A stretch of 64,000 bases of DNA, taken from Schmidtea polychroa (lineage: Eukaryota). A program made the position numbers and the translations under genes. Each line of letters begins with the position of its first letter. The stretch's first letter is position 1. The notes beneath the pieces were generated by a model. The model saw only the letters and a program-made list of their open reading frames with translations. It had not been told where the DNA came from and searched no databases. The stretch spans positions 161,076,001-161,140,000 of the forward strand of contig CM097886.1 of NCBI GenBank assembly GCA_044892525.1, written 5' to 3'. Positions 1-64,000 of the stretch are shown one piece after another.

Positions 1-394
1 AACGAGAATTGGATATACCAAGTATTGGAGTATACCAAGAATTGGAGGAGGAGTTCTCAAATTTACGAACTCAGCGAATTATAGAGATAGTTGGGTTAGG
101 TGGAGAAGTAATAATGCAAAAAGAACAAATTAGAGAAGCAAAGGAGCAAAATGAGGAAGAACAGCAATTGCTTTAATATTTTTCCTTTAACCAAGACTTG
201 AAAGTTAAATTTATTGTGCTTGACAAATTTGAAGTTTCCAAATTCCATTATGTAATTTATTGAAATTTCACGAAGCAAACTCTTTCTAACACTAGATTTC
301 TTAAATACAATCAAAAACCATCTAAATAATCTGTTCTTATAAGCAACAATGATAGAAAAATATGTAAGTGTAAAAGACTAAGAATTATACTAAT

Positions 395-1059
395 CTAATA
401 AAAGTTCAACTCATCAGAAAAATGATTCCATGCACGATAACCAGTAAATCCGCTATTGTATGGCTCCATGTTGGGCTTATAATCATGAGTGTAAGGACTT
501 GGTGATGAAAATCCACTCGAAAGTTTATCTACAGAAACTTGACAATAATCTAAACGATAATTTTTTTCATTATTATTATCCCAATAGCTTCCTAAATTTG
601 GAGTTTCTAAACCAACAACAAATTCCACAGTTGTTGCTTCTCCAACTTCCATGTTTGGTAAAGAAGCTTGAAACTCAAATTCATCGACATCAGAAAATTC
701 ATTTGCATCCGGTAAAAATTCCTGAGAACTGCTTTTATATTTCGCTTCAAAATCACTGTAAGAAGTCCACCAAGAATCTGATGATAATCTGACGAAAACT
801 CGTTTTTCAAAACATAAATTAATCAGTTTAATTATTCCTGTAATTTCAAATTTATACGTATTGTCTCGTTGTTGGTTTTTAACAATAACTGCAGTTGCCA
901 GTTTGACTTTCCTTTTACTCAATTCTGATTTAAATCTAGTATAAACGGATGCTGGTTGAATGAAACTAGTGACCCAGTCAAATGATTGTGATTTAATTGG
1001 TTTATAATCTTTTTTTTTCGATTTGACAGCGTGGTTATTGGTCTTCTCATAAATAGATG
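395..1059 (-). CDS. PPP1R3: PPP1R3-family glycogen-targeting protein phosphatase 1 regulatory subunit, coding exon 2 (CBM21 carbohydrate-binding domain)
   Basis: The ORF-track protein has CBM21 motifs (ITGIIKLINLCFEKRVFVRLSSDSW, VEFVVGLETPNLGSYWDNNNEKNY). The frame stays open upstream of the track start (922) through FIQPASVYTRFKSEL, the family's F-x-QP motif, to a strong acceptor ttttcttttatttttag| (intron ends at 1060). The exon is 665 nt (2+663), phase 1, compatible with exon 1. Confidence 0.88.
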
Positions 1060-3490
1060 CTAAAAATAAAAGAAAACATTAAATCATAAACTTTGCAAAT
1101 CTTTTAAGAAAATATAATTTTTTCGTCTCTATGCATTCTAAATTGTCAATTATATTACATTTGATATTTTTGTACTTTAAAAATCACTCAGATTTCATAA
1201 TGATCACCGGAGAAAACAAAATTAAATGGTAAATAACATGTCAGAGTACACTAAATGAATTGTTTTTTTTCATATTTTGACATGAATCTTATCTATAGCT
1301 CCTAAATTATATTTTAAGATTCCAAATAGTGATTCTTTTGTACTATTTAATCAATATTAGAATGGTTAATTATAATAATATTAAGTTTTGTTGATATCGT
1401 CAGCAAGGGTCAATTCAGAAATAAGTTATAGTTACTTGAACAATTAGCTTTACTTTGTTTTAAAATTACATAATTGTAGGTTTGTAGATAATTTATGTTC
1501 TTTGATAAAATATATGTAAATTTGAAATTATATATTTTACCAATTGAACAAGCATTAAGAAGAATAAACTTTATATCAATTTTATTAAACTTGAGAATCC
1601 ATTTACTATAAAGTATCGAAAAATTGCATCAAAAACTGTATTTTTTTGAAATTACTAGCAAATAATTATTATAAATAAAAAAAGCTTTCTAATTTGGCAA
1701 CTTAGTTTAAGAATATTTCAATAGTCCAACATAGATTTCTATAATTTCCAACGAAATTTTTTGTATTTATACAAAATTTCACTAATCAAAAATTTATTAA
1801 CTTATTAAATTTATTTATATTTATATTTATTACTATTTAAAATAACAATTTTACGTCACTAGCACCATTGTATTCATTAAAATCACGATGAAATCACAAA
1901 AAACACGCCTTAACTAGCTGATTTTATTTTTCAGTAAAATTACAATTTGAAATAAGTTTTTTATATACAATTTTATAATTATTATTTACAAAGTTCAATA
2001 TAATTTAATTATTTTACATTTATAATACAAAAGAAAAAATAATAATTTTAAAATAACATTTAATAAATGCATTTTTAAGTTGGAGTTCAACAGAAGAGGC
2101 ACAAAAATGATGTGAAAAATCAATAAAAACCAAATTTACAATAAAAATTTAAAGTACAAAATATTAATTAAAAAATCAAAAAAATTTAAAAAATGAATAT
2201 TTCCGGGGGAAATGGTATGGGCGGATGCTAAATGATGAGACGAGTTCAACTATAATAAAATAAAATCAATGGGGGTCCCTGGAAGGAATAAATTACAAAA
2301 AACAAAAATTAATTAACTAATGGAGAACCCGAGCTAATGGGAAACCCGAGCGATTTGAGAAAACCTGAATTATCAATCAAATTAGGAAAGGCAATTAAAT
2401 TAGCCGAATAAAATTAAATTGGAGCGAGCAGTCAAAGGAAAAGGGCAATTTCCTTATAGCGAATTAGAGCTACAAGAGGAAGCCAGGGGGAAAGTTAGAT
2501 CCAGACTAATTTGTCAAAGTAAAATCAATTACAAAATGGGTTTAAAAGCAACCGGCAAGAAAACAGAATTGCCAGTTGATCGAAGAAAAAGAAAGCAAGA
2601 AGTTCAGCGAGAGCGATCAGAAACGTTAAAGTTAGTAGCAATTAAATAATTTAAATCGAACATACTGGAAAGGGACATCTCCCGTTGGAAGATTTATCCC
2701 TGCGTGAAATTTGTAGTCTATTGAAAAGTGCAGACCAAAAAGGGTTGTATCAAGTGTAGTTGAATTAATAAAAAAATGTAATAAAGTGTAACTATATCGC
2801 TCTTAAATAAAGATTTTGTGTTGGGTCGTTTATTTATTTTGAAAAGAACACAAAGGAGTCAGACAGACTTGCATCAAATACCCAACAGAATAATACATTC
2901 TAAAATTGCAATGAAACAAAACGATTTGTTTCAAAAGAGCAACCCTAACCCTAACCCCAACTTGTGTAAATTCAGAAATACGTAATTTCTCACCCAGACT
3001 CTACCCAATTTCATTTATTATATTATCAATTTATTATATGGAACGCATTGTATTTAAATTGTTTTATTTTTCTAAAAAATTTTATCGTCATCATATTATT
3101 AAGCAAGTGAAAAAAAAAGTCTTTATTCAAATTCTACCAAAAAAGAGTTCTAACTTTAGAATCAAAACACAACTGTATTAAAGATTTTAAAAGTTGAAAA
3201 AACCACGCGAAATAGCACACAGATCCGATCTTGCTTAGACTTTGCTAAATCTTTCACATGATTATATATGATAACATTATTGACGCTGTTATAATGCAAA
3301 ATCATTAAATTTAAGTTTATTTCGTAAACGACACGGTGATTGTTGTCGACATGAGAGTTTGCTTAAAGCATGGCGCAAAATCAATTGAATGTGAAGAATT
3401 GTCTAGTAGACTAGAATATCATGTGTAGTAAAAAACAGATTTTCAACAAACTAAAAGAACAAAATAGAAACAATGCAAAACATTTGAATA

Positions 3491-3800
3491 TTGCAGCCAG
3501 AAATGCCGGGTTCTGCCGCTTTAAACAACGATCCGATTGGCACAATGCGAGAAGCTGCAAGTGGAGATAAGGAACCAACATCCTTTTTTCCTCACACTTT
3601 AAGAAGCTTAATAGAGGAATATTGCGTACAAACTATATTTAATGTAGATGGAATTCTCAAAAGAACAGTCAAAACGCGCGCTAGTAAAATTTGTTACCTG
3701 GTTTTAAGGCTACAAAAGACCTCGCTTAACAATTATTCTGAGAGGAAATGCTCCTTATTGTTTCAAATTAAAAACACATTTGTTATATCGTTGTGAAAAT
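3491..3800 (+). mobile_element. Degenerate pogo/Tigger-like transposase fragment
   Basis: LRSLIEEYCVQTIFNVDG resembles the IxNxDETG first catalytic-D motif; the surrounding frames are broken. Confidence 0.4.
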
Positions 3801-6800
3801 CTCAGAGTCTTAAGAAACAAATAAAAATTGAGCCTATCAGTGCCGAAAATAAAAACAAAGATCGAAAGTCTAAAAGAAATGAAGATAAAGAAATTACAAA
3901 CTAGATGTAATTTTTTCAATTTATTATAAAAACTAGAAACTGATTAATTGTAATTTAAAATAGCTAATTTATGCGTGACTAACAGCAATACCTACATAAA
4001 GATAAAACTATTAGTAACACATAAAATTGTAATTTTATGATGCAATCCAAAACTCAAAAAAATTTATTTTCGTTTGTTTAATCTTTGGAAAATCTAACAT
4101 TATTTTGATTTTGACTTTACATTTTTACTTATATATTTTTAAGTGTAAAATTCACAATTTTAGTTTATAAGATGATGTAGTTTATTCATTAGACTTTTAA
4201 CATTAAGTAGCTCGGTTGGATAAGTCATAGTTTTTCGGTCGAATGGATAAACTCTTATGACAGTTTTATTGTTCCTACAGTTGTAGTTGATCAACAAAAA
4301 TTAAGATAAAGAAGCAGATTATATTTTAATCCTCAACAAAGAATTTATAAAAATCAAAACATAATCATAATAATAATAAATTCATATATTAGTCAATATA
4401 TTACCGGAAAAATTAATGTTAAATTTGAAGAGCCAGATTAAAATTTATTTATTTGTTGCTATGCAAAATTTAAACCGAAATTGGAAAGACTAATTCTCAT
4501 TTAATCAGTTATTTGGATAAGTGTTTGAGAATTTATGGAAGACAATGAAAGTTCAATTTTGATGAAATTCATTGTCTCAGATTTTATGAAATTCGAAATT
4601 TAAAAGCATTAAAATTTTATTTTCAGAAAAGACTATTTTAAAGCTGTTTTCCCTGAATTTTCATTTACATTACGATATTGTTTCATCCACTCTAGTACAT
4701 CAAAAGTGCATCTTGATAATAATTCATTTTATCTACGTTTGCTTCATTTTATACACAATTATTATTGTTTATCATAAGCTTAAATCAAATATCTCATTTT
4801 TAATATTTTTAATTAATATTTTTGAATATATAAAAAATAAAAAATTGACAAGATTGTGTTTTGATTAAAAATCATTAAGACAACTAATAAAAATATAGAA
4901 TCTTAGTCTCAAATAAAAATGAACTATTTAAAAGAAAATATTATTTAAATTCATTCAAATTACTCCACATATAAATTTAAAAATAGAAATTCGTAATTTT
5001 ATATTGTAAATATCACTGCATTGCAATTTCTCAATATTCACCAATACTCGAATTAAAATATCAAATTAACTTTTAAGAAATGTTCAATTTATAAAATATA
5101 TTTGAGATAATTATTGACTGTTCCCTGTTATTCATCCAAATTATAAAAATGATTTTCGAAACGATATGTGAAACACCTAGCAGATGTCATTTTTACAATT
5201 CATTTGTTTTTACGAATTTTATGTCCATAACATTATTACATGACTTAAGGCCTAACTGTCAGTTATCTATTGGAACTTTATGCAAGAACAGATTCTTAGG
5301 GTGATAAGAAGCGATATAGATTTCTTCATTGTTAGAAACTCGGGTTGAGTTCGCTAAAATCATAAATGATAAGCCATTATAACTTTTCAGTTCTATATAA
5401 CTGTAAATGCTGTTATGTAAAACATTCTAGTAAGAGACTAGTGTATATTTATAGTAGTACAGGAATATCAATAATTTTGTCAGAATTTGAAATTAAGTAT
5501 TTTTAAAAGAGAGATTTTTATTTTAAAAATTTAGTTCAATTTTATTTATGATACAATAAAATAAATTCTCTTTGTAGATTATGATAAAAAAATATTAAAA
5601 GTAACAAATAAACTTTCATTTAAATCTTTTACTATTTTTACCATTGATTTATGTGTTAGGAAGGGAAAACTTTTAATCTATAGTCATAATGTAAACAAAT
5701 GAATGTTAAAAAAAAATAGATCAAAGATGAACAAAAAAGTTATTTATTTATTAAAAAAAAATATTATTACATTTTAAATGTTATTGGGTTGATTTTTAAT
5801 TTAAACAATCGAAATTATAAGAGAAATTTCAAGCTGTGATGAAATATAAATGAATTTTAACCACTACATTCAATAAAAAATTGCTTTACATTAAAGGAAA
5901 AAATAAAAATAAAGAATTATTAAGAGTGTATGTATTTGGAGAAACATTTATTGTTCAAATTGTATTGAAAGTGATAAAAATGAAAAATCCTAAAATATTT
6001 ATAATACATAATAATGTAATTAAATAGATTAATGAAGTCTTATCCATGTAAGGTTTCAGTAACAAATTTTAGTTAATTTATTATTATTAAATAAAAATAA
6101 TAATAAGTATCCTATTTTTCGAATTTCTTTTGAAAATTTTCGTTAGTGAAAGAGATCCGGGTATTACATATAGTTCAAGCAGTTGAAATAATTTGAAAAA
6201 AGTTTATCAAGATAGAATAGATGTTCCTATATACAAAACAGATGAGACAAACGATTTAAAAGATTAAATGTCGTGTCGTTAAAATAAAGCATTATATAAA
6301 TATTGACCGGTTTCAACTCAGATTGACCTAAATTCTGGGAAAACTGATGTTTATACCAAAAAGAATAGCATAAACTTCAGTATTATTCGTCAAATAAATG
6401 AAAATAAGATTACATGTAATGCACATTGAATTTGTTATTTGTTCAATAGTCGAATAATCAAATTAATACACACAGTAATTCATATGAAATAAATAATGCA
6501 TGTACAAATGATATATAGTTTAGGAAAAGAAATACCAAAGAAATATTAGATTTCAAATTAAAAATTCTTATCGAAAAAATTTCAAATGTGAATGAATTAA
6601 TTAATGACAAAATTGACGAGATTTGATAAAAAGATATTTCAGTTAAATTATCTGTTCTTTGCATCATTGATCCGAATATTACCAGTCGACCGCCATATTA
6701 ATTAATAGTGTAACTCATACTATTTGGCGACATCCGATGTTTAATTAAAGTTGAACCATAATAAAATGCTTCACTAAATATAATATAAAATATTCAAATA

Positions 6801-8618
6801 AATTTTTCATTGAAATCCGAATATTAACATATGGCATCAGCTGTCATGTCTAAAGAAATATTTAAGTAGGAAAATATTTTTACCTTGAATTTACATGTGA
6901 AGAGTGTATTGGATTGTTGATAAATTAAATGTGTTGATAAATTGATTGTCATTATGTAGATGATTGGATTTTTCAAAAGTTCTAGTCAATCGGAATTAAA
7001 TTCATTGACAGATTCTGTCTACCAAAAGGAATATAAACTAAATGAAAGACTATTTGAGCATAGTAACGAGTTACATAATAAATTAAAGTCGTCTTATTTA
7101 TCTTTAATATATATTAGTAGCATAACTAGAATGTTTTTACAAGGCAAATAAAAATGGAACAACCAGTCAAAATGTTTGAGTATTATAATTCAAAATATGG
7201 AAACTTGTAAGAGTCAAGTACTTAAAAGATTTTGAATTTTTTATAATTATTGAGAAAGAAATTTATGTGTATCATTGATAATTAAATGCCAATTCCGTTT
7301 AATAAATATTCAATCAAACAATTTATTGAAAATATTTATTTGATTTATTGATTCATAATACTGTTAAATAATTTTTATTTCTTATATACAGGGAAACCCG
7401 TTTAACAAACGCTGTTATTATGAAAATTCGATTAACCAATATTTTCTATCAGGTCCACCATGTCAGTATCTCTGTAGTATCAATTAAATACTGTATAGTG
7501 AAATCTGGCTAATGTCAACATGTTGTCAAATAGAAAGTTACCACATAATTTCAAGAGTTCAGTTTTCAGAAAAAAAATCCTCAATGTTGTAATTATGCAT
7601 ATATGGTTATTGCAATTTAATTCGCTATAATCAAATGATTCCCACAAAGTTATTGTTGGTAACAATTTACATTTAACACTTTTCCAACCGTGTTTTATTA
7701 CAGCCTGCTCACATAATAAATTGGTAACAATCAGACTGTAAGAAACAGATGAATATTTTTGAAGAATTTTTAATAATTATTAAATTCTCGAGGAATAAAA
7801 ACTTTAAAATATCAGAATAGAACTTTCGGAGAATTCAAATGGAACTGTTTGATGCTTGTATTATTTTAATTCTTAAATTTTAACTTATAAATATTCGCAT
7901 TACCGTATTTCTGATTGTAGTTGCTAGATAACATAGAATCTGTCAATCTAAGATGATGGGCGTTTGATGGTTATTCAACCCCAAGGAATGTAATATACAT
8001 ATCACTAATGAATCTTTTCAAATTATCTTTATCATTACTATAGAAAGTATCATGTTTGTAAATTCTTTAGTTGTTGATAACGAATTCATATAAATATTAG
8101 GCAATATAAATAATTAACTTCAACCCAATAGATTTGGAAATGAAGACATCACTTGTAATCCAAATACGTAGAAGTTAGAATTCTGACAGAATCGCGGTCA
8201 ATTTCATCATCTCCTATGTCTAATTGAAATATAATATATGTTGTATTATATTGGTTCAGTCAGTGAAAACAATTTCATCTGGCATCAAACAGAGTAAACT
8301 ATGGATCATCACCATTTATGTCCTTATTTATATTACTTACTATATACAAATTAATAAAAACAACGTTCACTTTTCTAAATTCAGAGTATCAATAAGTTAA
8401 AATAATAGGCCTGTTCTATATATATTAATGTAATTTAATCAATTTTATGTATATTTAGTAATATGTAGTAACAAATATGCCAATTATATTAATGCCAGTT
8501 GTATTAAAACCCTCGTTGAAACCTAACGTTAAATGATCATTTAAAATCCTTGTCAAAATATTTAAAATAATTTAAAACAATTGTATTGAGGTAATATTAA
8601 ACTACTAAATAATAATAT

Positions 8619-8681
8619 AAGCATTTTGCTGCGAAGTATATATTTAATAAAATGAAATATATACTACGCCGCAAAATGCTT
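8619..8681. repeat. Imperfect inverted repeat / hairpin (27-bp arms, 25/27 match, 9-nt spacer)
   Basis: aagcattttgctgcgaagtatatattt ... aaatatatactacgccgcaaaatgctt. Confidence 0.75.
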
Positions 8682-10118
8682 GTATTACCAGAAAATCATC
8701 AGCTTAATAATAAATAAAACCAAATACAAATGTTGTATATAATATTGGGAAATTATACATAATATAATACAATATGTTTATTAAATAACAATATCATATC
8801 ACAACTATTCCAAAAATAAATTTCTGCAAGTTTTAACTGCACATTTTGTATTTATATGTTAATAAAATAATTTTATAGAAAAAAATTAATCCGCTTTCAT
8901 AAAAATGAGACAAAAATTTTCTATCAAAATGTAAGAATTTTCATTTGATAAAGACAAGCTGCACCTACATAAAATACATGAGGCCTCCTCCGGCTTTTAT
9001 TGGATGCATAATAACAACTTTTATCATTTTCAAACGAGGATATTTTCTTCTATTGATCATTTTATTTGTTTTATTAATTATATAAAAAATTATACTGAAT
9101 TATTCTTTGTAAAAAAATCCTTCATTGATGCTATAATATTTTAATTCGCTATTTTAATGTTAATTCATATTAATTCGAAATATTTTAAGTGAGATGGAAA
9201 TTTATTCTTTATTTCTTTTCAGATACTTTAATAATGTCAAAATTTCAAAAATACGATTTCTTGACATTAAAATTAATTATTTATTTCATGTTTATACTTA
9301 GGATTCTAAAATTTGATGTAAACAAATCTTCAACATATAAAGCATACAAAATACGATGATGTCTGTTTTTATTGTCTGTCAGTTCGGGTCAAATTCTTGA
9401 CGTTTTCAACTTATTTATCAATTCTTATGATGATAGATACCCTTGATATTCATAATTTTCATGTAACAAAAAAAAATCAATTATTTTGCAAATTTTCAGC
9501 GATCATTAATGTTAAAATAAATTAAACGAGTTACTAATTTAAATACATTACAAAACAGAGAAATTCAGTATTCAAAAAATTAAATCTTGCAACAATAATT
9601 AAGTTAATTTTATGTTAAATTTAATTTTTCTTCTGTTCTTAACTTTTTTTCAGATCGACTCTAAATATAACGAGTATTATTATCTTTTTAAATTAGAAAT
9701 GAAATTAAATGTTTTTCATTAACACTCTTCCTTCCATGATCAAGATTTGAGGATGTTTTATTTTCTCATTAAGCAGCACTGATTTTGGCAGGTTTGTGAT
9801 TTTTTATGATTGTGTAGTTTTAAAATTGTTAGCTATTCTGTAATTAAATTCTTAAGTTTATAAATAATTATTATAAATAACTAAAATTTGGTAGGTAATG
9901 AGCCGATTCTATAAATAATTTTCATATTAATATTTGTAAGACTATATATATCAAAACATTATATAAGATACACCATATTTCGGCATAGCCTTTAATTGCT
10001 ATAATATTTTAACTTATTCGCGGGTATTGTCCTATTTTTTATAAAGTTTTATTTGAAATATGAATGCTGATTGCATGATATGAATTTTTAGCAACTTTTA
10101 TTCTTCTATCAAGTACAT

Positions 10119-11230
10119 ATGGCGCATTTGTTTCTATCTTATCCAAAAGAAGATTTTCAAAAGTTACTGTTTCTTGTTGAATCAATGAAGATCATGAAGA
10201 ACCAGGTTCTGTATTTGATGAAGATTGTATTTGTTTTGCAGGTTATGTTTCTTCAAATTCAAAAATTTGTGAAGGTGGTTTGTCAAGCTGATCAAATTTA
10301 ACGTTCTATATATCCTCGGTTGGAGTTATATCTAATATGATGGGCAAAGTAGCTTCTGTAATAATTGAAGTCATTTTGTCATGGACTATTCCAGTGGAAT
10401 CTCTATTATCTTTATCTGGCTTTTTTGCCTCCTTCCATTGTTTAAGCAAAATCGCACTGTAGGTGGAATCATGAATTACATTTCTCGAAAATGGATAAAT
10501 TCCAGCTATTTGGAAACCATTTTTAATTAAGCTCGTATTTAAGTCACTCCAAATCTCTCCAATCATTTTTGAAAATTCTTTCTTTGGTAGCTCCACTCCT
10601 ATATGCTTTCTTTGCCACTTTACCAACTCCTGGTTCCATGATGTTTTCACCGGCTTCAAAAAACTTATATTCAATGGCTGTGGCACATGACTTATATGAT
10701 GGGGCAATTTAAGCATTGTTATATTTTCTTGAGAAGCTATCTCTATCAACCTAATGCTTAGATGAGTAGAATGACCATCGTATATTAATAAGACAGGACA
10801 ACGATCAGTGGCAAATGATTACAACTTTTTACGAGCGATTTCTACGCTTTGTGGTTTTTTCAGAGACAGACTATTCCTCTTTGAAAATCCAAGAAATCAA
10901 TCTTTGCGGGAAATGCTGTCTTTAAATGGAGTTTTAATTTTGTTAGTTTTAACGAACTGCTCAACTAGCTCTAAAACCTTTCTGGATAAACCAAATCCAT
11001 ACTTTTCCATTTTCAATAGACCATCAGCAAACCGTTTTTTCAACTTGGACTGGAATTGCAATGCTTCTATTTAGATTTAATCCCACGTCTTCCTTTTAAA
11101 TGATCCATGGATCTAATGGTATACTGTATCTTTTACTTGCTTTTTAAGCATTTATGCCCCTTGCTTTAATCTCTTCAATAGTTTCTTCAAGTGTTTGTTT
11201 TGAAAAATCGCCCTTAGTTTTTCTAACGTA
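10119..11230 (-). mobile_element. Degenerate, internally deleted pogo-family (Tc1/mariner superfamily) transposase
   Basis: Minus strand reads an HTH_psq-like start (ALKASKRYSIP), CENP-B-HTH-like KDWFLGFSKRN, then DGHSTHLS and LPHHISHVPQPLNISFLKPVK (DDE_1 motifs), with frameshifts and stops. Confidence 0.75.
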
Positions 11231-11525
11231 GTTGCAAACCACGTTATCGCTAAAAAAGTAAAAAAGCCTTCATTAAGGATTATAGTATAAAAAATAAACT
11301 GATATATTGAAAATGAGCTGACCAGTACGCAGTTACCTCACCGTGTTGGTCTGCACATGCCCCGACATCAGACTAGACTTTTCTCAATAAATTAAAACAT
11401 AAACAAATGAAACTTTTTCTTTAATGTAAAATTACATCAATATTATCTATACTTACCTAAAGAGCACACTTCCTTCTACTGATGTTTATTTTACTCGAAG
11501 ATAAAGAAATAAAAAGGATCTCAAA

Positions 11526-11950
11526 ATGCAGGATTTAAAATCATTCGATGATTTGAAAGAAAGATTGAAGAAACATGTTCAAATTACAAAAGAAATAAAT
11601 ACATGTAATACTGAAATTGCTACAATGAATAAAAATCAACGTTATGCTGATGCTGTAAAGAAAACTTTACCTATATATAATGTTGAAAACCGATCAGACA
11701 AAGAAAGAGTATTTTATAGAAGGAACAAAGACGAAATTCCAAGAAGAGAAAAAATGGTTGCAAAAGGATGGACACCGATGGAAATTAGAGTTTATAATTC
11801 TAGAGATTATCAAACTCGAACACATGGCCGACCACATCAAGATTTTCGATGCTGGGCATGTCAGTAAGAAGGCCATAAAAGATCATAATACCCAAATATT
11901 CGCTGTGCATATTGCAGGTGAGGACACTTGAAACACCAATGCCATGATCT
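11526..11950 (+). pseudogene. Retrotransposon gag-like remnant with two broken CCHC zinc knuckles
   Basis: The ORF continues past in-frame stops as RCWACQ*EGHKRS*YPNIRCAYCR*GHLKHQC. Confidence 0.6.
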
Positions 11951-12559
11951 GTTTCCCGAAAGACGTCGAAAATTCTAGAAAATATTTGCTGTATTCGACG
12001 ATAAGAACCAAGATACCGGATCAGAGTACCCAAACGCGAATGCTCCAACACATGAGGTGATAGGAGCAATAAATTAAAGGTAATTAATAGTATGAGTAAG
12101 GATTGTATGATTGCAAATGATTGTGATAGTTTGAATGAGTGATTGTGTTAATTGTGATAAACATTTAAATGAAGCTTTTAAACTTTCTTCTTACAGGGTC
12201 TATAAAATTTGAATATTATTTTAAATCTTCAAGAAAATCAAATATTGCACATATTTTCAAATTAAAAGTCCATTACCCAAATTATTAAATTTAACATCAG
12301 ATTTATGGGTAAAATTAGCCGTAAAAATAAGTATACCTAATTCGATATATGAAATGAGGAAGTCGATAGAGGAGAGTAATTAATACTTAACTGTATTTCA
12401 TGACGTATCTAAAAACCAGCATATTTATTAGTTAGATATCTGAATTTGTTTAAATAAGTGAGTTGTTACATTTTTGTGGAAAATTAAAAAATTGTTGCAT
12501 AATAATAAATTTATATCGGATTTGAAGAATTTTAAAACCGAGTTAGATGACACTGGCGA

Positions 12560-13200
12560 CCACGCCGAAAATCAGAACGTCAATGCAATTTCGAAATCTA
12601 CAAAATCGCTAATGGAACTTATACCGAAATCATGCCAAGACATGCTCACACTGAACATCAGACGATATGATGGATGAGGTTTAAAAGAAGCCGAAGAATG
12701 GAACAGGGATATAGAAGAATGGCTGCTGTAAATGGACAGCGATTGACAAGCACTTTCGATGTGTTATTGGTGGCAGAAGCAAAGCATTGTGAGGAAACAT
12801 CAGAGAAACAGAAACACTTGATGTGAAAGCCAAACCGTGGTTCTTACATACGTTCACAATTACAAAATCAATGACTGACAAAATCTGAGAATTGACAGCT
12901 ATGGAACATGAAAATGATGAACGCTTAGCAGGTTTTGAGATACGTCTAAGGAAAGGTTTAGCTGAAGTTGTAAATTCAGGACGTTCAGAAGAAGATATTG
13001 TTCAAGACCTCATCGCAAATAAAGCAAGAGACTGCGAGATTGCGGGAGATACTATTAACGAAACCAGAAACAGAAATTGAGGAGACGAGATCATTTTTGA
13101 AAGTAACAAAAATGGAAACAATAAAACGGAATTTATTAAAGCAATCGGTCAAAGAACATATGCTAGCGTGACTGAGGAAGGGCAGATGAGAATTCAAAAG
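12560..13200 (+). pseudogene. Second Gypsy-type gag remnant
   Basis: Fragments TLNIRRYDG*..EAEEWNRDIEEW and HENDERLAGFEIRLRKGL resemble retrotransposon capsid motifs; multiple stops. Confidence 0.45.
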
Positions 13201-15990
13201 AATACTCAAGATACCATGCCTACATCACCACAAATAAGACTATCAGAAGAGTCATTTAGTCACCACAGGTCAAGAAGAGACGAACATCCTATACACGGAC
13301 CAATACAATACGAAGGAAATAACCATAGTCGTCGGGAACAATCTCCAAGAGAACAATTCTTGAGAAATGCGAGAATCCCGAATAGCTCAGAAAGGAAGCT
13401 GCCAACAGTATCCATGAAGAAAATAATAAATCAGTATGATATATATGTAGCAATAGAATTTTAAATGAGTTAAATTGGCTCAATCCGTAAATCTAGTGTT
13501 AAAAATTGCTAAATTATAAGGTAAAAAATGAATCCATCTTTATAATTTCTGTATTTTCAAGTTAAAAAAATTAAATAGAGAATATGTTTAATTTACGATT
13601 GAAACAAACAATCAAGCAACGTTATTGTCACTTAATATATCAAGGAAACTCCATTTGACATTCACAGTGCAGTAAAAATGTATTTAATTAATATATGAAT
13701 GACCAAGTTTTGAAATTTACAATGAATCGTCATTTATATACGTATGTACGATCTTAATATTAATCAGACAAAATAGTCGTATGTCAAGAATTAAAGTTTG
13801 CATTTTACAGATCATATGATATTTTGACATTGATTGATATGATAAGGCGTCAACAAATAACATTTTAAAAGTATACATTCATTAACAAAATCAGAATAAT
13901 ATTTAGTCTGTTACAAAATTTTATAAAATTTTTTTACAAGTCTCGAATGTTATATGAAAATCAAGTATTTGGGATACTAGTATAAATGCACGACAAAAAA
14001 CGCAGTTGTTTGTTTAAATAATATACATTATTTTTAGTTAAATTTGGAATATTTAGTGTTGAAAATAATGCCATTTTTATGACGTCTGATTTGTTGAAGT
14101 TTCGGCTGTCTATTATTTTGCTGGCAACTTCTTCGCAAGTATTATATTAAAAATCTGTTTACTATTAAACCCCATGAAATAATGTATAATAACGCATTTA
14201 TTGAACGAACCGTAACTCACCATACATTACTGGTACATAATGAAGCAATATTTTATTATTCAATGGCCTTATGTTAATTTTTCTCAAGTTGGTTTAATAT
14301 TTTTTTATTTGTTTACAACGAATTTGCAGCACAGCTTTTTTCAAGTGTTTTTATGAACTTTCAATTAGATTTTACAAAAAATGATTAAAAATCAAGATTT
14401 ATCCAAAATGTATTTTCTGATTTGCAGTTATACAAGAGTTTTTTGCATCGGTAATTCAGGATTAAATAAATTTTTAAATATTGGAAAATGCATTCATATT
14501 GCTCAATAATATATTCAAGTGAAATATTATAAAAAACCGTCGAAAAAATAAAAATTTTTATTGAAAAATATACAATTTTTACCCTTATTTTGATCAAAAA
14601 ATTTTTAAAAAATGCAAAATTAATCAATTATGTCGAATTATCTCGAGTGTCATAATTTGGCCCGTTTAACCTGCTGAAGTTAACTTCAGAATGCACGTTT
14701 AAGGGTTAAAGAGGAATACAATAAATTATCCTTTAATCTTTGATCATCAACATACAAAGACATACATAACCTAAATTGTGCAATGTCCCTCCAATTATTT
14801 TATACACGAAATGCAAGTCATCCATGTACGACACGGTTTCAATTTTAAACCAGTAAAAACATTTACTTGATTTCAGAAAATTACTATATTGAACTCAAAA
14901 ATTTATAAATATTTAGTTATTAAAATTTGATATAACCACTTTTGTTTAGTTTAGATAAGAAACCATTAAGTGATTTTTCTTTTTTATTTTCTAAAGTGTT
15001 TCAAGATTTGTTATTAAACTATCTTTTAAATATAAAACGGTTATAAAAAAATCGAGTTTCTGAGGCACAAAATTACTGTAGAATTACTAATTTATTTAAA
15101 AATTTATTATTGCTTGCTACTATAGCTTTATATAGAGTTCCAATCTGATTAATTTCCCAAAACGGAGTTAATCAAGAAATTGACAACATTCAAAATTCCT
15201 AAATTTTTCTTTGTACTTCTTTGATTTTTGACGTAACAAGTCACAAGTCATATAACAACCATGACTGTTGAATACTTATTCCAATGGGCATATACTTTGT
15301 AGTGACATAACTAGAAATTATGGCTTTATCGTACATATTTTTAAGGTCACCATTAATACTTAATACATTACCGACCGATAGAATTAAGACAAAATATTAA
15401 CTAGGCACCGCGCATTTTTTACAAGCGACAACTAGTGATTTTCTCAAATGTTTATTAGTGTTCGATTTTACTCTTTCTATCATAAAAGAATGTAGTAATA
15501 AATTTATGTGAGCAAAGGGAGCAGGGGGCATCAAAATACATTAGAAATATCCCGAAAACGATCTATATAATACTGTGTTGCATTATATTGCCAAATAGCA
15601 ATTTTTAATTACCGTTAATCAAACTAATAATAATAAAAATTTAATTATTAAAAATATATTCCGCACGAATCGACCTGCCGCCCTGTGTTGGGGGTTAGGT
15701 GCCTTCGAGCTACGCCACCGGTACTTTGATGTAAATTTAAATAAAATCTGCGAGAAACTTTGATCCACTCTATATTTTTTAAAACATATTCCCATATTAT
15801 CAATGCATATAAAAAATAAGTTTATTGCGAAATTAATTCAAAAAATTCAGTTGGCCACGGGACAAATTTGTGAACTTTTGAATTGTTAAATTAAATTGTT
15901 AAATTGTTAAATTAAATTTGAAGTATTTCGATTATTTGAACATTCTTAAGTAATCTTGTTTATAAACAAAATTAAAAATGCAAATTAAAA

Positions 15991-16158
15991 NNNNNNNNNN
16001 NNNNNNNNNNNNNNNNNNNNNNNNNNNNNNNNNNNNNNNNNNNNNNNNNNNNNNNNNNNNNNNNNNNNNNNNNNNNNNNNNNNNNNNNNNNNNNNNNNNN
16101 NNNNNNNNNNNNNNNNNNNNNNNNNNNNNNNNNNNNNNNNNNNNNNNNNNNNNNNNNN
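15991..16158. other. Assembly gap (N run)
   Basis: Run of N; it lies inside the PPP1R3 intron, so the intron length is approximate. Confidence 1.
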
Positions 16159-16366
16159 TGTAAAGAAAACTTCTACGATATTCAATAGCATTAGTGATAT
16201 AAAAATATCAAAAACATTTGTAATTGAAAACACCTGAATCATTTGAAAAAAGAAAGTTAAAATTAGTTTTCGTTTCTATCATTGAGATATTATGATTATT
16301 TATAAAATAATTAATATATTGAATCCATTATTTGAAAAAAAATTTAACCAAAAATACTAAACTAAC

Positions 16367-16598
16367 AATATTTTAAATCAGGAAATATTGAATTATCTAT
16401 TACGAATACACGAATCAACTCCTGTCCTTTATCATCTGCGAACGTGACTTTCTTTTTAATTTGGTTCTGAGGTAATATTCCAGATGCATTTTTAAAATCA
16501 CCTGATTTTCGAAAACTCCAAGAACTGACTTCAAATTTATCACAGAACGCCGATTTCGAAGAATTGATTAGGAATGGTTTTGAATCAAAAATCGTCAT
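16367..16598 (-). CDS. PPP1R3: PPP1R3-family subunit, coding exon 1 (PP1-binding RVxF motif)
   Basis: Contains KKKVTFADDKGQELIRV, the RVxF plus SILK-like (GILP) N-terminal signature. A donor |gttagt at 16366 gives a 232-nt phase-1 exon that joins exon 2 in frame (...KY-S-SIYEK...), for a ~298-aa product. Confidence 0.82.
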
Positions 16599-18876
16599 TT
16601 TGATTCTGCCAAATCAAATCAATAAATAAATAAATTACAAACTAAAAGTAACAGAAATGAAACATACAAAATAATTGAAAAAATCTGTCGCCAATCATAT
16701 TTAAGCTACATACATTTGACCTACTTATTAAGTGTAAATATAGCACCGTTTGAGTAACTAAGATGTTAAAAATATAATGTAAAACAAGAATATTCAGTTA
16801 AACTATAATTGTTATTATTATCTCACGTAATCTCTTTTTGTTATATATGTTAATGTATGTTTTTCGACCTATTTTTAAGATTAATAAATCAGTTTTATTT
16901 AATAATGTTTTCGTATTTTCGAATGTAACTTTCGTGCATTATCTATAAATGGTATATAAATTGAGTTGATATCTGTAAAGTTATATTATTGTTTACGATT
17001 TTCAGTAAAAAATTTTTATTTTGAAAATAATTTCACTTAACATTTTTGAATGTATTTTTATTTACGTTTTTCATTTAAATCGATATTTATGGCTGAATTT
17101 TGTAGACACAAGCAAAGTCACATGAAATTATATATATTTATTTTAAAAATGGGAAAGTGTTTGTAACAGGTAAATGTTAAACATTTCGTTTATTTTCGTT
17201 TTTTAAATGTTATAAAATATATTTTAGTTTCAAACTCGAATTTTATTTCAAAAAAAGAATATTTTGAGATTGCATCTCGTAATGTTAAAATTGTAATTTA
17301 TTAATTGAATTACAGGCTAAAAATTAACTCATTAGGCGGAAATATTGGAAACAGATGGTCTTAAAAATTCATATAAAATATCTTTTGATTAAAAGGAGTC
17401 ACTAGTAAGTGTAGATGTATAAAATTTTGTAATTATAATTTATATTGAATGGTCATGTATAAACTTGCTAGTTTAGGATGGAAATTTTCAGTTTGGTTGA
17501 AAAGCTAGTTGAAAACACTTTAAACATCAGATAAACTTAGTATTAAGTTTGAAAATTTAATTAGATTTATTTTTTATAATTGACTGAAATTGTGGATATA
17601 TTTGTGATAAAATTTAGTGGGTAAAAATGTTATAATTTGTTGAGTCGTGTTCATTTAAAAGTTTGTTGGTATTGTGGAGTGATTTATGGTCTCCAGGCTA
17701 CTGAGACGAAGGTGGTACAGTAAAACAAAGTACTTTATGAAAATTCTTTTATGAATTTTATACACTTATAAAGTTTCCATGCTTATAATTGTTTGTGGTA
17801 TGTGTACAAAATAGTGCATCACATTTGTAGATTACAGACATCTGGGTGTATCATGCACCCCACAAAACACTGCATATTTCATACAAAAATTGACTAATTT
17901 AGAAAGTACAGAGCATAATAAGCTTTACAAAGTCTCAGTGGCTGTGACACAGAAATCAGTCACAATTTGCATATTTTATTCTCGATTTTCTGACGCTAGA
18001 TAGTGGGCATAAGTGATAAGTCTTATATTATTTGCCTGTGTTGGGATGGAACCAAAAATTGAGAGCTTGTCTTATTGAGTCGGAAATACATAGCATTAAA
18101 ACTGCACCAAGATGAATTAAAATTTATGATCATACCCCAAATAATACAAAATAAAGTACACAACCCATTGAGAATAAATAAAACACGTATAATAAAATCG
18201 AGGAACGCAAAAAGTTGCAATTATCAACAGGGTTAAGAGAGAAATAACGCATTCTGAAAATCTTCCAATTAGAAAATAAAATAATAAGTAAAATAATCGA
18301 TAATATATAAATCAGTATAAATACCGTCTGGAAATTCATTTTATCAACTTTTTAAAATTTTTGGAAAACTTGCTTTGTCAATTGGTGAATTTATTAACTG
18401 GCTCTCAGTTTTCGGAACTTATGAGTTCTATGCATTTGTGGTAAGTCTGTTTTTGTATAAATTAATTTTTAGGTTAATAAATTTTAACGTCCAATTTAAT
18501 TTTTATTTTTTGTTATTTTTATTATTCATTTCTTCAAAGTTTAACCACGTTTTCAGAGACAACCGAAAAATGTGGTCGTGAATGATTATATGTAAATATG
18601 AATTTGTTCTAGAGGAGTAGGCAGGTGGAAGGCTAACGAGTGAGGCACGGAACGCTTCTTCGTCGAATCGGTGACTTGCATGCTGACTATCAGCAGGTCG
18701 ACATTCGCCGAGTGCTCTGAATAGGGATCTCGTCGTGGTCACCGCTGGAGTTGTTTTATGCGCTGAATCCTAGTGGAAATAGGTTACAGTTTCCGCAACT
18801 AAATATTTTAGTGTCATCGGCTATAGGTAGCAATTGAATAAGGTGAGACAATAATCTAATAAAGGGATTGATAATT

Positions 18877-19123
18877 AAATGTGACGTAGGACCTTCTATG
18901 TCAATCTAGGACCCGAAAATGAAAAGGTAATGATGGATAGTTCTAGTAGTAGAGCTCACCTGCACATTGATTTTCAGCCACTGTGTACATTACCAACATG
19001 GTCGTTGTCATGGGTACACATCTGTTAAAAAGTAAAATAATCATGAATGCGTTTAGGGAAGAGTCGATGCCGAATCCATAAGCAACCCTAGAATATTTAA
19101 ATGGCACCCCCTATGCGCCAACA
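18877..19123 (+). mobile_element. 3' end (U5-like) of a diverged LTR related to the giant element's LTR
   Basis: Colinear blocks shared with 26781-27053: aaatgtgacgtaggaccttctat vs aaatggacgtaagcccttctat; agctcacctgc (identical, 76 nt downstream in both); taccaac; caaccct; ends CCAACA. Confidence 0.6.
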
Positions 19124-19816
19124 ATAGTAGGTTTTATGTTCAATAATGATTTTTAATTGTCAATGCTGACTATAGTTAGTAGCAAACCATAAGAAAATAA
19201 GTACTATTAATTGTTATTCGCAAAATTGTTCAAATTTCAAAATATGTAAATGTTGACTATAAACAGAGTCCTTTCGTCATTGATCCTTTCAGAAATTGGA
19301 AATTTCTTATACAAATAAAATATAATCTAAACATAAGCCTTTGCTGAAGAAAATTCTTTTAATCTTAATTCTTTTTTTTTAAATTCTTTTAAACTTCATA
19401 TTTAACCTTGAAACCCTTCTATGTTGTACTAGGGACCAATCCCAATATTATTAATTATTTTTATTTTTATGACCTTAAATATGCCATGAAATTTATATAA
19501 ATACATGCTTGACCAATTTTATATTTGACTATATATATATATATATATTTGTTTAGTTCTATATTTTTAAATCCCTAAATAAAGTTTAATGACATTAATG
19601 TTAAATAACGATAACTTAACTTTGGTTTACCCTGAAGTATTAAAGTTATATTGTTCAATTTGAATTTGTTTTCTTTTTCTACCCTTATTTGACTTTTTTT
19701 ACAAACATTACTATATTCCATTATAATGATTATATATGGTCTAGTACAGGAACACTCGGAAGACCATGGTGATACAAGTGGGGTGACACCAAAAGTTTAC
19801 CGCATTTGGTGTCACA

Positions 19817-19976
19817 NNNNNNNNNNNNNNNNNNNNNNNNNNNNNNNNNNNNNNNNNNNNNNNNNNNNNNNNNNNNNNNNNNNNNNNNNNNNNNNNNNNN
19901 NNNNNNNNNNNNNNNNNNNNNNNNNNNNNNNNNNNNNNNNNNNNNNNNNNNNNNNNNNNNNNNNNNNNNNNNNNNN
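19817..19976. other. Assembly gap (N run)
   Basis: Run of N. Confidence 1.
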
Positions 19977-22069
19977 ATGTCAAAGGGAAGTATTCATTAA
20001 AATGGTATTTTGGTAATTACAATATTGGTAGTTCGATAAATTATATCACTTTTAGCTTTTATACAAGATTTTAGAGATGGTTGAATGTAATATCCAGTTG
20101 GAATTCAATCTTAAAGCGGATAATACTGAGATTTTAAATTAATTTTTGTATAATTTGTATTAAATCCTAACATTAAAATTTGAAAAAGAATAAAACTAGA
20201 ATCAAAATTAGAATAATATGAAATTTTATATACACACCATTGTGGGAAAAATTTCAAAATTTTGGACAAACTTGCGTAAAATTGATAGTTTTTAAAATGT
20301 ATCAAAATATGTAACTAGCCTACTTCGATTTCTCATAATAGCCTAAAGACACTTGTTATGAAAGTGTCTTTGAATTAAATATTATAAATAATCTTGAAAT
20401 ATAAGCGGTTTCGAGCCATTGAGAATGGGTTAATTAGATTCCGAAGGCGTACCTATTAGCGATTCGAAGAAAGTACCTTGAACAAAAGTAGCCATAATTT
20501 ATTGAAAAATTGTCAAAATCTTTTAAGATGCCTGCAATTTATGTTTTATAATCTAGTATTTTCAGAAATTTTGGAAAAAACATCAAAGTATAATTAAAAT
20601 CTTATGATTTACAGTATTCAAGTTCCTTTATGGCACAAATATACTTAAAATTAATTATTTTATTAATTTGGTCGCTGGCCATGGTACATTGAGTTGTTCT
20701 AAACCTTAGAATCTAAGGAGTTAAAACTGCATTTATTAAGGACCCAAATAAAAACTTTCAATAATTAGCTACTTACAATAGTCAATAAATGAAATTTTTC
20801 AATGAAAATAAAAATACAAAATTATACAAAATGTTCAAAAATGATTCAAAAATCAAATTTTATTTATAATTGAAATTCTAAATATTTTTTATTCCAAAGT
20901 TTCTTTCAATTTGTAATTATGTCAATATTTTACTTTTAATATTACGTTTTAAGCGGTGTGAATAGGTCATCCTTTTATTATAAAACTTAATTTAGTCACT
21001 ATCTGTCTTGAAATTATGCAAAAGGTTATTTTTTCAAAGGAAATGAAACCCAAATTAGGAAGAGAATCAAAAATTCAAAAAGAATCAAAAAACATCATTT
21101 CTTTCAATATCAGTTGTACCTTGCTTGTTCTTGTGGTAGTTTCGAAACTTAGATGGGCTTAGATTAGAGTTGAACTAAAAAACAACAAGCTACAAAAATT
21201 TGAAAAAATTTTCGGAAATTTAATTGTTTTGGTAATAAACATAATAAATTCTAAATTCAAACTAAATTATGCTACATGCATATTATATTTAACCACTTTT
21301 TCACGATTTTTAAGGTGAAATAAATAAAAATAATCGCAAATAAAAATAATCACAAAATAATCATTAATAACAATAATAAAACTGTCAAAAATTTGATTAA
21401 ATAAGAATATTTCATTCTGAAAGAAGATCAGAAATGATTTTATGCAACGCAAATTTTTAATCTTTTGTCATAATAAAAATAAATGAAATATCAACAAAAA
21501 CAAATGCGACCTAAAAAAGGTTTTACCGGTGTTGGGCTAAATAAGGATTATATCAAATTTCAATAAAAAATTAATCAAATAAAATGATAGCCGACATCTA
21601 TCCGAGGGAGATTAATACATAGTATCTAAAAAGCAAAAAGTTGAATTAAAGAAATAAAAACATTAAACAAACAAAAGTTAAATCAATAGACTTAATTAAA
21701 AAGTAAAAAAAAATAAATAAAATCGGAAAACACAAACAGCCGCAAAATGAAACATATTTTATTAGCAAAACACATGCCAATATAGAGAAAAGAGACATAA
21801 CATCCGAGATAAAGAAGGTATTAAGAAGATCGGAAGAAATATTAGCGATAATACGACCACTCAAAATGAAAAAACTTTTAAAAAAATAATCATAAAATAA
21901 AGCAAATAAAAGTAAAAGTAAATAAATAAATTTAAACGAAAATTAAAAGAAAAGATTTACATAAAAAATTATCTAAATTGGATAGTAACATCCACAGCGG
22001 ATGATCCACCAATGAGGAAGCAGTATTCCTGCTTTCACCTGATTGGTCATGAAAAATTGAAAATTCTTC

Positions 22070-22200
22070 CATAATGCTTCAATTCAAGGAAGAGCATTAT
22101 CCCAAAATAATTTTATAGAACATCTGCCACCTTACAGCCCGTTCCTCAATGCCATTGAAAGAGTCTCCAGCAAGGTAAAATGCAGCATAAAGAAGACAAT
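22070..22200 (+). mobile_element. Tc1/IS630-type (DDE_3) transposase C-terminal fragment
   Basis: In-frame HNASIQ...HLPPYSPFLNAIERVSSKVK matches the DNAxxH and LPPYSPxLNPIE motifs. Confidence 0.7.
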
Positions 22201-23240
22201 ATCAAGAGCAACTGGCTTCAGTACGATTTAATTCGAAAGGAGATTTGATTTAGTTACTGATGTTCTGGAAAGTGAGCTGAAAAAATTGAATATAAAAATT
22301 TAAAAAAACTATTTTCAACACATCCACCGTTTTTCCCTAAATGCTATAAAAAATAGAAATTTTTGAGGATTAGTAAATTGTATTTGTTACTTAATTACTT
22401 TAAAAATAATAAAACTCACATTATATTGAAATAATTCCAAATTTTTATTAATAAACATCTAAAACTCATGAAAAAATTAATTAAAAATAATTTATAATAA
22501 AAAACGTTGATGAAAAGTATTATTTAAGAGCTTGAATATGGATCAAAATCCAAGCCTTAAAGTTTACTTTAAATAAAAAAAGTTACTTGAAAGCCATTTC
22601 TAAAATGGCTAAATAGAAATAGTTAAAATAGCTAAATTTGTACACTGGATTAAATTAACTCCAAAGAATTTCATCATAAATAAGGACGCATCTATAATTG
22701 GTTGTACATACCAACCCATATTATAGATGCGTTTATTCAGTGCAAACGGGTGTATTATTACTTTGCATTTTTCAATTTAATCTTTCAAGTGGTAAGGATT
22801 GTTTTTATTCTATAACATTTTTTGTGTAATGTAATGTTCATAAGTATTGATCAGTTACTGTTCTGTTTTGCTAACCTAATATGTTAATAAAATTTTAATA
22901 TTCTGTTGGGCTGAGTCGAAAATTTAATCGTTGAAAAATAAGAAAGTAGGGAAGTAGAACATTAAGAAAAATAAAAATAAAATAAATAAAATCAGAAATA
23001 AAATAGAATAAGGTATAAGGAAAATAATAATTAAGACATAAGAATTAAAACAAAAAATAAAATTAAGAAAAGATTAAAATAGAACAAGTTGACAAATAAA
23101 TAAAGAGGAATTCAAGAAATAATAAGGAAATTAAGGAAATAAATAGAAAAACATATTAAAAATAAAGAAAATAAGGAGAAAACAACCTAAAAACAAGAAA
23201 ATTATATTAAATTAATAGAAATAAGCGGTACTCAACTCTG

Positions 23241-23328
23241 ATTGGTCCGCACGAATAAGAATTTGATATATATACAACTACCAAAAACATTAAATTTACT
23301 GTTAACCCCGAGCATTTCATAGGTAAGA
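23241..23328 (+). promoter_or_regulatory. Putative LTR promoter (inverted CCAAT, TATA-like) and leader splice donor
   Basis: ATTGG 23241-45, TATATATA 23267-74, AG|GTAAGA donor at 23323, lying between two copies of the 28-bp repeat tttactgttaaccccgagcatttcatag (23295-23322, 23344-23371). Function is inferred. Confidence 0.4.
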
Positions 23329-25766
23329 AAAATGTTTACTGTTTTTACTGTTAACCCCGAGCATTTCATAGACATCTACAACTCACGGAGACTTATTTCA
23401 AGGATCAGCAATACCAGTAGAGCAACAGTTAATTCGAAAAACTTCACAGCAATTCGAACTCAGTCACAGCAATCGACATTCGACGAACTATCATCAGACT
23501 AATTTGGAACGACTAACGTTAATTTTCCGATTCAGCCTAATTCCATAGTAAGGGATTTTTATTTATGATATTGTTTTTCGAAGTTAATAGTAAATATGTA
23601 TATTTAATGAGCAATTAAACTTTTAAATTTAACCAGACTCTCTTTTCATTTGATCCTGAATAACGATTTTGATAAAGTAAATAATTTAAATGTTTAAAAG
23701 TATTTATTGGTAACAGGTGAACTCTTACATAATTTTTATGGATATTTATTTTGAAGTGGTAGTTTTATGATTTCTAATATTAACGAGAAACGTGGCGTTG
23801 AGATACTCCATGTCATGGTGTGAGGTGCCTTCGGGAGCTCAGCCGGTGGACATGGAGTATTTCAATCACGCAGCTAGATTGGGCCGAAATGTGAAGGCTT
23901 CTTCACGGGTCCAATTGCTGAAGGACTTAAAATCTGTCAGAGTACCGAAATATAGACCGAAAGGAAACCTTCTGAAATTTTCGAAAATAGGATATGTGCT
24001 TCACAGCGACTGAGGGAGTTCTCATATTAACTCTGTATTGTCCAGAGTCGTCTTACAAGACATTCATGCCACTTCTGTCTATAAATCCGAACTTACCATG
24101 TGGGGGAAAATACCATTAAACATCCATCGCTGGTTTTCTAACATATCGAGAAGTTGAAATTGCATTCGGTAGATTTTTGAAAAAGTAACTCTAATTTAGG
24201 TCATCTCTTTCAGATGCGACATCCAAATCCTAGCATATGATGAGGAATTTACAATAAGGGAAAAATAAAACATAAAACCACAATAATACTGTATTCAATC
24301 ACATATATTAACAAAATCTGGTAATACCCATCGAATAATGTTCATGCTATTGCGTCGAAATATCCACTACTGAAATATGCTTCATAGAGTCTAGTTGGCT
24401 GGTTCGTAGAGATCTCCCATCGTTCAAAAACATCCAATATTGAGGAAATTACGAGTCGTAGTAAATAAATCCAACATCATAAGCTCAGATGGGAATCGAC
24501 ACGCGATGTAACATTTGCAGTTCGCTCAGTACGGTTGATAGTTACAGATAAAATTTCCATCGAACAGGCACCCATACATACAGACATACTGCTAACATAA
24601 CTATGAGTAGCGTCATCCGGTCAGAAATATGCATGAGAAACAGCAGAATCATTCCGAATGCCTCTCACCGCAGGGAATGCCGCCATGTGTCACCCTCTCT
24701 AGTGTGTGAGTAGTAATCAGTAGTCATATTAGATAATGCTGACATGAGATGTGACTTCCAGATGACTGACTCTTAAATTTCACTACTGATAAAGGTCATT
24801 CGTACCACTAAAAAGATAAGCCAAAATAACCAGTAACCGACTACTAAGATAAGAGACTCTCTAAAGTGCACTCATTAAAGATAATTTTGCTTAAATTAAA
24901 TATTCTAAATAAAAATCGAAATTGTTGAAGGGGTATTTTAATTAATAACCGAAAATTCAAACCAAACTTTATAACTAAACCATAGGAAGTTTCACCTAAG
25001 TGTTGTAGAGGTTTATCGTAATTCTGATTAGATGTTACAAATAATAGTAGTAGCCTTTGAGCCAAATTTAAATTAACTAAAGCATCCACAGGAATTTTTG
25101 GGTTATAAAATAGCTAGTAATATTGTATTTAAATTTCTCATATTCCATGTAAACTACGTATCGCAATAGAAAACTAAATCCGATAACAAATTATTATGTA
25201 ATTACAATGTTTTTACGATGCCATATTTCTACGACGATATCACCGTATGGTATGGATAAGGGGTGATCATAAAATAGTGACGTATAGTTTATACGAAATT
25301 ACGAGTTGTTACTTATTCCGCTACTTGAGGTAAGGGTGCAAGTTTTTACTAGTTGCATTTGGTCCAAAAACCTTATTTTGCATTAGAATAACAACAAATA
25401 ATCAGCGAAATTTAAACGAAGTGTAGTATAGTGTATTTGTAATGAAATAGGTTTATTCACTCCGGCATGAACAAATCCGTAAATTGCCTTTATGTGCGAT
25501 AGATAGAAATCCAACTCGAACGCGATAGACGAAAATTAAAATTTTTACAAATAATTTGCATTCGTCAGGGAAGCAATCAGGGCGTTGAGGAATAATTTTT
25601 GTAAAGGATACGTAAAATATTAGTAATCAGGGGTGAAGGGAGGGATCCTGTTTCATCGACTCGTCTTGTTTTCTTCCAGCACTAAGTATCCAATAGCGAA
25701 TAAACCGTATATCTGATCCGAAATTTTTGGATATAGTCATCATAGTTTTCTTCTTTAGCCATCCAT

Positions 25767-26519
25767 ATGTTATCAAACCACAAATCAGCTCTACGTCCCT
25801 GCTTCTCCTGCTCAGATAAAAATGCAGTGATTAAAGATCTTCAGGCCCAGATCGGTCGATATAAACGAAAAATCGACGAACTGGAAGGGACATGGTTTAG
25901 TCCCGCTCGGATGAAGGAGATCCAAAAGAAGCTCGATCGTAGCGAGCATTGCCGGGACGCGCTAATATCTGAGAGCCGTGCCCAAAGAAGTCTGATCAGA
26001 GAACAATCCGAGGCACTGCATAAGGTTTACGTGCAGGCGGCTACAACCCGAAAAATAGTGCAGGTTCCCATCCGAGAGGCCGATGACATCTTTCCGCCTC
26101 ATCACAACCTTTCCTCGAATCCATCTCCACCGTTCAAGAGACCGTGCCAAGACTGCGTCGAAAACGAATTGTCCCCCAAGCGACCAGATGTTGTCGTCAC
26201 GGGTACCAGTAAGCCCCCCACTGCTAGTCCATCTGTATCAGTCACCCTTCTGCAAGTGGCATCTTCAAGCAAACCCAAGCGCAAACAACTCTCTCGTGCA
26301 GAGCGCAAGAAGAGACAGCGCGAACGCGCCACTACAAAGCCAAACATCCCATCAATAGAGGATTCAACCAACGGTGGCAACTCTCACGTGTCCATCGACC
26401 TAACAACGGGACCCTCAGCACGAATCATATCAGCCGCTGGCGTAACGTGGGAAGAGAACGCTTCCGAGTTTTTTAACCTCGACGAATTATTCGCCGACGC
26501 TGAATGGGAGAAACAATAG
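25767..26519 (+). CDS. LTR-encoded 250-aa protein (5' LTR copy): coiled coil, two CxxC, basic NLS-like tract, acidic/aromatic tail
   Basis: ATG-initiated GC-richer ORF within an otherwise AT-rich LTR; RPCFSC and RPCQDC, KPKRKQLSRAERKKRQRER, EFFNLDELFADAEWEKQ. Confidence 0.7.
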   Translation: MLSNHKSALRPCFSCSDKNAVIKDLQAQIGRYKRKIDELEGTWFSPARMKEIQKKLDRSEHCRDALISESRAQRSLIREQSEALHKVYVQAATTRKIVQVPIREADDIFPPHHNLSSNPSPPFKRPCQDCVENELSPKRPDVVVTGTSKPPTASPSVSVTLLQVASSSKPKRKQLSRAERKKRQRERATTKPNIPSIEDSTNGGNSHVSIDLTTGPSARIISAAGVTWEENASEFFNLDELFADAEWEKQ

Positions 26520-27060
26520 AACCCCAGTGGCGGTCAGGACGAAGAACAAGGATCCGATCTATGTTGATTATGATGTTTTCTCTTCTTTCGACAAACATTA
26601 GTAAAGTGTACAGCTGAATCCTTGTGTCATAACGTTGAAATTAATAAATCTTGTTGTCTTACACGTTTTCGTTCATGAATAATTAGACTTTAATTAAGTG
26701 GGTTGAGTAGAGAACCCGCAAGATCTAGTGAGAAATTCCCAATTTGCATTCAGCGAATCCTGATAAGTGGTTGTGTAAGGAAATGGACGTAAGCCCTTCT
26801 ATCGGCAGTCGTGAATGGGAAGTCGAGGCCTCAGCAAGGAGTAGTTTTAAGGCAGAAGCTCACCTGCTTGCTGGTGTCTCGCCTGCATAGTGCAGTACCA
26901 ACGTGAAGTGATTCACGGGCACTATGTTGGAAGAAAGTTATGTGGGGTTTCACTCCAGGTTGACAAATCGGTGGCGCCTTTTATTCGAGATGGACAATCA
27001 ACCCTTAGACCCGTCAATATGGTAGAGCGGTCAGCCGAGGTGTAACCCCAACATGATTTT

Positions 27061-27078
27061 TGGGGGCTCAGCCGGGAT
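27061..27078 (+). promoter_or_regulatory. Primer-binding site, tRNA-Pro-like
   Basis: TGGGGGCTCAGCCGGGAT, 16/18 identical to the canonical tRNA-Pro PBS TGGGGGCTCGTCCGGGAT; 7 nt downstream of the 5' LTR. Confidence 0.8.
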
Positions 27079-27391
27079 CTACAATCGATCGAAATTTCTA
27101 TTAACGAATGCGAAATTCACCGGGATTTTCATAAAAAATTAAAGGGATTTATCACATCGATTTTCTGTTTTCGACCGACCATTGCTTGACGAATGCCAAT
27201 TGACTATTGATTATTAAATTATATTAGGAACTAAGTAGAGAAAATCAAAATGTAGATAATAGAAAAATTAAGGATATAAATAAAGGAGATAAAGTAGTCA
27301 AATTAAATAATTAACAATGGTTAAAGAAACCAATTAACGAATTAACTATTAATTTACTACATATTATTAAAACATTACTTTTCCAACAGCT

Positions 27392-27877
27392 ATGACAGAA
27401 TTCGCGAACCAAATGCAACAACTGCTCAAGTTTATCGATATAGAAAACGACTCCCTAACAACACTGACGCATAAAAGAGAAAAAATCAACGCGATATTAC
27501 TGCAAGCAATCGGACAAACACCAGTCGTACCTAATCATATGATATTAGCCACAGGCCTAAGTCGCCCAGATGGAAAAATAAACCCCGAAACCGTATATCA
27601 GTGGTATCAAGAGAGATTGAACCACCCAACATTAAATCTAGATTATCAGCGTCTAAAAGACTCACTAAATACAATACCAGATGCAATCGAACAAAAAATA
27701 CAGGAAAAAGTTAACCAATTACGAACTTGTATAGCCTGCAAACTCCGTCCTATTCGCGTATTATTCTTGCCGTGTGGACACCTCAGTCACTGTGAAGAGT
27801 GTGTAAAAGACCTAAAAAGATGCACGCTGTGCAAATATGAAATAAAAGAGACCCATATGGTCTATTATGGCGAATGA
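27392..27877 (+). CDS. 161-aa protein with C-terminal IAP/MDM2-type RING finger (putative E3 ligase), in the element's 5' leader
   Basis: CIACKLRPIRVLFLPCGHLSHCEECVKDLKRCTLCKYEIKETHMVY, with the FLPCGH motif and extreme C-terminal position typical of IAP RINGs; preceded by the acceptor ttacttttccaacag (27387-89). Confidence 0.85.
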   Translation: MTEFANQMQQLLKFIDIENDSLTTLTHKREKINAILLQAIGQTPVVPNHMILATGLSRPDGKINPETVYQWYQERLNHPTLNLDYQRLKDSLNTIPDAIEQKIQEKVNQLRTCIACKLRPIRVLFLPCGHLSHCEECVKDLKRCTLCKYEIKETHMVYYGE

Positions 27878-28459
27878 AACGGCCGGCGATGTAACAGCAA
27901 GTATACGATGTTTGAACAAGAATGCATGAAATTGTTGAAGTAACACGTACTGTTAATGATTCAATCTTTATGTTTATGATAAATAAATTCGTCTTTAAAA
28001 AGTTTTGATGATTAGGACTAATAAAATTTGCATGACGAATGAATATTTGCGTGTTTGTTTTGTTTTAATTTTTTTTTTTCGGAATCAAATGAAGAGAGGG
28101 TTGAATAACGTGGAATTAGTCCCAATATAGACTGCAGGGGTACAAACCGAGCCACCTTCGGGCGGTACGTCTTATTGCAAGAACCCGTTGGGAGGGGATA
28201 ACTGATCAACCCAAGTAAGAAGCGTAGGGCGGGGTACCATCGCATATGATGAGAAGTTTTTGCGACATGACTGATCACCATGCCAATGTAGAAATGGATC
28301 ATCGCGATCGTCGTGCGTTTTGAGCAAGGGGGGAAAGGGGAAACACTCCCAAGCGGTAAAGATTAAGTCGACAAATTAAAAGTAGACAGAGAAAATGGTA
28401 AACTAGAGTAAAAGAAGAAAAGAGAAATAGAAGCATGCAGAGCGAGGAATATTGAAGCC

Positions 28460-28822
28460 GAGCTGTCGAATAATCCAGCCGGTCAAGGAAGAAGATTGAG
28501 CTGTTGAATAGTGCCAGCCAGTCGTAAGGTCGAGTTGTGAAAAGTCCAACCGATCAGGAAGGAGGAAGACTGAGCTGTTGAATAGTGCCAGCCAGTCGTA
28601 AGGTCGAGTTGTGAAAAGTCCAACCGATCAGGAAGGAGGAAGACTGAGCTGTTGAATAGTGCCAGCCAGTCGTAAGGTCGAGTTGTGAAAAGTCCAACCG
28701 ATCAGGAAGGAGGAAGATTGAGCTGTTGAATAGTGCCAGCCAGTCGTAAGATTGAGTTGTTGAATAGTCCAACCGATCAGAAGGAAGAAGATTGAGCTGT
28801 TGAATAGTGCCAGCCAGTCGTA
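28460..28822 (+). repeat. Higher-order tandem repeat, 74-bp unit (34+40-bp related subunits), ~4.5 copies
   Basis: gagctgttgaatag recurs at 28498, 28572, 28646, 28720 and 28794; a degenerate 38-bp subunit sits at 28460. Confidence 0.92.
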
Positions 28823-30082
28823 AAGGCCTAGAAAAGCGAGAGATAGCAGTTAAGCTACAATGAGATAATATTTAAATTACTAGTGATATGGAATATTAAA
28901 GCTAGCTAGAACAAATTGAATGTAATTTTGAAAATTCGAGTTTAGAGAGGAAATAAACGAGCTCGTGGAAAAGAAAATAGGATTATAATGAAAAAGGAAA
29001 GGGAAGAAGGAAACGAATTAAAGAGATAATAGAAAATAAAGAATAGATGAAACGATGATAATGAGTAAAGAGGAAAGTAACTAACTAATTAAAGGGATCC
29101 CAGTGAAGTAGAGAAACTCTACGGAATATTTTTTTTGTTGGTTAAACCGGGAAAATGCATTTTATTGGTTCCAGAGTAGAACCGAGCGTAATAATAGTGA
29201 ATATGAAAAGTAAAATAGCGACAACAGCGCAAAAGGATTAGGAAAATGAAAGGGGGGTAATAAGCAGAGACCGACAACGACCTATTTTTACTATAATTGA
29301 TAACGAATAGATAATTATTACGACTTTATAGATAATTGTTACTACCCCATATAGATAATTTAAAATCGACGGAAAATACGGGCTGATGGGATATTATAAA
29401 CCGCAGACAGGATTTCACAAAAGATAGGGGAAGCACAAACAGAAACCTAAAAGGTGTCTGTTTTTGAATGTTGTAGAAAGAATGATGAAGTCGTGTAAGC
29501 AAATGCAACACGAGATCATTTTTTCATTTTAGATATCAAGCCAATCCAGCCAACCAAGACAATCCAGAACCTGCACAAAAGGAATTCGAAGAAATCGACA
29601 ATCAACCAAGGATAAATCCATTCAGAACCCGCACCGAGAGACACAGCAACCGGAAGACTCCCGAACGGAAGAAGTATTAGCAGCCATCTGCCAAGGATTA
29701 GAAACACAATCAGAACCGAACGCGACCAATTCAATAGCCGCTAATTACCAAGAAGCGTAAGAAAGGAATCACGGATAAACCCAATCTTAGATCTTCAAGT
29801 AAGCCAGGAGACGTATTATTTTCAGGAGACGAATTACAACAACTCAAAAGAGGACGATCCATTAAACATCAAAGAGGAATATCACAAGGATCCAGAAGAA
29901 CCAATCAAGTACCCATATTTGACCAAGAAAATCTCGGATATACCCCTAGTCGATCTCGAAGTAGAGAAAGTCTGTCCGATATCACTAATAGTTTAGCAAC
30001 GTCAACCGAAGAATTATCAGCCCAAAGTTTAGTCACATCGTTAGACAATTTAAAAGAAACAGACGAACCTAGAACACCAATC

Positions 30083-33000
30083 ATGACGAATGTCGTAAAA
30101 ACCGACGAGTATAAAGAGAAGTTCAGAGGAGAACCGTTCAACGGAAATGCAAACAAGCTAGCAACGTTCATAACTAATTTTGAAGTTTATATCACTGTGT
30201 GTGGATGGACACCCGAAGCAATTAGTAAAAGGATGCCGTTGTTTTTGTGCGATAGTGCATTAGAGGTATATTTAGAAGCTAAAGAGAGAGACACGAAATT
30301 AGAAAAGTGGGAAGATATTAAAACATTCCTGAAGAAAACCTTCGGAGCCAGTAAGCCAATCAACCAGGCGTTGGGCGAACTAGCAAATAGGAAACAAAGA
30401 GCAAACGAATCGATAACATTATATGCCAGTGAATTGCGGAGATTAGCGAAGAAAGCAATGAATGGAAAATTACCCGAAGAAAATCTGATCGGTTATTTCA
30501 TAGAGGGATTACGCCGAGAAGAAGTAAGAGCCTCAGTAGGTTGTCAAATGTGCAAAACATTAGAGGAAGCCATAGATTGGGCTACAAGATGCGAGCTCCA
30601 CCTTCCAGCTCAAATGAATATTATGCAAGAGGAGGGAAGGATAGCGACAGCAATAGCGAAAGCGGATAACGGAGATAACAACAATCAAGAACCGAAAATG
30701 AATCAATTTATACCAGGAGCGCACCAAATTTTCAAACCACCACAAGGACGATCAAACGGGAATAATGGTAATCGTAACAACCCGAATAATGAGAACAATT
30801 TCAATAATCGGCGAAATATGAACGATAACAAGCAGTGCCGAACATGCGGTAAACCAGGACACTGGGACAGAGATTGTTATAGAAATTCAAATTGTAATCG
30901 TTGCGGACGGCGTGGACATACCGAAAATGTATGCCAATTGCGAGGCTGTTTTAACTGTGGTCAGCCAGGTCACATCTCCAGAGATTGCCGAGAAAGGGGC
31001 CAACAACAACGACCACCACAGCGAAATAATAATTATATAGCGAATCCGCAACGACAAAGTAACCCTAACGAAGGAAAACAAATGAACGTTATGCAGGAAA
31101 TTTCGCAGATGAAACAGATGATGCAACAAATGATGAGACCAAGACAAGAATCAGCACCACAACAAACCCAGAATATACGTATGATGAGGAGTACCGAAAA
31201 TCTCAACAATTATGAAGTGCATCAACATGTACAAGAATGGCAAAGGCTACAGGCCGAGGAAGAGAGGATAAAACGAGAACGCAACCAACAACGACAAGAA
31301 CAACCATTGCGAATAAATATGATGAAGTTAGTAAAAGACATGAAGAGCCAGTATTGCTACAATTACGGGAAAAGCCCAAGGGTAGTACCCATGACTGAAC
31401 CAGAAAAAGTAAAGGAAATAACAACGGAAATGAAAACAGAGAATTCAACCACGATTTCAAAAGGAAACCAGAGAATTCAGAAAATATTCTGGAAAAAGAT
31501 AAAGGATAAAATCGAAAAAGAACATAATAAAGCGAAAACCGAGACAGAAGATGAAAATAACAAGAGCGAGGAACAAACCAGTCAACTAAATCACCAAATG
31601 CTACAAGAATCAGAATCAGAAGAAACAACAATATTCGAAAGAAAGAAACTAAAGAGAGTACCAAGGATGAGAAACTTGCAAATCAATATGATGAAAAGGA
31701 CAAAAGATGTAGCATCGTCAGACGAAGAAGAAGATTATGTAAGTAGTTTGGGTGGAGAAATACTACAGCCGAATGAAATAAGCGAACCCTCAAAAGGGGA
31801 AATCAAAGAGGAAGAAAGCGGAAACGAGATAACCAGTGAAAGTGAAGACGAAGATATCGAAATAAAGTTGAGAAAAGCAAGGGAGGAAGCGATAAAACAG
31901 GTAGCCGAAATACTCCCAGTAGTAGTGAGGAACCAAGAGTTCATCGACGTAATACCATTCAGGCGATTCGTGCAAAAAGTGATGAAATTGGAAAGAAACG
32001 AGAAAGATCTAATACCAAACGAGGAAAAACCAATTATAAAAAACTATATGGAAAAAATGAAGCAGGCCGATACCACGCGGTATGTAATAAAAATTGGAAC
32101 GAGTAGAGGACTTGAAAGAATGTGGATAAAAAATACAGTCACCGACGAACTTTTCGATTGGATACGAGAACATTTGGGAAGTTCGAGAAAGAAAGAATAT
32201 CTGTATCAATACCAAGGAGAACAGATCAAACCAGATATGCACTTAGTAGATGCACTAATATGGCCAGGAGAAACGCAAATACTGAAGTTGCATAAAGAAA
32301 AACAACCAGCCAACCTTTACGACTGGGCTAAAGATGCCAAGGCAGAATATGATTTTAATATCAAATTGAAATTAGAACAAATAAAACAATGTACTCTGAG
32401 ACGAAACCTGGATAAGCTGATCAAACAAATTCAAGAACAAGTAGAAGACAACTGGGATTTACTCATCACCAGACGAGCCCCAGCCATGTACGAACTAATG
32501 AGCCGGTTGCGAGATACAGAAATGCTCCGAATGAGTGATTGGAGAACCATAAAGTTGATCCACAAATATGGAAGGTTAAAAGAAACCCAGCCACAGAGGT
32601 TGGAAATAACCATATGGTTACCGAACGAAGAAAAACGACGAATAAAAATGAGCAATCAGAGTACAGTGGATGACTTGGTATCAAAAATAAACCAAGAGAT
32701 AACGGAAAAGGTACGTAGCGAAAGTAGTGATGGTATGGTGGATGATGTAGTCATGATGTACGATAAGATAATATTACGAGCGGAGGACGACACCTCGTTA
32801 AGCGAAATGGGTATGTGGGACAATCATCAGATAATCAGGATAGTACCAATGGATGAATTCCGAACAAGAGATGTAACATATCAAAAAGAAATACGAGACC
32901 GGATGAAAACGTTGTATCAAAAATCTACAGAAATAATTGAAATCCACCAACAATGGTTAAAAGAAAAAGAGCTACAAGGAAAAATCACGAAATTAAATAC

Positions 33001-36000
33001 CAGATCTTGCAGACGAACCCCATGGGAAAGAGTGTGGAATGCAGAAAGTAAGGAATGGGAAATCCGGAAAGGAACCTTCGTGGAAACAGACATTGGTGAG
33101 ACAGAAAGTGAATCGGAGGAAGAAGAAGAGGAACCTCCAAAATATGAAGAGGAAGCAAGGGAACAGACATCAGATGACGAAGGCGAGACGGATGTCACAT
33201 CAGAAAGCGAAAATGAAGCGAGACATATTCATGCAATGAGGAAAAAGGAACGTGAATATGCTGATATGGACGGCGAGGAAGCGACGGAAGCAAGAGAACG
33301 AGAAGAGAAAGAAAGATATAAACAATTAGGCGATATTTTAGCAATGGGAGCGAAAAATCAAAAACGCCAGGTAGTAGCGTTGGCTAATATCATCTTAAAA
33401 ACATCAGAGAATATCCACAATCTGAGAGGAATGGCAAAGGCAATAGAGGAATACCGGCAATATAATGAATGGTATCCAGAACAGCTAGAACAAATTATTC
33501 GAAAATGGAGAAATCAGGAATGGGCACAAGACACCCAGGAGAGGTATCACATCCGAATCAAGTATCCGGACAAGAGCATCGAGGAACTAGAGGTGCATCC
33601 AACAACAAAAATTAGAGAACTAAAAAAGAAATTAGCATATGAAACTCCATTCCATCTGCAACTGTTCGGAAAATCACTAGACGATAATGCAGACGTCGGG
33701 ATAACACCCATGAGATTGGAAGAGACAAATGTATTAACAATGGCAGAAACGTTGGGAAAACCGTTAAAAAGGAAAAGTAAAATTATTAAACCAACAAAAG
33801 GCAGTTTGAGTACTCCAAGTCCGAACAAAGCACCAAGTAAATCTAATGAAACTGAAGAAGTTGAAGAGATAATCCTGGAAGATAGTGACGATGAACCAGG
33901 AGAAAGATCACCGCTATTAGTGAGATGGCCGACAGGAGCCGAAATGTGGACTAATAACCAGCCATCAACGAGTTATCAACAACCAACGAAACTGAACAGC
34001 AAAGAAATCATCGACAATACTACGGAAACCGAAACGGATGAACAATTCCAGAAGCAAAGAGAACCAACGAAAGTAACACCAGAAAGTCAAACCGACAAAA
34101 TAATAGACGAATGGAATGAGTGGCTAAGAAATAACGATAGCTCATTACCCAGAACGGATAACGAAAGAAATCCGAATTACGAAAATACCAGAGAAGCCGG
34201 AACGATGATGGAAAAACGGGCAAAAGGAAGACCTAAGAAACAAGGAGAAAAGTCTGAGTTCAAAACCAAAGAACAATTAAAGCAAGAACAAGGGCAAGTT
34301 CGATTAGAAAAATTGGATAAAATAGTATGGGATCTAAAGGAAGCCCAACCAACGATCGAAAGAGGAGAAAAATGGATACGAGAATTGTTAAAAGATATGT
34401 TAATAATAACAAACCCACAACTTAGACGTTTGTGGCAACGGAAAGTAGCCAGTACGGAAGCTAGACAATTATGGCACATCGTTTCGGGGATAATCCCAAA
34501 GTTAATCAAAGAGAAAACGAAAACCACCAAAACGGATTGGGGCGAAACAAAGAAAGTGATTGAGCAGCTCACGACAAATGCAAATGATGACGAGCATCAC
34601 CTAGTGGTAATCACGTATTTGATGTATAATTTGATGGGACTAGCTGCGAGGAAAATACCAAATAAACAGTTTGCAAATCATGTGGAAATGACCGTTTCAA
34701 TCATAGAGAATACTATTGAACCACATATTATTCGTGCCGGAGGATGGAAAAGACTTATACAAGCGCCACGGAAAAATGAGCAAGAAAGGTCGATGCAAGT
34801 TAGATTGAAAAAATTGTTAAATGAACTAGAATGGGAACTACCGATGAAAGATCCCGCAAGCCGAAAAGCATCAATAAATTCGTTAATGATGACTATGATG
34901 ATATGGATGTTGTGCACAAGTGGAGCAACAGGTTTTACCATCTACGATTGTGATAATATGATAATGAGAGATAAATACTCATTGAGAGACATAGAAGAAT
35001 GCAGACAAGCCTCACCCAACAAATTGGACATCGTGAGAACAAAAGTTACTTACCATGTATATCAAGAATCAGATTTCATCAGAACGCAAGCAAGGGAATG
35101 CGTAGTATCAAAAAAGGTACTCGCATATTACTGTGGACAATATTCGTATTCGACTCTTATACTACCCGGTCTGGATAAGGAAATCGTATCAATACAACGA
35201 GAGGATTGTAAAGAGCTATTTAGAACCGGAGCGCTAAAAATGCATAACGGAGTGACAATTCACGGACAAACTGGAATGATTAAAACCGAAAGTGTTTACG
35301 TATCCGGAAAAGTAAAATCATCAGATGGGTCATGTAACGGAGGTACGTATACGATCCGAGGCGAGGTAATATCGGGAGTTGTAGTGATCGAGTCTTACAC
35401 GGTCGAATTAAAAGAATACGAAGCGCAATTTGACGCAAATAATTACCAAATGAAGACCAACCCAACGTGTAGAGCTACAGAAAACGTATGCAGGACAGGA
35501 GTATCAACTATAATCTATGAAGCTAATACCCAAAAATGCCGACTCCAACTGTTAAAAAGTGCTTTGTTCAATGAAGTAAAAGGAGAAATATATGAGAACG
35601 AGAACGACGAGGATGGAAACGACAGAGTGAGAATGCGAAATGGAAAACCAATGCCACCATCTCCCAGAGAAAAGAGACTTTCAACGCAGAAGACACCAAC
35701 AGCATTAATCACAGACGATCCAGATCTAGGTATGAGGTTTATCAAAGAGAAAGAAACCACCAAATGTGACAGTATAGTATATAAAACCAATTACGCAGGT
35801 ATCTATATGTCGAGACAAATAATCGATAGAGCAGTGGGAAAGATAGCAACGGAGGACGTAAAACTATACTTATATGCAAATAATAAAATGGATTTTCTAT
35901 TTCATCGTGGACAAACGACCTTGCAAAAAGTATATTACGATCTGATACAAAACGATTGTTCATTGAATAAAGAAATATTGAAAACAAAGCTAGCTATTGC

Positions 36001-39000
36001 GATAACGCACCCAGATAACACGATGCCATCCCTCCCATTACCAGATGGACACTTTGGTAGAATGGTAGGAGAAGTGATGTACACATACCAGTGTACCAAG
36101 ACGTATGCACGAATGCCAGAAAAATCCATACTACCCGAAAAGAGATGTGCAAATGAATTAGAAATCCGTTATAAAGGACAAAATCGATTCGTCCAACCAG
36201 TCACTAGAATTATGAATCCAGTGGGTTTCTACCCAAATCTCTTTAACTGTTCTAATGCATACGGACCTTTATATGAAAGACCCGATGGGAAATGGATGAT
36301 GTTACCGGGAAAAACCATATCCGAGGAACCCAAGAAATTTGGATTAATAGAACTCGCCACAGAGCTGGATTTCAAACCTATAGACGTGTCAAACGGTGGT
36401 ATGTATTCCCCAGAAGATCTAGAAACAGCACGACTTAACGTACTCTTTCCAGCCAGACGAGAATCCATTTTGTCAAATATGGTTACAATAACGGGGGGAA
36501 CAAACTATCAATCAGGCCCGAATTACGAGCTGCTATTATCGCCAGACCATTTTCAACAAGCTACGTCAAACATGATGAAAGCAATGTGGGGAAGATTCTT
36601 AGTTTTTGGACAAATGATGGCCGGGATATTAGGGATCATACTCATAATTCAGATAGTCAGAGTAATACTAACACAAATGTTAGCTTGTTTCGATATATAC
36701 AAGCGGGAAAAGAAAGTTAACTGGAAAATGATAGTAGGCTTCTTACCATTTTTAGCTAAAACCATGGTATTACATGGTCACTCAAAAGACATTCATCGGA
36801 TAAAGCGATTGATTAAAATATTAACAAAGATTAAAGGAACCGACGAGGAAGTAGGCAGACGATTCCGGAAAGTAATGTACGATGAAGCAACAAGACGACA
36901 ATTGAAAAAGAATAAGCCAAAATTCTTGGACCGATTTAGAAGCCAATCATCTAACAGCGATAGTGACGACGATGATAACGGGAACGATAAATGTCTTTAT
37001 CCAAACAGAAACCCAAACGAAAAACCAATGGAAACGGCACCATATTGGGAAAAGGAAAAGACAAACACCTGGATCGCCAATGGAAGCTATATACCACCGG
37101 ATATCGTGGGACCACAAGCAGCTTTGACCATGACACAAAATATGTATCCGCAATTACCGAGTCAACCCGGTATGCATTATATGCCAATACGACGTACCAA
37201 AAGTGTAGATCAAGCAGATGACGTAAGAACAATCGCAGCAATGAGTCTACCTGGAGGTCCAGCAGTAACAGTTATGATTCAAATCAATGGTAAAGAAACC
37301 AATGCTATGATAGACACAGGAGCTAATGTATCAGCGATAGCGATTAATCAAATTCCCAGTAAACACTGGAAAGATATCGAATCAACAACAATTCACATCA
37401 TAGCATGTAGTAAAGAAACAGTGGACGTGGTCGGAAGATGGTGGACTACATTGAGATACCAGGACAACGAAATTGAAACGTATTTGGCAGTAATACCAAA
37501 ACTTAGCGTACCATGCATAATCGGAACGGACCTGATGCCAGAATTATTAAAAGAAGTCGTAATAGACTTAACAACTATGTGTTTAAAAGACAAAACCGGT
37601 AGAATATGCAAAATGAATGCAGTCATCAGATGTCCAGAAAAAATAATAGTACCAGCAAAATCGCAGATGATTTGTCAGATAAAAGTGGATACGGGTATGG
37701 AAGGAGAAGTTATCTTTGAACCAAGCAAGTCATTCGAAAAGCGACGAGAATTACCACTCGCAAGAGAAATAATCACAATAAACCAAGAAGGAGTGATACC
37801 GCTCAACATCACGAATTTCGAAGAGGAAGACAAAATCATTTATGAGAACGAAAAATTGGGAAGATTGACCCCAATGATGGACATAGAATTACCGAAAGTG
37901 ACCAACGAGATGATCAAAGATGATGAATTATGGACAATAGATAGTATGTTGTTGACGAATGATGAAAAGAAAAAATTACACCGATTGTTGGTAGAATATA
38001 AAGATATATTCGCCATCTCAGACTTAGACTTGGGTACATGCGATGTTACCCTACATGCAATACCCCTCATAGATGAAACTCCAATTGCATTAAGACCATA
38101 CAAGCTAGCAGAAATGCAAAAAGAAATAGCCGAAGCCGAAGTACAAAAGATGCTGGACGCAAAAGTAATCGAACCAAGTTGCTCACCTTGGCAATTCCCA
38201 GTGGTCATGGTGAAAAAGAAAGATGGCACCCAACGATTCTGTATCGATTATCGGAAGTTAAACGCAGTGACCAAGAGAGATACCTATCCATTGCCGGACA
38301 TCAATGAGATGTTATTGATGTTGCAAGGGGCAGCATATTTTACTTCTTTAGATCTAAAAAGTGGATACTGGCAGATTAAAGTCAAAGATGAGGACAAAGA
38401 GAAAACAGCTTTCACGTTGGGACGAGATCTATATCAATTCAGGAAAATGCCATTTGGACTGACCAACGCACCAGCATCATTTCAACGGTGTATGAACTTT
38501 GTCACCCATGGAATCAAACAATGTATGGTATATATTGATGATTTACTAATCTATTCAGCGACATTTGAACAACATCTGGAAGATATCCGAAACGTATTTA
38601 TTAGATTAAGACAGTGGAAACTCAAACTCAAACCATCAAAATGCGATTGGGCAAAGGAAAAAGTCACGTTTTTAGGACACATAGTGTCAGCTAAAGGAAA
38701 GGAGCCAGATCCAAGAAACATTGAGAAAATAAAAACATGTCCAGCACCGAAAACTGTCACCCAAGTGCAGGAATTTCTAGGATTATGCGGATACTATCGC
38801 AAATTTATCAAAAATTATGCAGGAATTGCAAAACCAATCCAGGAATTAGTAAAGAAGGATATTTCGTTCATTTGGGAAAAAGAACAACAACAGGCGTTCG
38901 AAACGCTGAGGGATAAACTAATCGAAGCACCTATCCTCGTACACCCAGATTTTAAGAAGCCATTTCTATTGGCAACGGATGCAAGCGGGTACGCGGCAGG

Positions 39001-42000
39001 CGCGATTCTGGGACAATTAGACGATGAGGGAAAAGAGAGAGTAATCGGGTATTACAGTCGAACATTCAAAAAGCACGAAAAGAACTATTCGGTAACAGAA
39101 CGAGAAGCATTGGCTATAATACAAGCTATCAAACACTTCCGATATTTACTATGGGGACATGAGATATGCATAACCACAGATCATCAACCATTAGTGTGGT
39201 TAGGGCAACATAAAGAAGCGTCCAGTAGACTGATGCGATGGGCCATGCAATTGCAAGAATACTCCCCATTTATAAAATTCAAAGCGGGAAGAGCAAATGC
39301 CAACGCCGATTGTATGTCAAGATTTATTTTCCCAGATTTGGTGGATTCAGAAATGCAACGCATATGCTTAATAGTAGCGGAAGATTTGGATTTCTGTCAA
39401 TTGCGAAAGGACCAACAAGAGGACGCGGAATTAAAACAAATTATCGATTATGTAAAAACCGGAAAGACAGATGTATATGCGAAAGACCAAAAATTAAAAG
39501 AACATATGGATAAACACCGACACCGATATGTTATAGAGAAAGATTGGTTGCTGATAATGGATGGGGAAAAACGATTAATGTGTATACCGGAAAACCGACG
39601 AAAAGAGCTACTAACGCAATATCACGACGGGAGATTGGGAGGACATATGTCATCGAAAAAGACGTTAGCAAGAATGAAACAGAAATATTTTTGGCCTACG
39701 TTAACTGAAGATGTAACCGAATGGGTAAAAAATTGTCTAACTTGTGCAACCAGGAAGAATACGGGATCAAAATGGAAAGCACCTTTAACGCCAATGCCAG
39801 TACCAATAGAACCAATGACAATGATATCCATGGACGTAGTTGGTCCACTACCAGAGTCAGATAAAGGAAACGTTTACATTCTGGTGATCACAGACTTTCT
39901 TACGAAATTTCCAGAAGCATTCGCGATGCCAGACCAAAAAGCTAAAACAATCGCAAAAATTTTGGTAGAAGAGATATGTTGCCGATATGGAACACCAAAA
40001 CAAATCTTAACCGATCAGGGAACTAATTTTATGAGTGAGATAATGAGCGAAGTAACAAATTACTTCAAAATAGCAAAACTAAGAACATCTCCATACCACC
40101 CTCAAACCAATGGGATGACGGAAAGATTTAATGGAACACTTATACAAATGTTATCAAACTACGTTGACCGTCACCAACGAGATTGGGACGAATATATAAA
40201 CCTATGTCTTATGGCGTACAGAATGTCGATTCACGCATCAACGAAAATGAGCCCATTCAAATTAATGTACGGAAGAGAATGTAACATGCCAATGGACCTG
40301 GAATACCAACCACCGATATCGCAGTATATGGAGATCGATGATTATGTTACGAAATTCAAGGAAAGAATGCAAGAAATTTGGGAAACTGCGGGATTAAATA
40401 TCAAGTTCTACCAGGAAAGTTATAAAGATTTACACGATCGAAAGAAAAACGTGAAGCAACATACGTTCCAAACAGGTGATTGGGTAATGATAGAAACCCC
40501 GGAATTAATTCCAGGAACCACAAAAAAGTTACAACGCAACGGAAAAGGACCATATGAGATCTTATTCGTAGGCGAAACTAATGTAAGAGTGAAATTGGTA
40601 AATAACCCCTTTACCAGACCAATATACGTAAACGTGGCACGATGCAAATCAATTCCAAAAACAGCCACTAGTCAACCAGAAGGCCGTACATTAACCACAC
40701 GTTCGCAAACCTACCGAATGAACATGATGCAACAACTCGCAGAACCGATCACTAGACGATTAGGTATCCAACCATCAGAAGCGGAAAAGATTGTAAAAGA
40801 GGTAAAAATTAAAATACCTGGATGGGCAAAAGATCGATTAGATTTCGAAATATTAGGAGGATTATTGACGATGATCGAGAACTATGCAAATAGAGAAAGG
40901 ACACACCCATTATTGCGAGTAGTCAAAAGCCAATGGCCAATATTAATTACCATAACAGATCATTACGGAGACACACCACTACACAAACTCATGAAAGTAG
41001 GTAACAACGAGCAAATACTAGAAACAATAGAAGCATTTCACGACTGCAAGCGATCAACAGAACAAACAAACAACCAAGGTTACACACCATTAATGATAGC
41101 CGCAAACAGAGGCAAAACAAAAGACATTATAACCGCATTACTCGATACCGGATCGAAAATAACTACACAAGACCACGAGCGGAAAAACGCTCTACATCAT
41201 GCTATCGGAGGGAGAAGTACCGAGGCGTTCACGTCATTGATGGAACTACTATCATATGAGGACAATCGGGAAGTCGGAAACATGTATGATGGATTGTTAA
41301 CAGCGATCAAAGAAAAACTGACGACAATTACCGGAATGTTAATTACATGGCGAAATCCAATTCGAAACGATTATATGATCAACGTAAACGAAGCGTTCAC
41401 GAGAGGAGAGAACACGCTGATGAGAGAAGCTATGAAAGGACATCATTTATTCGAAATCCCGAATCAATTACTAGAACGAGGGATAAAATTCACAAATCAC
41501 AAAGACGAACAGTTAACAAAAAAGCGAATCGACACATTCGAAAAATCACTATTCCAATTTACTAACCAAGTACGAAATAAATATTGGGAAACGGTAAGTG
41601 TGTTATATATGATGGACACAATGAATAACATCCGCGAGAATTACATGGATATTATCCAAGTACTTACAGCAGAGGAACGAATCAATAATCCAAACGGAAA
41701 GAAAACGAAAATAAGGTATGAGAAATCCAGGGAATCAAAGTCAACAACGAACCAAACGGTCATAAACAACGTCATCGAAACCAAATCAATGAGTATAGAT
41801 CAAGAGGCAATAATACGCAAAGCAAAAGAAGTGTTCTTTGAGGAAATGCTAGAGTTGTCAGACGAAATAATATTGTCAAAAATAATAAAAGCTGTACATA
41901 CATACGCAAGAGATCAAACCACGGGTTTAGATATCGGGAAAATCAAAACCTTCTTGCCTCGAGCATTTACGATGGTAACGAAGGATTCCAGAACACCCCT

Positions 42001-43936
42001 ACAACAAGCAATACTAGCAGCGAAAGAAAATAGAGCAATAACGATCGTGAGAATCCTTGGAGATATGGGCGAGGAAACCAACACGAAAAATGAACAAGGT
42101 GAAACCGCTATGATGTATGCAGCTATAACGAAAATACACCCAAAAACACTCCACATCCTACATCAATCAGGATCGAAACTAGACGAAAAGTCCAATGAAG
42201 GAAATTCCACCTTGGACTGGGCAACCATACAGCCAAACTTAGAAATGATCAGATTTATTTGCAAAAATGCGACAAAAGAAGAAGTTGAAAATATGTGCAA
42301 AAACACATCTCAGTTTCAATGGAATACGGTACGGAAAAATCTAGAAGCAATGAAATTATTATTAACCTGGAGAGTACCACAAAATAATAAATATGCGATA
42401 AATGTAAACGAATTCTACGAAAACGGAGAAAATGCGATGGTAAAGAATACCCTAACTAAGGGGGGGACGCCTAAAATTATTTTATTAGTATTAAATAGAG
42501 AAGACCTAAAATTCACGCAAAATCAGAACGAGCAACAACGAATTGGGAAACATCGTCGTATGCAATTGAGAGAGTTAGTTAAAGAATGGAATAGAAAGAG
42601 ACATGCTGCAACGGGTAGAAAAGAGTTTGAATTCGAAGCAAAATTAGCAAGAAACAGAGTGCTAACAGCATATCGCAGATTATTGAACGATATAAATGTC
42701 GAGGACGACATTTTAAATGACAGCGGGGGAGATAAATACGATGACAATGATGGAAAAGGCCGGAAAGAGGATAAAGAGAAAAGAGAACCGGAAGAGGATA
42801 AACCGGAAAACAAGGATTTGGATACGAAAAGAGAGGGAAACAGGCCGGGAACCAAGACCAAAGAGGAGGAAAAATCGAATAATGGAAAACAGAGGGTATG
42901 CCTACCTTTCACTAACAAAGAAATAGAGACAAATATGATATTAATGATAATTATGCTTACCATGATAGAGTTAGTAACAGCTCAGGGAGGGACGAGAACG
43001 ATAAAAGAAACCAAAGAAGCGGAGAATCAAGATAGCAAAGAGGATGAACTAAAGCAAGAAAAGAAAAAGCAAGCACAAGAGCAGCAGTGGGATTTAAAGG
43101 AAGAATGGGACTTAAAGGAAAGGTGCATACTAGGAAGATGCATGTCTAGAGCGTATCAGAAACTAGTACTGATAAATGAGGACACAGAACCAATAACAGA
43201 AGTAAGAATACAAGAAGCATACCGAAATCGAGACGGGAAGAGAATAACGAACGTCAAAGGAAAAGAGGTACACCTAGGAAAAGGTGGTGAAGTAGTAATA
43301 ACGCAGCTCCAACCAAGAAAAGAGCACAAAGTCTGTATTTCAAGATTAGGACCGGGGGAGAGATGCCATCAATATGTGACGCAGCAGCAGCCCCCGAAGG
43401 AATATACGGTTTGTATCTGGAGAAACGAATCAAAAAGAGAATGCCGACGATACCCGGGGAAAAGAGGAAAGAAAAGGAAAAACCGCGACGAAAAGGACGA
43501 AGGAGGAAAGCACAAGAAAACCGGCGAGGAAGCTCAAGACAACTATGTTTCGGAAGAAGAGATGGAAAAAATACAAAAGATGGCAAAGGAGGGTATGAAC
43601 GAGGAAATAGCAAGAATACGGGAAAGGATGAAAGGAAACGGCAAAAGAGGGAACGAGAAAAGTACAGAAGCAATATCAACATTAACAAACCAGGAAAAAC
43701 CAGAGAGTATAAGCGTGAAGCAGATGATGTGGATCAGTGGGATAATAATAACAGGGGCATTCCTAATCATAACGGGGGGAACAATAAAAATAATTAAGGA
43801 TAAACGACATCGCGGAGAACTAGAGATGACTCGAATCAGAAATTTCCAACATCGAGTGAAACGACCAAGTGATATCAAACAAGAACAGTGGGTGGAGGCC
43901 TGGAACGCTCAGCGCCCTCCAAACTCACGTATATAG
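30083..43936 (+). CDS. 4,617-aa Gag-Env-Pol-ankyrin polyprotein of the giant retroelement
   Basis: One uninterrupted ORF: capsid-like N-terminus, 3 CCHC knuckles, Ubl domains, glycoprotein, DTG protease, YIDD RT, TDAS RNase H, HHCC/DDE/GPY integrase, ankyrin repeats, C-terminal TM. Confidence 0.95.
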   Translation: MTNVVKTDEYKEKFRGEPFNGNANKLATFITNFEVYITVCGWTPEAISKRMPLFLCDSALEVYLEAKERDTKLEKWEDIKTFLKKTFGASKPINQALGELANRKQRANESITLYASELRRLAKKAMNGKLPEENLIGYFIEGLRREEVRASVGCQMCKTLEEAIDWATRCELHLPAQMNIMQEEGRIATAIAKADNGDNNNQEPKMNQFIPGAHQIFKPPQGRSNGNNGNRNNPNNENNFNNRRNMNDNKQCRTCGKPGHWDRDCYRNSNCNRCGRRGHTENVCQLRGCFNCGQPGHISRDCRERGQQQRPPQRNNNYIANPQRQSNPNEGKQMNVMQEISQMKQMMQQMMRPRQESAPQQTQNIRMMRSTENLNNYEVHQHVQEWQRLQAEEERIKRERNQQRQEQPLRINMMKLVKDMKSQYCYNYGKSPRVVPMTEPEKVKEITTEMKTENSTTISKGNQRIQKIFWKKIKDKIEKEHNKAKTETEDENNKSEEQTSQLNHQMLQESESEETTIFERKKLKRVPRMRNLQINMMKRTKDVASSDEEEDYVSSLGGEILQPNEISEPSKGEIKEEESGNEITSESEDEDIEIKLRKAREEAIKQVAEILPVVVRNQEFIDVIPFRRFVQKVMKLERNEKDLIPNEEKPIIKNYMEKMKQADTTRYVIKIGTSRGLERMWIKNTVTDELFDWIREHLGSSRKKEYLYQYQGEQIKPDMHLVDALIWPGETQILKLHKEKQPANLYDWAKDAKAEYDFNIKLKLEQIKQCTLRRNLDKLIKQIQEQVEDNWDLLITRRAPAMYELMSRLRDTEMLRMSDWRTIKLIHKYGRLKETQPQRLEITIWLPNEEKRRIKMSNQSTVDDLVSKINQEITEKVRSESSDGMVDDVVMMYDKIILRAEDDTSLSEMGMWDNHQIIRIVPMDEFRTRDVTYQKEIRDRMKTLYQKSTEIIEIHQQWLKEKELQGKITKLNTRSCRRTPWERVWNAESKEWEIRKGTFVETDIGETESESEEEEEEPPKYEEEAREQTSDDEGETDVTSESENEARHIHAMRKKEREYADMDGEEATEAREREEKERYKQLGDILAMGAKNQKRQVVALANIILKTSENIHNLRGMAKAIEEYRQYNEWYPEQLEQIIRKWRNQEWAQDTQERYHIRIKYPDKSIEELEVHPTTKIRELKKKLAYETPFHLQLFGKSLDDNADVGITPMRLEETNVLTMAETLGKPLKRKSKIIKPTKGSLSTPSPNKAPSKSNETEEVEEIILEDSDDEPGERSPLLVRWPTGAEMWTNNQPSTSYQQPTKLNSKEIIDNTTETETDEQFQKQREPTKVTPESQTDKIIDEWNEWLRNNDSSLPRTDNERNPNYENTREAGTMMEKRAKGRPKKQGEKSEFKTKEQLKQEQGQVRLEKLDKIVWDLKEAQPTIERGEKWIRELLKDMLIITNPQLRRLWQRKVASTEARQLWHIVSGIIPKLIKEKTKTTKTDWGETKKVIEQLTTNANDDEHHLVVITYLMYNLMGLAARKIPNKQFANHVEMTVSIIENTIEPHIIRAGGWKRLIQAPRKNEQERSMQVRLKKLLNELEWELPMKDPASRKASINSLMMTMMIWMLCTSGATGFTIYDCDNMIMRDKYSLRDIEECRQASPNKLDIVRTKVTYHVYQESDFIRTQARECVVSKKVLAYYCGQYSYSTLILPGLDKEIVSIQREDCKELFRTGALKMHNGVTIHGQTGMIKTESVYVSGKVKSSDGSCNGGTYTIRGEVISGVVVIESYTVELKEYEAQFDANNYQMKTNPTCRATENVCRTGVSTIIYEANTQKCRLQLLKSALFNEVKGEIYENENDEDGNDRVRMRNGKPMPPSPREKRLSTQKTPTALITDDPDLGMRFIKEKETTKCDSIVYKTNYAGIYMSRQIIDRAVGKIATEDVKLYLYANNKMDFLFHRGQTTLQKVYYDLIQNDCSLNKEILKTKLAIAITHPDNTMPSLPLPDGHFGRMVGEVMYTYQCTKTYARMPEKSILPEKRCANELEIRYKGQNRFVQPVTRIMNPVGFYPNLFNCSNAYGPLYERPDGKWMMLPGKTISEEPKKFGLIELATELDFKPIDVSNGGMYSPEDLETARLNVLFPARRESILSNMVTITGGTNYQSGPNYELLLSPDHFQQATSNMMKAMWGRFLVFGQMMAGILGIILIIQIVRVILTQMLACFDIYKREKKVNWKMIVGFLPFLAKTMVLHGHSKDIHRIKRLIKILTKIKGTDEEVGRRFRKVMYDEATRRQLKKNKPKFLDRFRSQSSNSDSDDDDNGNDKCLYPNRNPNEKPMETAPYWEKEKTNTWIANGSYIPPDIVGPQAALTMTQNMYPQLPSQPGMHYMPIRRTKSVDQADDVRTIAAMSLPGGPAVTVMIQINGKETNAMIDTGANVSAIAINQIPSKHWKDIESTTIHIIACSKETVDVVGRWWTTLRYQDNEIETYLAVIPKLSVPCIIGTDLMPELLKEVVIDLTTMCLKDKTGRICKMNAVIRCPEKIIVPAKSQMICQIKVDTGMEGEVIFEPSKSFEKRRELPLAREIITINQEGVIPLNITNFEEEDKIIYENEKLGRLTPMMDIELPKVTNEMIKDDELWTIDSMLLTNDEKKKLHRLLVEYKDIFAISDLDLGTCDVTLHAIPLIDETPIALRPYKLAEMQKEIAEAEVQKMLDAKVIEPSCSPWQFPVVMVKKKDGTQRFCIDYRKLNAVTKRDTYPLPDINEMLLMLQGAAYFTSLDLKSGYWQIKVKDEDKEKTAFTLGRDLYQFRKMPFGLTNAPASFQRCMNFVTHGIKQCMVYIDDLLIYSATFEQHLEDIRNVFIRLRQWKLKLKPSKCDWAKEKVTFLGHIVSAKGKEPDPRNIEKIKTCPAPKTVTQVQEFLGLCGYYRKFIKNYAGIAKPIQELVKKDISFIWEKEQQQAFETLRDKLIEAPILVHPDFKKPFLLATDASGYAAGAILGQLDDEGKERVIGYYSRTFKKHEKNYSVTEREALAIIQAIKHFRYLLWGHEICITTDHQPLVWLGQHKEASSRLMRWAMQLQEYSPFIKFKAGRANANADCMSRFIFPDLVDSEMQRICLIVAEDLDFCQLRKDQQEDAELKQIIDYVKTGKTDVYAKDQKLKEHMDKHRHRYVIEKDWLLIMDGEKRLMCIPENRRKELLTQYHDGRLGGHMSSKKTLARMKQKYFWPTLTEDVTEWVKNCLTCATRKNTGSKWKAPLTPMPVPIEPMTMISMDVVGPLPESDKGNVYILVITDFLTKFPEAFAMPDQKAKTIAKILVEEICCRYGTPKQILTDQGTNFMSEIMSEVTNYFKIAKLRTSPYHPQTNGMTERFNGTLIQMLSNYVDRHQRDWDEYINLCLMAYRMSIHASTKMSPFKLMYGRECNMPMDLEYQPPISQYMEIDDYVTKFKERMQEIWETAGLNIKFYQESYKDLHDRKKNVKQHTFQTGDWVMIETPELIPGTTKKLQRNGKGPYEILFVGETNVRVKLVNNPFTRPIYVNVARCKSIPKTATSQPEGRTLTTRSQTYRMNMMQQLAEPITRRLGIQPSEAEKIVKEVKIKIPGWAKDRLDFEILGGLLTMIENYANRERTHPLLRVVKSQWPILITITDHYGDTPLHKLMKVGNNEQILETIEAFHDCKRSTEQTNNQGYTPLMIAANRGKTKDIITALLDTGSKITTQDHERKNALHHAIGGRSTEAFTSLMELLSYEDNREVGNMYDGLLTAIKEKLTTITGMLITWRNPIRNDYMINVNEAFTRGENTLMREAMKGHHLFEIPNQLLERGIKFTNHKDEQLTKKRIDTFEKSLFQFTNQVRNKYWETVSVLYMMDTMNNIRENYMDIIQVLTAEERINNPNGKKTKIRYEKSRESKSTTNQTVINNVIETKSMSIDQEAIIRKAKEVFFEEMLELSDEIILSKIIKAVHTYARDQTTGLDIGKIKTFLPRAFTMVTKDSRTPLQQAILAAKENRAITIVRILGDMGEETNTKNEQGETAMMYAAITKIHPKTLHILHQSGSKLDEKSNEGNSTLDWATIQPNLEMIRFICKNATKEEVENMCKNTSQFQWNTVRKNLEAMKLLLTWRVPQNNKYAINVNEFYENGENAMVKNTLTKGGTPKIILLVLNREDLKFTQNQNEQQRIGKHRRMQLRELVKEWNRKRHAATGRKEFEFEAKLARNRVLTAYRRLLNDINVEDDILNDSGGDKYDDNDGKGRKEDKEKREPEEDKPENKDLDTKREGNRPGTKTKEEEKSNNGKQRVCLPFTNKEIETNMILMIIMLTMIELVTAQGGTRTIKETKEAENQDSKEDELKQEKKKQAQEQQWDLKEEWDLKERCILGRCMSRAYQKLVLINEDTEPITEVRIQEAYRNRDGKRITNVKGKEVHLGKGGEVVITQLQPRKEHKVCISRLGPGERCHQYVTQQQPPKEYTVCIWRNESKRECRRYPGKRGKKRKNRDEKDEGGKHKKTGEEAQDNYVSEEEMEKIQKMAKEGMNEEIARIRERMKGNGKRGNEKSTEAISTLTNQEKPESISVKQMMWISGIIITGAFLIITGGTIKIIKDKRHRGELEMTRIRNFQHRVKRPSDIKQEQWVEAWNAQRPPNSRI
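30836..30988 (+). other. Gag nucleocapsid: three CCHC zinc knuckles
   Basis: CRTCGKPGHWDRDC, CNRCGRRGHTENVC, CFNCGQPGHISRDC. Confidence 0.95.
32078..33742 (+). other. Three ubiquitin/SUMO-like domains within the polyprotein (32078-32290, 32600-32848, 33542-33742)
   Basis: Beta-grasp-like patterns: YVIKI...YLYQYQGEQIKPDMHLVDALI; LEITIWLPN...TVDDLVSKI...DDTSLSEMGM; IRIKYPD...HPTTKIRELKKKL...LQLFGKSLDD. Confidence 0.6.
34300..34760 (+). other. Bcl-2-like helical domain within the polyprotein, preceded by an AT-hook-like motif (34214-34240)
   Basis: BH2-like IEPHIIRAGGWKRLI; weak BH1-like EHHLVVITYL; KRAKGRPKK. Confidence 0.5.
34874..36780 (+). other. Envelope glycoprotein, chuvirus/herpes-gB-like (class III fusion), with internal signal peptide and C-terminal TM
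   Basis: Hydrophobic INSLMMTMMIWMLCTSGATG followed by FTIYDC...SLRDIEEC...ECVV...YYCGQYS...EDCKELFRTG; later YANNKMDF, QNDC, GEVMYTYQC, GGMYSPEDL, LFPARR; TM FLVFGQMMAGILGIILIIQIVRVIL (36596-36690). The cysteine spacing is as I recall for chuvirus-type glycoproteins. Confidence 0.85.
37262..40650 (+). other. Pol region: aspartic protease, dUTPase-like spacer, RT, RNase H, integrase
   Basis: MIDTGA (D at 37313); PYKL and RFCIDYRKLN; YIDD 38531-42; LATDASG; HDGRLGGH...CLTC; SMDVVG, TDQG, GMTERFN; GKGPY. Confidence 0.97.
40958..42560 (+). other. Two tandem ~340-aa ankyrin-repeat modules after integrase
   Basis: GDTPLH, GYTPLMIAA, KNALHHA and RTPLQQA, GETAMMYAA, GNSTLDWA; paired motifs are exactly 1,020 nt apart. 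Confidence 0.85.
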
Positions 43937-44096
43937 AAAGGAATATGACTGTATATAATTGTAAAAAGTAAGTATATCTTATGTATATAACAGTACTATA
44001 TCTGTATATAAGCGCGGTATCAATATTATACAATAACGGGAATCATAAAATAAAATTAAATTTACATAAGAGTTGAAAAGTGTATATAAATTAGGA

Positions 44097-44456
44097 ATGG
44101 ATCAAGGAAATAACGAAATGAACCACAACACAGTAACTGAAGAATTATGGAAGCAACAATGTGCCGTATTAGCACAATTAGTGTCCAATTTGCAAGAACA
44201 AGGACTGACGATGCACAGAAACCTGATCGAGAGTATGAACAGAGGATTTAGTTATTTGAAGATAATTGAAGACCAGAGGTTAAAAATCGAACAAATGCAA
44301 AGAGAGATAGAGAGGATAACCCAATATAGCCGTCGGCAGGAAATTGAAATAGACCGAATGAGGGAGGAAGCAGAACAGACAGAAATAGAAGACTGGTCGG
44401 AATGGCTAATGAATAGAGAGGAGAGCGGACACGAAGCCGACTCTTCCGAACCCTAA
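44097..44456 (+). CDS. Accessory ORF, ~119-aa coiled-coil protein of unknown function
   Basis: The track start is a TTG (44073); the first ATG is at 44097. Heptad-rich, with an acidic tail. Confidence 0.65.
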   Translation: MDQGNNEMNHNTVTEELWKQQCAVLAQLVSNLQEQGLTMHRNLIESMNRGFSYLKIIEDQRLKIEQMQREIERITQYSRRQEIEIDRMREEAEQTEIEDWSEWLMNREESGHEADSSEP

Positions 44457-44541
44457 ACCAAACCTAGCTTAAAATGTAAATAATTGTAAATAAAATATCG
44501 AACCTGTATCGATAAGAACTATTTGTACATATAATTATAGA

Positions 44542-45930
44542 ATGGATAAACGACAAAGAGAAGAGTTCAGAGAGATTGTCGAGCAAGTCCGAAAATCTAC
44601 AACGATCAGAATACACAAACATGTTATGTGCGGAATATGTGAAAAGTTGTTAAAGGAACCTCACCAAACGCAATGTGGATGCAGAGCATGTAAAGAATGT
44701 ATCAGTGAAGCAATAAAGAATAGACCACAGAGGTGCCCGGTGTGTAAAGAGACACTAATATCGAGTTTAGAAGACACTAACGAGGATAAAGCCGCAGTGA
44801 AAGACATGTTAAACACCAACCTGGGATGCAAAAATGCCCCATGCGAATGGAAAGGAGTAATATGGAAGGTAGTACAACATATGGGAGAATGTATGTACAG
44901 AATTGGCCAGTGTGAAAGGTGCCATAAAACCATTCGAGCAAGCGAAGAAAAAGAGCATCAAAGGCAGTGTGAAGAGAGATTGGAAAGATGTGAACACTGT
45001 GGAGAAATAGATACGTGGATAAATCTCACCCTCAAACATCACAATGTCCAAGAGGAGAGAGTATGTGCGGAGTTCAGTGGGGAATGCCCAAACGGATGTA
45101 ACCAAGGGGAAATAATGAAGGTGGCACAGCATCTAAGGGAATGCGAAAAGAAAAGAATGACATGTGTACTAGGTAGATGGGGTTGTCAGAAATTACTACA
45201 CCGAGGTGAGTTACCACATCATTTAGTAGAAAATGCTTCAACTCACGCAGAAATGTGGTCGACTGCGTTACAAGAAAGCGAAGAGAAAGTAAAACAAATG
45301 GAGATAGAGATAACATCGTTGAAAGTATTAGTCAAAGAACTACTAGAAGAAAGGAAAGCGTTCGAAGAAGCCCGAGCAAACATAAAGATGCAAATAAACC
45401 GAACAGAAATTAGTAATAATCAGGCCAAGGAGCTACATCAGAAAATACGGGAAATAAATCTACATGAGATAACCCCAACAGCACCCTACATATGGAAAAT
45501 AACGGGAGTAAAAGAAAGAATACGAAGAGCAAAAACCGGAGAAGAGACAAGAATAACAAGTCCTACATTCCATTCTTGGAAAAATGGGTACAAAATGAAA
45601 ATGAAGATATATCCCAACGGGGACGGAACCGGATTAGATACGCACTTTTCGATTTTCTTTCTGTTATGTAAAGGAGAATACGACGAAATATTAGAATGGC
45701 CGTTCCAGGCAAAAATCGATATTACTCTGATGAGCAACCAAAGTATACATGAGCAAAGCTTCAAAACAACGGGGAATCAAATAGCTTACCAGAGGCCCCT
45801 CAACGAAGAAGGATCAGCAACAGGAGCACCTACGTTCATCTCACAACAAAGAGTAGAAGATATGGCGAGAAATGATACCATATATATCAAGATGACCGTG
45901 AGGAAAGAGGAGAAGGGTAGAACGGAATAA
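44542..45930 (+). CDS. TRAF: Intronless TRAF-family protein (RING, TRAF zinc fingers, coiled coil, MATH/TRAF-C)
   Basis: RING CGICEKLL..PHQTQCGCRACKEC...CPVC (44629-44745); several CxxxC/H-x3-C fingers; MATH YIWKI...SPTF...GYKMKMKIYPNGDGTG..THFSIFF.LCKGEYDEILEWPF. Confidence 0.93.
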   Translation: MDKRQREEFREIVEQVRKSTTIRIHKHVMCGICEKLLKEPHQTQCGCRACKECISEAIKNRPQRCPVCKETLISSLEDTNEDKAAVKDMLNTNLGCKNAPCEWKGVIWKVVQHMGECMYRIGQCERCHKTIRASEEKEHQRQCEERLERCEHCGEIDTWINLTLKHHNVQEERVCAEFSGECPNGCNQGEIMKVAQHLRECEKKRMTCVLGRWGCQKLLHRGELPHHLVENASTHAEMWSTALQESEEKVKQMEIEITSLKVLVKELLEERKAFEEARANIKMQINRTEISNNQAKELHQKIREINLHEITPTAPYIWKITGVKERIRRAKTGEETRITSPTFHSWKNGYKMKMKIYPNGDGTGLDTHFSIFFLLCKGEYDEILEWPFQAKIDITLMSNQSIHEQSFKTTGNQIAYQRPLNEEGSATGAPTFISQQRVEDMARNDTIYIKMTVRKEEKGRTE

Positions 45931-46123
45931 CCAATCGAATAATGTTGTATATAATAATCTGTACATATCGGTGTATATAACCAATAAAATATTATATAAT
46001 AATAGTATGAAAACCCTAAATACGAAAACCCAAAAATGATGCGAAAATTTCCCAAGAAACAGTAAATAATGAATAAATTCCTTTTTCATAATAAAAAGAT
46101 TAATCGATGTCTATGATTTAGAG

Positions 46124-47179
46124 ATGACACAAGAGAAAATAACCGAAATTGCGATAGACCCAACCAATGTCAACAAGACACAAATTCCCCGAGAACATAA
46201 CAAAAAATGGAACAAAGTAATGTTCCAACTAACTAATCTCACCCGAAACTACATCGAAGAAGCTAGAGAAGAGGAGAACAGTAAATATCAATGGCTAATC
46301 CACAATTTAAGAGAGGAAGCCGAAGCATGTAAAAGAGCATCAAAATGGGCATCATTAGAAAATACCCGCCAAGAAGCGCACAGCCACTACTTAAAGCAGC
46401 TAGTGCAGGAAGCGAGAAAGAGACTTACCGATGAGAACACCAAGCGCGAAGCGGAAAAGCAAATAGAAGGAAGGAAAATGATGCACTTAGTGGCAGAAGC
46501 GAGAAAATGGAAAAGACAAAACAGAGAAATGAAAAAAGAGATGAAAGAATTGCCCATGAGACTCGGATATGAAAGCGAACAAGGTAAATGGGAGGAGAAT
46601 TTAATAATAAAGGAAGAATTGAAAAGGTTGAGAAAGGTCGCCGCCCGAAGCCAAACCTGGCAAACAAAGGCTATGGAGTTTGAGCGACATTTGGCAATGA
46701 AGTGCGACATAAGAGAGCACGAGAATGCCGCAATGGAAGAGAGGATAACCCAACAAGCGGGACGGGTTGTGGAATTAGTAAATCAGGTAGAAGAGATGAA
46801 AAGAGACCTTAATGGATTACAAGGATCGCTGGAACAAAGAAACATGGTCCTAGCGGGAAAAAACAGAAAATTAGAAAACGAAAGGAAAATGTACAACGAA
46901 AATATTAAAAACTTAGAAATAGAAATTGAAAAATGGAAGGGCGACGAGAAAATCAAGGCCCTAGACAAACAGATAGAAGCGAAAGATGAAGAGACAAGGT
47001 ATCTCACCTATCTGCTCGACGAGGAATTGAATATCACTCGAGCTCTAAGAGACGAAGTTAGTGAACTGAGAGCTCAAATTCCCCAATATTACCTACCATA
47101 CGACCCTATTGCGATACAGTTACATTCCGCGGTCGATAGTGATGAAGGTTATGTAGGCCAGGAGGAAACCTTCGTATGA
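46124..47179 (+). CDS. Accessory ORF, 351-aa long coiled-coil protein
   Basis: ATG-initiated, E/K/R/L heptad-rich, same A-rich codon style as the polyprotein. Confidence 0.75.
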   Translation: MTQEKITEIAIDPTNVNKTQIPREHNKKWNKVMFQLTNLTRNYIEEAREEENSKYQWLIHNLREEAEACKRASKWASLENTRQEAHSHYLKQLVQEARKRLTDENTKREAEKQIEGRKMMHLVAEARKWKRQNREMKKEMKELPMRLGYESEQGKWEENLIIKEELKRLRKVAARSQTWQTKAMEFERHLAMKCDIREHENAAMEERITQQAGRVVELVNQVEEMKRDLNGLQGSLEQRNMVLAGKNRKLENERKMYNENIKNLEIEIEKWKGDEKIKALDKQIEAKDEETRYLTYLLDEELNITRALRDEVSELRAQIPQYYLPYDPIAIQLHSAVDSDEGYVGQEETFV

Positions 47180-47348
47180 GGATGGATGAAAAGATGAAAA
47201 ACTAAAAACCGGGACGTATATCCCAAACAAAAAAATTAAAGTACAGTAAAAGTATTTGAGGGACTGTAACCCTGTGTAAATAAAAACGATATAAATGTAT
47301 AAGTATAAGTCGCACTGTAGCGCATGATTAATTGTAAATATTATAGAT

Positions 47349-48047
47349 ATGAAAATCGAGGAAATGATAGAAATTATGAGCGACGTAGAAGAGGGAGAGA
47401 TTGAGGCAGAAACAACAGAAACACAAACGCTAAAGGCCGAGTTACGGGAAGAGAAATACGAAAACGGGAGATTAATAAACAAATACCTGGAGGACCGGAA
47501 AATGATAAAGGTGTTAAAGAAAGAGTGCGAAGCGTTGGGGGAAATAAAAAGAGAAACGGAAGAGGAAAATGAATGGCTACACGAACAAAGGAAGCGAGGG
47601 AAAAACTGGGAAAAGATAGCGGAAGAACTATGGAAAGAGAGGGCAAGCTTCAAAGCAAAGGAGGTAATCCAAGACTACTGGAAAACTGAGGCGAAGGAGC
47701 GCCAAACAGCTATAAATAAATTAAAACGACAACTAGAAGAAAACCAACGGGAAAGTAAAGAAATGAGGAAGTGGGTCCGCAAATATAGAGAAATAGAAAG
47801 AAAACATCAACAACAAAATTACCTGCAAGAAAACGAACAAGATCTCCTACAAATCGAGCTAAAAAGAAACCTTGAAAAGAAAAGGGAAGAAATTAGACGC
47901 TTGGAAAAGGAAATTAGACATCTAAAGAGAGAAGCCCGTGAAAAAGACCGACAATTGGAAATGCTGCCCGAGTTAAGACACAGGGTAATTAAAGCAGAGT
48001 CCACCTTGATGAGAATCGGCGAAAATAATCCAAATCAGAACCATTAA
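47349..48047 (+). CDS. Accessory ORF, 232-aa coiled-coil protein
   Basis: ATG-initiated, almost entirely heptad/charged. Confidence 0.75.
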   Translation: MKIEEMIEIMSDVEEGEIEAETTETQTLKAELREEKYENGRLINKYLEDRKMIKVLKKECEALGEIKRETEEENEWLHEQRKRGKNWEKIAEELWKERASFKAKEVIQDYWKTEAKERQTAINKLKRQLEENQRESKEMRKWVRKYREIERKHQQQNYLQENEQDLLQIELKRNLEKKREEIRRLEKEIRHLKREAREKDRQLEMLPELRHRVIKAESTLMRIGENNPNQNH

Positions 48048-48102
48048 ATTAAGGGTCATTAAAACCAATTGTAAATAAACATAATGAATGTATAATAGTA
48101 TC

Positions 48103-48744
48103 ATGCGAGGCGAGATGATGATAACAATGATGGTATTGATGATTCTGATGGAGAGCAAACAAATAGACGCCCAACCGAAAATCGTACGAGATTACCGAAA
48201 TCAAAATCAAGAACCTAAACAAGAATCCAGTCAATGCACATACCCGATGACCGTAAAAACCCATATCATCCAAACCATTCAATCAACCCGATCACACATC
48301 AACAACATCCAAACAATGTGTAAAAAGAATCCCATTTGTAAAATGATAAACAAACAAATCCTCGAACAAATTCAACAATTCGACCAGTTGGAACAACAAA
48401 TGCAACAAGAGAATTTTGGAAATCTGGTAGAAAAGCCAAAAATACCTCCCGAAATCAATGACACCCATTATCTCATATATGTGGTGATCGCAGAAACCCT
48501 CCTCCTATGTCTACCAATATTCATGAAAATTTACGAAGTTCGAAATAGATGTAGAGTCTCGACATCAATAAGAGTAACCTCGAACCAAAATCCTCAAGAA
48601 GTGCCCCTGACAAATCTTAACCGACCTCGAACCCCGAGTAATCAACCAATCCAGCCGAAATCTAATAGTCAGACCTATCTCAACATCAATACCCAAACCA
48701 ACCAACAGCCGCCAGCAGAAGCATCAATGGTTGACAGTTCATAA
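48103..48744 (+). CDS. Accessory ORF, small type-I membrane protein (signal peptide plus TM)
   Basis: MMITMMVLMILMESKQIDAQ signal-like; TM YLIYVVIAETLLLCLPIFM; P/Q/N-rich tail. The start could be 48088 or 48103. Confidence 0.7.
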   Translation: MRGEMMITMMVLMILMESKQIDAQPKIVRDYRNQNQEPKQESSQCTYPMTVKTHIIQTIQSTRSHINNIQTMCKKNPICKMINKQILEQIQQFDQLEQQMQQENFGNLVEKPKIPPEINDTHYLIYVVIAETLLLCLPIFMKIYEVRNRCRVSTSIRVTSNQNPQEVPLTNLNRPRTPSNQPIQPKSNSQTYLNINTQTNQQPPAEASMVDSS

Positions 48745-48969
48745 ACTCTAATTCAAACATTTGTGTTATTATATGTGGAAACTTTTATTGTATGTACAAA
48801 CTATCACCTTAAGTGATACTTGCTTGGTCTTGCTTTGACCTTGATCTTACAATAAAATTTTTATCATTGTTGTATAATTTTCCGTGTTCGTGTTATATTT
48901 TTTTTGAATGAATGAATTAAGTTAATTATGCAATTGCGGGACGCAATTTTGATGGGTCCCCGAGTGATT

Positions 48970-51900
48970 TGTTGGGCTGAGTCGAAAATTTAATCGTTGA
49001 AAAATAAGAAAGTAGGGAAGTAGAACATTAAGAAAAATAAAAATAAAATAAATAAAATCAGAAATAAAATAGAATAAGGTATAAGGAAAATAATAATTAA
49101 GACATAAGAATTAAAACAAAAAATAAAATTAAGAAAAGATTAAAATAGAACAAGTTGACAAATAAATAAAGAGGAATTCAAGAAATAATAAGGAAATTAA
49201 GGAAATAAATAGAAAAACATATTAAAAATAAAGAAAATAAGGAGAAAACAACCTAAAAACAAGAAAATTATATTAAATTAATAGAAATAAGCGGTACTCA
49301 ACTCTGATTGGTCCGCACGAATAAGAATTTGATATATATACAACTACCAAAAACATTAAATTTACTGTTAACCCCGAGCATTTCATAGGTAAGAAAAATG
49401 TTTACTGTTTTTACTGTTAACCCCGAGCATTTCATAGACATCTACAACTCACGGAGACTTATTTCAAGGATCAGCAATACCAGTAGAGCAACAGTTAATT
49501 CGAAAAACTTCACAGCAATTCGAACTCAGTCACAGCAATCGACATTCGACGAACTATCATCAGACTAATTTGGAACGACTAACGTTAATTTTCCGATTCA
49601 GCCTAATTCCATAGTAAGGGATTTTTATTTATGATATTGTTTTTCGAAGTTAATAGTAAATATGTATATTTAATGAGCAATTAAACTTTTAAATTTAACC
49701 AGACTCTCTTTTCATTTGATCCTGAATAACGATTTTGATAAAGTAAATAATTTAAATGTTTAAAAGTATTTATTGGTAACAGGTGAACTCTTACATAATT
49801 TTTATGGATATTTATTTTGAAGTGGTAGTTTTATGATTTCTAATATTAACGAGAAACGTGGCGTTGAGATACTCCATGTCATGGTGTGAGGTGCCTTCGG
49901 GAGCTCAGCCGGTGGACATGGAGTATTTCAATCACGCAGCTAGATTGGGCCGAAATGTGAAGGCTTCTTCACGGGTCCAATTGCTGAAGGACTTAAAATC
50001 TGTCAGAGTACCGAAATATAGACCGAAAGGAAACCTTCTGAAATTTTCGAAAATAGGATATGTGCTTCACAGCGACTGAGGGAGTTCTCATATTAACTCT
50101 GTATTGTCCAGAGTCGTCTTACAAGACATTCATGCCACTTCTGTCTATAAATCCGAACTTACCATGTGGGGGAAAATACCATTAAACATCCATCGCTGGT
50201 TTTCTAACATATCGAGAAGTTGAAATTGCATTCGGTAGATTTTTGAAAAAGTAACTCTAATTTAGGTCATCTCTTTCAGATGCGACATCCAAATCCTAGC
50301 ATATGATGAGGAATTTACAATAAGGGAAAAATAAAACATAAAACCACAATAATACTGTATTCAATCACATATATTAACAAAATCTGGTAATACCCATCGA
50401 ATAATGTTCATGCTATTGCGTCGAAATATCCACTACTGAAATATGCTTCATAGAGTCTAGTTGGCTGGTTCGTAGAGATCTCCCATCGTTCAAAAACATC
50501 CAATATTGAGGAAATTACGAGTCGTAGTAAATAAATCCAACATCATAAGCTCAGATGGGAATCGACACGCGATGTAACATTTGCAGTTCGCTCAGTACGG
50601 TTGATAGTTACAGATAAAATTTCCATCGAACAGGCACCCATACATACAGACATACTGCTAACATAACTATGAGTAGCGTCATCCGGTCAGAAATATGCAT
50701 GAGAAACAGCAGAATCATTCCGAATGCCTCTCACCGCAGGGAATGCCGCCATGTGTCACCCTCTCTAGTGTGTGAGTAGTAATCAGTAGTCATATTAGAT
50801 AATGCTGACATGAGATGTGACTTCCAGATGACTGACTCTTAAATTTCACTACTGATAAAGGTCATTCGTACCACTAAAAAGATAAGCCAAAATAACCAGT
50901 AACCGACTACTAAGATAAGAGACTCTCTAAAGTGCACTCATTAAAGATAATTTTGCTTAAATTAAATATTCTAAATAAAAATCGAAATTGTTGAAGGGGT
51001 ATTTTAATTAATAACCGAAAATTCAAACCAAACTTTATAACTAAACCATAGGAAGTTTCACCTAAGTGTTGTAGAGGTTTATCGTAATTCTGATTAGATG
51101 TTACAAATAATAGTAGTAGCCTTTGAGCCAAATTTAAATTAACTAAAGCATCCACAGGAATTTTTGGGTTATAAAATAGCTAGTAATATTGTATTTAAAT
51201 TTCTCATATTCCATGTAAACTACGTATCGCAATAGAAAACTAAATCCGATAACAAATTATTATGTAATTACAATGTTTTTACGATGCCATATTTCTACGA
51301 CGATATCACCGTATGGTATGGATAAGGGGTGATCATAAAATAGTGACGTATAGTTTATACGAAATTACGAGTTGTTACTTATTCCGCTACTTGAGGTAAG
51401 GGTGCAAGTTTTTACTAGTTGCATTTGGTCCAAAAACCTTATTTTGCATTAGAATAACAACAAATAATCAGCGAAATTTAAACGAAGTGTAGTATAGTGT
51501 ATTTGTAATGAAATAGGTTTATTCACTCCGGCATGAACAAATCCGTAAATTGCCTTTATGTGCGATAGATAGAAATCCAACTCGAACGCGATAGACGAAA
51601 ATTAAAATTTTTACAAATAATTTGCATTCGTCAGGGAAGCAATCAGGGCGTTGAGGAATAATTTTTGTAAAGGATACGTAAAATATTAGTAATCAGGGGT
51701 GAAGGGAGGGATCCTGTTTCATCGACTCGTCTTGTTTTCTTCCAGCACTAAGTATCCAATAGCGAATAAACCGTATATCTGATCCGAAATTTTTGGATAT
51801 AGTCATCATAGTTTTCTTCTTTAGCCATCCATATGTTATCAAACCACAAATCAGCTCTACGTCCCTGCTTCTCCTGCTCAGATAAAAATGCAGTGATTAA

Positions 51901-53119
51901 AGATCTTCAGGCCCAGATCGGTCGATATAAACGAAAAATCGACGAACTGGAAGGGACATGGTTTAGTCCCGCTCGGATGAAGGAGATCCAAAAGAAGCTC
52001 GATCGTAGCGAGCATTGCCGGGACGCGCTAATATCTGAGAGCCGTGCCCAAAGAAGTCTAATCAGAGAACAATCCGAGGCACTGCATAAGGTTTACGTGC
52101 AGGCGGCTACAACCCGAAAAATAGTGCAGGTTCCCATCCGAGAGGCCGATGACATCTTTCCGCCTCATCACAACCTTTCCTCGAATCCATCTCCACCGTT
52201 CAAGAGACCGTGCCAAGACTGCGTCGAAAACGAATTGTCCCCCAAGCGACCAGATGTTGTCGTCACGGGTACCAGTAAGCCCCCCACTGCTAGTCCATCT
52301 GTATCAGTCACCCTTCTGCAAGTGGCATCTTCAAGCAAACCCAAGCGCAAACAACTCTCTCGTGCAGAGCGCAAGAAGAGACAGCGCGAACGCGCCACTA
52401 CAAAGCCAAACATCCCATCAATAGAGGATTCAACCAACGGTGGCAACTCTCACGTGTCCATCGACCTAACAACGGGACCCTCAGCACGAATCATATCAGC
52501 CGCTGGCGTAACGTGGGAAGAGAACGCTTCCGAGTTTTTTAACCTCGACGAATTATTCGCCGACGCTGAATGGGAGAAACAATAGAACCCCAGTGGCGGT
52601 CAGGACGAAGAACAAGGATCCGATCTATGTTGATTATGATGTTTTCTCTTCTTTCGACAAACATTAGTAAAGTGTACAGCTGAATCCTTGTGTCATAACG
52701 TTGAAATTAATAAATCTTGTTGTCTTACACGTTTTCGTTCATGAATAATTAGACTTTAATTAAGTGGGTTGAGTAGAGAACCCGCAAGATCTAGTGAGAA
52801 ATTCCCAATTTGCATTCAGCGAATCCTGATAAGTGGTTGTGTAAGGAAATGGACGTAAGCCCTTCTATCGGCAGTCGTGAATGGGAAGTCGAGGCCTCAG
52901 CAAGGAGTAGTTTTAAGGCAGAAGCTCACCTGCTTGCTGGTGTCTCGCCTGCATAGTGCAGTACCAACGTGAAGTGATTCACGGGCACTATGTTGGAAGA
53001 AAGTTATGTGGGGTTTCACTCCAGGTTGACAAATCGGTGGCGCCTTTTATTCGAGATGGACAATCAACCCTTAGACCCGTCAATATGGTAGAGCGGTCAG
53101 CCGAGGTGTAACCCCAACA
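48970..53119 (+). repeat. 3' LTR (4,150 bp)
   Basis: Same termini as the 5' LTR; LTR ORFs recur at +26,066 (23792/49858, 24844/50910, 25767/51833). Confidence 0.97.
51833..52585 (+). CDS. LTR-encoded 250-aa protein (3' LTR copy)
   Basis: Same protein as 25767-26519; one synonymous difference seen (25994 G vs 52060 A). Confidence 0.7.
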   Translation: MLSNHKSALRPCFSCSDKNAVIKDLQAQIGRYKRKIDELEGTWFSPARMKEIQKKLDRSEHCRDALISESRAQRSLIREQSEALHKVYVQAATTRKIVQVPIREADDIFPPHHNLSSNPSPPFKRPCQDCVENELSPKRPDVVVTGTSKPPTASPSVSVTLLQVASSSKPKRKQLSRAERKKRQRERATTKPNIPSIEDSTNGGNSHVSIDLTTGPSARIISAAGVTWEENASEFFNLDELFADAEWEKQ

Positions 53120-54098
53120 ATTCATAGCTTTGATTTATTTATTTATGCATATTGGAGACAACCCACACTATTTTTATCTTTGGACAATCAGGCGAATATT
53201 GAATCTCATTGAACAAAACATAAAGTGGAGGGTTCGATTGATGGGGTCACCAACTAGTCCACGTAGAGACGCACTAGGGAAGTTCTTCGAGCCATATCAC
53301 ATTCTGGACTGACAGACAGGTCTCCTCCTGGAGCTCATTGTTGGTCAATAGGTTGTGTTTTTTGGAATCCGGCATAGCCCGGTGACCCGTCTGGTAGAAA
53401 ACTACTTTTGGTTCAATAGGTCAAGCCAGCATAGGAAACCCTGCGTAAACCCATTCAAAATGACCGTGTTGCGAGCGTGATAGGTGTTTTGAGACATAAG
53501 TTAGATTAAAATTACCAGGGCCAAGACTTGGGGATTATCAAAAGAATAAGGACAGATTTCAGTAAGACTTTAGAGTACGGGACAATGTCTAAATTTGTTA
53601 TCGACGAAGTTCTGAACACTACACAATTTAAGGATGTTCTGAGATACGAATATCTCATTTTTTAACACTAATTGATATTATAGAACATAAAATTAGGGTT
53701 GCGAAGAAAATTCCCAGTTGAACAATTTCACAAAATAGTCACCGTAGCGCGACGTCATTGTTTGGTTATTGAGTTGGTGATAAATTTAAATGTTTACTCT
53801 GACTCCAAGCGTGTCTTTGATCGATTCACAAATAACACTTGACAACAGAAATTTCTATTGATAATCACAAATAAACTTTCACTTTACACTGACAATCAAT
53901 TCAACAGTCTGCTTGGTGACTATACAATGCTTATTACAACACTCAGTGAGGAATAGCACTTGCGTATAACACCGGATTAAAAGATCACAAATTACTGATT
54001 GGTTTATTGGTCTTCACAATTATTTTTACAATTCTTTTTCACAATCGTTTCTCCAACAACGTTTCGTCCGACGTTGTCTAATTTTTCTTCAATAATTT

Positions 54099-54194
54099 TA
54101 TCTCCCAAATTTGTCTCTATACTTGTCTCTCAAATTGTCTCTCAAATTGTCTCTCAAATCGTCTCTCAAATTGTCTCTCAAATCGTCTCCCAAT
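54099..54194. repeat. 12-bp tandem repeat (ttgtctctcaaa), ~8 copies
   Basis: Direct reading; the minus strand gives degenerate (LRDN)n. Confidence 0.9.
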
Positions 54195-55401
54195 TTTTCC
54201 GAATTTGTGTCCACCAGTTTTCCTTTATATAGTTATTTTATTTGTGGCACTGGAGACAGATTCTGTTTTCCCATTTCCATTTTCTTCTGTGTTCTCCACT
54301 ACGTCAGCCTTATCGCTGACAGATGTCGAGATATTTTTCCTTTCACCTTTTTTGTTAAGCCGCCTTCTCCCGGCAATTCCGCTATCTTTGAAAAGCTGCC
54401 AAGATACGGATTTTTCCTATTTTTTGTTTTTCTGGAATTTGAAATTCCACCTTCATTTGTACTTCTTAATTAATAATGACCTTTGTTTTAATTTCTTCTT
54501 TGTTTTGTTGTCTTTGATTTATCTTTCTTATTTTTAATTTCTTTTTACTTTCGTTTTCTTTTCTGAGTTCACATAGATCCATAATGCATTTAAGGGGTAA
54601 AATCTCTAATTGCCATATATTTAGATTAATTGTCAAATTGTCAAACGAATCTCTGGTGACAGAAATGAAAAAAAAGCACTGCCAATCCCCATGTATAATA
54701 TATTTTTCTAAGTTTAGAAACTAGTTATTCCAATGTGTAACATACAGTACGTCACTACATGTCAGCACCATGGGTTATAAGAGTGATTATGGCATTATGT
54801 AAATCAAATTTGGTTTCTTCAAGTACTGGACGGCCAGTTCTATCTTATGAAAATTTCTTTTTACTTTCTTCTGTTGCTTGCGGTTATCATCTGTTGTCTA
54901 CACATGTTCTCTCAGATCATGGAGTTTCAAAATGAGACTATTTTTGCTTTTCAATTTTCATACTCAAATAGTTTTATGCATGTTTTACTATTTCTTTTTT
55001 CTTTGTTCATAATAACGTCAGTTGTTTTGAACTGATTTACCTCTTCCACAACTGTGGTGGAGTCTATTTTCCATCAAATCATAAAAAATGACTTCATAAT
55101 AGAAATTCATGAAGTACTCCATTATTCTGGAATTAACCGAATTACAAACCATTTAAAATGTTATTATTATTTTATGTTAGTATTGCCAAAGTCCTTGTTT
55201 TCATTGTTTTTCTTTGAGTAGTCATTCTGTATTTTGCAATGTTTGCATGTTTCTAAGTATTTTAACAAGTATCACAACTAATATTTACAAGACGTTGTCA
55301 TTGGAATTTATTTGTTGACGCTTCCAATAGTGAATAAATATATGATATGAAATAATGAAATGCTTTTATTTTTGTTAAAATTGAATAAAATTAATTTTCT
55401 T

Positions 55402-55403
<2 letters not shown>

Positions 55404-55459
<56 letters not shown>
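55404..55459. repeat. (AT)n microsatellite
   Basis: Direct reading; abuts the Tigger terminal repeat. Confidence 0.97.
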
Positions 55460-55460
<1 letters not shown>

Positions 55461-55462
<2 letters not shown>

Positions 55463-57200
55463 GTCAACCCTCATTAATCCGAAAAATTAGAAATCGATTT
55501 TCTTTCGGATTGTGAATTAATTCGGATAATGAAAGAAATTAAAATCTACATGATCGCCAGATTAATGATGAAATTATTAAGAAAAAGACAATTATTTATT
55601 TACAAAAATCATCTAAAGTTCTTTTGAATGAATTTCTGTAAATCATCTTTGACTTCTTTTAAATTTTTTACTGTATCATTGGTTATTTTTTGAGTAGAAG
55701 AATTTGCTTTGATGACAATTTTAATTGCATGCAAAAATTGCTTGGACTTATGTTGTAACTGTCGTCGACCTGGCCATCTTCAGCACTAAGTACAACATCT
55801 ATAATAGTGTATTCTTCTTGACATAGTTCTATGATTTCATCATCATTATTGACTTCTTCTGTTTGAATCAAATCCTCTTTAATCATTATTTGGTCAAACT
55901 CATTCTTGTGTGTCTCAAGAACCGGATCTGATGACAAGTTTTCTTCAGCATAAGATCCGCGAAGACCTGGAATAATCGCAACCGTTTTCAAACAATTTTT
56001 GAAACAATTTCTTTCACATATTCCCAAGCTTCATGGAGTATCAATATAGTTTTCTTAGGATTAACAACAAAGGCTTTTGTTTGATCAAGCGAGTTCATGT
56101 AATTAACTACTAACTTTATTTTGTAATAATGCTTTAAATTTTTTATTATACCTACATCCATGTGTTGAAGATGACCAGTTGAGTTCTTCAATGTTCTGAA
56201 AACCTTTCTTAAAGCTATGACTTGGAGCATTATCAAGAAGATAAAATTTCTTTTTGTATTTTCTCAGTTTATCATGAAGATGCTGCATAAAAAATTATAG
56301 AAATCGGTGGTCATCCATGCGTGGTAATTATAGTATCTTGCAACATTAAATTCTTTAAAACATCTTGGGTTCTTACTATGTTCAATAAAAAAAGGTGTAA
56401 TTTTAATTAATCCTTTAGCATTTGAACATAAAGCTATGGTTATTCTAACTTTAGATTGTTTTATGCCTTTTCTTTCACTTGATGAAATCTTTCTTGTTGG
56501 AAATGCTTGAAAGTTTCATTGTCCAGTTTCATCCACATTGGGTATAACTTTTGGGTCAATTCCTGCCAACTTTTCAACCTTTTTTATCTATGGGCTGAAA
56601 CATCAACATCATTTATTGAATTTGCTTCTTCATGGATAACTTTCAATTTCAGATTAAATCGATTTTTGAATCTATAGAGTCATCCTTTAATGAATTATAG
56701 GTCATCAATATTTAGTTTTTCTCCAAATTCCTTTGCTTCTGTAATGATAATTTTATCAGTCACGTAATCATTTATCACATCCATTTGAGATATCCATTCG
56801 ATCAATGAATTCTCAATCTGAGAATGAATTTTCGAAGATTGTCTGGAGTAAGTGTTTGAGGTTTCACAATTTTCACATCTCTTTATTTTTCTAAATTTCT
56901 GATAACTTAAAAATTCCAAGGTCCAGGTTTAATTCTATTCTGATAATTTGAGACAATTCACTCAGCAACATTTTTTTCGACTCCTTTATTGTACAAATTT
57001 TTGCCTTTTGATGAATTGAAATTTCTGTTCTTTTTCTAGCCATATGGATATTTAATTTAAATAAATAAAAATTGTAAACAAGCTTAATATTTAAACAACA
57101 TTAATCGGAAACTTTTAAAAATTATTAGAAATTTAATTCAAAAAATACATTTCCGATTGCGTATCATGAAGTTTCGGATTGATGAATCAAATTTGTCTGG
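55461..57200 (-). mobile_element. Degenerate Tigger/pogo (TIGD-like) DNA transposon
   Basis: Terminus cagtcaaccctcattaatccg after the TA run; fragments ISIHQKAKI, IENSLIEWI..TDKIIITEAKEFG, GWLYRFK, NVDETG, LLDNAPSHS, LQHMDVGIIKNLKHYY, broken by frameshifts. Confidence 0.88.
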
Positions 57201-58152
57201 AAACGTTCAAAAATTGACGAAATAAATAAATTCAGAATATCAAACCATATATACTTTCTGAAGTAATGAAAAATTTTTGTGGCCTTTTGCAGAATTGGGG
57301 AGGGGTAGGAGGTACATCGGGTGGTTGTGTTGCAGATGGTCATTATCTACCTACTATCATGATAATCTAACTCAAATATTCACTACGTAAATTTTTATTT
57401 AGACTCGACAATTATTTAATAGAAATAAATTATTTAAAGATATATTTGTAGTGCCTCTGACAAGCACTTTTATCAATTTAATAATTGAACTAAAAATATA
57501 TTATTAAATTAATTAAATTAAAATTAAATTAGAGACGATTATTTAAATAATCCGGTCTTTTTCCGAAAAAATCATCAAATTCAATTTGAAAAGAAACAAT
57601 CAAATCGAGTCAAAATCAATAAATCAAATATGCCAGAAATTCAACAGAAACATTCGTCTTATTAGCAATGATCTCTCTGATGATGGTTAAGATCTTCAAC
57701 AATTTCCATACAATCTCCAGATCAAGTGTTCGTGCTTTCGTCGGTATATTGGTTATTGGAGAAGATGACAATTATTTATTGCAATGTTAATTTGAATAAA
57801 TTCTTTATTCGAATTAATTGTATGTCTACAATATTATTCAAAAAATTATCAGAAAAATAATCACTATACATACACAATCACATTCATGCACAGCCAAACC
57901 AGGAATCAAAATTCAAGTCATCACAAAGTTCCAGAAAAAAAACTTAAAAATAGATATACACATAAACAACTCAACTACTCACGTCTGCAAAAAGGCAAAT
58001 GAAGTATGTGTGCACAAAAAGACGCGATTAGTCAGAATTAACCAATTACAATAAAGAAAAAGGCCTAATTATTAATTTCTTTCATAAACTTTGATTGGAT
58101 GTAAAACGAAATATATGAAATTTATAATAAAATTCTTTTAATTGAAGAAATT

Positions 58153-58956
58153 ATGAAAAGAATTTTGATTTTGTATTTAATAGGTAATTTTTGCTTTGCT
58201 AAATCTTCAGAAATCTTTACCTGTGTAATGAATGCTTTTCAAGGTAGAAGTAATTATTTTATAATTTATAATAGCTCATGCTTCGACATTACCCATTATT
58301 CATTGATTGATAGTGGTGAAATTAGACAAATTCAATATACAAAATTATCTCAAATAACATTATGGAGGATCATTTCCGGAAGTCGAATCAACAGTTATTC
58401 CTACTTGACATCGGCTGGGAATTATTCATTTTCGATTTATGATTATGTAAAGCTCCAAAACACAAATTTCAAAAGCAAGTTATTAGCCAAATGGGGTACA
58501 ATAAAGCCTACGATGATGAATATTACACTGAGAGATAAAAATGGTTTGGTATTAGCATCACTTCTTTTTCAGGTAAACAACACGGATAATATCGAGTCAT
58601 GGTTCAATCAAAATAATTTGAAAAAAGCTTACCCATGGAAAGTGGAAAATATATTATTGTTTAAGTTCGATTATTTTAGTATTGAAGGCAATATATTTGC
58701 GAAATCTATCTGGCGTTCATTTAACATCAATACATTTGTAGTAGAAAAAGGTTGTTCAGGAGATATGGGCGTTTTGTCTGTATTTGAATTAGTACCCGAT
58801 AAATGTCCATATGTATCCGGACAAAATGAACCGATAATCGCCTATTCAGTGGATGGTGACAATATTGGATTCTGGTATCAGGCTATTCAGTATGCATATT
58901 CAATGGAGTTGATCGGGATTTATGACAAAAATGTTGAATTTTATGTTGTTGTTTAA
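58153..58956 (+). CDS. Single-exon 267-aa predicted secreted protein of unknown function
   Basis: Signal peptide MKRILILYLIGNFCFA; intact ORF with 4 further Cys; SWF...L...PW...YFSIEG...RSF...GCSGDMG motif; AATAAA downstream. Confidence 0.65.
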   Translation: MKRILILYLIGNFCFAKSSEIFTCVMNAFQGRSNYFIIYNSSCFDITHYSLIDSGEIRQIQYTKLSQITLWRIISGSRINSYSYLTSAGNYSFSIYDYVKLQNTNFKSKLLAKWGTIKPTMMNITLRDKNGLVLASLLFQVNNTDNIESWFNQNNLKKAYPWKVENILLFKFDYFSIEGNIFAKSIWRSFNINTFVVEKGCSGDMGVLSVFELVPDKCPYVSGQNEPIIAYSVDGDNIGFWYQAIQYAYSMELIGIYDKNVEFYVVV

Positions 58957-59169
58957 ATTGATCAGAATTTTAAATAATAAGGTTGTTGTGAATAAACCTT
59001 TATAGTTTTTTGGAACTAAGAATAAAAAAAATATCAAAAACATATCAACTTATAATCTATTTCACATATACTTCGAGACAGCGAAATTAGGTATGTTTTA
59101 AAACGACAACACAGTGCATTTAAGGGTTAAAATCTCTAAAAATTCTTCCAAGATTTGAATAATCCTGGT

Positions 59170-59340
59170 GCGCACTTTCATGGACATGCTTGAATAATGA
59201 TATCCAACGATAAATTGTGGATATAGAAGGAGATTTGTTGCCATATGCAATTGCCATATTTTTCTTTAAATTCACATAGAATTTTATCACACTTCTGTAT
59301 TCCACCTTATCCATTTGACAAAAAATGGAATTATAAGCAC
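59170..59340 (-). mobile_element. Mariner transposase N-terminal (HTH) fragment
   Basis: MDKVEYRSVIKFY...AYGNKSPSISTIYRWISLFK matches mariner N-termini. Confidence 0.7.
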
Positions 59341-60236
59341 GAACGTCAGTCAATCAGATTATTTAATTTATGCATATAAACAAACATATGTGTAAGTGTT
59401 AAAACAAGCTGGTTTGATTGGTTTATCGTGTTTCTTTCTTAGTCAGTCCCAGGCATTATTGAACGAACTACGTAAGTAGCTATGTGCCATATATTTAGAT
59501 TAATTGTTAAAATGTCAAAAATATCTTTGGTGACGAAAATTTGTACTATTATACTATTTATTATATTATTATTTAAAAACAACCAAACACTAATAAAGAT
59601 GTATTTAAAAATTTAAAATATACAATGTTCATCGTCAAAAGTTTCTTCGGCTATTATAATTTTCCAAATTGGCTTGGTTTGGTTTCTGCTTACATTATAT
59701 CCTTGAATTAATACGGTGATCATGCCGATTATTTTACTCATCTTATCGCCATTGGGAATCATATCCAAATCGCATTTAATAAACATATCTTCATTAAATT
59801 CAATATTTTCGTTCATTCTCTGAAATAATTGTCCAATATCATCTTATCATTGAACTTGATTTTGGAAAATCGAACATTGTAGAAACATTTTCCAAAGTTA
59901 CTGGTTCCTAACAATAAATAAATAATAAAATCCAAAATAACTTATACAAACTTACCTTAAATATATAAGGAAAGTATTTCAATGGCCCAGGAATTAAATA
60001 GACAATATAAATAATATTAATTGGAATTATAGATATTTAGATAATTTTTAGATAAATGTCTATAATTTTCATAAATATCGTCTAAATTATTTGCATTGGT
60101 CATAGGTTACTGAAATATTAATAGAAAGTGCAATATTTAAGTTAAATCCATCTTTAGATCCATCTTTAAATTTGCAGCAAAAATCTTGAAACTAACAATA
60201 TATATTTAATCAAAGAATTTATAAATAACAAGTTTT

Positions 60237-62819
60237 AATTGATTCACAAAAATCGCCAATTCACAATTATTTAAACAAAAAGATATCTAACTCTCCCCTT
60301 CTTAAGAATTTTTCCACTTCTTCAGCCACTCGATTCTTCTTTCTTTCGTTCCTTCTTGTGAATGTAGTTCGACTCGATGAGGTGATAGAAATCTGGCGAT
60401 TTTATATGGGCCATCGTATTGCATACCATCCTTGTGCCTGTTCTGCGGCTCTTTACGTACGAGTACCTCCTCCCCCACCTCGAAAACACGAGTGCCCCTC
60501 TTTGTCCTATCCATAGCTCTCATAGTGTCTGCGGCTTTAACTCGAGTTAAATCTCGCGTCTTCAATTCTTTCGCTTCTTGATATCTGGGCTTGTTTCAGG
60601 TTAGAGTGTAGGTTAACACTCTGTCCATAAATTATCTCAAATGGTGATAAACCTGTAGCACTTTGTCGACTGCTATTTATAGTGAACTCTATTCTGGGTA
60701 GAAGTTTGTGCCAGTTTCTCTCTTCACATCCGCCTGCCAATGTTGCTGTAATAAGATCTCTTATCGTTCGTATGGTTCTTTCGGCTAAACCATTTGATTG
60801 GTGCTGGTAAGGTGAGCTGAATTCCTGTTTGATTCCAAGTTTCTGTAGCTTCTGTCTTAGGAAATTCCCTTCAAAATTTCGGCCTATATCTGTTAAAATG
60901 CTCTTCGGTTTTCCAAATCGGTAGATCCAACTATTAAGTATTGTTTTGAAAATGGTCCCTTCGTCTTGCTTTGTGATTGCAGTTAAAGAAATCAGTTTGC
61001 TAAAACGGTCCACCATTACTACCATATATTTTTTCATGGCGTTTATTTCCATGTAAGCCACATCTATAACAATCTGTTCTAGGAATTCAGAGCTATATCT
61101 AGGAATAAATGTTTCCTTGGTTCTTGTCTGATCGATCTTTCTCTTAGCGCAGATCTCGCAACATTGTAAACAGAGTTGGATTGTTTCTTGCATTTTCGGC
61201 CAATAAAATATCTTTTCCATATAATGAAATAATTTCTTAACTCCAATGTGACATAGTTCTTCATGTAGTGTTGTTGTTAACAGGCCTGCAAATGTTTCTG
61301 GGACTAACATTAATATATTTTTGTTCTTTTCTACTGTTATTAATCCTCCATCAATTCGTGTATTTTTTACGTTAAAAGGAAAACAATTCTTTTTCTCCCG
61401 TATACATCCATTTTCCAATATCTCTCGCAGCTCTTGAAACCGAATGTCCTTTTGTTGTTGTTCCCATACTTTTTCCATAGCTTCTGTTCTTTGGATAGTA
61501 TATATATATATCTAATCTTTGATTTTCCTTGCTTAGCTTCTTCATGTCTTGTTTGACACTGGGTGCAAACCATACTTTTTAATCTTGATAGTCCATCTGC
61601 ATTCGAGTGTTCTTCGCCTTTCCGATATTTTAGTTCAAAATCATATTTCGACAGGTTAGCTAACCATGTTTGATACTGCGGACTGATTGGCGTTTTTGTA
61701 GTGTTCATGAAAACCAATGCCTTGTGGTCGGTGCGAATTATGAATTTTTTCCCGTACAGATATTCTCTAAAATGCATGACGTATTCATGTACGGCGAGCA
61801 GTTCTTTCCTGGTTACACAGTAGCCCTTTTCATGTGATGACATATGTCTCGAGCCATAAGCTATGACAGATTCTTCTCCATCTTCTGTAATTTGACTCAA
61901 AACTGCACCAATGGCTCCGAAACTAGCGTCTGTGTCTAAGATAAAAGTCCTATCTTCTCTTGGAAAATCAAGGATAGGTGCTTCGCACAACCGTCTCTTC
62001 AGAGTTTGGAAGCTCTCATTGCATTCTTTAGTCCAATTTATATCTTTATCGCATCCAGATGTTGCAGCGTATAATGGTTCGGCGATTTTGGCATAGTCTT
62101 TGATGAATCTTCTATAGTAGTTCGTTAATCCGAGAAACGATCTCAATTGTTTTGAACATTTTGGTACTTCTGCTTTCTCGATCTCTTCCACTTTCTTCCT
62201 GTTTGTCTGGATACCCTTCTCGTTAATTGTGTGACCAAGGAAACACAATTCTGTTTTATTGAATTTGCATTTTTCTGGATTTATCTTCAGTCCTGCCATT
62301 TGAATTCTTCTGAATATTTCCCTTAATAGCTCATCGTGGTCTTTTTGACTTTTACCATATACCAGGGGTGGGCACGCATGAGGTCCTAGAGAGCCACATG
62401 GCTCATCAAAGAGCCGCACTTGCCCACCCCTGGTATATAGTGTAGTGAGACATGTATTATTTAAATATTGCTTATAAAAAGAATCAAACAAGGTAGAATG
62501 TAATAAAGAAATATTAAATTTTGATTCTAAATACCGCCATCGAATGACACTATAAATTTTAATTCTGTTTACACCTATTTTGTGACACAGGTAAAAATGA
62601 ACTAACCATGAAAATACAATTGCAACAAAAAATTTTTTTTAAAAATTCAGTTGAAAAAATTTCAAAATAAAAAAAATCGAATTCAATTTTCAAATTCAAT
62701 TATCAAAAATTCAATTATCAATGAGCCGCAGTTTACTCAACGAAGAGCCGCATAACAAGTCTTAATTAATTCACAAAAACCGCCAATTCACAATTATTTA
62801 AACAAACAGATTTCTAACT
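60237..62819 (-). mobile_element. Internally deleted Gypsy element: RT C-terminus, RNase H, integrase (frameshifted), PPT and two LTR starts
   Basis: LVYGKSQ..H...LKINPEKC, FILDTDASFGAIGAVLSQ, HEELCHIG..CEIC, NGLAERTIRT, YDGPY. PPT gaaggggag (60293-60301) is followed by agttaga...; the same ~56-bp sequence recurs at 62764-62819. Confidence 0.88.
62358..62437. mobile_element. Tiny hAT-like remnant with 17-bp inverted repeats
   Basis: tataccaggggtgggca ... tgcccacccctggtata; core CAGGGGTGGGCA and gagccgca subterminal motif typical of hAT elements; no matching 8-bp TSD. Confidence 0.6.
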
Positions 62820-62906
62820 ATTTATATACCTATTGAGTTTTTTTGAGTTTTTTTGGATCAATTAGTGTGCTATAAAACTATAATTATTATGGTTTATAAT
62901 TAGGTA

Positions 62907-63085
62907 NNNNNNNNNNNNNNNNNNNNNNNNNNNNNNNNNNNNNNNNNNNNNNNNNNNNNNNNNNNNNNNNNNNNNNNNNNNNNNNNNNNNNNNNNNNNNN
63001 NNNNNNNNNNNNNNNNNNNNNNNNNNNNNNNNNNNNNNNNNNNNNNNNNNNNNNNNNNNNNNNNNNNNNNNNNNNNNNNNNNNNN
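62907..63085. other. Assembly gap (N run)
   Basis: Run of N. Confidence 1.
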
Positions 63086-64000
63086 TTAAATGATAATTTA
63101 GGCATTTGTTGTCAAGTATATATTTAATAAAATGAAATATAAATTCAAAATATAAATTTGCCACTAAAATATTAATAATATATAACTACGACTTGTTTAT
63201 TTTATATTTATCAGGTTCTTTATATCCTCGATGCTGTGTATCTGGAATCGGGCATAACTCCAAATGCCATGATCGAATGACATCATATTACGGTCGTAGA
63301 TTCAACGGAATCGAATACTTTATATGTCCCAAATGCAAGACTATTTTTTGCAAGACTACTTCTACTTTTAAAGAGTTTTATAGTGAGCACTCTACACATT
63401 TAAATCAGTTTTCATCAAATAAGAAGGAAATGTTTAGAGAAATCTTTAATAGGCAATCTGTTAATATAATTAATAATAATAATAATAATAAAAGGCATGC
63501 AGCAAATAAAAATAATGTTGTCGCCACTACAAGTATTAAAAAAGATAGGCAAAATCTTAAAATAATTAATAATAACAATAAAAGGTCTGCAGAAAATAAA
63601 AATGAAGTTGTCGCAACTAAAATTATTAAAAAGAGATTATAATTATAAGTGACGATGAAACCGATGTTGCTGATTCCCCTTGTATTCCTATTAATCAAGT
63701 AGGAGGGTCTTTATATGTAGGCGATGATCCTATTATAACTATCGAGTTTCAAGGTGCTCGAAAAAATCTAAGGTTTGATGTTTCTAAGCATCAATTGATT
63801 CAAATATCTTTAACCGATAAAATTAGCCACCGTCTAGCATTAGAAATAATGGGGTCTGTAAAAATACAATTTACAGATTTTATCCAATTTGAAAAAGATG
63901 GATAAATTAGGGACAACTATTTTTCAAATACAGCACTTGTTTTCTCGGATGATTTTTTGATTAAAGGGTCACAAAAATTAAAAGAGAAAATAGATAAATT

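Follow-up and report, generated by a model that had tools for sequence, protein, structure and literature searches.

Organization of the element

The window analyzed here is a 64,000-nucleotide stretch of the Schmidtea polychroa assembly (contig CM097886.1). It contains an LTR element that spans 30,216 bp, with LTRs of 4,150 bp each and a 4-bp TSD. The LTR pair differs at one position over 4,150 bp, and ATTC flanks the element on both sides. The following features were assigned.

22904..27053, + strand: 5' LTR, 4,150 bp, TG...CA; TSD ATTC immediately before
27061..27078, + strand: candidate primer-binding site, 7 nt past the 5' LTR; occurs once in the window
27392..27877, + strand: upstream accessory ORF, 161 aa, C3HC4 RING at the C-terminus (PF13920, E 3e-11)
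30083..43936, + strand: polyprotein ORF, 4,617 aa, Gag-cargo-Env-PR-RT-RH-IN-ankyrins-second membrane unit (ORF list, Pfam)
30236..30994, + strand: Gag core (PF03732, aa 52-145) and three CCHC zinc knuckles (Pfam, motif reading)
33551..34747, + strand: two weakly matched segments ahead of env, ubiquitin-like (33551-33655) and Bcl-2-like (34556-34747) (PF00240 E 0.025, PF00452 E 0.076, both below cut-off)
34874..34933, + strand: predicted internal signal peptide, aa 1598-1617, with a putative signal-peptidase site ATG/F (hydropathy, homology)
34934..36592, + strand: predicted class III fusogen ectodomain (chuvirus G/herpes gB-like), aa 1618-2170 (Pfam, fold, selection)
36614..36670, + strand: predicted Env transmembrane (TM) helix, aa 2178-2196, then basic residues (hydropathy)
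36716..36772, + strand: VNWKMIVGFLPFLAKTMVL, a conserved stretch of weak hydrophobicity, likely a cytosolic-side membrane-surface or re-entrant helix (insertion score, relatives)
37271..40102, + strand: protease, spacer where Burro has a dUTPase-like domain, RT, RNase H, integrase (Pfam, motifs)
41006..42256, + strand: ankyrin repeats (PF12796, E 6e-20)
42923..43792, + strand: C-terminal membrane unit of the polyprotein, consisting of a second predicted signal peptide (aa 4281-4301), an ectodomain whose core is weakly FN3-like and a predicted TM (aa 4548-4570) (hydropathy, model)
44542..45930, + strand: downstream accessory ORF, TRAF-like (RING and MATH), 462 aa (PF21355/PF22486)
46124..48744, + strand: accessory ORFs of 351, 232 and 218 aa (ORF list)
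48970..53119, + strand: 3' LTR; ATTC directly after

Domain profiles identify Ty3/gypsy (Metaviridae) features, namely the PR-RT-RH-IN order, a gypsy-type RT/RNase H and an H2C2 integrase. The candidate primer-binding site may resemble a tRNA-Pro site. A Pfam scan of the 351-, 232- and 218-aa accessory ORFs found no family above cut-off.

The polyprotein ORF starts with ATG and has zero internal stops over 4,617 aa; the remaining two forward frames across env contain 62 and 33 stops. Protease (DTGA at aa 2411), RT (YIDD at aa 2817), RNase H and integrase follow env in frame. The ORF with embedded env is real, and its uninterrupted length bears out the original prediction of one continuous polyprotein with env between gag and protease, free of stops and frameshifts. 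Env does not directly adjoin Gag, since ~1,290 aa of other domains lie between the last zinc knuckle and the signal peptide. The Bcl-2-like segment is under purifying selection among copies. A PDB sequence search with the dUTPase-like and Bcl-2-like segments returned nothing significant, and a profile scan of the spacer between protease and RT found no dUTPase match.

The embedded glycoprotein

The ectodomain contains 14 cysteines, a single N-glycosylation sequon (N2055) and a single furin-like REKR (1862). The glycoprotein matches the Pfam family Monjiviricetes_fusion (PF24664) with E 3e-72, far beyond chance, scoring 244 bits where the cut-off is 27. An AF2 monomer model reached a pLDDT of 88. 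Its best viral fold matches are chuvirus-type G proteins (E 6e-36, TM-score 0.68), and its PDB fold matches are herpes gB throughout, among the matches listed (best E 6e-14), with a TM-score to solved gB of only ~0.4. The profile and the fold matches to chuvirus G and gB thus confirm the suspected similarity to class III fusion proteins and support the prediction that env encodes a fusogen of the chuvirus G/gB type. Relatives of env were recovered solely through a full HMMER search: a PDB sequence search gave 0 matches at E<=10, and of 6,521 candidates in a word-index search at near length, none scored. Ten ectodomain cysteines are nearly invariant across 94 aligned relatives. Chuvirus/Monjiviricetes glycoproteins and herpesvirus gB share PF24664, common cysteines, the predicted fold and a similar membrane-proximal segment after the TM, but they occur as separate proteins whose signal peptide is N-terminal.

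Signal-peptide and TM calls were made from hydropathy and homology. Codon 1598 lies at position 34874 (INSLMMTMMIWMLCTSGATG) and codon 1618 at 34934 (FTIYDC). A hydrophobic stretch precedes an internal YDC-type motif in 20 of 150 matches. The proposal of an internal signal peptide with a mature start at aa 1618 (34934) gains support because relatives share this stretch and mostly small residues before the YDC motif. The residue preceding the proposed start is not small in every relative (M in P0002, for example) and is D in one of the 14 older copies read there. On a rough insertion scale with weights set ad hoc, the four best segments over the 4,617 aa are the signal peptide (0.64, the weakest of the four), the Env TM (-0.46), the second signal peptide (-0.12) and the second TM (-0.28); the next scores 3.0.

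The Env TM is also the top 19-residue hydropathy window (KD 2.53). A second TM had been considered possible at VNWKMIVGFLPFLA. That candidate was rejected, its score of 3.95 on the same rough scale comparing with -0.46 for the TM. Among ten relatives (P0002 left out), the matching segment scores 2.55 to 6.25 and the TM -0.93 to 1.74. The eight stand-alone glycoproteins compared also have such a segment after their TM, and a second TM is further disfavored because another pass would place Pol in the lumen. We conclude that a second TM at VNWKMIVGFLPFLA is unlikely.

The first residues of the signal peptide, INSL, match a protease-site-like motif. This motif, [IM]N[MIVAS][MVLI], occurs seven times in the polyprotein against a shuffle mean of 1.7; one of 1000 shuffles reaches seven, a comparison that is inflated because the motif was picked after viewing the sequence. 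Its sites include the C-terminal end of the protease, a position after integrase and the signal peptide, and there are none in the ectodomain. An IN-type motif before the signal peptide is not evident in relatives.

Conservation among copies and relatives

A full-length frame of 4,732 codons is open in 59 of 150 scored copies, which excludes an assembly artefact. The 3' half of env is colinear upstream in 30/30 copies selected by protease alone, so the expectation that env is kept in other copies holds by both counts. Env-less derivatives may exist, since scoring covered 150 of 2,230 protease candidates and closer inspection 30. Env followed by an in-frame protease was detected in 10 of 21 relatives scanned, five of the ten also having RT, and the same gene order occurs in relatives with 27–41% env identity. 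In a quick tree, the 13 polyprotein-embedded rows are split from the others by a single branch (SH-aLRT 95), a partly circular result given that rows were chosen by similarity.

Selection was assessed in 16 older copies using variants common to at least three. Shared variants in the ectodomain comprise 267 synonymous and 37 non-synonymous changes (pN/pS 0.04, versus 0.02 for the protease). The corresponding counts are 8 and 0 for the signal peptide and 27 and 0 for the TM plus the next segment. Env is under purifying selection.

Relation to described elements

The original prediction held that no described retroelement has this order. That claim to novelty fails because the Gag-Env-Pol order is documented for Burro (PMC6431247); it is already known, having been stated for Burro in 2019 and since extended to three phyla, including other invertebrate elements (PMC13524379). 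Burro and GYPSM1 are giant gypsy-like LTR retrotransposons of planarians (Arkhipova & Yushenova 2019, PMC6431247; citing Jurka 2007 and Grohme 2018). Our comparison was made against Burro features as described in that article. Shared features include a length >30 kb with long LTRs, a retrotrans_gag start with 2–3 CCHC knuckles (here PF03732 and three CCHC), in-frame env between a BCL2-like segment (weakly matched here) and the protease, and ankyrin repeats (here within ORF1) together with a MATH_TRAF_C domain in the element. Burro has a single giant ORF1 of 4,873 and 5,140 aa; the ORF here is slightly shorter. Its SUMO/ubiquitin-like, BCL2-like and dUTPase-like motifs were called via HHpred; here the Pfam matches to the first two lie at the expected places with sub-cut-off scores. 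MATH/TRAF occupies a separate downstream ORF here, whereas it is inside ORF1 in S. mediterranea Burro and in an upstream ORF in D. tigrina. A BIR domain is reported in S. mediterranea Burro1; in the present element, none was found at E<=0.1 among ATG ORFs of at least 150 aa. BURRO1 RNA is reported to increase in animals after piwi knockdown. The same article related Burro env to the Env of gypsy and to glycoproteins of mononegaviruses, whereas the fold predicted here is class III. Its section 7 mentions neither signal peptides nor topology, and no second membrane unit.

Chary & Hayashi (eLife, PMC13524379) describe GAG-ENV-POL 'ancient errantiviruses' with HSV/gB-type Env, including Smed_errantivirus_1-6. 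Those of Platyhelminthes, Nematoda and Bryozoa have the same order and Env class as the present element. Two stretches of env are alike at 25/45 and 31/47 residues by eye when compared to Smed_errantivirus_5, but env differs from all six Smed_errantivirus env rows. The closest Smed_errantivirus has one intact copy in their table, compared with at least 59 full-frame copies of the present family. The passages on ancient errantiviruses in that article do not discuss processing of a single polyprotein. Atlas virus and related nematode belpaoviruses likewise encode Gag and Pol together with a fusogen captured from an RNA virus in one uninterrupted polyprotein, but differ in their Gag-Pol-Env order, BEL/Pao RT and class II phlebovirus-like fusogen (PMC9094657).

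Proposed processing of the polyprotein

We assign a probability of roughly 0.7 to the reading that this is a young, high-copy Burro-type Ty3/gypsy LTR element with an env gene in frame, whose predicted class III Env is likely threaded into the ER mid-polyprotein, with host signal peptidase probably cutting it free at one end and the element protease at the other. This model builds on the observed gene order, single open frame, family and fold match, conservation and selection. Gag and the cargo domains would be made in the cytosol. Residues 1598-1617 would then start translocation and be cut at ATG/F, with the chain upstream of this site staying membrane-anchored until the protease cuts near INSL/M. 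The ectodomain would pass into the lumen. Since TM 2178-2196 would stop transfer, PR-RT-RH-IN and the ankyrins would remain cytosolic, tethered to the Env tail until freed by the protease. The second signal peptide and TM past integrase would repeat threading once more. The likely product would be an enveloped cell-to-cell particle, with Pol packaged through Env instead of a Gag-Pol fusion. In the original prediction, processing is flavivirus-style and would yield Gag, Env and Pol in equimolar amounts. A search of article text in the literature covered found no relevant printed processing model for such polyproteins.

Expression may instead be controlled at the RNA level, with spliced, internally started or early-polyadenylated transcripts from a real single ORF making excess Gag or separate Env, such that Gag, Env and Pol are not equimolar. 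In retroviruses and most Ty3/gypsy elements, Gag output exceeds Pol, which favors such control. We compared contigs from four sequencing runs, three of them RNA by guess only. One X6 contig (RNA by guess) ends in an A run at 32019, downstream of the knuckles, a single weak hint in the same direction; parts not covered by X6 and X7 are uninformative. However, X1 contigs (also RNA by guess) fall in all 30 bins, including signal peptide-env (34882-35424) and the env tail (36761-37105), no env-skipping joint is seen in that run among 15 of 23 joints, and copies retain the whole frame. We regard RNA-level control as unlikely. Slightly less likely still is an internal hydrophobic segment that acts as an uncleaved signal-anchor: Env would then be a two-TM loop with both ends held in the membrane, its cytosolic sides trimmed by the element protease alone. 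For gB-type ectodomains, Chary & Hayashi describe two flanking arrangements, one of a signal peptide and a TM, the other of two TM domains (PMC13524379), and the INSL motif match at the start of the segment also fits a signal-anchor. Yet the segment is short, with small residues three places before YDC, like the stand-alone N-terminal signal peptides found in 74 of 150 matches. Class III fusogens are normally anchored at the C-terminus only, and an uncleaved signal-anchor conflicts with this.

It is quite improbable that Env is retained for an intracellular role, such as membrane tethering of assembly or internal-vesicle budding, rather than for infection of other cells. This proposal agrees with the lack of any described particle or transfer in the literature searched, but the whole ectodomain, and not the anchor alone, is under purifying selection near that of the protease, and ten of its cysteines are nearly invariant. 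An assembly artefact, or chance insertion of a viral glycoprotein into one copy, has a negligible likelihood; it is already refuted by the shared open frame, and the same order in divergent relatives and its publication for Burro (PMC6431247) also contradict it.

The predicted second membrane unit

A further predicted and conserved unit of signal peptide, ectodomain and TM lies after integrase; with it, Pol would be tethered at each end. No published mention of it was found in the literature searched. It had no Atlas match, no Pfam family at cut-off and zero homologues among longer proteins, and comparison of four such units showed no significant similarity (best E 0.045). Two copies with a stop in this stretch were excluded from the alignment. 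The model has a pLDDT of 57; its best fold match is a phage tail protein (E 0.0015), and the next are mostly FN3 domains (E 0.007 and weaker), which offers only a hint of FN3 identity.

Implications

The remaining value of this locus is a testable processing model. Conservation of, and selection on, the internal signal peptide and single true TM predict that Pol is carried on the Env cytosolic tail. The second signal-peptide/TM unit may be a second envelope protein. More speculatively, and in our view doubtful at present, Burro-type elements could be intact enveloped viruses of planarian-type hosts. Their single polyprotein would span the ER membrane four times, with a class III fusogen ahead of Pol and an FN3-like type I membrane protein following integrase. 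Pol would then be tethered at both ends and packaged via the envelope proteins, and the second protein would assist the fusogen as its partner in attachment or immune modulation. Were particles demonstrated, this young family, with its dozens of full-frame copies, would bear on whether Burro elements act as infectious proviruses.

A recent LTR element encoding one continuous polyprotein

The env segment lies within a recently inserted LTR element of 30,216 bp, with the following features.

22904-27053 and 48970-53119: LTR pair, 4,150 bp each (self-alignment)
30083-43936, + strand: polyprotein ORF, 4,617 aa
42923-43792 (aa 4281-4570): signal-peptide-like stretch (SP2), ectodomain and transmembrane segment (TM2)

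The LTRs, reported by the repeat tool as a direct repeat of 300 bases and extended to full length by self-alignment, end in TG...CA and differ by one mismatch over 4,150 bp; a 4-bp duplication, ATTC, flanks the element. Each LTR contains a 250-aa ORF (25767-26519, 51833-52585) for which no Pfam match was found at E ≤ 0.1. A PBS-like 18-mer begins 7 nt past the LTR end rather than adjoining it (27054-27078), and no clear polypurine tract was seen ahead of the 3' LTR.

Reading from the N-terminus, a Gag core precedes three CCHC knuckles. Some 1,290 aa holding other domains then lead to a hydrophobic stretch at aa 1598-1617, and a region with 14 cysteines extends from there to aa 2170, ahead of a transmembrane segment (TM, 2178-2196). 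Protease, RT, RNase H, integrase and ankyrin repeats follow in that order. The original observation, that Env sits between Gag and protease in one continuous polyprotein, is confirmed, and its coordinates are correct (codon 1598 at 34874, codon 1618 at 34934).

Upstream the element carries a RING ORF, separated from gag by a leader with a tandem array of ~74-bp units (28459-28834), and downstream a TRAF-like ORF and three ORFs without family assignment. The TRAF-like ORF (44542-45930; RING and MATH) is under purifying selection (157 synonymous versus 57 non-synonymous shared changes, pN/pS 0.09). One contig from X6, a sequencing run taken by guess to be RNA, terminates in 18 A at 32019, past the Gag region, which could reflect early polyadenylation or an artefact; the genome is A-rich just downstream. 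Elsewhere in the window, RNase H and integrase remnants of a different Ty3/gypsy pol lie on the minus strand at 60537-62299, split over two frames that overlap.

The env segment is a predicted class III fusogen

Its sequence profile and modelled fold make the env segment a predicted class III fusogen, in agreement with the chuvirus/gB-type assignment originally proposed. It matched PF24664 (Monjiviricetes_fusion) at E 3e-72, and a search of 1.84 billion representatives returned 1,060 matches at E ≤ 0.001. The structure model, which rests on an alignment of 94 sequences, had a mean pLDDT of 88 and a central helix of 48 residues. Its best viral fold matches were chuvirus-type glycoproteins (E 6e-36, TM 0.68); the PDB matches listed were all gB proteins of herpesviruses (best E 6e-14, TM ~0.4). 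In two proteins matched by the env query, the same glycoprotein family lies in frame behind DUF5641 (P0064) or immunoglobulin domains (P0141).

The arrangement is conserved and selected

The Gag-Env-Pol arrangement is conserved and under selection. Searching the S. polychroa genome with 200 aa of env found 1,984 candidates. Of the 150 scored, 59, counting the window's own copy, fall in an open frame whose stop-to-stop length is exactly 4,732 codons. When protease alone was used to pick 30 copies from 2,230 candidates, every one had the env 3' half directly upstream of protease, without a large gap, a sample that rare env-less derivatives could escape. Across 16 older copies (85-94% identical), variants common to at least three copies comprised 267 synonymous and 37 non-synonymous in the ectodomain (pN/pS 0.04), 8 and 0 in the signal peptide, and 27 and 0 in the TM plus next segment; protease and RT gave pN/pS of 0.02 and 0.01. 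Because the copies are related to one another, these counts are of sites, not independent events.

Among 21 relatives picked mostly by length, a Pfam scan placed env before protease in frame in 10, five of them also with RT. Gag signatures occurred upstream of env in P0004, P0015 and P0017 (Pfam) and in P0009, P0016 and P0017 (BLAST). Downstream of env, several relatives (P0001-P0004, P0008, P0015) had at least two segments resembling aspartic proteases; P0001 had one more past integrase. P0006, an Env-PR-RT-IN polyprotein (HBK71150.1), is deposited under a Flavobacteriaceae MAG name, probably because DNA from a eukaryote ended up in a bacterial bin.

Membrane topology and proposed processing

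The four best insertion segments in the whole polyprotein start at aa 2178, 4548, 4281 and 1598, on a rough scale with ad hoc weighting. The segment after the Env TM, VNWKMIVGFLPFLA (36716..36772, aa 2212-2230), scored much more poorly. The equivalent segment scored poorly in 10 relatives too, and stand-alone glycoproteins also have a segment of this kind after their TM. VNWKMIVGFLPFLA is probably not a second TM, and we read it as a putative membrane-surface helix. A hydrophobic stretch ahead of the YDC-type motif was N-terminal in 74 of 150 hits, internal in 20 and not seen in 56. The predicted ATG|F cleavage-like site agrees with the position three residues before YDC in relatives. Among the older copies, the signal peptide was readable in 14/16; all 14 kept its hydrophobic core and 13 a small residue ahead of F.

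In the processing that we propose, cleavage by signal peptidase would release the N-terminus of Env, the Env TM would halt transfer, leaving Pol in the cytosol attached to the Env tail, and the element protease would then cut the domains apart. The motif [IM]N[MIVAS][MVLI] occurs seven times in the polyprotein, a count reached in 1/1000 shuffles, a post hoc figure since the motif was chosen after inspecting the sequence. Its sites include the protease C-end, a position past integrase and the signal peptide start, with none in the ectodomain. Since the motif was not seen ahead of the signal peptides of relatives, flavivirus-like anchor release is the weakest step of the model. Gag, Env and Pol would be equimolar only if made from a single mRNA.

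A second membrane unit and known elements

Past integrase and the ankyrins, the polyprotein carries a second signal-peptide-like stretch, ~245 aa, a TM and then basic residues. In 11 aligned copies this unit shows purifying selection, with synonymous versus non-synonymous counts of 5 to 1 in SP2, 45 to 11 in the core and 9 to 2 in TM2; in the 12 copies fetched, SP2 was readable in 10 and TM2 unbroken in seven. A low-confidence model weakly resembled FN3 domains. P0001 and P0006 have a like layout past integrase and P0014 a signal-like stretch, with no significant sequence similarity among these and the unit here.

The original statement that no described retroelement has this order is refuted by two papers (PMC6431247, PMC13524379). 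The former (Arkhipova & Yushenova 2019) documents it for Burro, giant LTR retrotransposons of planarians. The latter (Chary & Hayashi) describes elements of GAG-ENV-POL order whose Env is of gB type from three phyla, Nematoda, Bryozoa and Platyhelminthes, lists six in S. mediterranea, and credits the nematode case to Sacco 2022; by eye, its Smed_errantivirus_5 has the env closest to ours. Atlas virus is a precedent for a single polyprotein, ordered Gag-Pol-Env (PMC9094657), and BURRO1 is transcribed, its level rising on smedwi-2 knockdown (PMC8532177). Our element resembles Burro in size, ORF, env position, ankyrins and MATH, a likeness judged on features. Burro cargo motifs gave weak matches, no BIR domain was seen at E ≤ 0.1 in ATG-initiated ORFs of at least 150 aa, and the TRAF-like ORF differs in position from both published Burro layouts.

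Neither the second unit nor the processing model was found in the literature searched, with figures, Grohme's supplement and Sacco 2022 outside its reach. The second signal-peptide/ectodomain/TM unit may be new, and the interest of the element now lies in this unit and in a testable topology.

Follow-up and report, generated by a model that had tools for sequence, protein, structure and literature searches.

The 64,000-nt window of Schmidtea polychroa DNA analysed here contains five accessory open reading frames (ORFs) that follow a very long ORF on the same strand, separated by short spacers in which the same signals seem to recur. The question raised by the locus is to what kind of element this array belongs, and whether the recurring signals could provide each gene with a messenger RNA of its own. 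All features given below lie on the plus strand, and all coordinates are those of the window.

A young gypsy LTR retroelement of the Burro type carries the accessory-gene array at its 3' end. The element is 30,216 bp long and bounded by two LTRs of 4150 bp each (5' LTR, TG..CA, 22904..27053; 3' LTR, 48970..53119), which show one difference and are flanked by the 4-bp target-site duplication ATTC. A candidate primer-binding site, presumably tRNA-Pro-like, is located 7 nt beyond the end of the 5' LTR (27061..27078). The polyprotein ORF (30083..43936, 4617 aa) includes, in this Pfam order, Gag, CCHC, a Monjiviricetes-type fusion glycoprotein, protease, RT, RNase H, integrase and ankyrin repeats, and thus forms a single Gag-env-PR-RT-RH-IN protein with ankyrin repeats, as in Burro. 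It is followed by ORF2 (44097..44456, 119 aa, no Pfam hit), the TRAF-like ORF3 (44542..45930, 462 aa, RING and MATH by Pfam), ORF4 (46124..47179, 351 aa) and ORF5 (47349..48047, 232 aa), both charged and coiled-coil-like by eye, and ORF6 (48103..48744, no Pfam hit, alternative in-frame ATG at 48088), in which a hydrophobic N-terminus and a second hydrophobic segment further on were seen by eye. Two more ORFs precede the polyprotein. One, of 250 aa and with no Pfam hit, is encoded within the LTR (25767..26519, duplicate ORF 51833-52585), with a pyrimidine-rich predicted acceptor ending at 25758 and AATAAA at 26643. The other is a RING-finger ORF (27392..27877, 161 aa) with a predicted acceptor CAG at 27389, 2 nt 5' of its ATG, and AATAAA at 27982 and 28020, downstream of which there is a U-rich tract. 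By sequence, these two ORFs thus have textbook acceptors and poly(A) sites.

The accessory ORFs are intact and under purifying selection, the third codon positions varying most, and the 125 exact matches to the start of ORF4 in the genome indicate a high copy number. Burro/GYPSM1 elements are described as about 30 kb long, with very long LTRs, high copy number, accessory ORFs and a huge polyprotein in which env lies in frame, after gag and ahead of pol; ankyrin repeats and TRAF/MATH and RING/IAP-type cargo are likewise described (PMC6431247). Going by these published descriptions of architecture, the present element resembles them in size, LTRs, copy number, accessory ORFs and polyprotein, and may do so in cargo; it differs in that TRAF is a separate downstream ORF. 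By Pfam, TRAF and RING are each present as a separate ORF, and neither BIR nor BCL2 domains were detected in the element at E 0.01. Searching with ORF3 retrieved generic TRAF relatives, the best full-length match being 36% identical, and searching with PF24664 retrieved a second envelope-bearing family (36% identity) that has neither the accessory array nor motif clusters.

The sequence-only reading of the array had claimed 13 copies of TGTA[ACT]ATA (TGTAHATA), one listed AATAAA per spacer and a TAG 1-4 nt before each ATG, in spacers of about 55-190 nt, and all of this was confirmed at the positions given. The spacers measure 160, 85, 193, 169 and 55 nt, and TAG precedes the ATGs at 44097, 44542, 46124, 47349 and 48103 by 2, 1, 2, 2 and 4 nt, respectively. 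Spacer 1 (43937..44096) includes TGTAHATA at 43950, 43982, 44003 and 44081, AATAAA at 44049, a conserved donor-like site AAAGTAAGTAT with its GT at 43968, and a predicted acceptor AG ending at 44094. Spacer 2 (44457..44541) includes the motif at 44475, 44485 and 44524, AATAAA at 44489 and a predicted acceptor TAG ending at 44540. In spacer 3 (45931..46123) the motif is found at 45946, 45960 and 45972 and AATAAA at 45983, 46072 and 46090, together with a branch-like TTAAT and a predicted acceptor TAG ending at 46121. Spacer 4 (47180..47348) includes a variable motif at 47275 and another at 47333, AATAAA at 47279 and a predicted acceptor TAG ending at 47346, and spacer 5 (48048..48102) includes TGTAAATAAA at 48070, AATAAA at 48074 and a predicted acceptor TAG ending at 48098. 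Behind ORF6 there is a terminal AATAAA with a U/GU-rich downstream element (48851..48920).

Chance expectations were obtained from 3000 dinucleotide shuffles of each spacer, covering 662 spacer bases. For TGTAHATA, the shuffles gave a mean of 0.65 and a maximum of 5 against the 13 observed (0/3000). All copies are on the plus strand, with no reverse-complement motif in the spacers, and elsewhere in the element there is one copy in 18,000 coding bases and none in the 6,165 other non-coding bases tested. A YAG 0-4 nt from the ATG in all five spacers was likewise never reached (0/3000). AATAAA alone was not enriched (7 versus 5.2 expected, 788/3000 shuffles), and 273 of the 3000 shuffles had it in all five spacers. 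Neither was TATAWA enriched (9 versus 7.8).

Conservation in other copies and families had been named as a check, and the junctions proved to be kept both in diverged subfamilies and in distant relatives. Among 19 diverged arrays (70-94% identity), TGTAHATA was present in 75 of the 78 distinct spacers and A[AT]TAAA in all 78. An AG close before the ATG was likewise present in all 78, the last AG being 0-4 nt away in 77. The comparison kept 16-19 of the 19 rows per spacer after misaligned flanks were dropped; locus L240, which has no similarity to the array, was left out. Of 17 upstream regions retrieved, 6 were without gag. Position 5 of TGTAHATA was T in 98, A in 55, C in 14 and G in none of the motifs in the diverged arrays, and the base ahead of the junction AG swaps among T, C and A (TAG, CAG, AAG). 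Column conservation was 0.93 for the fixed motif, 0.86 for other spacer positions and 0.74-0.80 for third codon positions, these being related and not independent sequences. At spacer 3 the acceptor reads TTTAG in 98 of the 100 matches listed (125 in all), while the bases further 5' vary. A second haplotype of spacer 4 has about 20 bases changed, yet ATTAAA replaces AATAAA at 47279, TGTACATA replaces TGTAAATA and TTAAC replaces TTAAT. In a Burro family with accessory proteins about 30% identical, seven of nine motifs are placed at or just behind stop codons. In two metagenome loci with an envelope region 40% identical and different accessory genes, all five motifs follow stop codons, and a YAG lies 0-3 nt ahead of all five downstream ATGs. 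At locus L081 TGTAHATA is missing from two of the three downstream spacers.

The signals might be relics that no longer have a function and that stem from the ends of captured host mRNAs or from a single duplicated unit. In favour of this, polymorphism among 30 close copies is as high in the motif columns as in other spacer columns, and AATAAA is at chance level. The motif at 44003 is private to the studied copy (1/30), that at 47275 is missing in 20 of 30, and another four are each disrupted in 1-5 of the 30. However, conservation is higher in the spacers than at third codon positions and higher still in the motifs, the layout recurs beside unrelated accessory genes, and UGUA is reported to be lacking at planarian host poly(A) sites (PMC5068929). 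The relic reading appears largely refuted by this conservation, and we consider it very improbable.

The junction TAG could also be read as a stop codon 1-4 nt before each ATG, and stop-restart occurs in some viruses and retrotransposons. The genes would then be coupled at the level of translation on long RNAs, by termination-reinitiation, leaky scanning or spacers that act like an IRES, and proteins would bind at TGTAHATA. This has only a slight probability in our view, since TAG is swapped for CAG or AAG in subfamilies and for CAG in a metagenome relative, neither of which is a stop codon, and the upstream ORFs already end 55-193 nt earlier. The YAGs before the ATGs are, very probably, 3' splice sites. 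In one genomic copy 48055-48098 is deleted, a segment of 44 nt with GT..AG ends whose last base is that of the spacer-5 acceptor, although its donor GTCATT is weak and the same copy has two further deletions that are not GT..AG. As a signal at the RNA level, with an acceptor before the ATG and a hexamer plus TGTAHATA behind the stop, the junction is well supported by conservation.

A donor for such acceptors is available in the LTR. A CCAAT box (ATTGG, 23241) and a TATA box (23267) form a likely promoter (23241..23274), and both are kept in sequence and spacing across subfamilies, with 52-56 nt from TATA to donor. They are followed by a predicted non-coding leader exon of about 26-28 nt ending in YAG (23295..23322, second copy 49361-49388) and a predicted intron of 49 nt with the donor GTAAGA (23323..23371). 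The final 28 nt of this intron are an exact copy of the leader. Over subfamilies the intron is 43-51 nt long, and its 3' end copies the leader in nearly every one. The duplication was present in 49 of 58 promoter-motif matches, with a length of 20-32 nt (12 nt in one case) and introns of 45-51 nt (43 nt in one further case), and the two leader copies co-vary between subfamilies. The leader set included eight rows classed as having no donor, one of them (L092) unrelated DNA; a between-leader identity of 0.47 was set aside because one short, misaligned entry was included. The base immediately 5' of copy 2 is most often G (in 12 of 30 distinct variants), which is what copying of the cap would produce, and the 14 nt before the core of copy 2 are hypervariable (10 variants in 25 loci, against one variant in 29 before copy 1). 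The duplication was looked for and not found in the distant family D LTR, family B and the metagenome loci.

A leader copy at the 3' end of the intron is expected if spliced RNA is reverse-transcribed. Since leader and intron end agree in sequence in almost all subfamilies, we infer strongly that the leader donor is used. The LTR promoter, leader and donor and the intron with its leader copy are newly recognised here; a narrowly targeted literature search found no description of an intron being kept through leader copying, and the copy suggests how the LTR could keep its first intron though the packaged RNA would be spliced.

The sequence-only reading had proposed two models, an operon trans-spliced to a spliced leader (SL) and a common leader. 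The latter gains anatomical support from the LTR TATA box, leader, donor and footprint of use, whereas for the former no SL-joined copy was found. A cis-spliced common leader combined with weak per-gene poly(A) sites is the explanation we prefer, with an even chance of being right. A single LTR promoter would give a separate mRNA for each gene, the leader exon of about 26 nt being cis-spliced to the predicted acceptor 1-4 nt ahead of each ATG, and a weak poly(A) site behind the stop of each gene would terminate its mRNA. The packaged RNA would be spliced at the leader donor, and the first strand transfer would write the leader over the intron end. One promoter, a short leader exon, a strong donor with use deduced from the duplication, and a conserved predicted acceptor before each ORF are all in place; leader joining to the five downstream acceptors and use of the internal hexamers as poly(A) sites are presumed. 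T content downstream of the hexamer is 18-36% at the internal sites and 42-58% at the three best terminal ones. The internal sites have no U-rich downstream element, so that the majority of transcripts would pass them uncut and full-length genomes would in part be preserved.

Several observations speak against a common leader. The five array acceptors are pyrimidine-poor (35-55%, with 30-45% T) compared to those of the LTR ORF and leader region (50-80%), AATAAA is at chance level, the strong proximal acceptor only 49 nt from the donor would need to be skipped, the duplication was not found in the more distant loci, and the 44-nt deletion is accompanied by a weak donor and irregular deletions. 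No leader-to-acceptor junction was found as DNA in a genome search with this family's leader end plus a non-native base, an insensitive test in which the single match was an LTR variant. Genome searches for spliced DNA copies gave no matches at spacer 3 and one at spacer 5. None of the listed data sets containing this sequence is recorded as RNA. Four sets of contigs, three guessed to be RNA and one of unknown kind, were compared over 41000-53200, most contigs of the guessed-RNA runs being 90-95% alike or less to the element. No joints or loose ends at the five acceptors were seen among the contig matches listed, which cover 21 of the 211 loose ends and 26 of the 699 pieces, which is an insensitive comparison, and some contigs cross acceptors 2, 4 and 5 unspliced.

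If the LTR transcript were instead cut at the internal poly(A) sites, the downstream pieces could be capped at the AGs by the host SL. The genome has seven SL RNA genes matching the published Schmidtea SL1 and 61 further SL-bearing copies, many captured host SL mRNAs have their ATG 0-6 nt from the junction as in the array, and spacers of 55-193 nt with a poly(A) signal and an acceptor fit the flatworm operon thresholds of 200-300 nt (PMC12582326, PMC5832876). There is also a precedent in the Caenorhabditis elegans element Cer1, the subgenomic mRNA of which was found with SL1 (PMC3315495). However, none of the 68 exact SL matches in the genome leads into the array and none of the 61 SL-bearing copies runs into a Burro accessory ORF, the terminal AUG of the SL would be out of frame at all five window junctions, and the element has a leader and donor of its own as well as, in spacer 1, a donor-like sequence that is conserved. 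For flatworm SL acceptors, the reported sequence is UUNYAG, without any other motif within 50 nt; a U-rich acceptor of this host type is lacking in the array except for TTTAG at spacer 3. Two host SL acceptors traced to genes are U-rich with no TGTAHATA nearby, both genes looking monocistronic and being thus a weak control. Among three SL-mRNA families traced, two parent genes were found and neither has an evident close upstream gene. We regard SL trans-splicing of the array as unlikely although a serious contender, and it could operate alongside cis-splicing of the leader that the element itself encodes. Likewise unlikely is the fuller version of a true operon, in which five or more cistrons would be freed from the LTR transcript by coupled polyadenylation and SL trans-splicing, Pumilio sites would give stem-cell translational control, and the cis leader would be kept via an intron rebuilt at each reverse transcription. 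In one X1 contig the alignment begins at 46124 with the fourth letter, which would place the start of the contig at the G of AG in spacer 3, the position expected of an SL fork; since contigs cannot show starts, it is given no weight.

Each spacer could alternatively be a small internal promoter giving unspliced mRNAs, in which either TGTATATAA would serve as a TATA-like box or TGTAAATA would be a forkhead site. Several motifs do read TATATAA, 95-180 nt ahead of the ATG, and the Oikopleura elements Tor3b/4b express env from an internal promoter (PMC4402516). We nevertheless hold this improbable: swaps of T, A and C at position 5 fit neither TATA nor forkhead, the motif is one-stranded and TATAWA is not enriched, the LTR promoter looks different (CCAAT and TATA, no TGTAHATA), and the conserved YAG with its swaps and the GT..AG deletion would be left unexplained. 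A fixed core, forkhead (RYAAAYA) or TATAWA, was not found, with position 5 variable and TATAWA counts near expectation. The earlier forkhead reading of GTAAATA is thus unlikely, given the freely swapped position and the one-strandedness.

TGTAHATA most likely works at the RNA level, as part of the upstream gene's 3' UTR. The Pumilio response element has the consensus UGUAHAUA, and the motifs follow its pattern in that position 5 is free except for G and that they lie on the sense strand behind stop codons; a PUF (Pumilio) site has nearly an even chance. Tentatively, and with a slightly lower chance, the motif could be a UGUA-type upstream enhancer that makes up for the missing downstream element. 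Bearing on the earlier CFIm reading of UGUA with AAUAAA, a CFIm25-family gene (PF13869) is present in the host genome; in planarian 3P-seq data, UGUA is reported as not enriched at host poly(A) sites (PMC5068929).

Burro elements are among the largest LTR retroelements and become derepressed in the planarian intestine upon SMEDWI-2 loss (PMC8532177). Expression of their accessory ORFs is not addressed in the literature searched, though supplements of the Burro papers may hold transcript models, and no description of the junction signals or of the leader duplication was found there. Exact coordinates are now at hand for the promoter, leader, donor, seven predicted acceptors before ORF starts, and poly(A) sites. 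With a poly(A) site per gene, a retroelement must balance many cleavage and splicing choices against the need for an intact genome.

Among known systems, the adenovirus major late unit is similar in that one promoter and a short shared leader serve many alternative acceptors, with several poly(A) sites to choose from. Adenovirus is a DNA virus and its major late leader is tripartite; a retroelement unit, in contrast, must also give full-length genomic RNA, and the splicing here is a prediction. In HIV-1, foamy viruses, MMTV and env splicing of Drosophila gypsy, a major donor near the cap likewise serves several weak acceptors, and an ORF inside the LTR is a further likeness to complex retroviruses and gypsy. 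These use a single poly(A) site in the 3' LTR, whereas in the present element every ORF has a candidate site to itself and reverse transcription apparently rebuilds the first intron each time. Tor3a is a further cited comparison for env splicing (PMC4402516). Flatworm and nematode SL operons and Cer1 share short same-strand spacers with a poly(A) signal and then an acceptor near the ATG (PMC12582326, PMC8629364, PMC5832876, PMC3315495), and the host of the present element likewise has SL RNA genes, but the acceptors here are A-rich, with TGTA motifs and an available cis donor, and no SL junction was found. Bdelloid rotifer LTR elements with an extra ORF3 also have downstream ORFs said to come from spliced messages (PMC5408684), some of which encode DEDD-type exonucleases, as loci L081 and L083 also do (RNase_T matches), although they are described as compact elements with usually one extra ORF (PMC5408684).

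The junctions between the five accessory ORFs (ORF2–ORF6; 43937..48744, plus strand) at the 3' end of the LTR element appear to be a real and conserved RNA-processing architecture within a known element family, its mechanism being read from DNA alone. The positions that the sequence-only reading had given for motifs, hexamers and TAGs were all correct, and the excess of TGTAHATA that it had estimated was confirmed (13 motifs in the spacers against 0.65 expected; 0/3000 shuffles; none on the other strand). The YAG within 4 nt of every one of the five ATGs was likewise not reached in any of 3000 shuffles, but AATAAA, also counted as part of the signal, proved to be of chance-level frequency (788/3000 shuffles). 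In the coding DNA of the element TGTAHATA occurred once in 18,000 bases, and it was almost absent from the other non-coding parts tested.

Among 30 copies of 97–99% identity, one motif was private to the window copy and another was lost in 20 copies, and the motif columns were as variable as the other spacer columns. Because of these losses and the unreduced variability, individual TGTAHATA motifs appear to be dispensable. A second haplotype of spacer 4 differs by ca. 20 bases but retains each signal in a variant form, with ATTAAA replacing AATAAA, TGTACATA replacing TGTAAATA and TTAAC replacing TTAAT. Motif conservation, proposed earlier as a check, was found in diverged copies: in 19 arrays of 70–94% identity (20 fetched, one unrelated), TGTAHATA was present in 75 and A[AT]TAAA in all of the 78 distinct spacers, the rows being mutually related and the counts thus not independent events. 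In these arrays position 5 was T in 98, A in 55 and C in 14 motifs and never G, and conservation was 0.93 in the fixed motif columns, 0.86 in other spacer columns and 0.74–0.80 in third codon positions.

A Burro family with ~30%-identical accessory proteins had seven of its nine motifs at or just behind stops. Two metagenome loci (L081 and L083), with 40% identity in the envelope region and different accessory genes, had all five motifs behind stops and a YAG 0–3 nt ahead of all five downstream ATGs; the 8-mer was missing in two spacers of L081. Both also carry an accessory ORF of DEDD-type exonuclease (L081:12169-13473, RNase_T, E 9e-4; L083:10617-12107, 1e-5). No TGTAHATA clusters were found in an envelope-bearing family without the array. 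Other envelope-bearing gypsy families (L061-L080; 16–18 kb, ~1-kb LTRs, 3319-aa polyprotein) have ~5 kb past the polyprotein with no ORF of at least 90 aa, and in one LTR among them a strong donor is placed 43 nt behind a TATA.

The Pumilio consensus is UGUAHAUA, and the suggested Pumilio element fits the 8-mer as a match to this consensus, the + strand, the place behind stops and the free fifth position all agreeing with it. The 8-mer may instead aid 3'-end formation. The CFIm part of the earlier 3'-end proposal gains from the presence of a CFIm25-family gene and loses from planarian poly(A) sites, reported to lack UGUA (PMC5068929). The internal hexamers have no U-rich downstream tract (T 18–36% vs 42–58% at the three best terminal sites). 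The 8-mers 14–18 nt ahead of ATGs were more degenerate across subfamilies, and are probably part of the acceptor region. Internal promoters in the spacers, known from the Oikopleura Tor elements (PMC4402516), are quite improbable, as the proposed forkhead site fails on the free fifth position and a TATA reading on both this and the unenriched TATAWA. Spacer 1 also includes a near-perfect 5' splice-site sequence (43965-43975), identical in all but one of the 18 aligned rows, the exception having a single change, which could be a U1 site damping the nearby poly(A) signal; spacer 1 of L083 has three such sequences.

The AG nearest to the ATG was situated 0–4 nt upstream in 77 of 78 spacers, preceded by T, C or A. 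Since neither CAG nor AAG is a stop codon, the conserved AG argues for a putative splice acceptor rather than a stop-restart signal. A genome search for ORF starts preceded by a non-native upstream base at spacers 3 and 5 found none at spacer 3 and one copy at spacer 5. This copy lacks 44 nt, readable as a GT..AG piece whose last base coincides with the predicted acceptor, and matching in length the short predicted introns of the element (43–51 nt). Because it has two further deletions, neither GT..AG, the loss is one suggestive case only of a trace of splicing.

In all subfamilies examined the start region of the LTR contains ATTGG, a TATA box and a YAG/GTAAG donor 52–56 nt past the TATA. The 20–32 nt preceding the donor (12 in one case) are repeated exactly 43–51 nt later with the same terminal YAG, so that the predicted leader is followed by a small intron with a leader copy at its 3' end (23295-23371 and 49361-49437). 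The duplicated piece begins ~30 nt past the TATA box, at the expected transcription start. The leader varies by subfamily with both copies co-varying (11 distinct types), and the duplication was present in 49 of 58 promoter-motif matches; intron-less LTR variants were found in four of 29 close loci. No such duplication was found in the distant family D, in family B or at the metagenome loci.

The first exon would be the ~26-nt leader from the LTR. Packaged RNA would be spliced at the small intron, and in minus-strand strong-stop DNA the leader would pair with the end of the intron carried by the 3' LTR, overwriting that end. Variation is then expected immediately upstream of copy 2 but absent there from copy 1, together with an extra G from the cap. 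Both predictions hold: 10 variants were counted just 5' of copy 2 across 25 loci and a single one at copy 1 across 29, and G was the commonest base just 5' of copy 2 (12/30 distinct variants). The 250-aa ORF inside the LTR and the RING ORF behind the 5' LTR also have textbook acceptors 2–9 nt ahead of the ATG and conserved poly(A) sites, and because of this the whole element appears to be built on one design.

Cis-splicing of this leader to the array acceptors is estimated as an even chance; the leader-to-array junction was not found as DNA in the genome search. Trans-splicing of the host spliced leader (SL) to the array mRNAs is possible but rather unlikely. Seven SL genes were found in the host, together with 61 additional copies bearing SL; the seven match the published Schmidtea SL1 genes, which makes a Schmidtea-type planarian the very likely host. 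In many of the captured host SL mRNAs the ATG is no more than 6 nt away from the junction, as in the array, and C. elegans Cer1 gives a precedent for SL on retrotransposon mRNA (PMC3315495). However, none of the 61 copies runs on into the array, the two host SL acceptors traced are U-rich and without the 8-mer, flatworm SL acceptors are reported as UUNYAG (PMC12582326), and a leader of the element's own is available, showing signs of use. Both ways of splicing may also operate. The ~61 genomic copies of 5' ends from SL-capped host mRNAs (L084-L148, L149-L183) provide a list of host trans-spliced genes; many are preceded by the same TGTAGTGA, which suggests that a single mobile element captured them.

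The element type is already known, and what has been published on the Burro elements of planarians agrees with the window element, down to the in-frame position of env between gag and pol (PMC6431247). The junction code, leader and rebuilt intron were not found in the literature covered, subscription papers and most supplements lying outside it. The element is 30,216 bp long and lies between copies of the duplication ATTC. Only one base distinguishes its LTRs (22904-27053 and 48970-53119), which marks the insertion as young. A single ORF of 4617 aa includes Gag, a CCHC knuckle, a Monjiviricetes-type fusion glycoprotein, protease, RT, RNase H, integrase and ankyrin repeats; within the array, ORF3 is TRAF-like. 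The ORF4 start has about 125 exact genomic matches, reflecting family copy number. Of 30 close copies, 29 or all 30 keep any given accessory ORF intact, and third codon positions were the most variable class in the four ORFs tested. In the window copy ~16 bases per 200 at 46200-46400 deviate from the 29 other close copies (1–4 in most other bins), likely a recombinant patch in ORF4.

Before the 3' LTR (48930-48969) the polypurine tract is absent, and a conserved GC-rich stretch, also present in family D, is in its place. The internal leader has a 74-nt tandem repeat of about four to five units (28459-28834; 68–69-nt units in other subfamilies), and the gag leader has conserved short GT..AG segments at 29495-29532 (38 nt) and 29799-29825 (27 nt). 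Ahead of the ATG at 30083, the gag frame stays open for ~107 codons. Most subfamilies (L246-L261) have ~135 nt extra near 29660-29760, part of which is missing from the window copy, with a conserved ~60-codon hydrophobic frame without ATG, starting at an ACG in good context. A fragment of a different gypsy element (RNase H, integrase) is present on the minus strand at 60423-62364.

Follow-up and report, generated by a model that had tools for sequence, protein, structure and literature searches.

A Burro-type giant retrotransposon of Schmidtea polychroa carries a full-length TRAF gene with an all-cysteine RING common to host TRAFs

The element at the locus

The window, i.e. the whole 64,000-nucleotide stretch of the Schmidtea polychroa genome which was analysed (contig CM097886.1, positions 161,076,001 to 161,140,000), contains an intact Burro-type Ty3/gypsy element of 30,216 bp, which encloses a TRAF ORF (Table 1). 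The element boundaries were determined by self-comparison: two LTRs of 4,150 bp each differ by one mismatch, have the ends TG...CA and are flanked by the 4-bp target duplication ATTC. The insertion is intact and very recent. An earlier note on this DNA had placed the TRAF ORF inside LTR boundaries and named a retroelement as its carrier, which is correct; that the carrier is a Burro element, for which MATH/TRAF cargo is published, had not been recognised.

The polyprotein of 4,617 AA contains, in Pfam order, gag, CCHC knuckles, an in-frame Monjiviricetes-type fusion glycoprotein (env), protease, RT, RNase H, integrase and ankyrin repeats. A primer-binding-site-like stretch, which may match a tRNA-Pro site, is found 7 nt past the 5' LTR (27061-27078); no clear polypurine tract was found before the 3' LTR. 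The zf-C3HC4_3 domain of the 161-AA accessory ORF belongs to the same Pfam family as the RING of the IAP in family B (see below). The 250-AA ORF present in each LTR has a codon style unlike that of the internal ORFs, and weak homologues occur in sister families. Outside the element, positions 60537-62299 (-) contain pieces of another gypsy-like pol, which by sequence comprises RT, RNase H and integrase and is unrelated to that of the element. An AT-rich ORF of 267 AA (58153-58956, +), which starts like a signal peptide and has no Pfam match, is probably a host gene. No tRNA genes were found within the 64-kb window.

Table 1. Features of the element and of its TRAF ORF (window positions).
Position	Strand	Feature	Evidence or remark
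22900..22903	.	Left target-site duplication ATTC	flanks element
22904..27053	+	5' LTR, 4,150 bp, TG...CA, 1 mismatch to 3' LTR	self-comparison
25767..26519	+	250-AA ORF within LTR, repeated at 51833-52585	no Pfam match
27392..27877	+	161-AA accessory ORF, C-terminal zf-C3HC4_3 RING, no BIR	Pfam
28485..28823	+	74-bp tandem repeat, 4.6 copies, leader	repeat
30083..43936	+	4,617-AA polyprotein, no MATH	Pfam
44097..44456	+	119-AA accessory ORF (orf119), directly upstream of TRAF, conserved in both element families	sequence comparison
44457..44541	+	AT-rich spacer, 85 nt, two TGTAAATA motifs, AATAAA, TAG one base before the TRAF ATG	candidate splice/trans-splice acceptor, inferred
44542..45930	+	TRAF ORF, full-length, 462 AA	ORF list, Pfam, model, Foldseek
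44629..44745	+	All-cysteine RING, AA 30-68; Cys47 (44680-44682) in place of canonical His	Pfam, alignment
44827..45249	+	Zinc fingers of TRAF type, AA 96-236; ligand spacing suggests about five	alignment
45235..45462	+	Coiled coil (TRAF-N), predicted helix AA 232-307	structure model
45487..45906	+	MATH/TRAF-C, AA 316-455; element-specific loss of conserved P-D and Ser at 409-414	Pfam, alignment, Foldseek
46124..47179	+	351-AA accessory ORF, coiled-coil-like by composition, common to family B	sequence
47349..48047	+	232-AA accessory ORF, coiled-coil-like	sequence
48088..48744	+	218-AA accessory ORF, N-terminal and internal hydrophobic stretches	sequence reading
48970..53119	+	3' LTR	self-comparison
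53120..53123	.	Right target-site duplication ATTC	flanks element

Relationship to known Burro elements

Burro1/GYPSM1 and Burro-2 to Burro-4 are giant gypsy LTR retrotransposons of Schmidtea mediterranea (PMC6431247, describing Jurka 2007 and Grohme 2018). According to this source, such elements exceed 30 kb and have multi-kb LTRs, a single huge polyprotein (gag, mononegavirus-type in-frame env, PR-RT-RH-IN, ankyrin) and accessory ORFs, and MATH_TRAF_C cargo is already noted for them. The window element corresponds to this description with its size of ~30 kb, multi-kb LTRs and target duplication, a polyprotein of > 4,500 AA with the published domain order, and an apoptosis/ubiquitin cargo consisting of the TRAF ORF and the 161-AA RING ORF. 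The candidate region for the Bcl-2-like region reported for Burro had no Pfam, PDB or Atlas match; the published call was made with HHpred.

As described in PMC6431247, Burro1 carries MATH_TRAF_C within ORF1 and a BIR, whereas a Burro-like element of Dugesia tigrina has MATH_TRAF_C in a separate upstream accessory ORF, its ORF1 being without this domain. In the window, neither MATH in the polyprotein nor a BIR ORF was found, and the TRAF, complete with RING, ZnF, CC and MATH, has a separate ORF of its own downstream of the polyprotein. The position of MATH_TRAF_C off ORF1, in an accessory ORF of its own, is a likeness to the Dugesia tigrina element, but the latter ORF lies upstream and is described as the MATH_TRAF_C domain alone. 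Because the window family lacks the polyprotein MATH and the BIR, the window element represents a sister family and is not Burro1 itself.

A MATH profile search in the same genome identified a second, Burro1-like family (family B; the window family is termed family A). It has an open frame of 4,791 AA with an internal MATH, and a TRAF of 474 AA, which has the same place in the element behind the same small ORF and is directly followed by a BIR-RING IAP of 392 AA; both Burro1 features are thus present in family B. The TRAF-IAP gene pair can be inspected in L156 and L157 (G000:C1:96640001-96659800). The RTs of the two families are 88-89% identical, the TRAFs only 29%.

Burro elements and their MATH/TRAF cargo are already published (PMC6431247), and neither the kind of element nor the kind of capture is new. 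In the literature searched, no account was found of a full-length downstream TRAF, of selection on it, of a triclad all-Cys RING or of element versus host counts, some of which Grohme 2018 and Lee 2026 may hold. TRAF and MATH are unmentioned in the available part of PMC11410931.

Domains, fold and codon style of the TRAF ORF

The TRAF ORF is a single uninterrupted frame. Pfam detected a RING (AA 29-68) and a MATH domain (AA 316-453); zf-TRAF did not reach the Pfam threshold of E 0.01 in the window copy, but its Cys/His ligands align with those of TRAF zinc fingers. Since a fold computed from the single sequence had a pLDDT of 39.9, it was replaced by a monomer model based on a 106-row alignment (mean pLDDT 94, pTM 0.51), which contains a MATH sandwich preceded by a long helix (AA 232-307). 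Foldseek placed the TRAF domains of TRAF3 and TRAF2 on top (E 3e-19). The best solved relatives are the TRAF domains of TRAF3, TRAF2 and TRAF1 and the RING-finger fragments of TRAF5, TRAF6 and TRAF2. The order RING, TRAF zinc fingers, coiled coil and C-terminal MATH is that of TRAF2/3/5-like proteins, and the full architecture proposed before is borne out by Pfam, ligand alignment, model and Foldseek.

At four-fold degenerate sites, the TRAF ORF (A 0.50, T 0.11) is similar to the polyprotein (A 0.53, T 0.12). In 13 host TRAF-like frames, A ranges over 0.32-0.46 and T over 0.16-0.41, T being at least 0.26 in 12. The A-rich codon style which the earlier note had ascribed to TRAF and element alike is therefore a common property of both and differs from that of host TRAF frames.

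Copies across the genome

A genome search yielded 1,925 candidates, the best-scoring 92 of which, a subset biased to intact copies, are full-length matches of 94-100% identity, 91 of them stop-free. Twenty of the most divergent copies were taken with flanks, and all 20 are colinear with the element as far as the 3' LTR. A search with P0001 recovered more subfamilies at 67-85% identity, again with element flanks. The pattern QTxCGCRxC matched 615 times genome-wide, the control pattern not once. Every fifth of the first 100 places listed, all on C1, was sampled (n = 20): among the matches listed, orf119 is present upstream in 20/20 and integrase in 19/20, and 12 places belong to family A and 8 to family B. 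Three pairs of TRAF copies are spaced by ~26.2 kb (G000:C4:46256274/46282455, C4:69865757/69892041 and C2:177699304/177725516), as expected for tandem elements with one common LTR.

A one-off insertion, i.e. absence of the TRAF from sister copies, is rejected, since the divergent colinear copies and, among the matches listed, all 20 sampled places carry it in the element context and sister copies have it at the same element position. The TRAF is a standing, multi-copy accessory gene of the element.

Selection on the element TRAF

All dN/dS values were estimated with NG86 only and every pair uses one common reference, hence the comparisons are non-independent. Against the window copy, dN/dS is 0.13-0.24 for 20 copies of 94-97% identity; for the 29 nearest copies, which are only a few changes apart, it ranges over 0.13-0.73. 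Of nine distant pairs, the four unsaturated ones (69-85% identity) gave 0.06-0.10, and five were saturated. For the pattern-sampled family-A copies, 8/12 have values of 0.07-0.21 and 3/12 are saturated; the remaining value, 0.44, was set aside as it stems from a frameshifted copy (L189) with a misaligned stretch containing 5 stops. In family B, all 11 comparisons fall between 0.05 and 0.19.

Separated by domain, divergent pairs have a RING dN/dS of 0.06-0.16 and two close pairs one of 0.23-0.35, similar to the other domains, and none of the domain-level comparisons exceeds 1. Purifying selection acts on all four TRAF domains. Integrase is under stronger constraint (dN/dS 0.00-0.08), and amino-acid sites diverge ~7 times faster in the TRAF than in integrase. 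The dN of TRAF and integrase is 0.187 and 0.026 within family A, and 0.70 and 0.106 between families; the ratio is similar, as expected for divergence in place.

Neutral evolution, which would have spoken against a functional gene, is not observed: dN/dS is mostly 0.05-0.2, RING included. A stop-free full-length TRAF is present in 7/12 sampled family-A and 8/8 sampled family-B copies (one of the latter being the reference copy), and stops, frameshifts or deletions break the TRAF in the other 5/12 of family A. These broken copies could be read as a captured gene carried along without function, but they are expected from decay after insertion, and dN/dS remains well under 1 until synonymous sites saturate, and does so in two families with TRAFs of only 29% identity to each other. 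The neutral passenger is rejected on these grounds, and we consider it scarcely credible.

The all-cysteine RING and the host TRAFs

The RING motif reads CGCRAC in the window copy and CGHR[FY]C in the solved TRAF2, TRAF5 and TRAF6. Alanine is a minor allele (5/50 copies; 45/50 have valine). In element copies generally, the residue after the fourth ligand changed from aromatic to A, V, L or M, and the loss of this aromatic residue could affect the RING. The fourth ligand is Cys47 instead of the canonical His, which is non-diagnostic within TRAFs, and an alignment of 15 TRAFs from element, host and databases shows no change at any of the eight RING ligands. Because all eight zinc ligands are kept, the His-to-Cys change is, as judged by alignment, no sign of a dead ligase. 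Two all-Cys RINGs outside the TRAFs, those of TMEM129 and CNOT4, can be active ligases according to PMC4024746.

Non-element TRAF loci were collected with the zf-TRAF and MATH profiles (83/87 and 55/150 rows) after dropping rows in element frames. They merge to 119-126 host TRAF loci, a lower bound. A check of 76 partly overlapping host TRAF stretches found no Burro flanks; near three of them lies a piece of an RT that is distant and unrelated. The host loci are AT-rich, clustered and many have an intron. G000 C1 (~68-78 Mb and 259-268 Mb) and C2 (~1-5 Mb and 110-124 Mb) carry large clusters of host TRAF-like genes, in which the RING is all-Cys and the MATH exon is preceded by an intron, and one host frame (L106:8214-9311) contains two tandem MATH domains.

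All 43 distinct host TRAF RINGs which were parsed have CGC (42 scored directly; one was mis-parsed and has CGC on reading). The motif CGHR[FY]CxxC is absent genome-wide, and none of 12 tested sites from the 131 genome sites with a looser His pattern was TRAF-like. A multi-exon TRAF4-like host gene keeps the His RING; near this gene (L101, G000:C3:47370800-47380700) an unrelated gypsy pol frame lies on the opposite strand. Among 152 database proteins, 111 RINGs were parsed (75 His, 23 Cys, 13 other), and two of the Cys RINGs belong to named TRAFs of Dendrocoelum lacteum, which are the nearest named proteins. A His-to-Cys variant specific to the element, as the earlier note had it, is accordingly rejected: this is the normal state of the host TRAF2/3-like genes (43/43) and is found in the two Dendrocoelum TRAFs. 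The distribution shows the predicted all-Cys RING to be a triclad TRAF trait. Database TRAFs with Cys for His (P0040, P0056, P0059, P0077, P0116) group with canonical TRAFs in the tree, which makes more than one origin of the change probable.

Element amplification had been suspected of inflating TRAF counts. This holds in so far as element copies number several times the host loci found, with roughly 600 element-borne TRAF RING copies in the two families versus about 120 or more host loci. The host expansion itself is real and independent, and with that many real loci its explanation as a pure element artefact is rejected. An expansion of planarian TRAFs has been reported (PMC6109357, PMC7586133), with 121-282 MATH transcripts and an unresolved annotation problem; the available parts of these two papers neither link the expansion to Burro nor mention an all-Cys RING.

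The MATH face

Family A retains K355, Y357, D361, F372, F407 and Y416 of the MATH domain but has T409, T410, Q413 and I414 where the database proteins have P, D, S and S in 77, 67, 72 and 51 of 95 rows, respectively. Host genes keep P409 in 7/7 and the D in 6/7. In family B, the MATH domain is changed further than in family A. In TRAF2 structures, these positions line the receptor-peptide groove, and the binding specificity of the element TRAF may therefore be altered. The element-specific change, as seen in the alignments, is in the predicted peptide-binding face of MATH, not in the RING. To the rewired immune adaptor proposed earlier, the MATH face lends sequence support, and the RING, whose His-to-Cys is host-like, does not.

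The diverged MATH face and the very high copy number would also suit a dominant-negative decoy, in which the element TRAF joins host trimers or occupies receptors without signalling and damps the host response; removal of the RING led to dominant-negative behaviour in another E3 (PMC4024746). We regard such a decoy as unlikely, for the RING is as constrained as the other domains (see dN/dS above) with all its ligands kept, the founding His-to-Cys change is common to host TRAFs, and loss of the RING would be a simpler route to a pure decoy.

Origin of the element TRAF

Trees were calculated from chosen subsets (25, 60, 29, 24 and 16 rows), and the element proteins have a common composition bias, which is a caveat on all of them. 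The element TRAFs of both families and unnamed database relatives form one clade, with support of 95 (quick tree), 99 (midpoint-rooted) and 100/99 (AU-test tree, mixture-model). This clade joins the planarian all-Cys TRAFs with 99 (quick tree), 93/93 (AU-test tree), 98/98 (mixture-model) and a weak 30 (midpoint root), and element and host all-Cys TRAFs are sisters in the quick tree and the AU-test tree. An AU test rejects grouping of the element TRAFs with canonical TRAFs (p = 0.0009). A tree of MATH alone resolves neither element monophyly (47/77) nor the origin of the polyprotein MATH. The host TRAF2/3-like family has, besides the all-Cys RING, the same finger layout including a common insertion; it differs by an identity of only ~26-30%, by host codon style and by the retained P-D and Ser in MATH. 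One old capture from the planarian all-Cys TRAF family followed by divergence in place is likely from these comparisons, and the old host capture suggested in the earlier note agrees with the trees and with the codon style, which matches the element.

The same note had concluded capture of an mRNA from the lack of introns. The ORF is indeed one frame, but this is weak evidence because host TRAFs are often intron-poor: eight run from RING to MATH in one frame, five of them with an in-frame Met before the RING. These eight genes, together with the His-RING TRAF4-like gene being split in exons and the joining of element and host all-Cys TRAFs in 4/4 full-length trees (three strongly, one weakly; sisters in two), might instead suggest the reverse direction, namely that the element lineage seeded the intron-poor all-Cys host TRAFs by domestication. 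We judge this very improbable: the host MATH is closer to the canonical profile (Pfam 141 vs 94 bits) and keeps the ancestral P-D and Ser, the host genes are in host codon style, and under the mixture model host all-Cys monophyly excluding the element clade occurs in only 13% of bootstrap trees.

Spacers and predicted expression

The accessory ORFs at the 3' end are separated by AT-rich spacers of 40-193 nt (window 43937-48087). In 4/5 spacers, a TAG lies 1-2 nt before the ATG, which was reached in 6 of 20,000 shuffles; in family B (L157:4257-7775), a TAG within 0-3 nt of the ATG is present in 4/4 spacers. The motif TGTAAATA occurs five times on the element + strand, always within the spacers of the 3' accessory ORFs. 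This arrangement suggests that the spacer TAGs are candidate acceptors for splicing or trans-splicing, as in an operon. For another flatworm, operons with genes ~100 bp apart have been described (PMC8629364). Contigs from public runs presumed to be RNA cover parts of the TRAF ORF and have no splice joint or leader at its start, which speaks neither for nor against such acceptors.

Possible function

The reading we prefer, and to which we give about even chances, is that of a conserved Burro accessory gene, captured once long ago, which would encode a zinc-binding RING adaptor or ubiquitin ligase with changed binding preference and tune the cell-death and innate signalling of the host to the advantage of the element. 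In this mechanism, the TRAF ORF would be expressed from a processed subgenomic RNA via the TAG acceptor before its ATG, the protein would form trimers, the RING would act as ubiquitin ligase or adaptor, and the changed MATH face would provide altered partners. Host cell-death and innate signalling would be biased in favour of the element, with a putative pro-survival outcome.

The pro-survival direction is proposed by analogy with the Burro1 IAP, which reportedly shields stem cells against apoptosis (Lee et al. 2026 as summarised in PMC13465017), because the TRAF stands directly before a BIR-RING IAP in family B and because planarian TRAFs act in survival and in TBK1 responses (PMC7586133, PMC13563047). 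Like the Burro1 B-IAP, the element TRAF is a captured host cell-death regulator and an accessory gene in the same element group; the B-IAP is a BIR-RING IAP with tested function, while the function of the TRAF is a prediction. The TRAF-IAP pairing does not apply to the window copy, whose family is without BIR and polyprotein MATH. The direction of the effect is uncertain, since a TRAF of a fish virus, ISKNV ORF111L, is reported to bind TRADD and induce apoptosis (PMC3352826). Such fish iridovirus TRAFs are likewise TRAF homologues captured by a genetic parasite of animals, but their carriers are DNA viruses, and the fold matches, 17-23% identical, give no sign of a common capture.

An altered substrate-binding face combined with a conserved RING might also point to a counter-defence ligase, whose MATH would recruit a host restriction or silencing factor for ubiquitination outside TNF/TLR signalling. 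Burro elements are under PIWI control (PMC8532177), and the fast amino-acid evolution of the TRAF relative to integrase would fit such a role. This is rather improbable in our estimate: no domain-level dN/dS exceeds 1, a candidate target was not identified, and the other Burro cargo is apoptosis-related as described in PMC6431247.

Going beyond the preferred adaptor/ligase reading, the captured survival genes of Burro might form a spliced cassette resembling an operon. Its TRAF, captured long ago and shifted in specificity (with the IAP in the Burro1-like family), would outnumber the host TRAFs and contribute strongly, to the benefit of the host, to stem-cell survival and innate signalling; a retro-origin may be common to it and to the intron-poor all-Cys expansion of the host. 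This extended scenario is doubtful.

Implications

The TRAF is a second conserved cargo gene of Burro elements, beside the IAP reported to help stem cells (PMC13465017). Two sources of TRAFs can be separated within one genome, i.e. the roughly 600 element-borne RING copies and the host loci, and planarian TRAF RNAi and expression studies need to distinguish between them. As the all-Cys RING is a trait of triclad TRAFs, the MATH face is the place to seek rewiring of the element TRAF.
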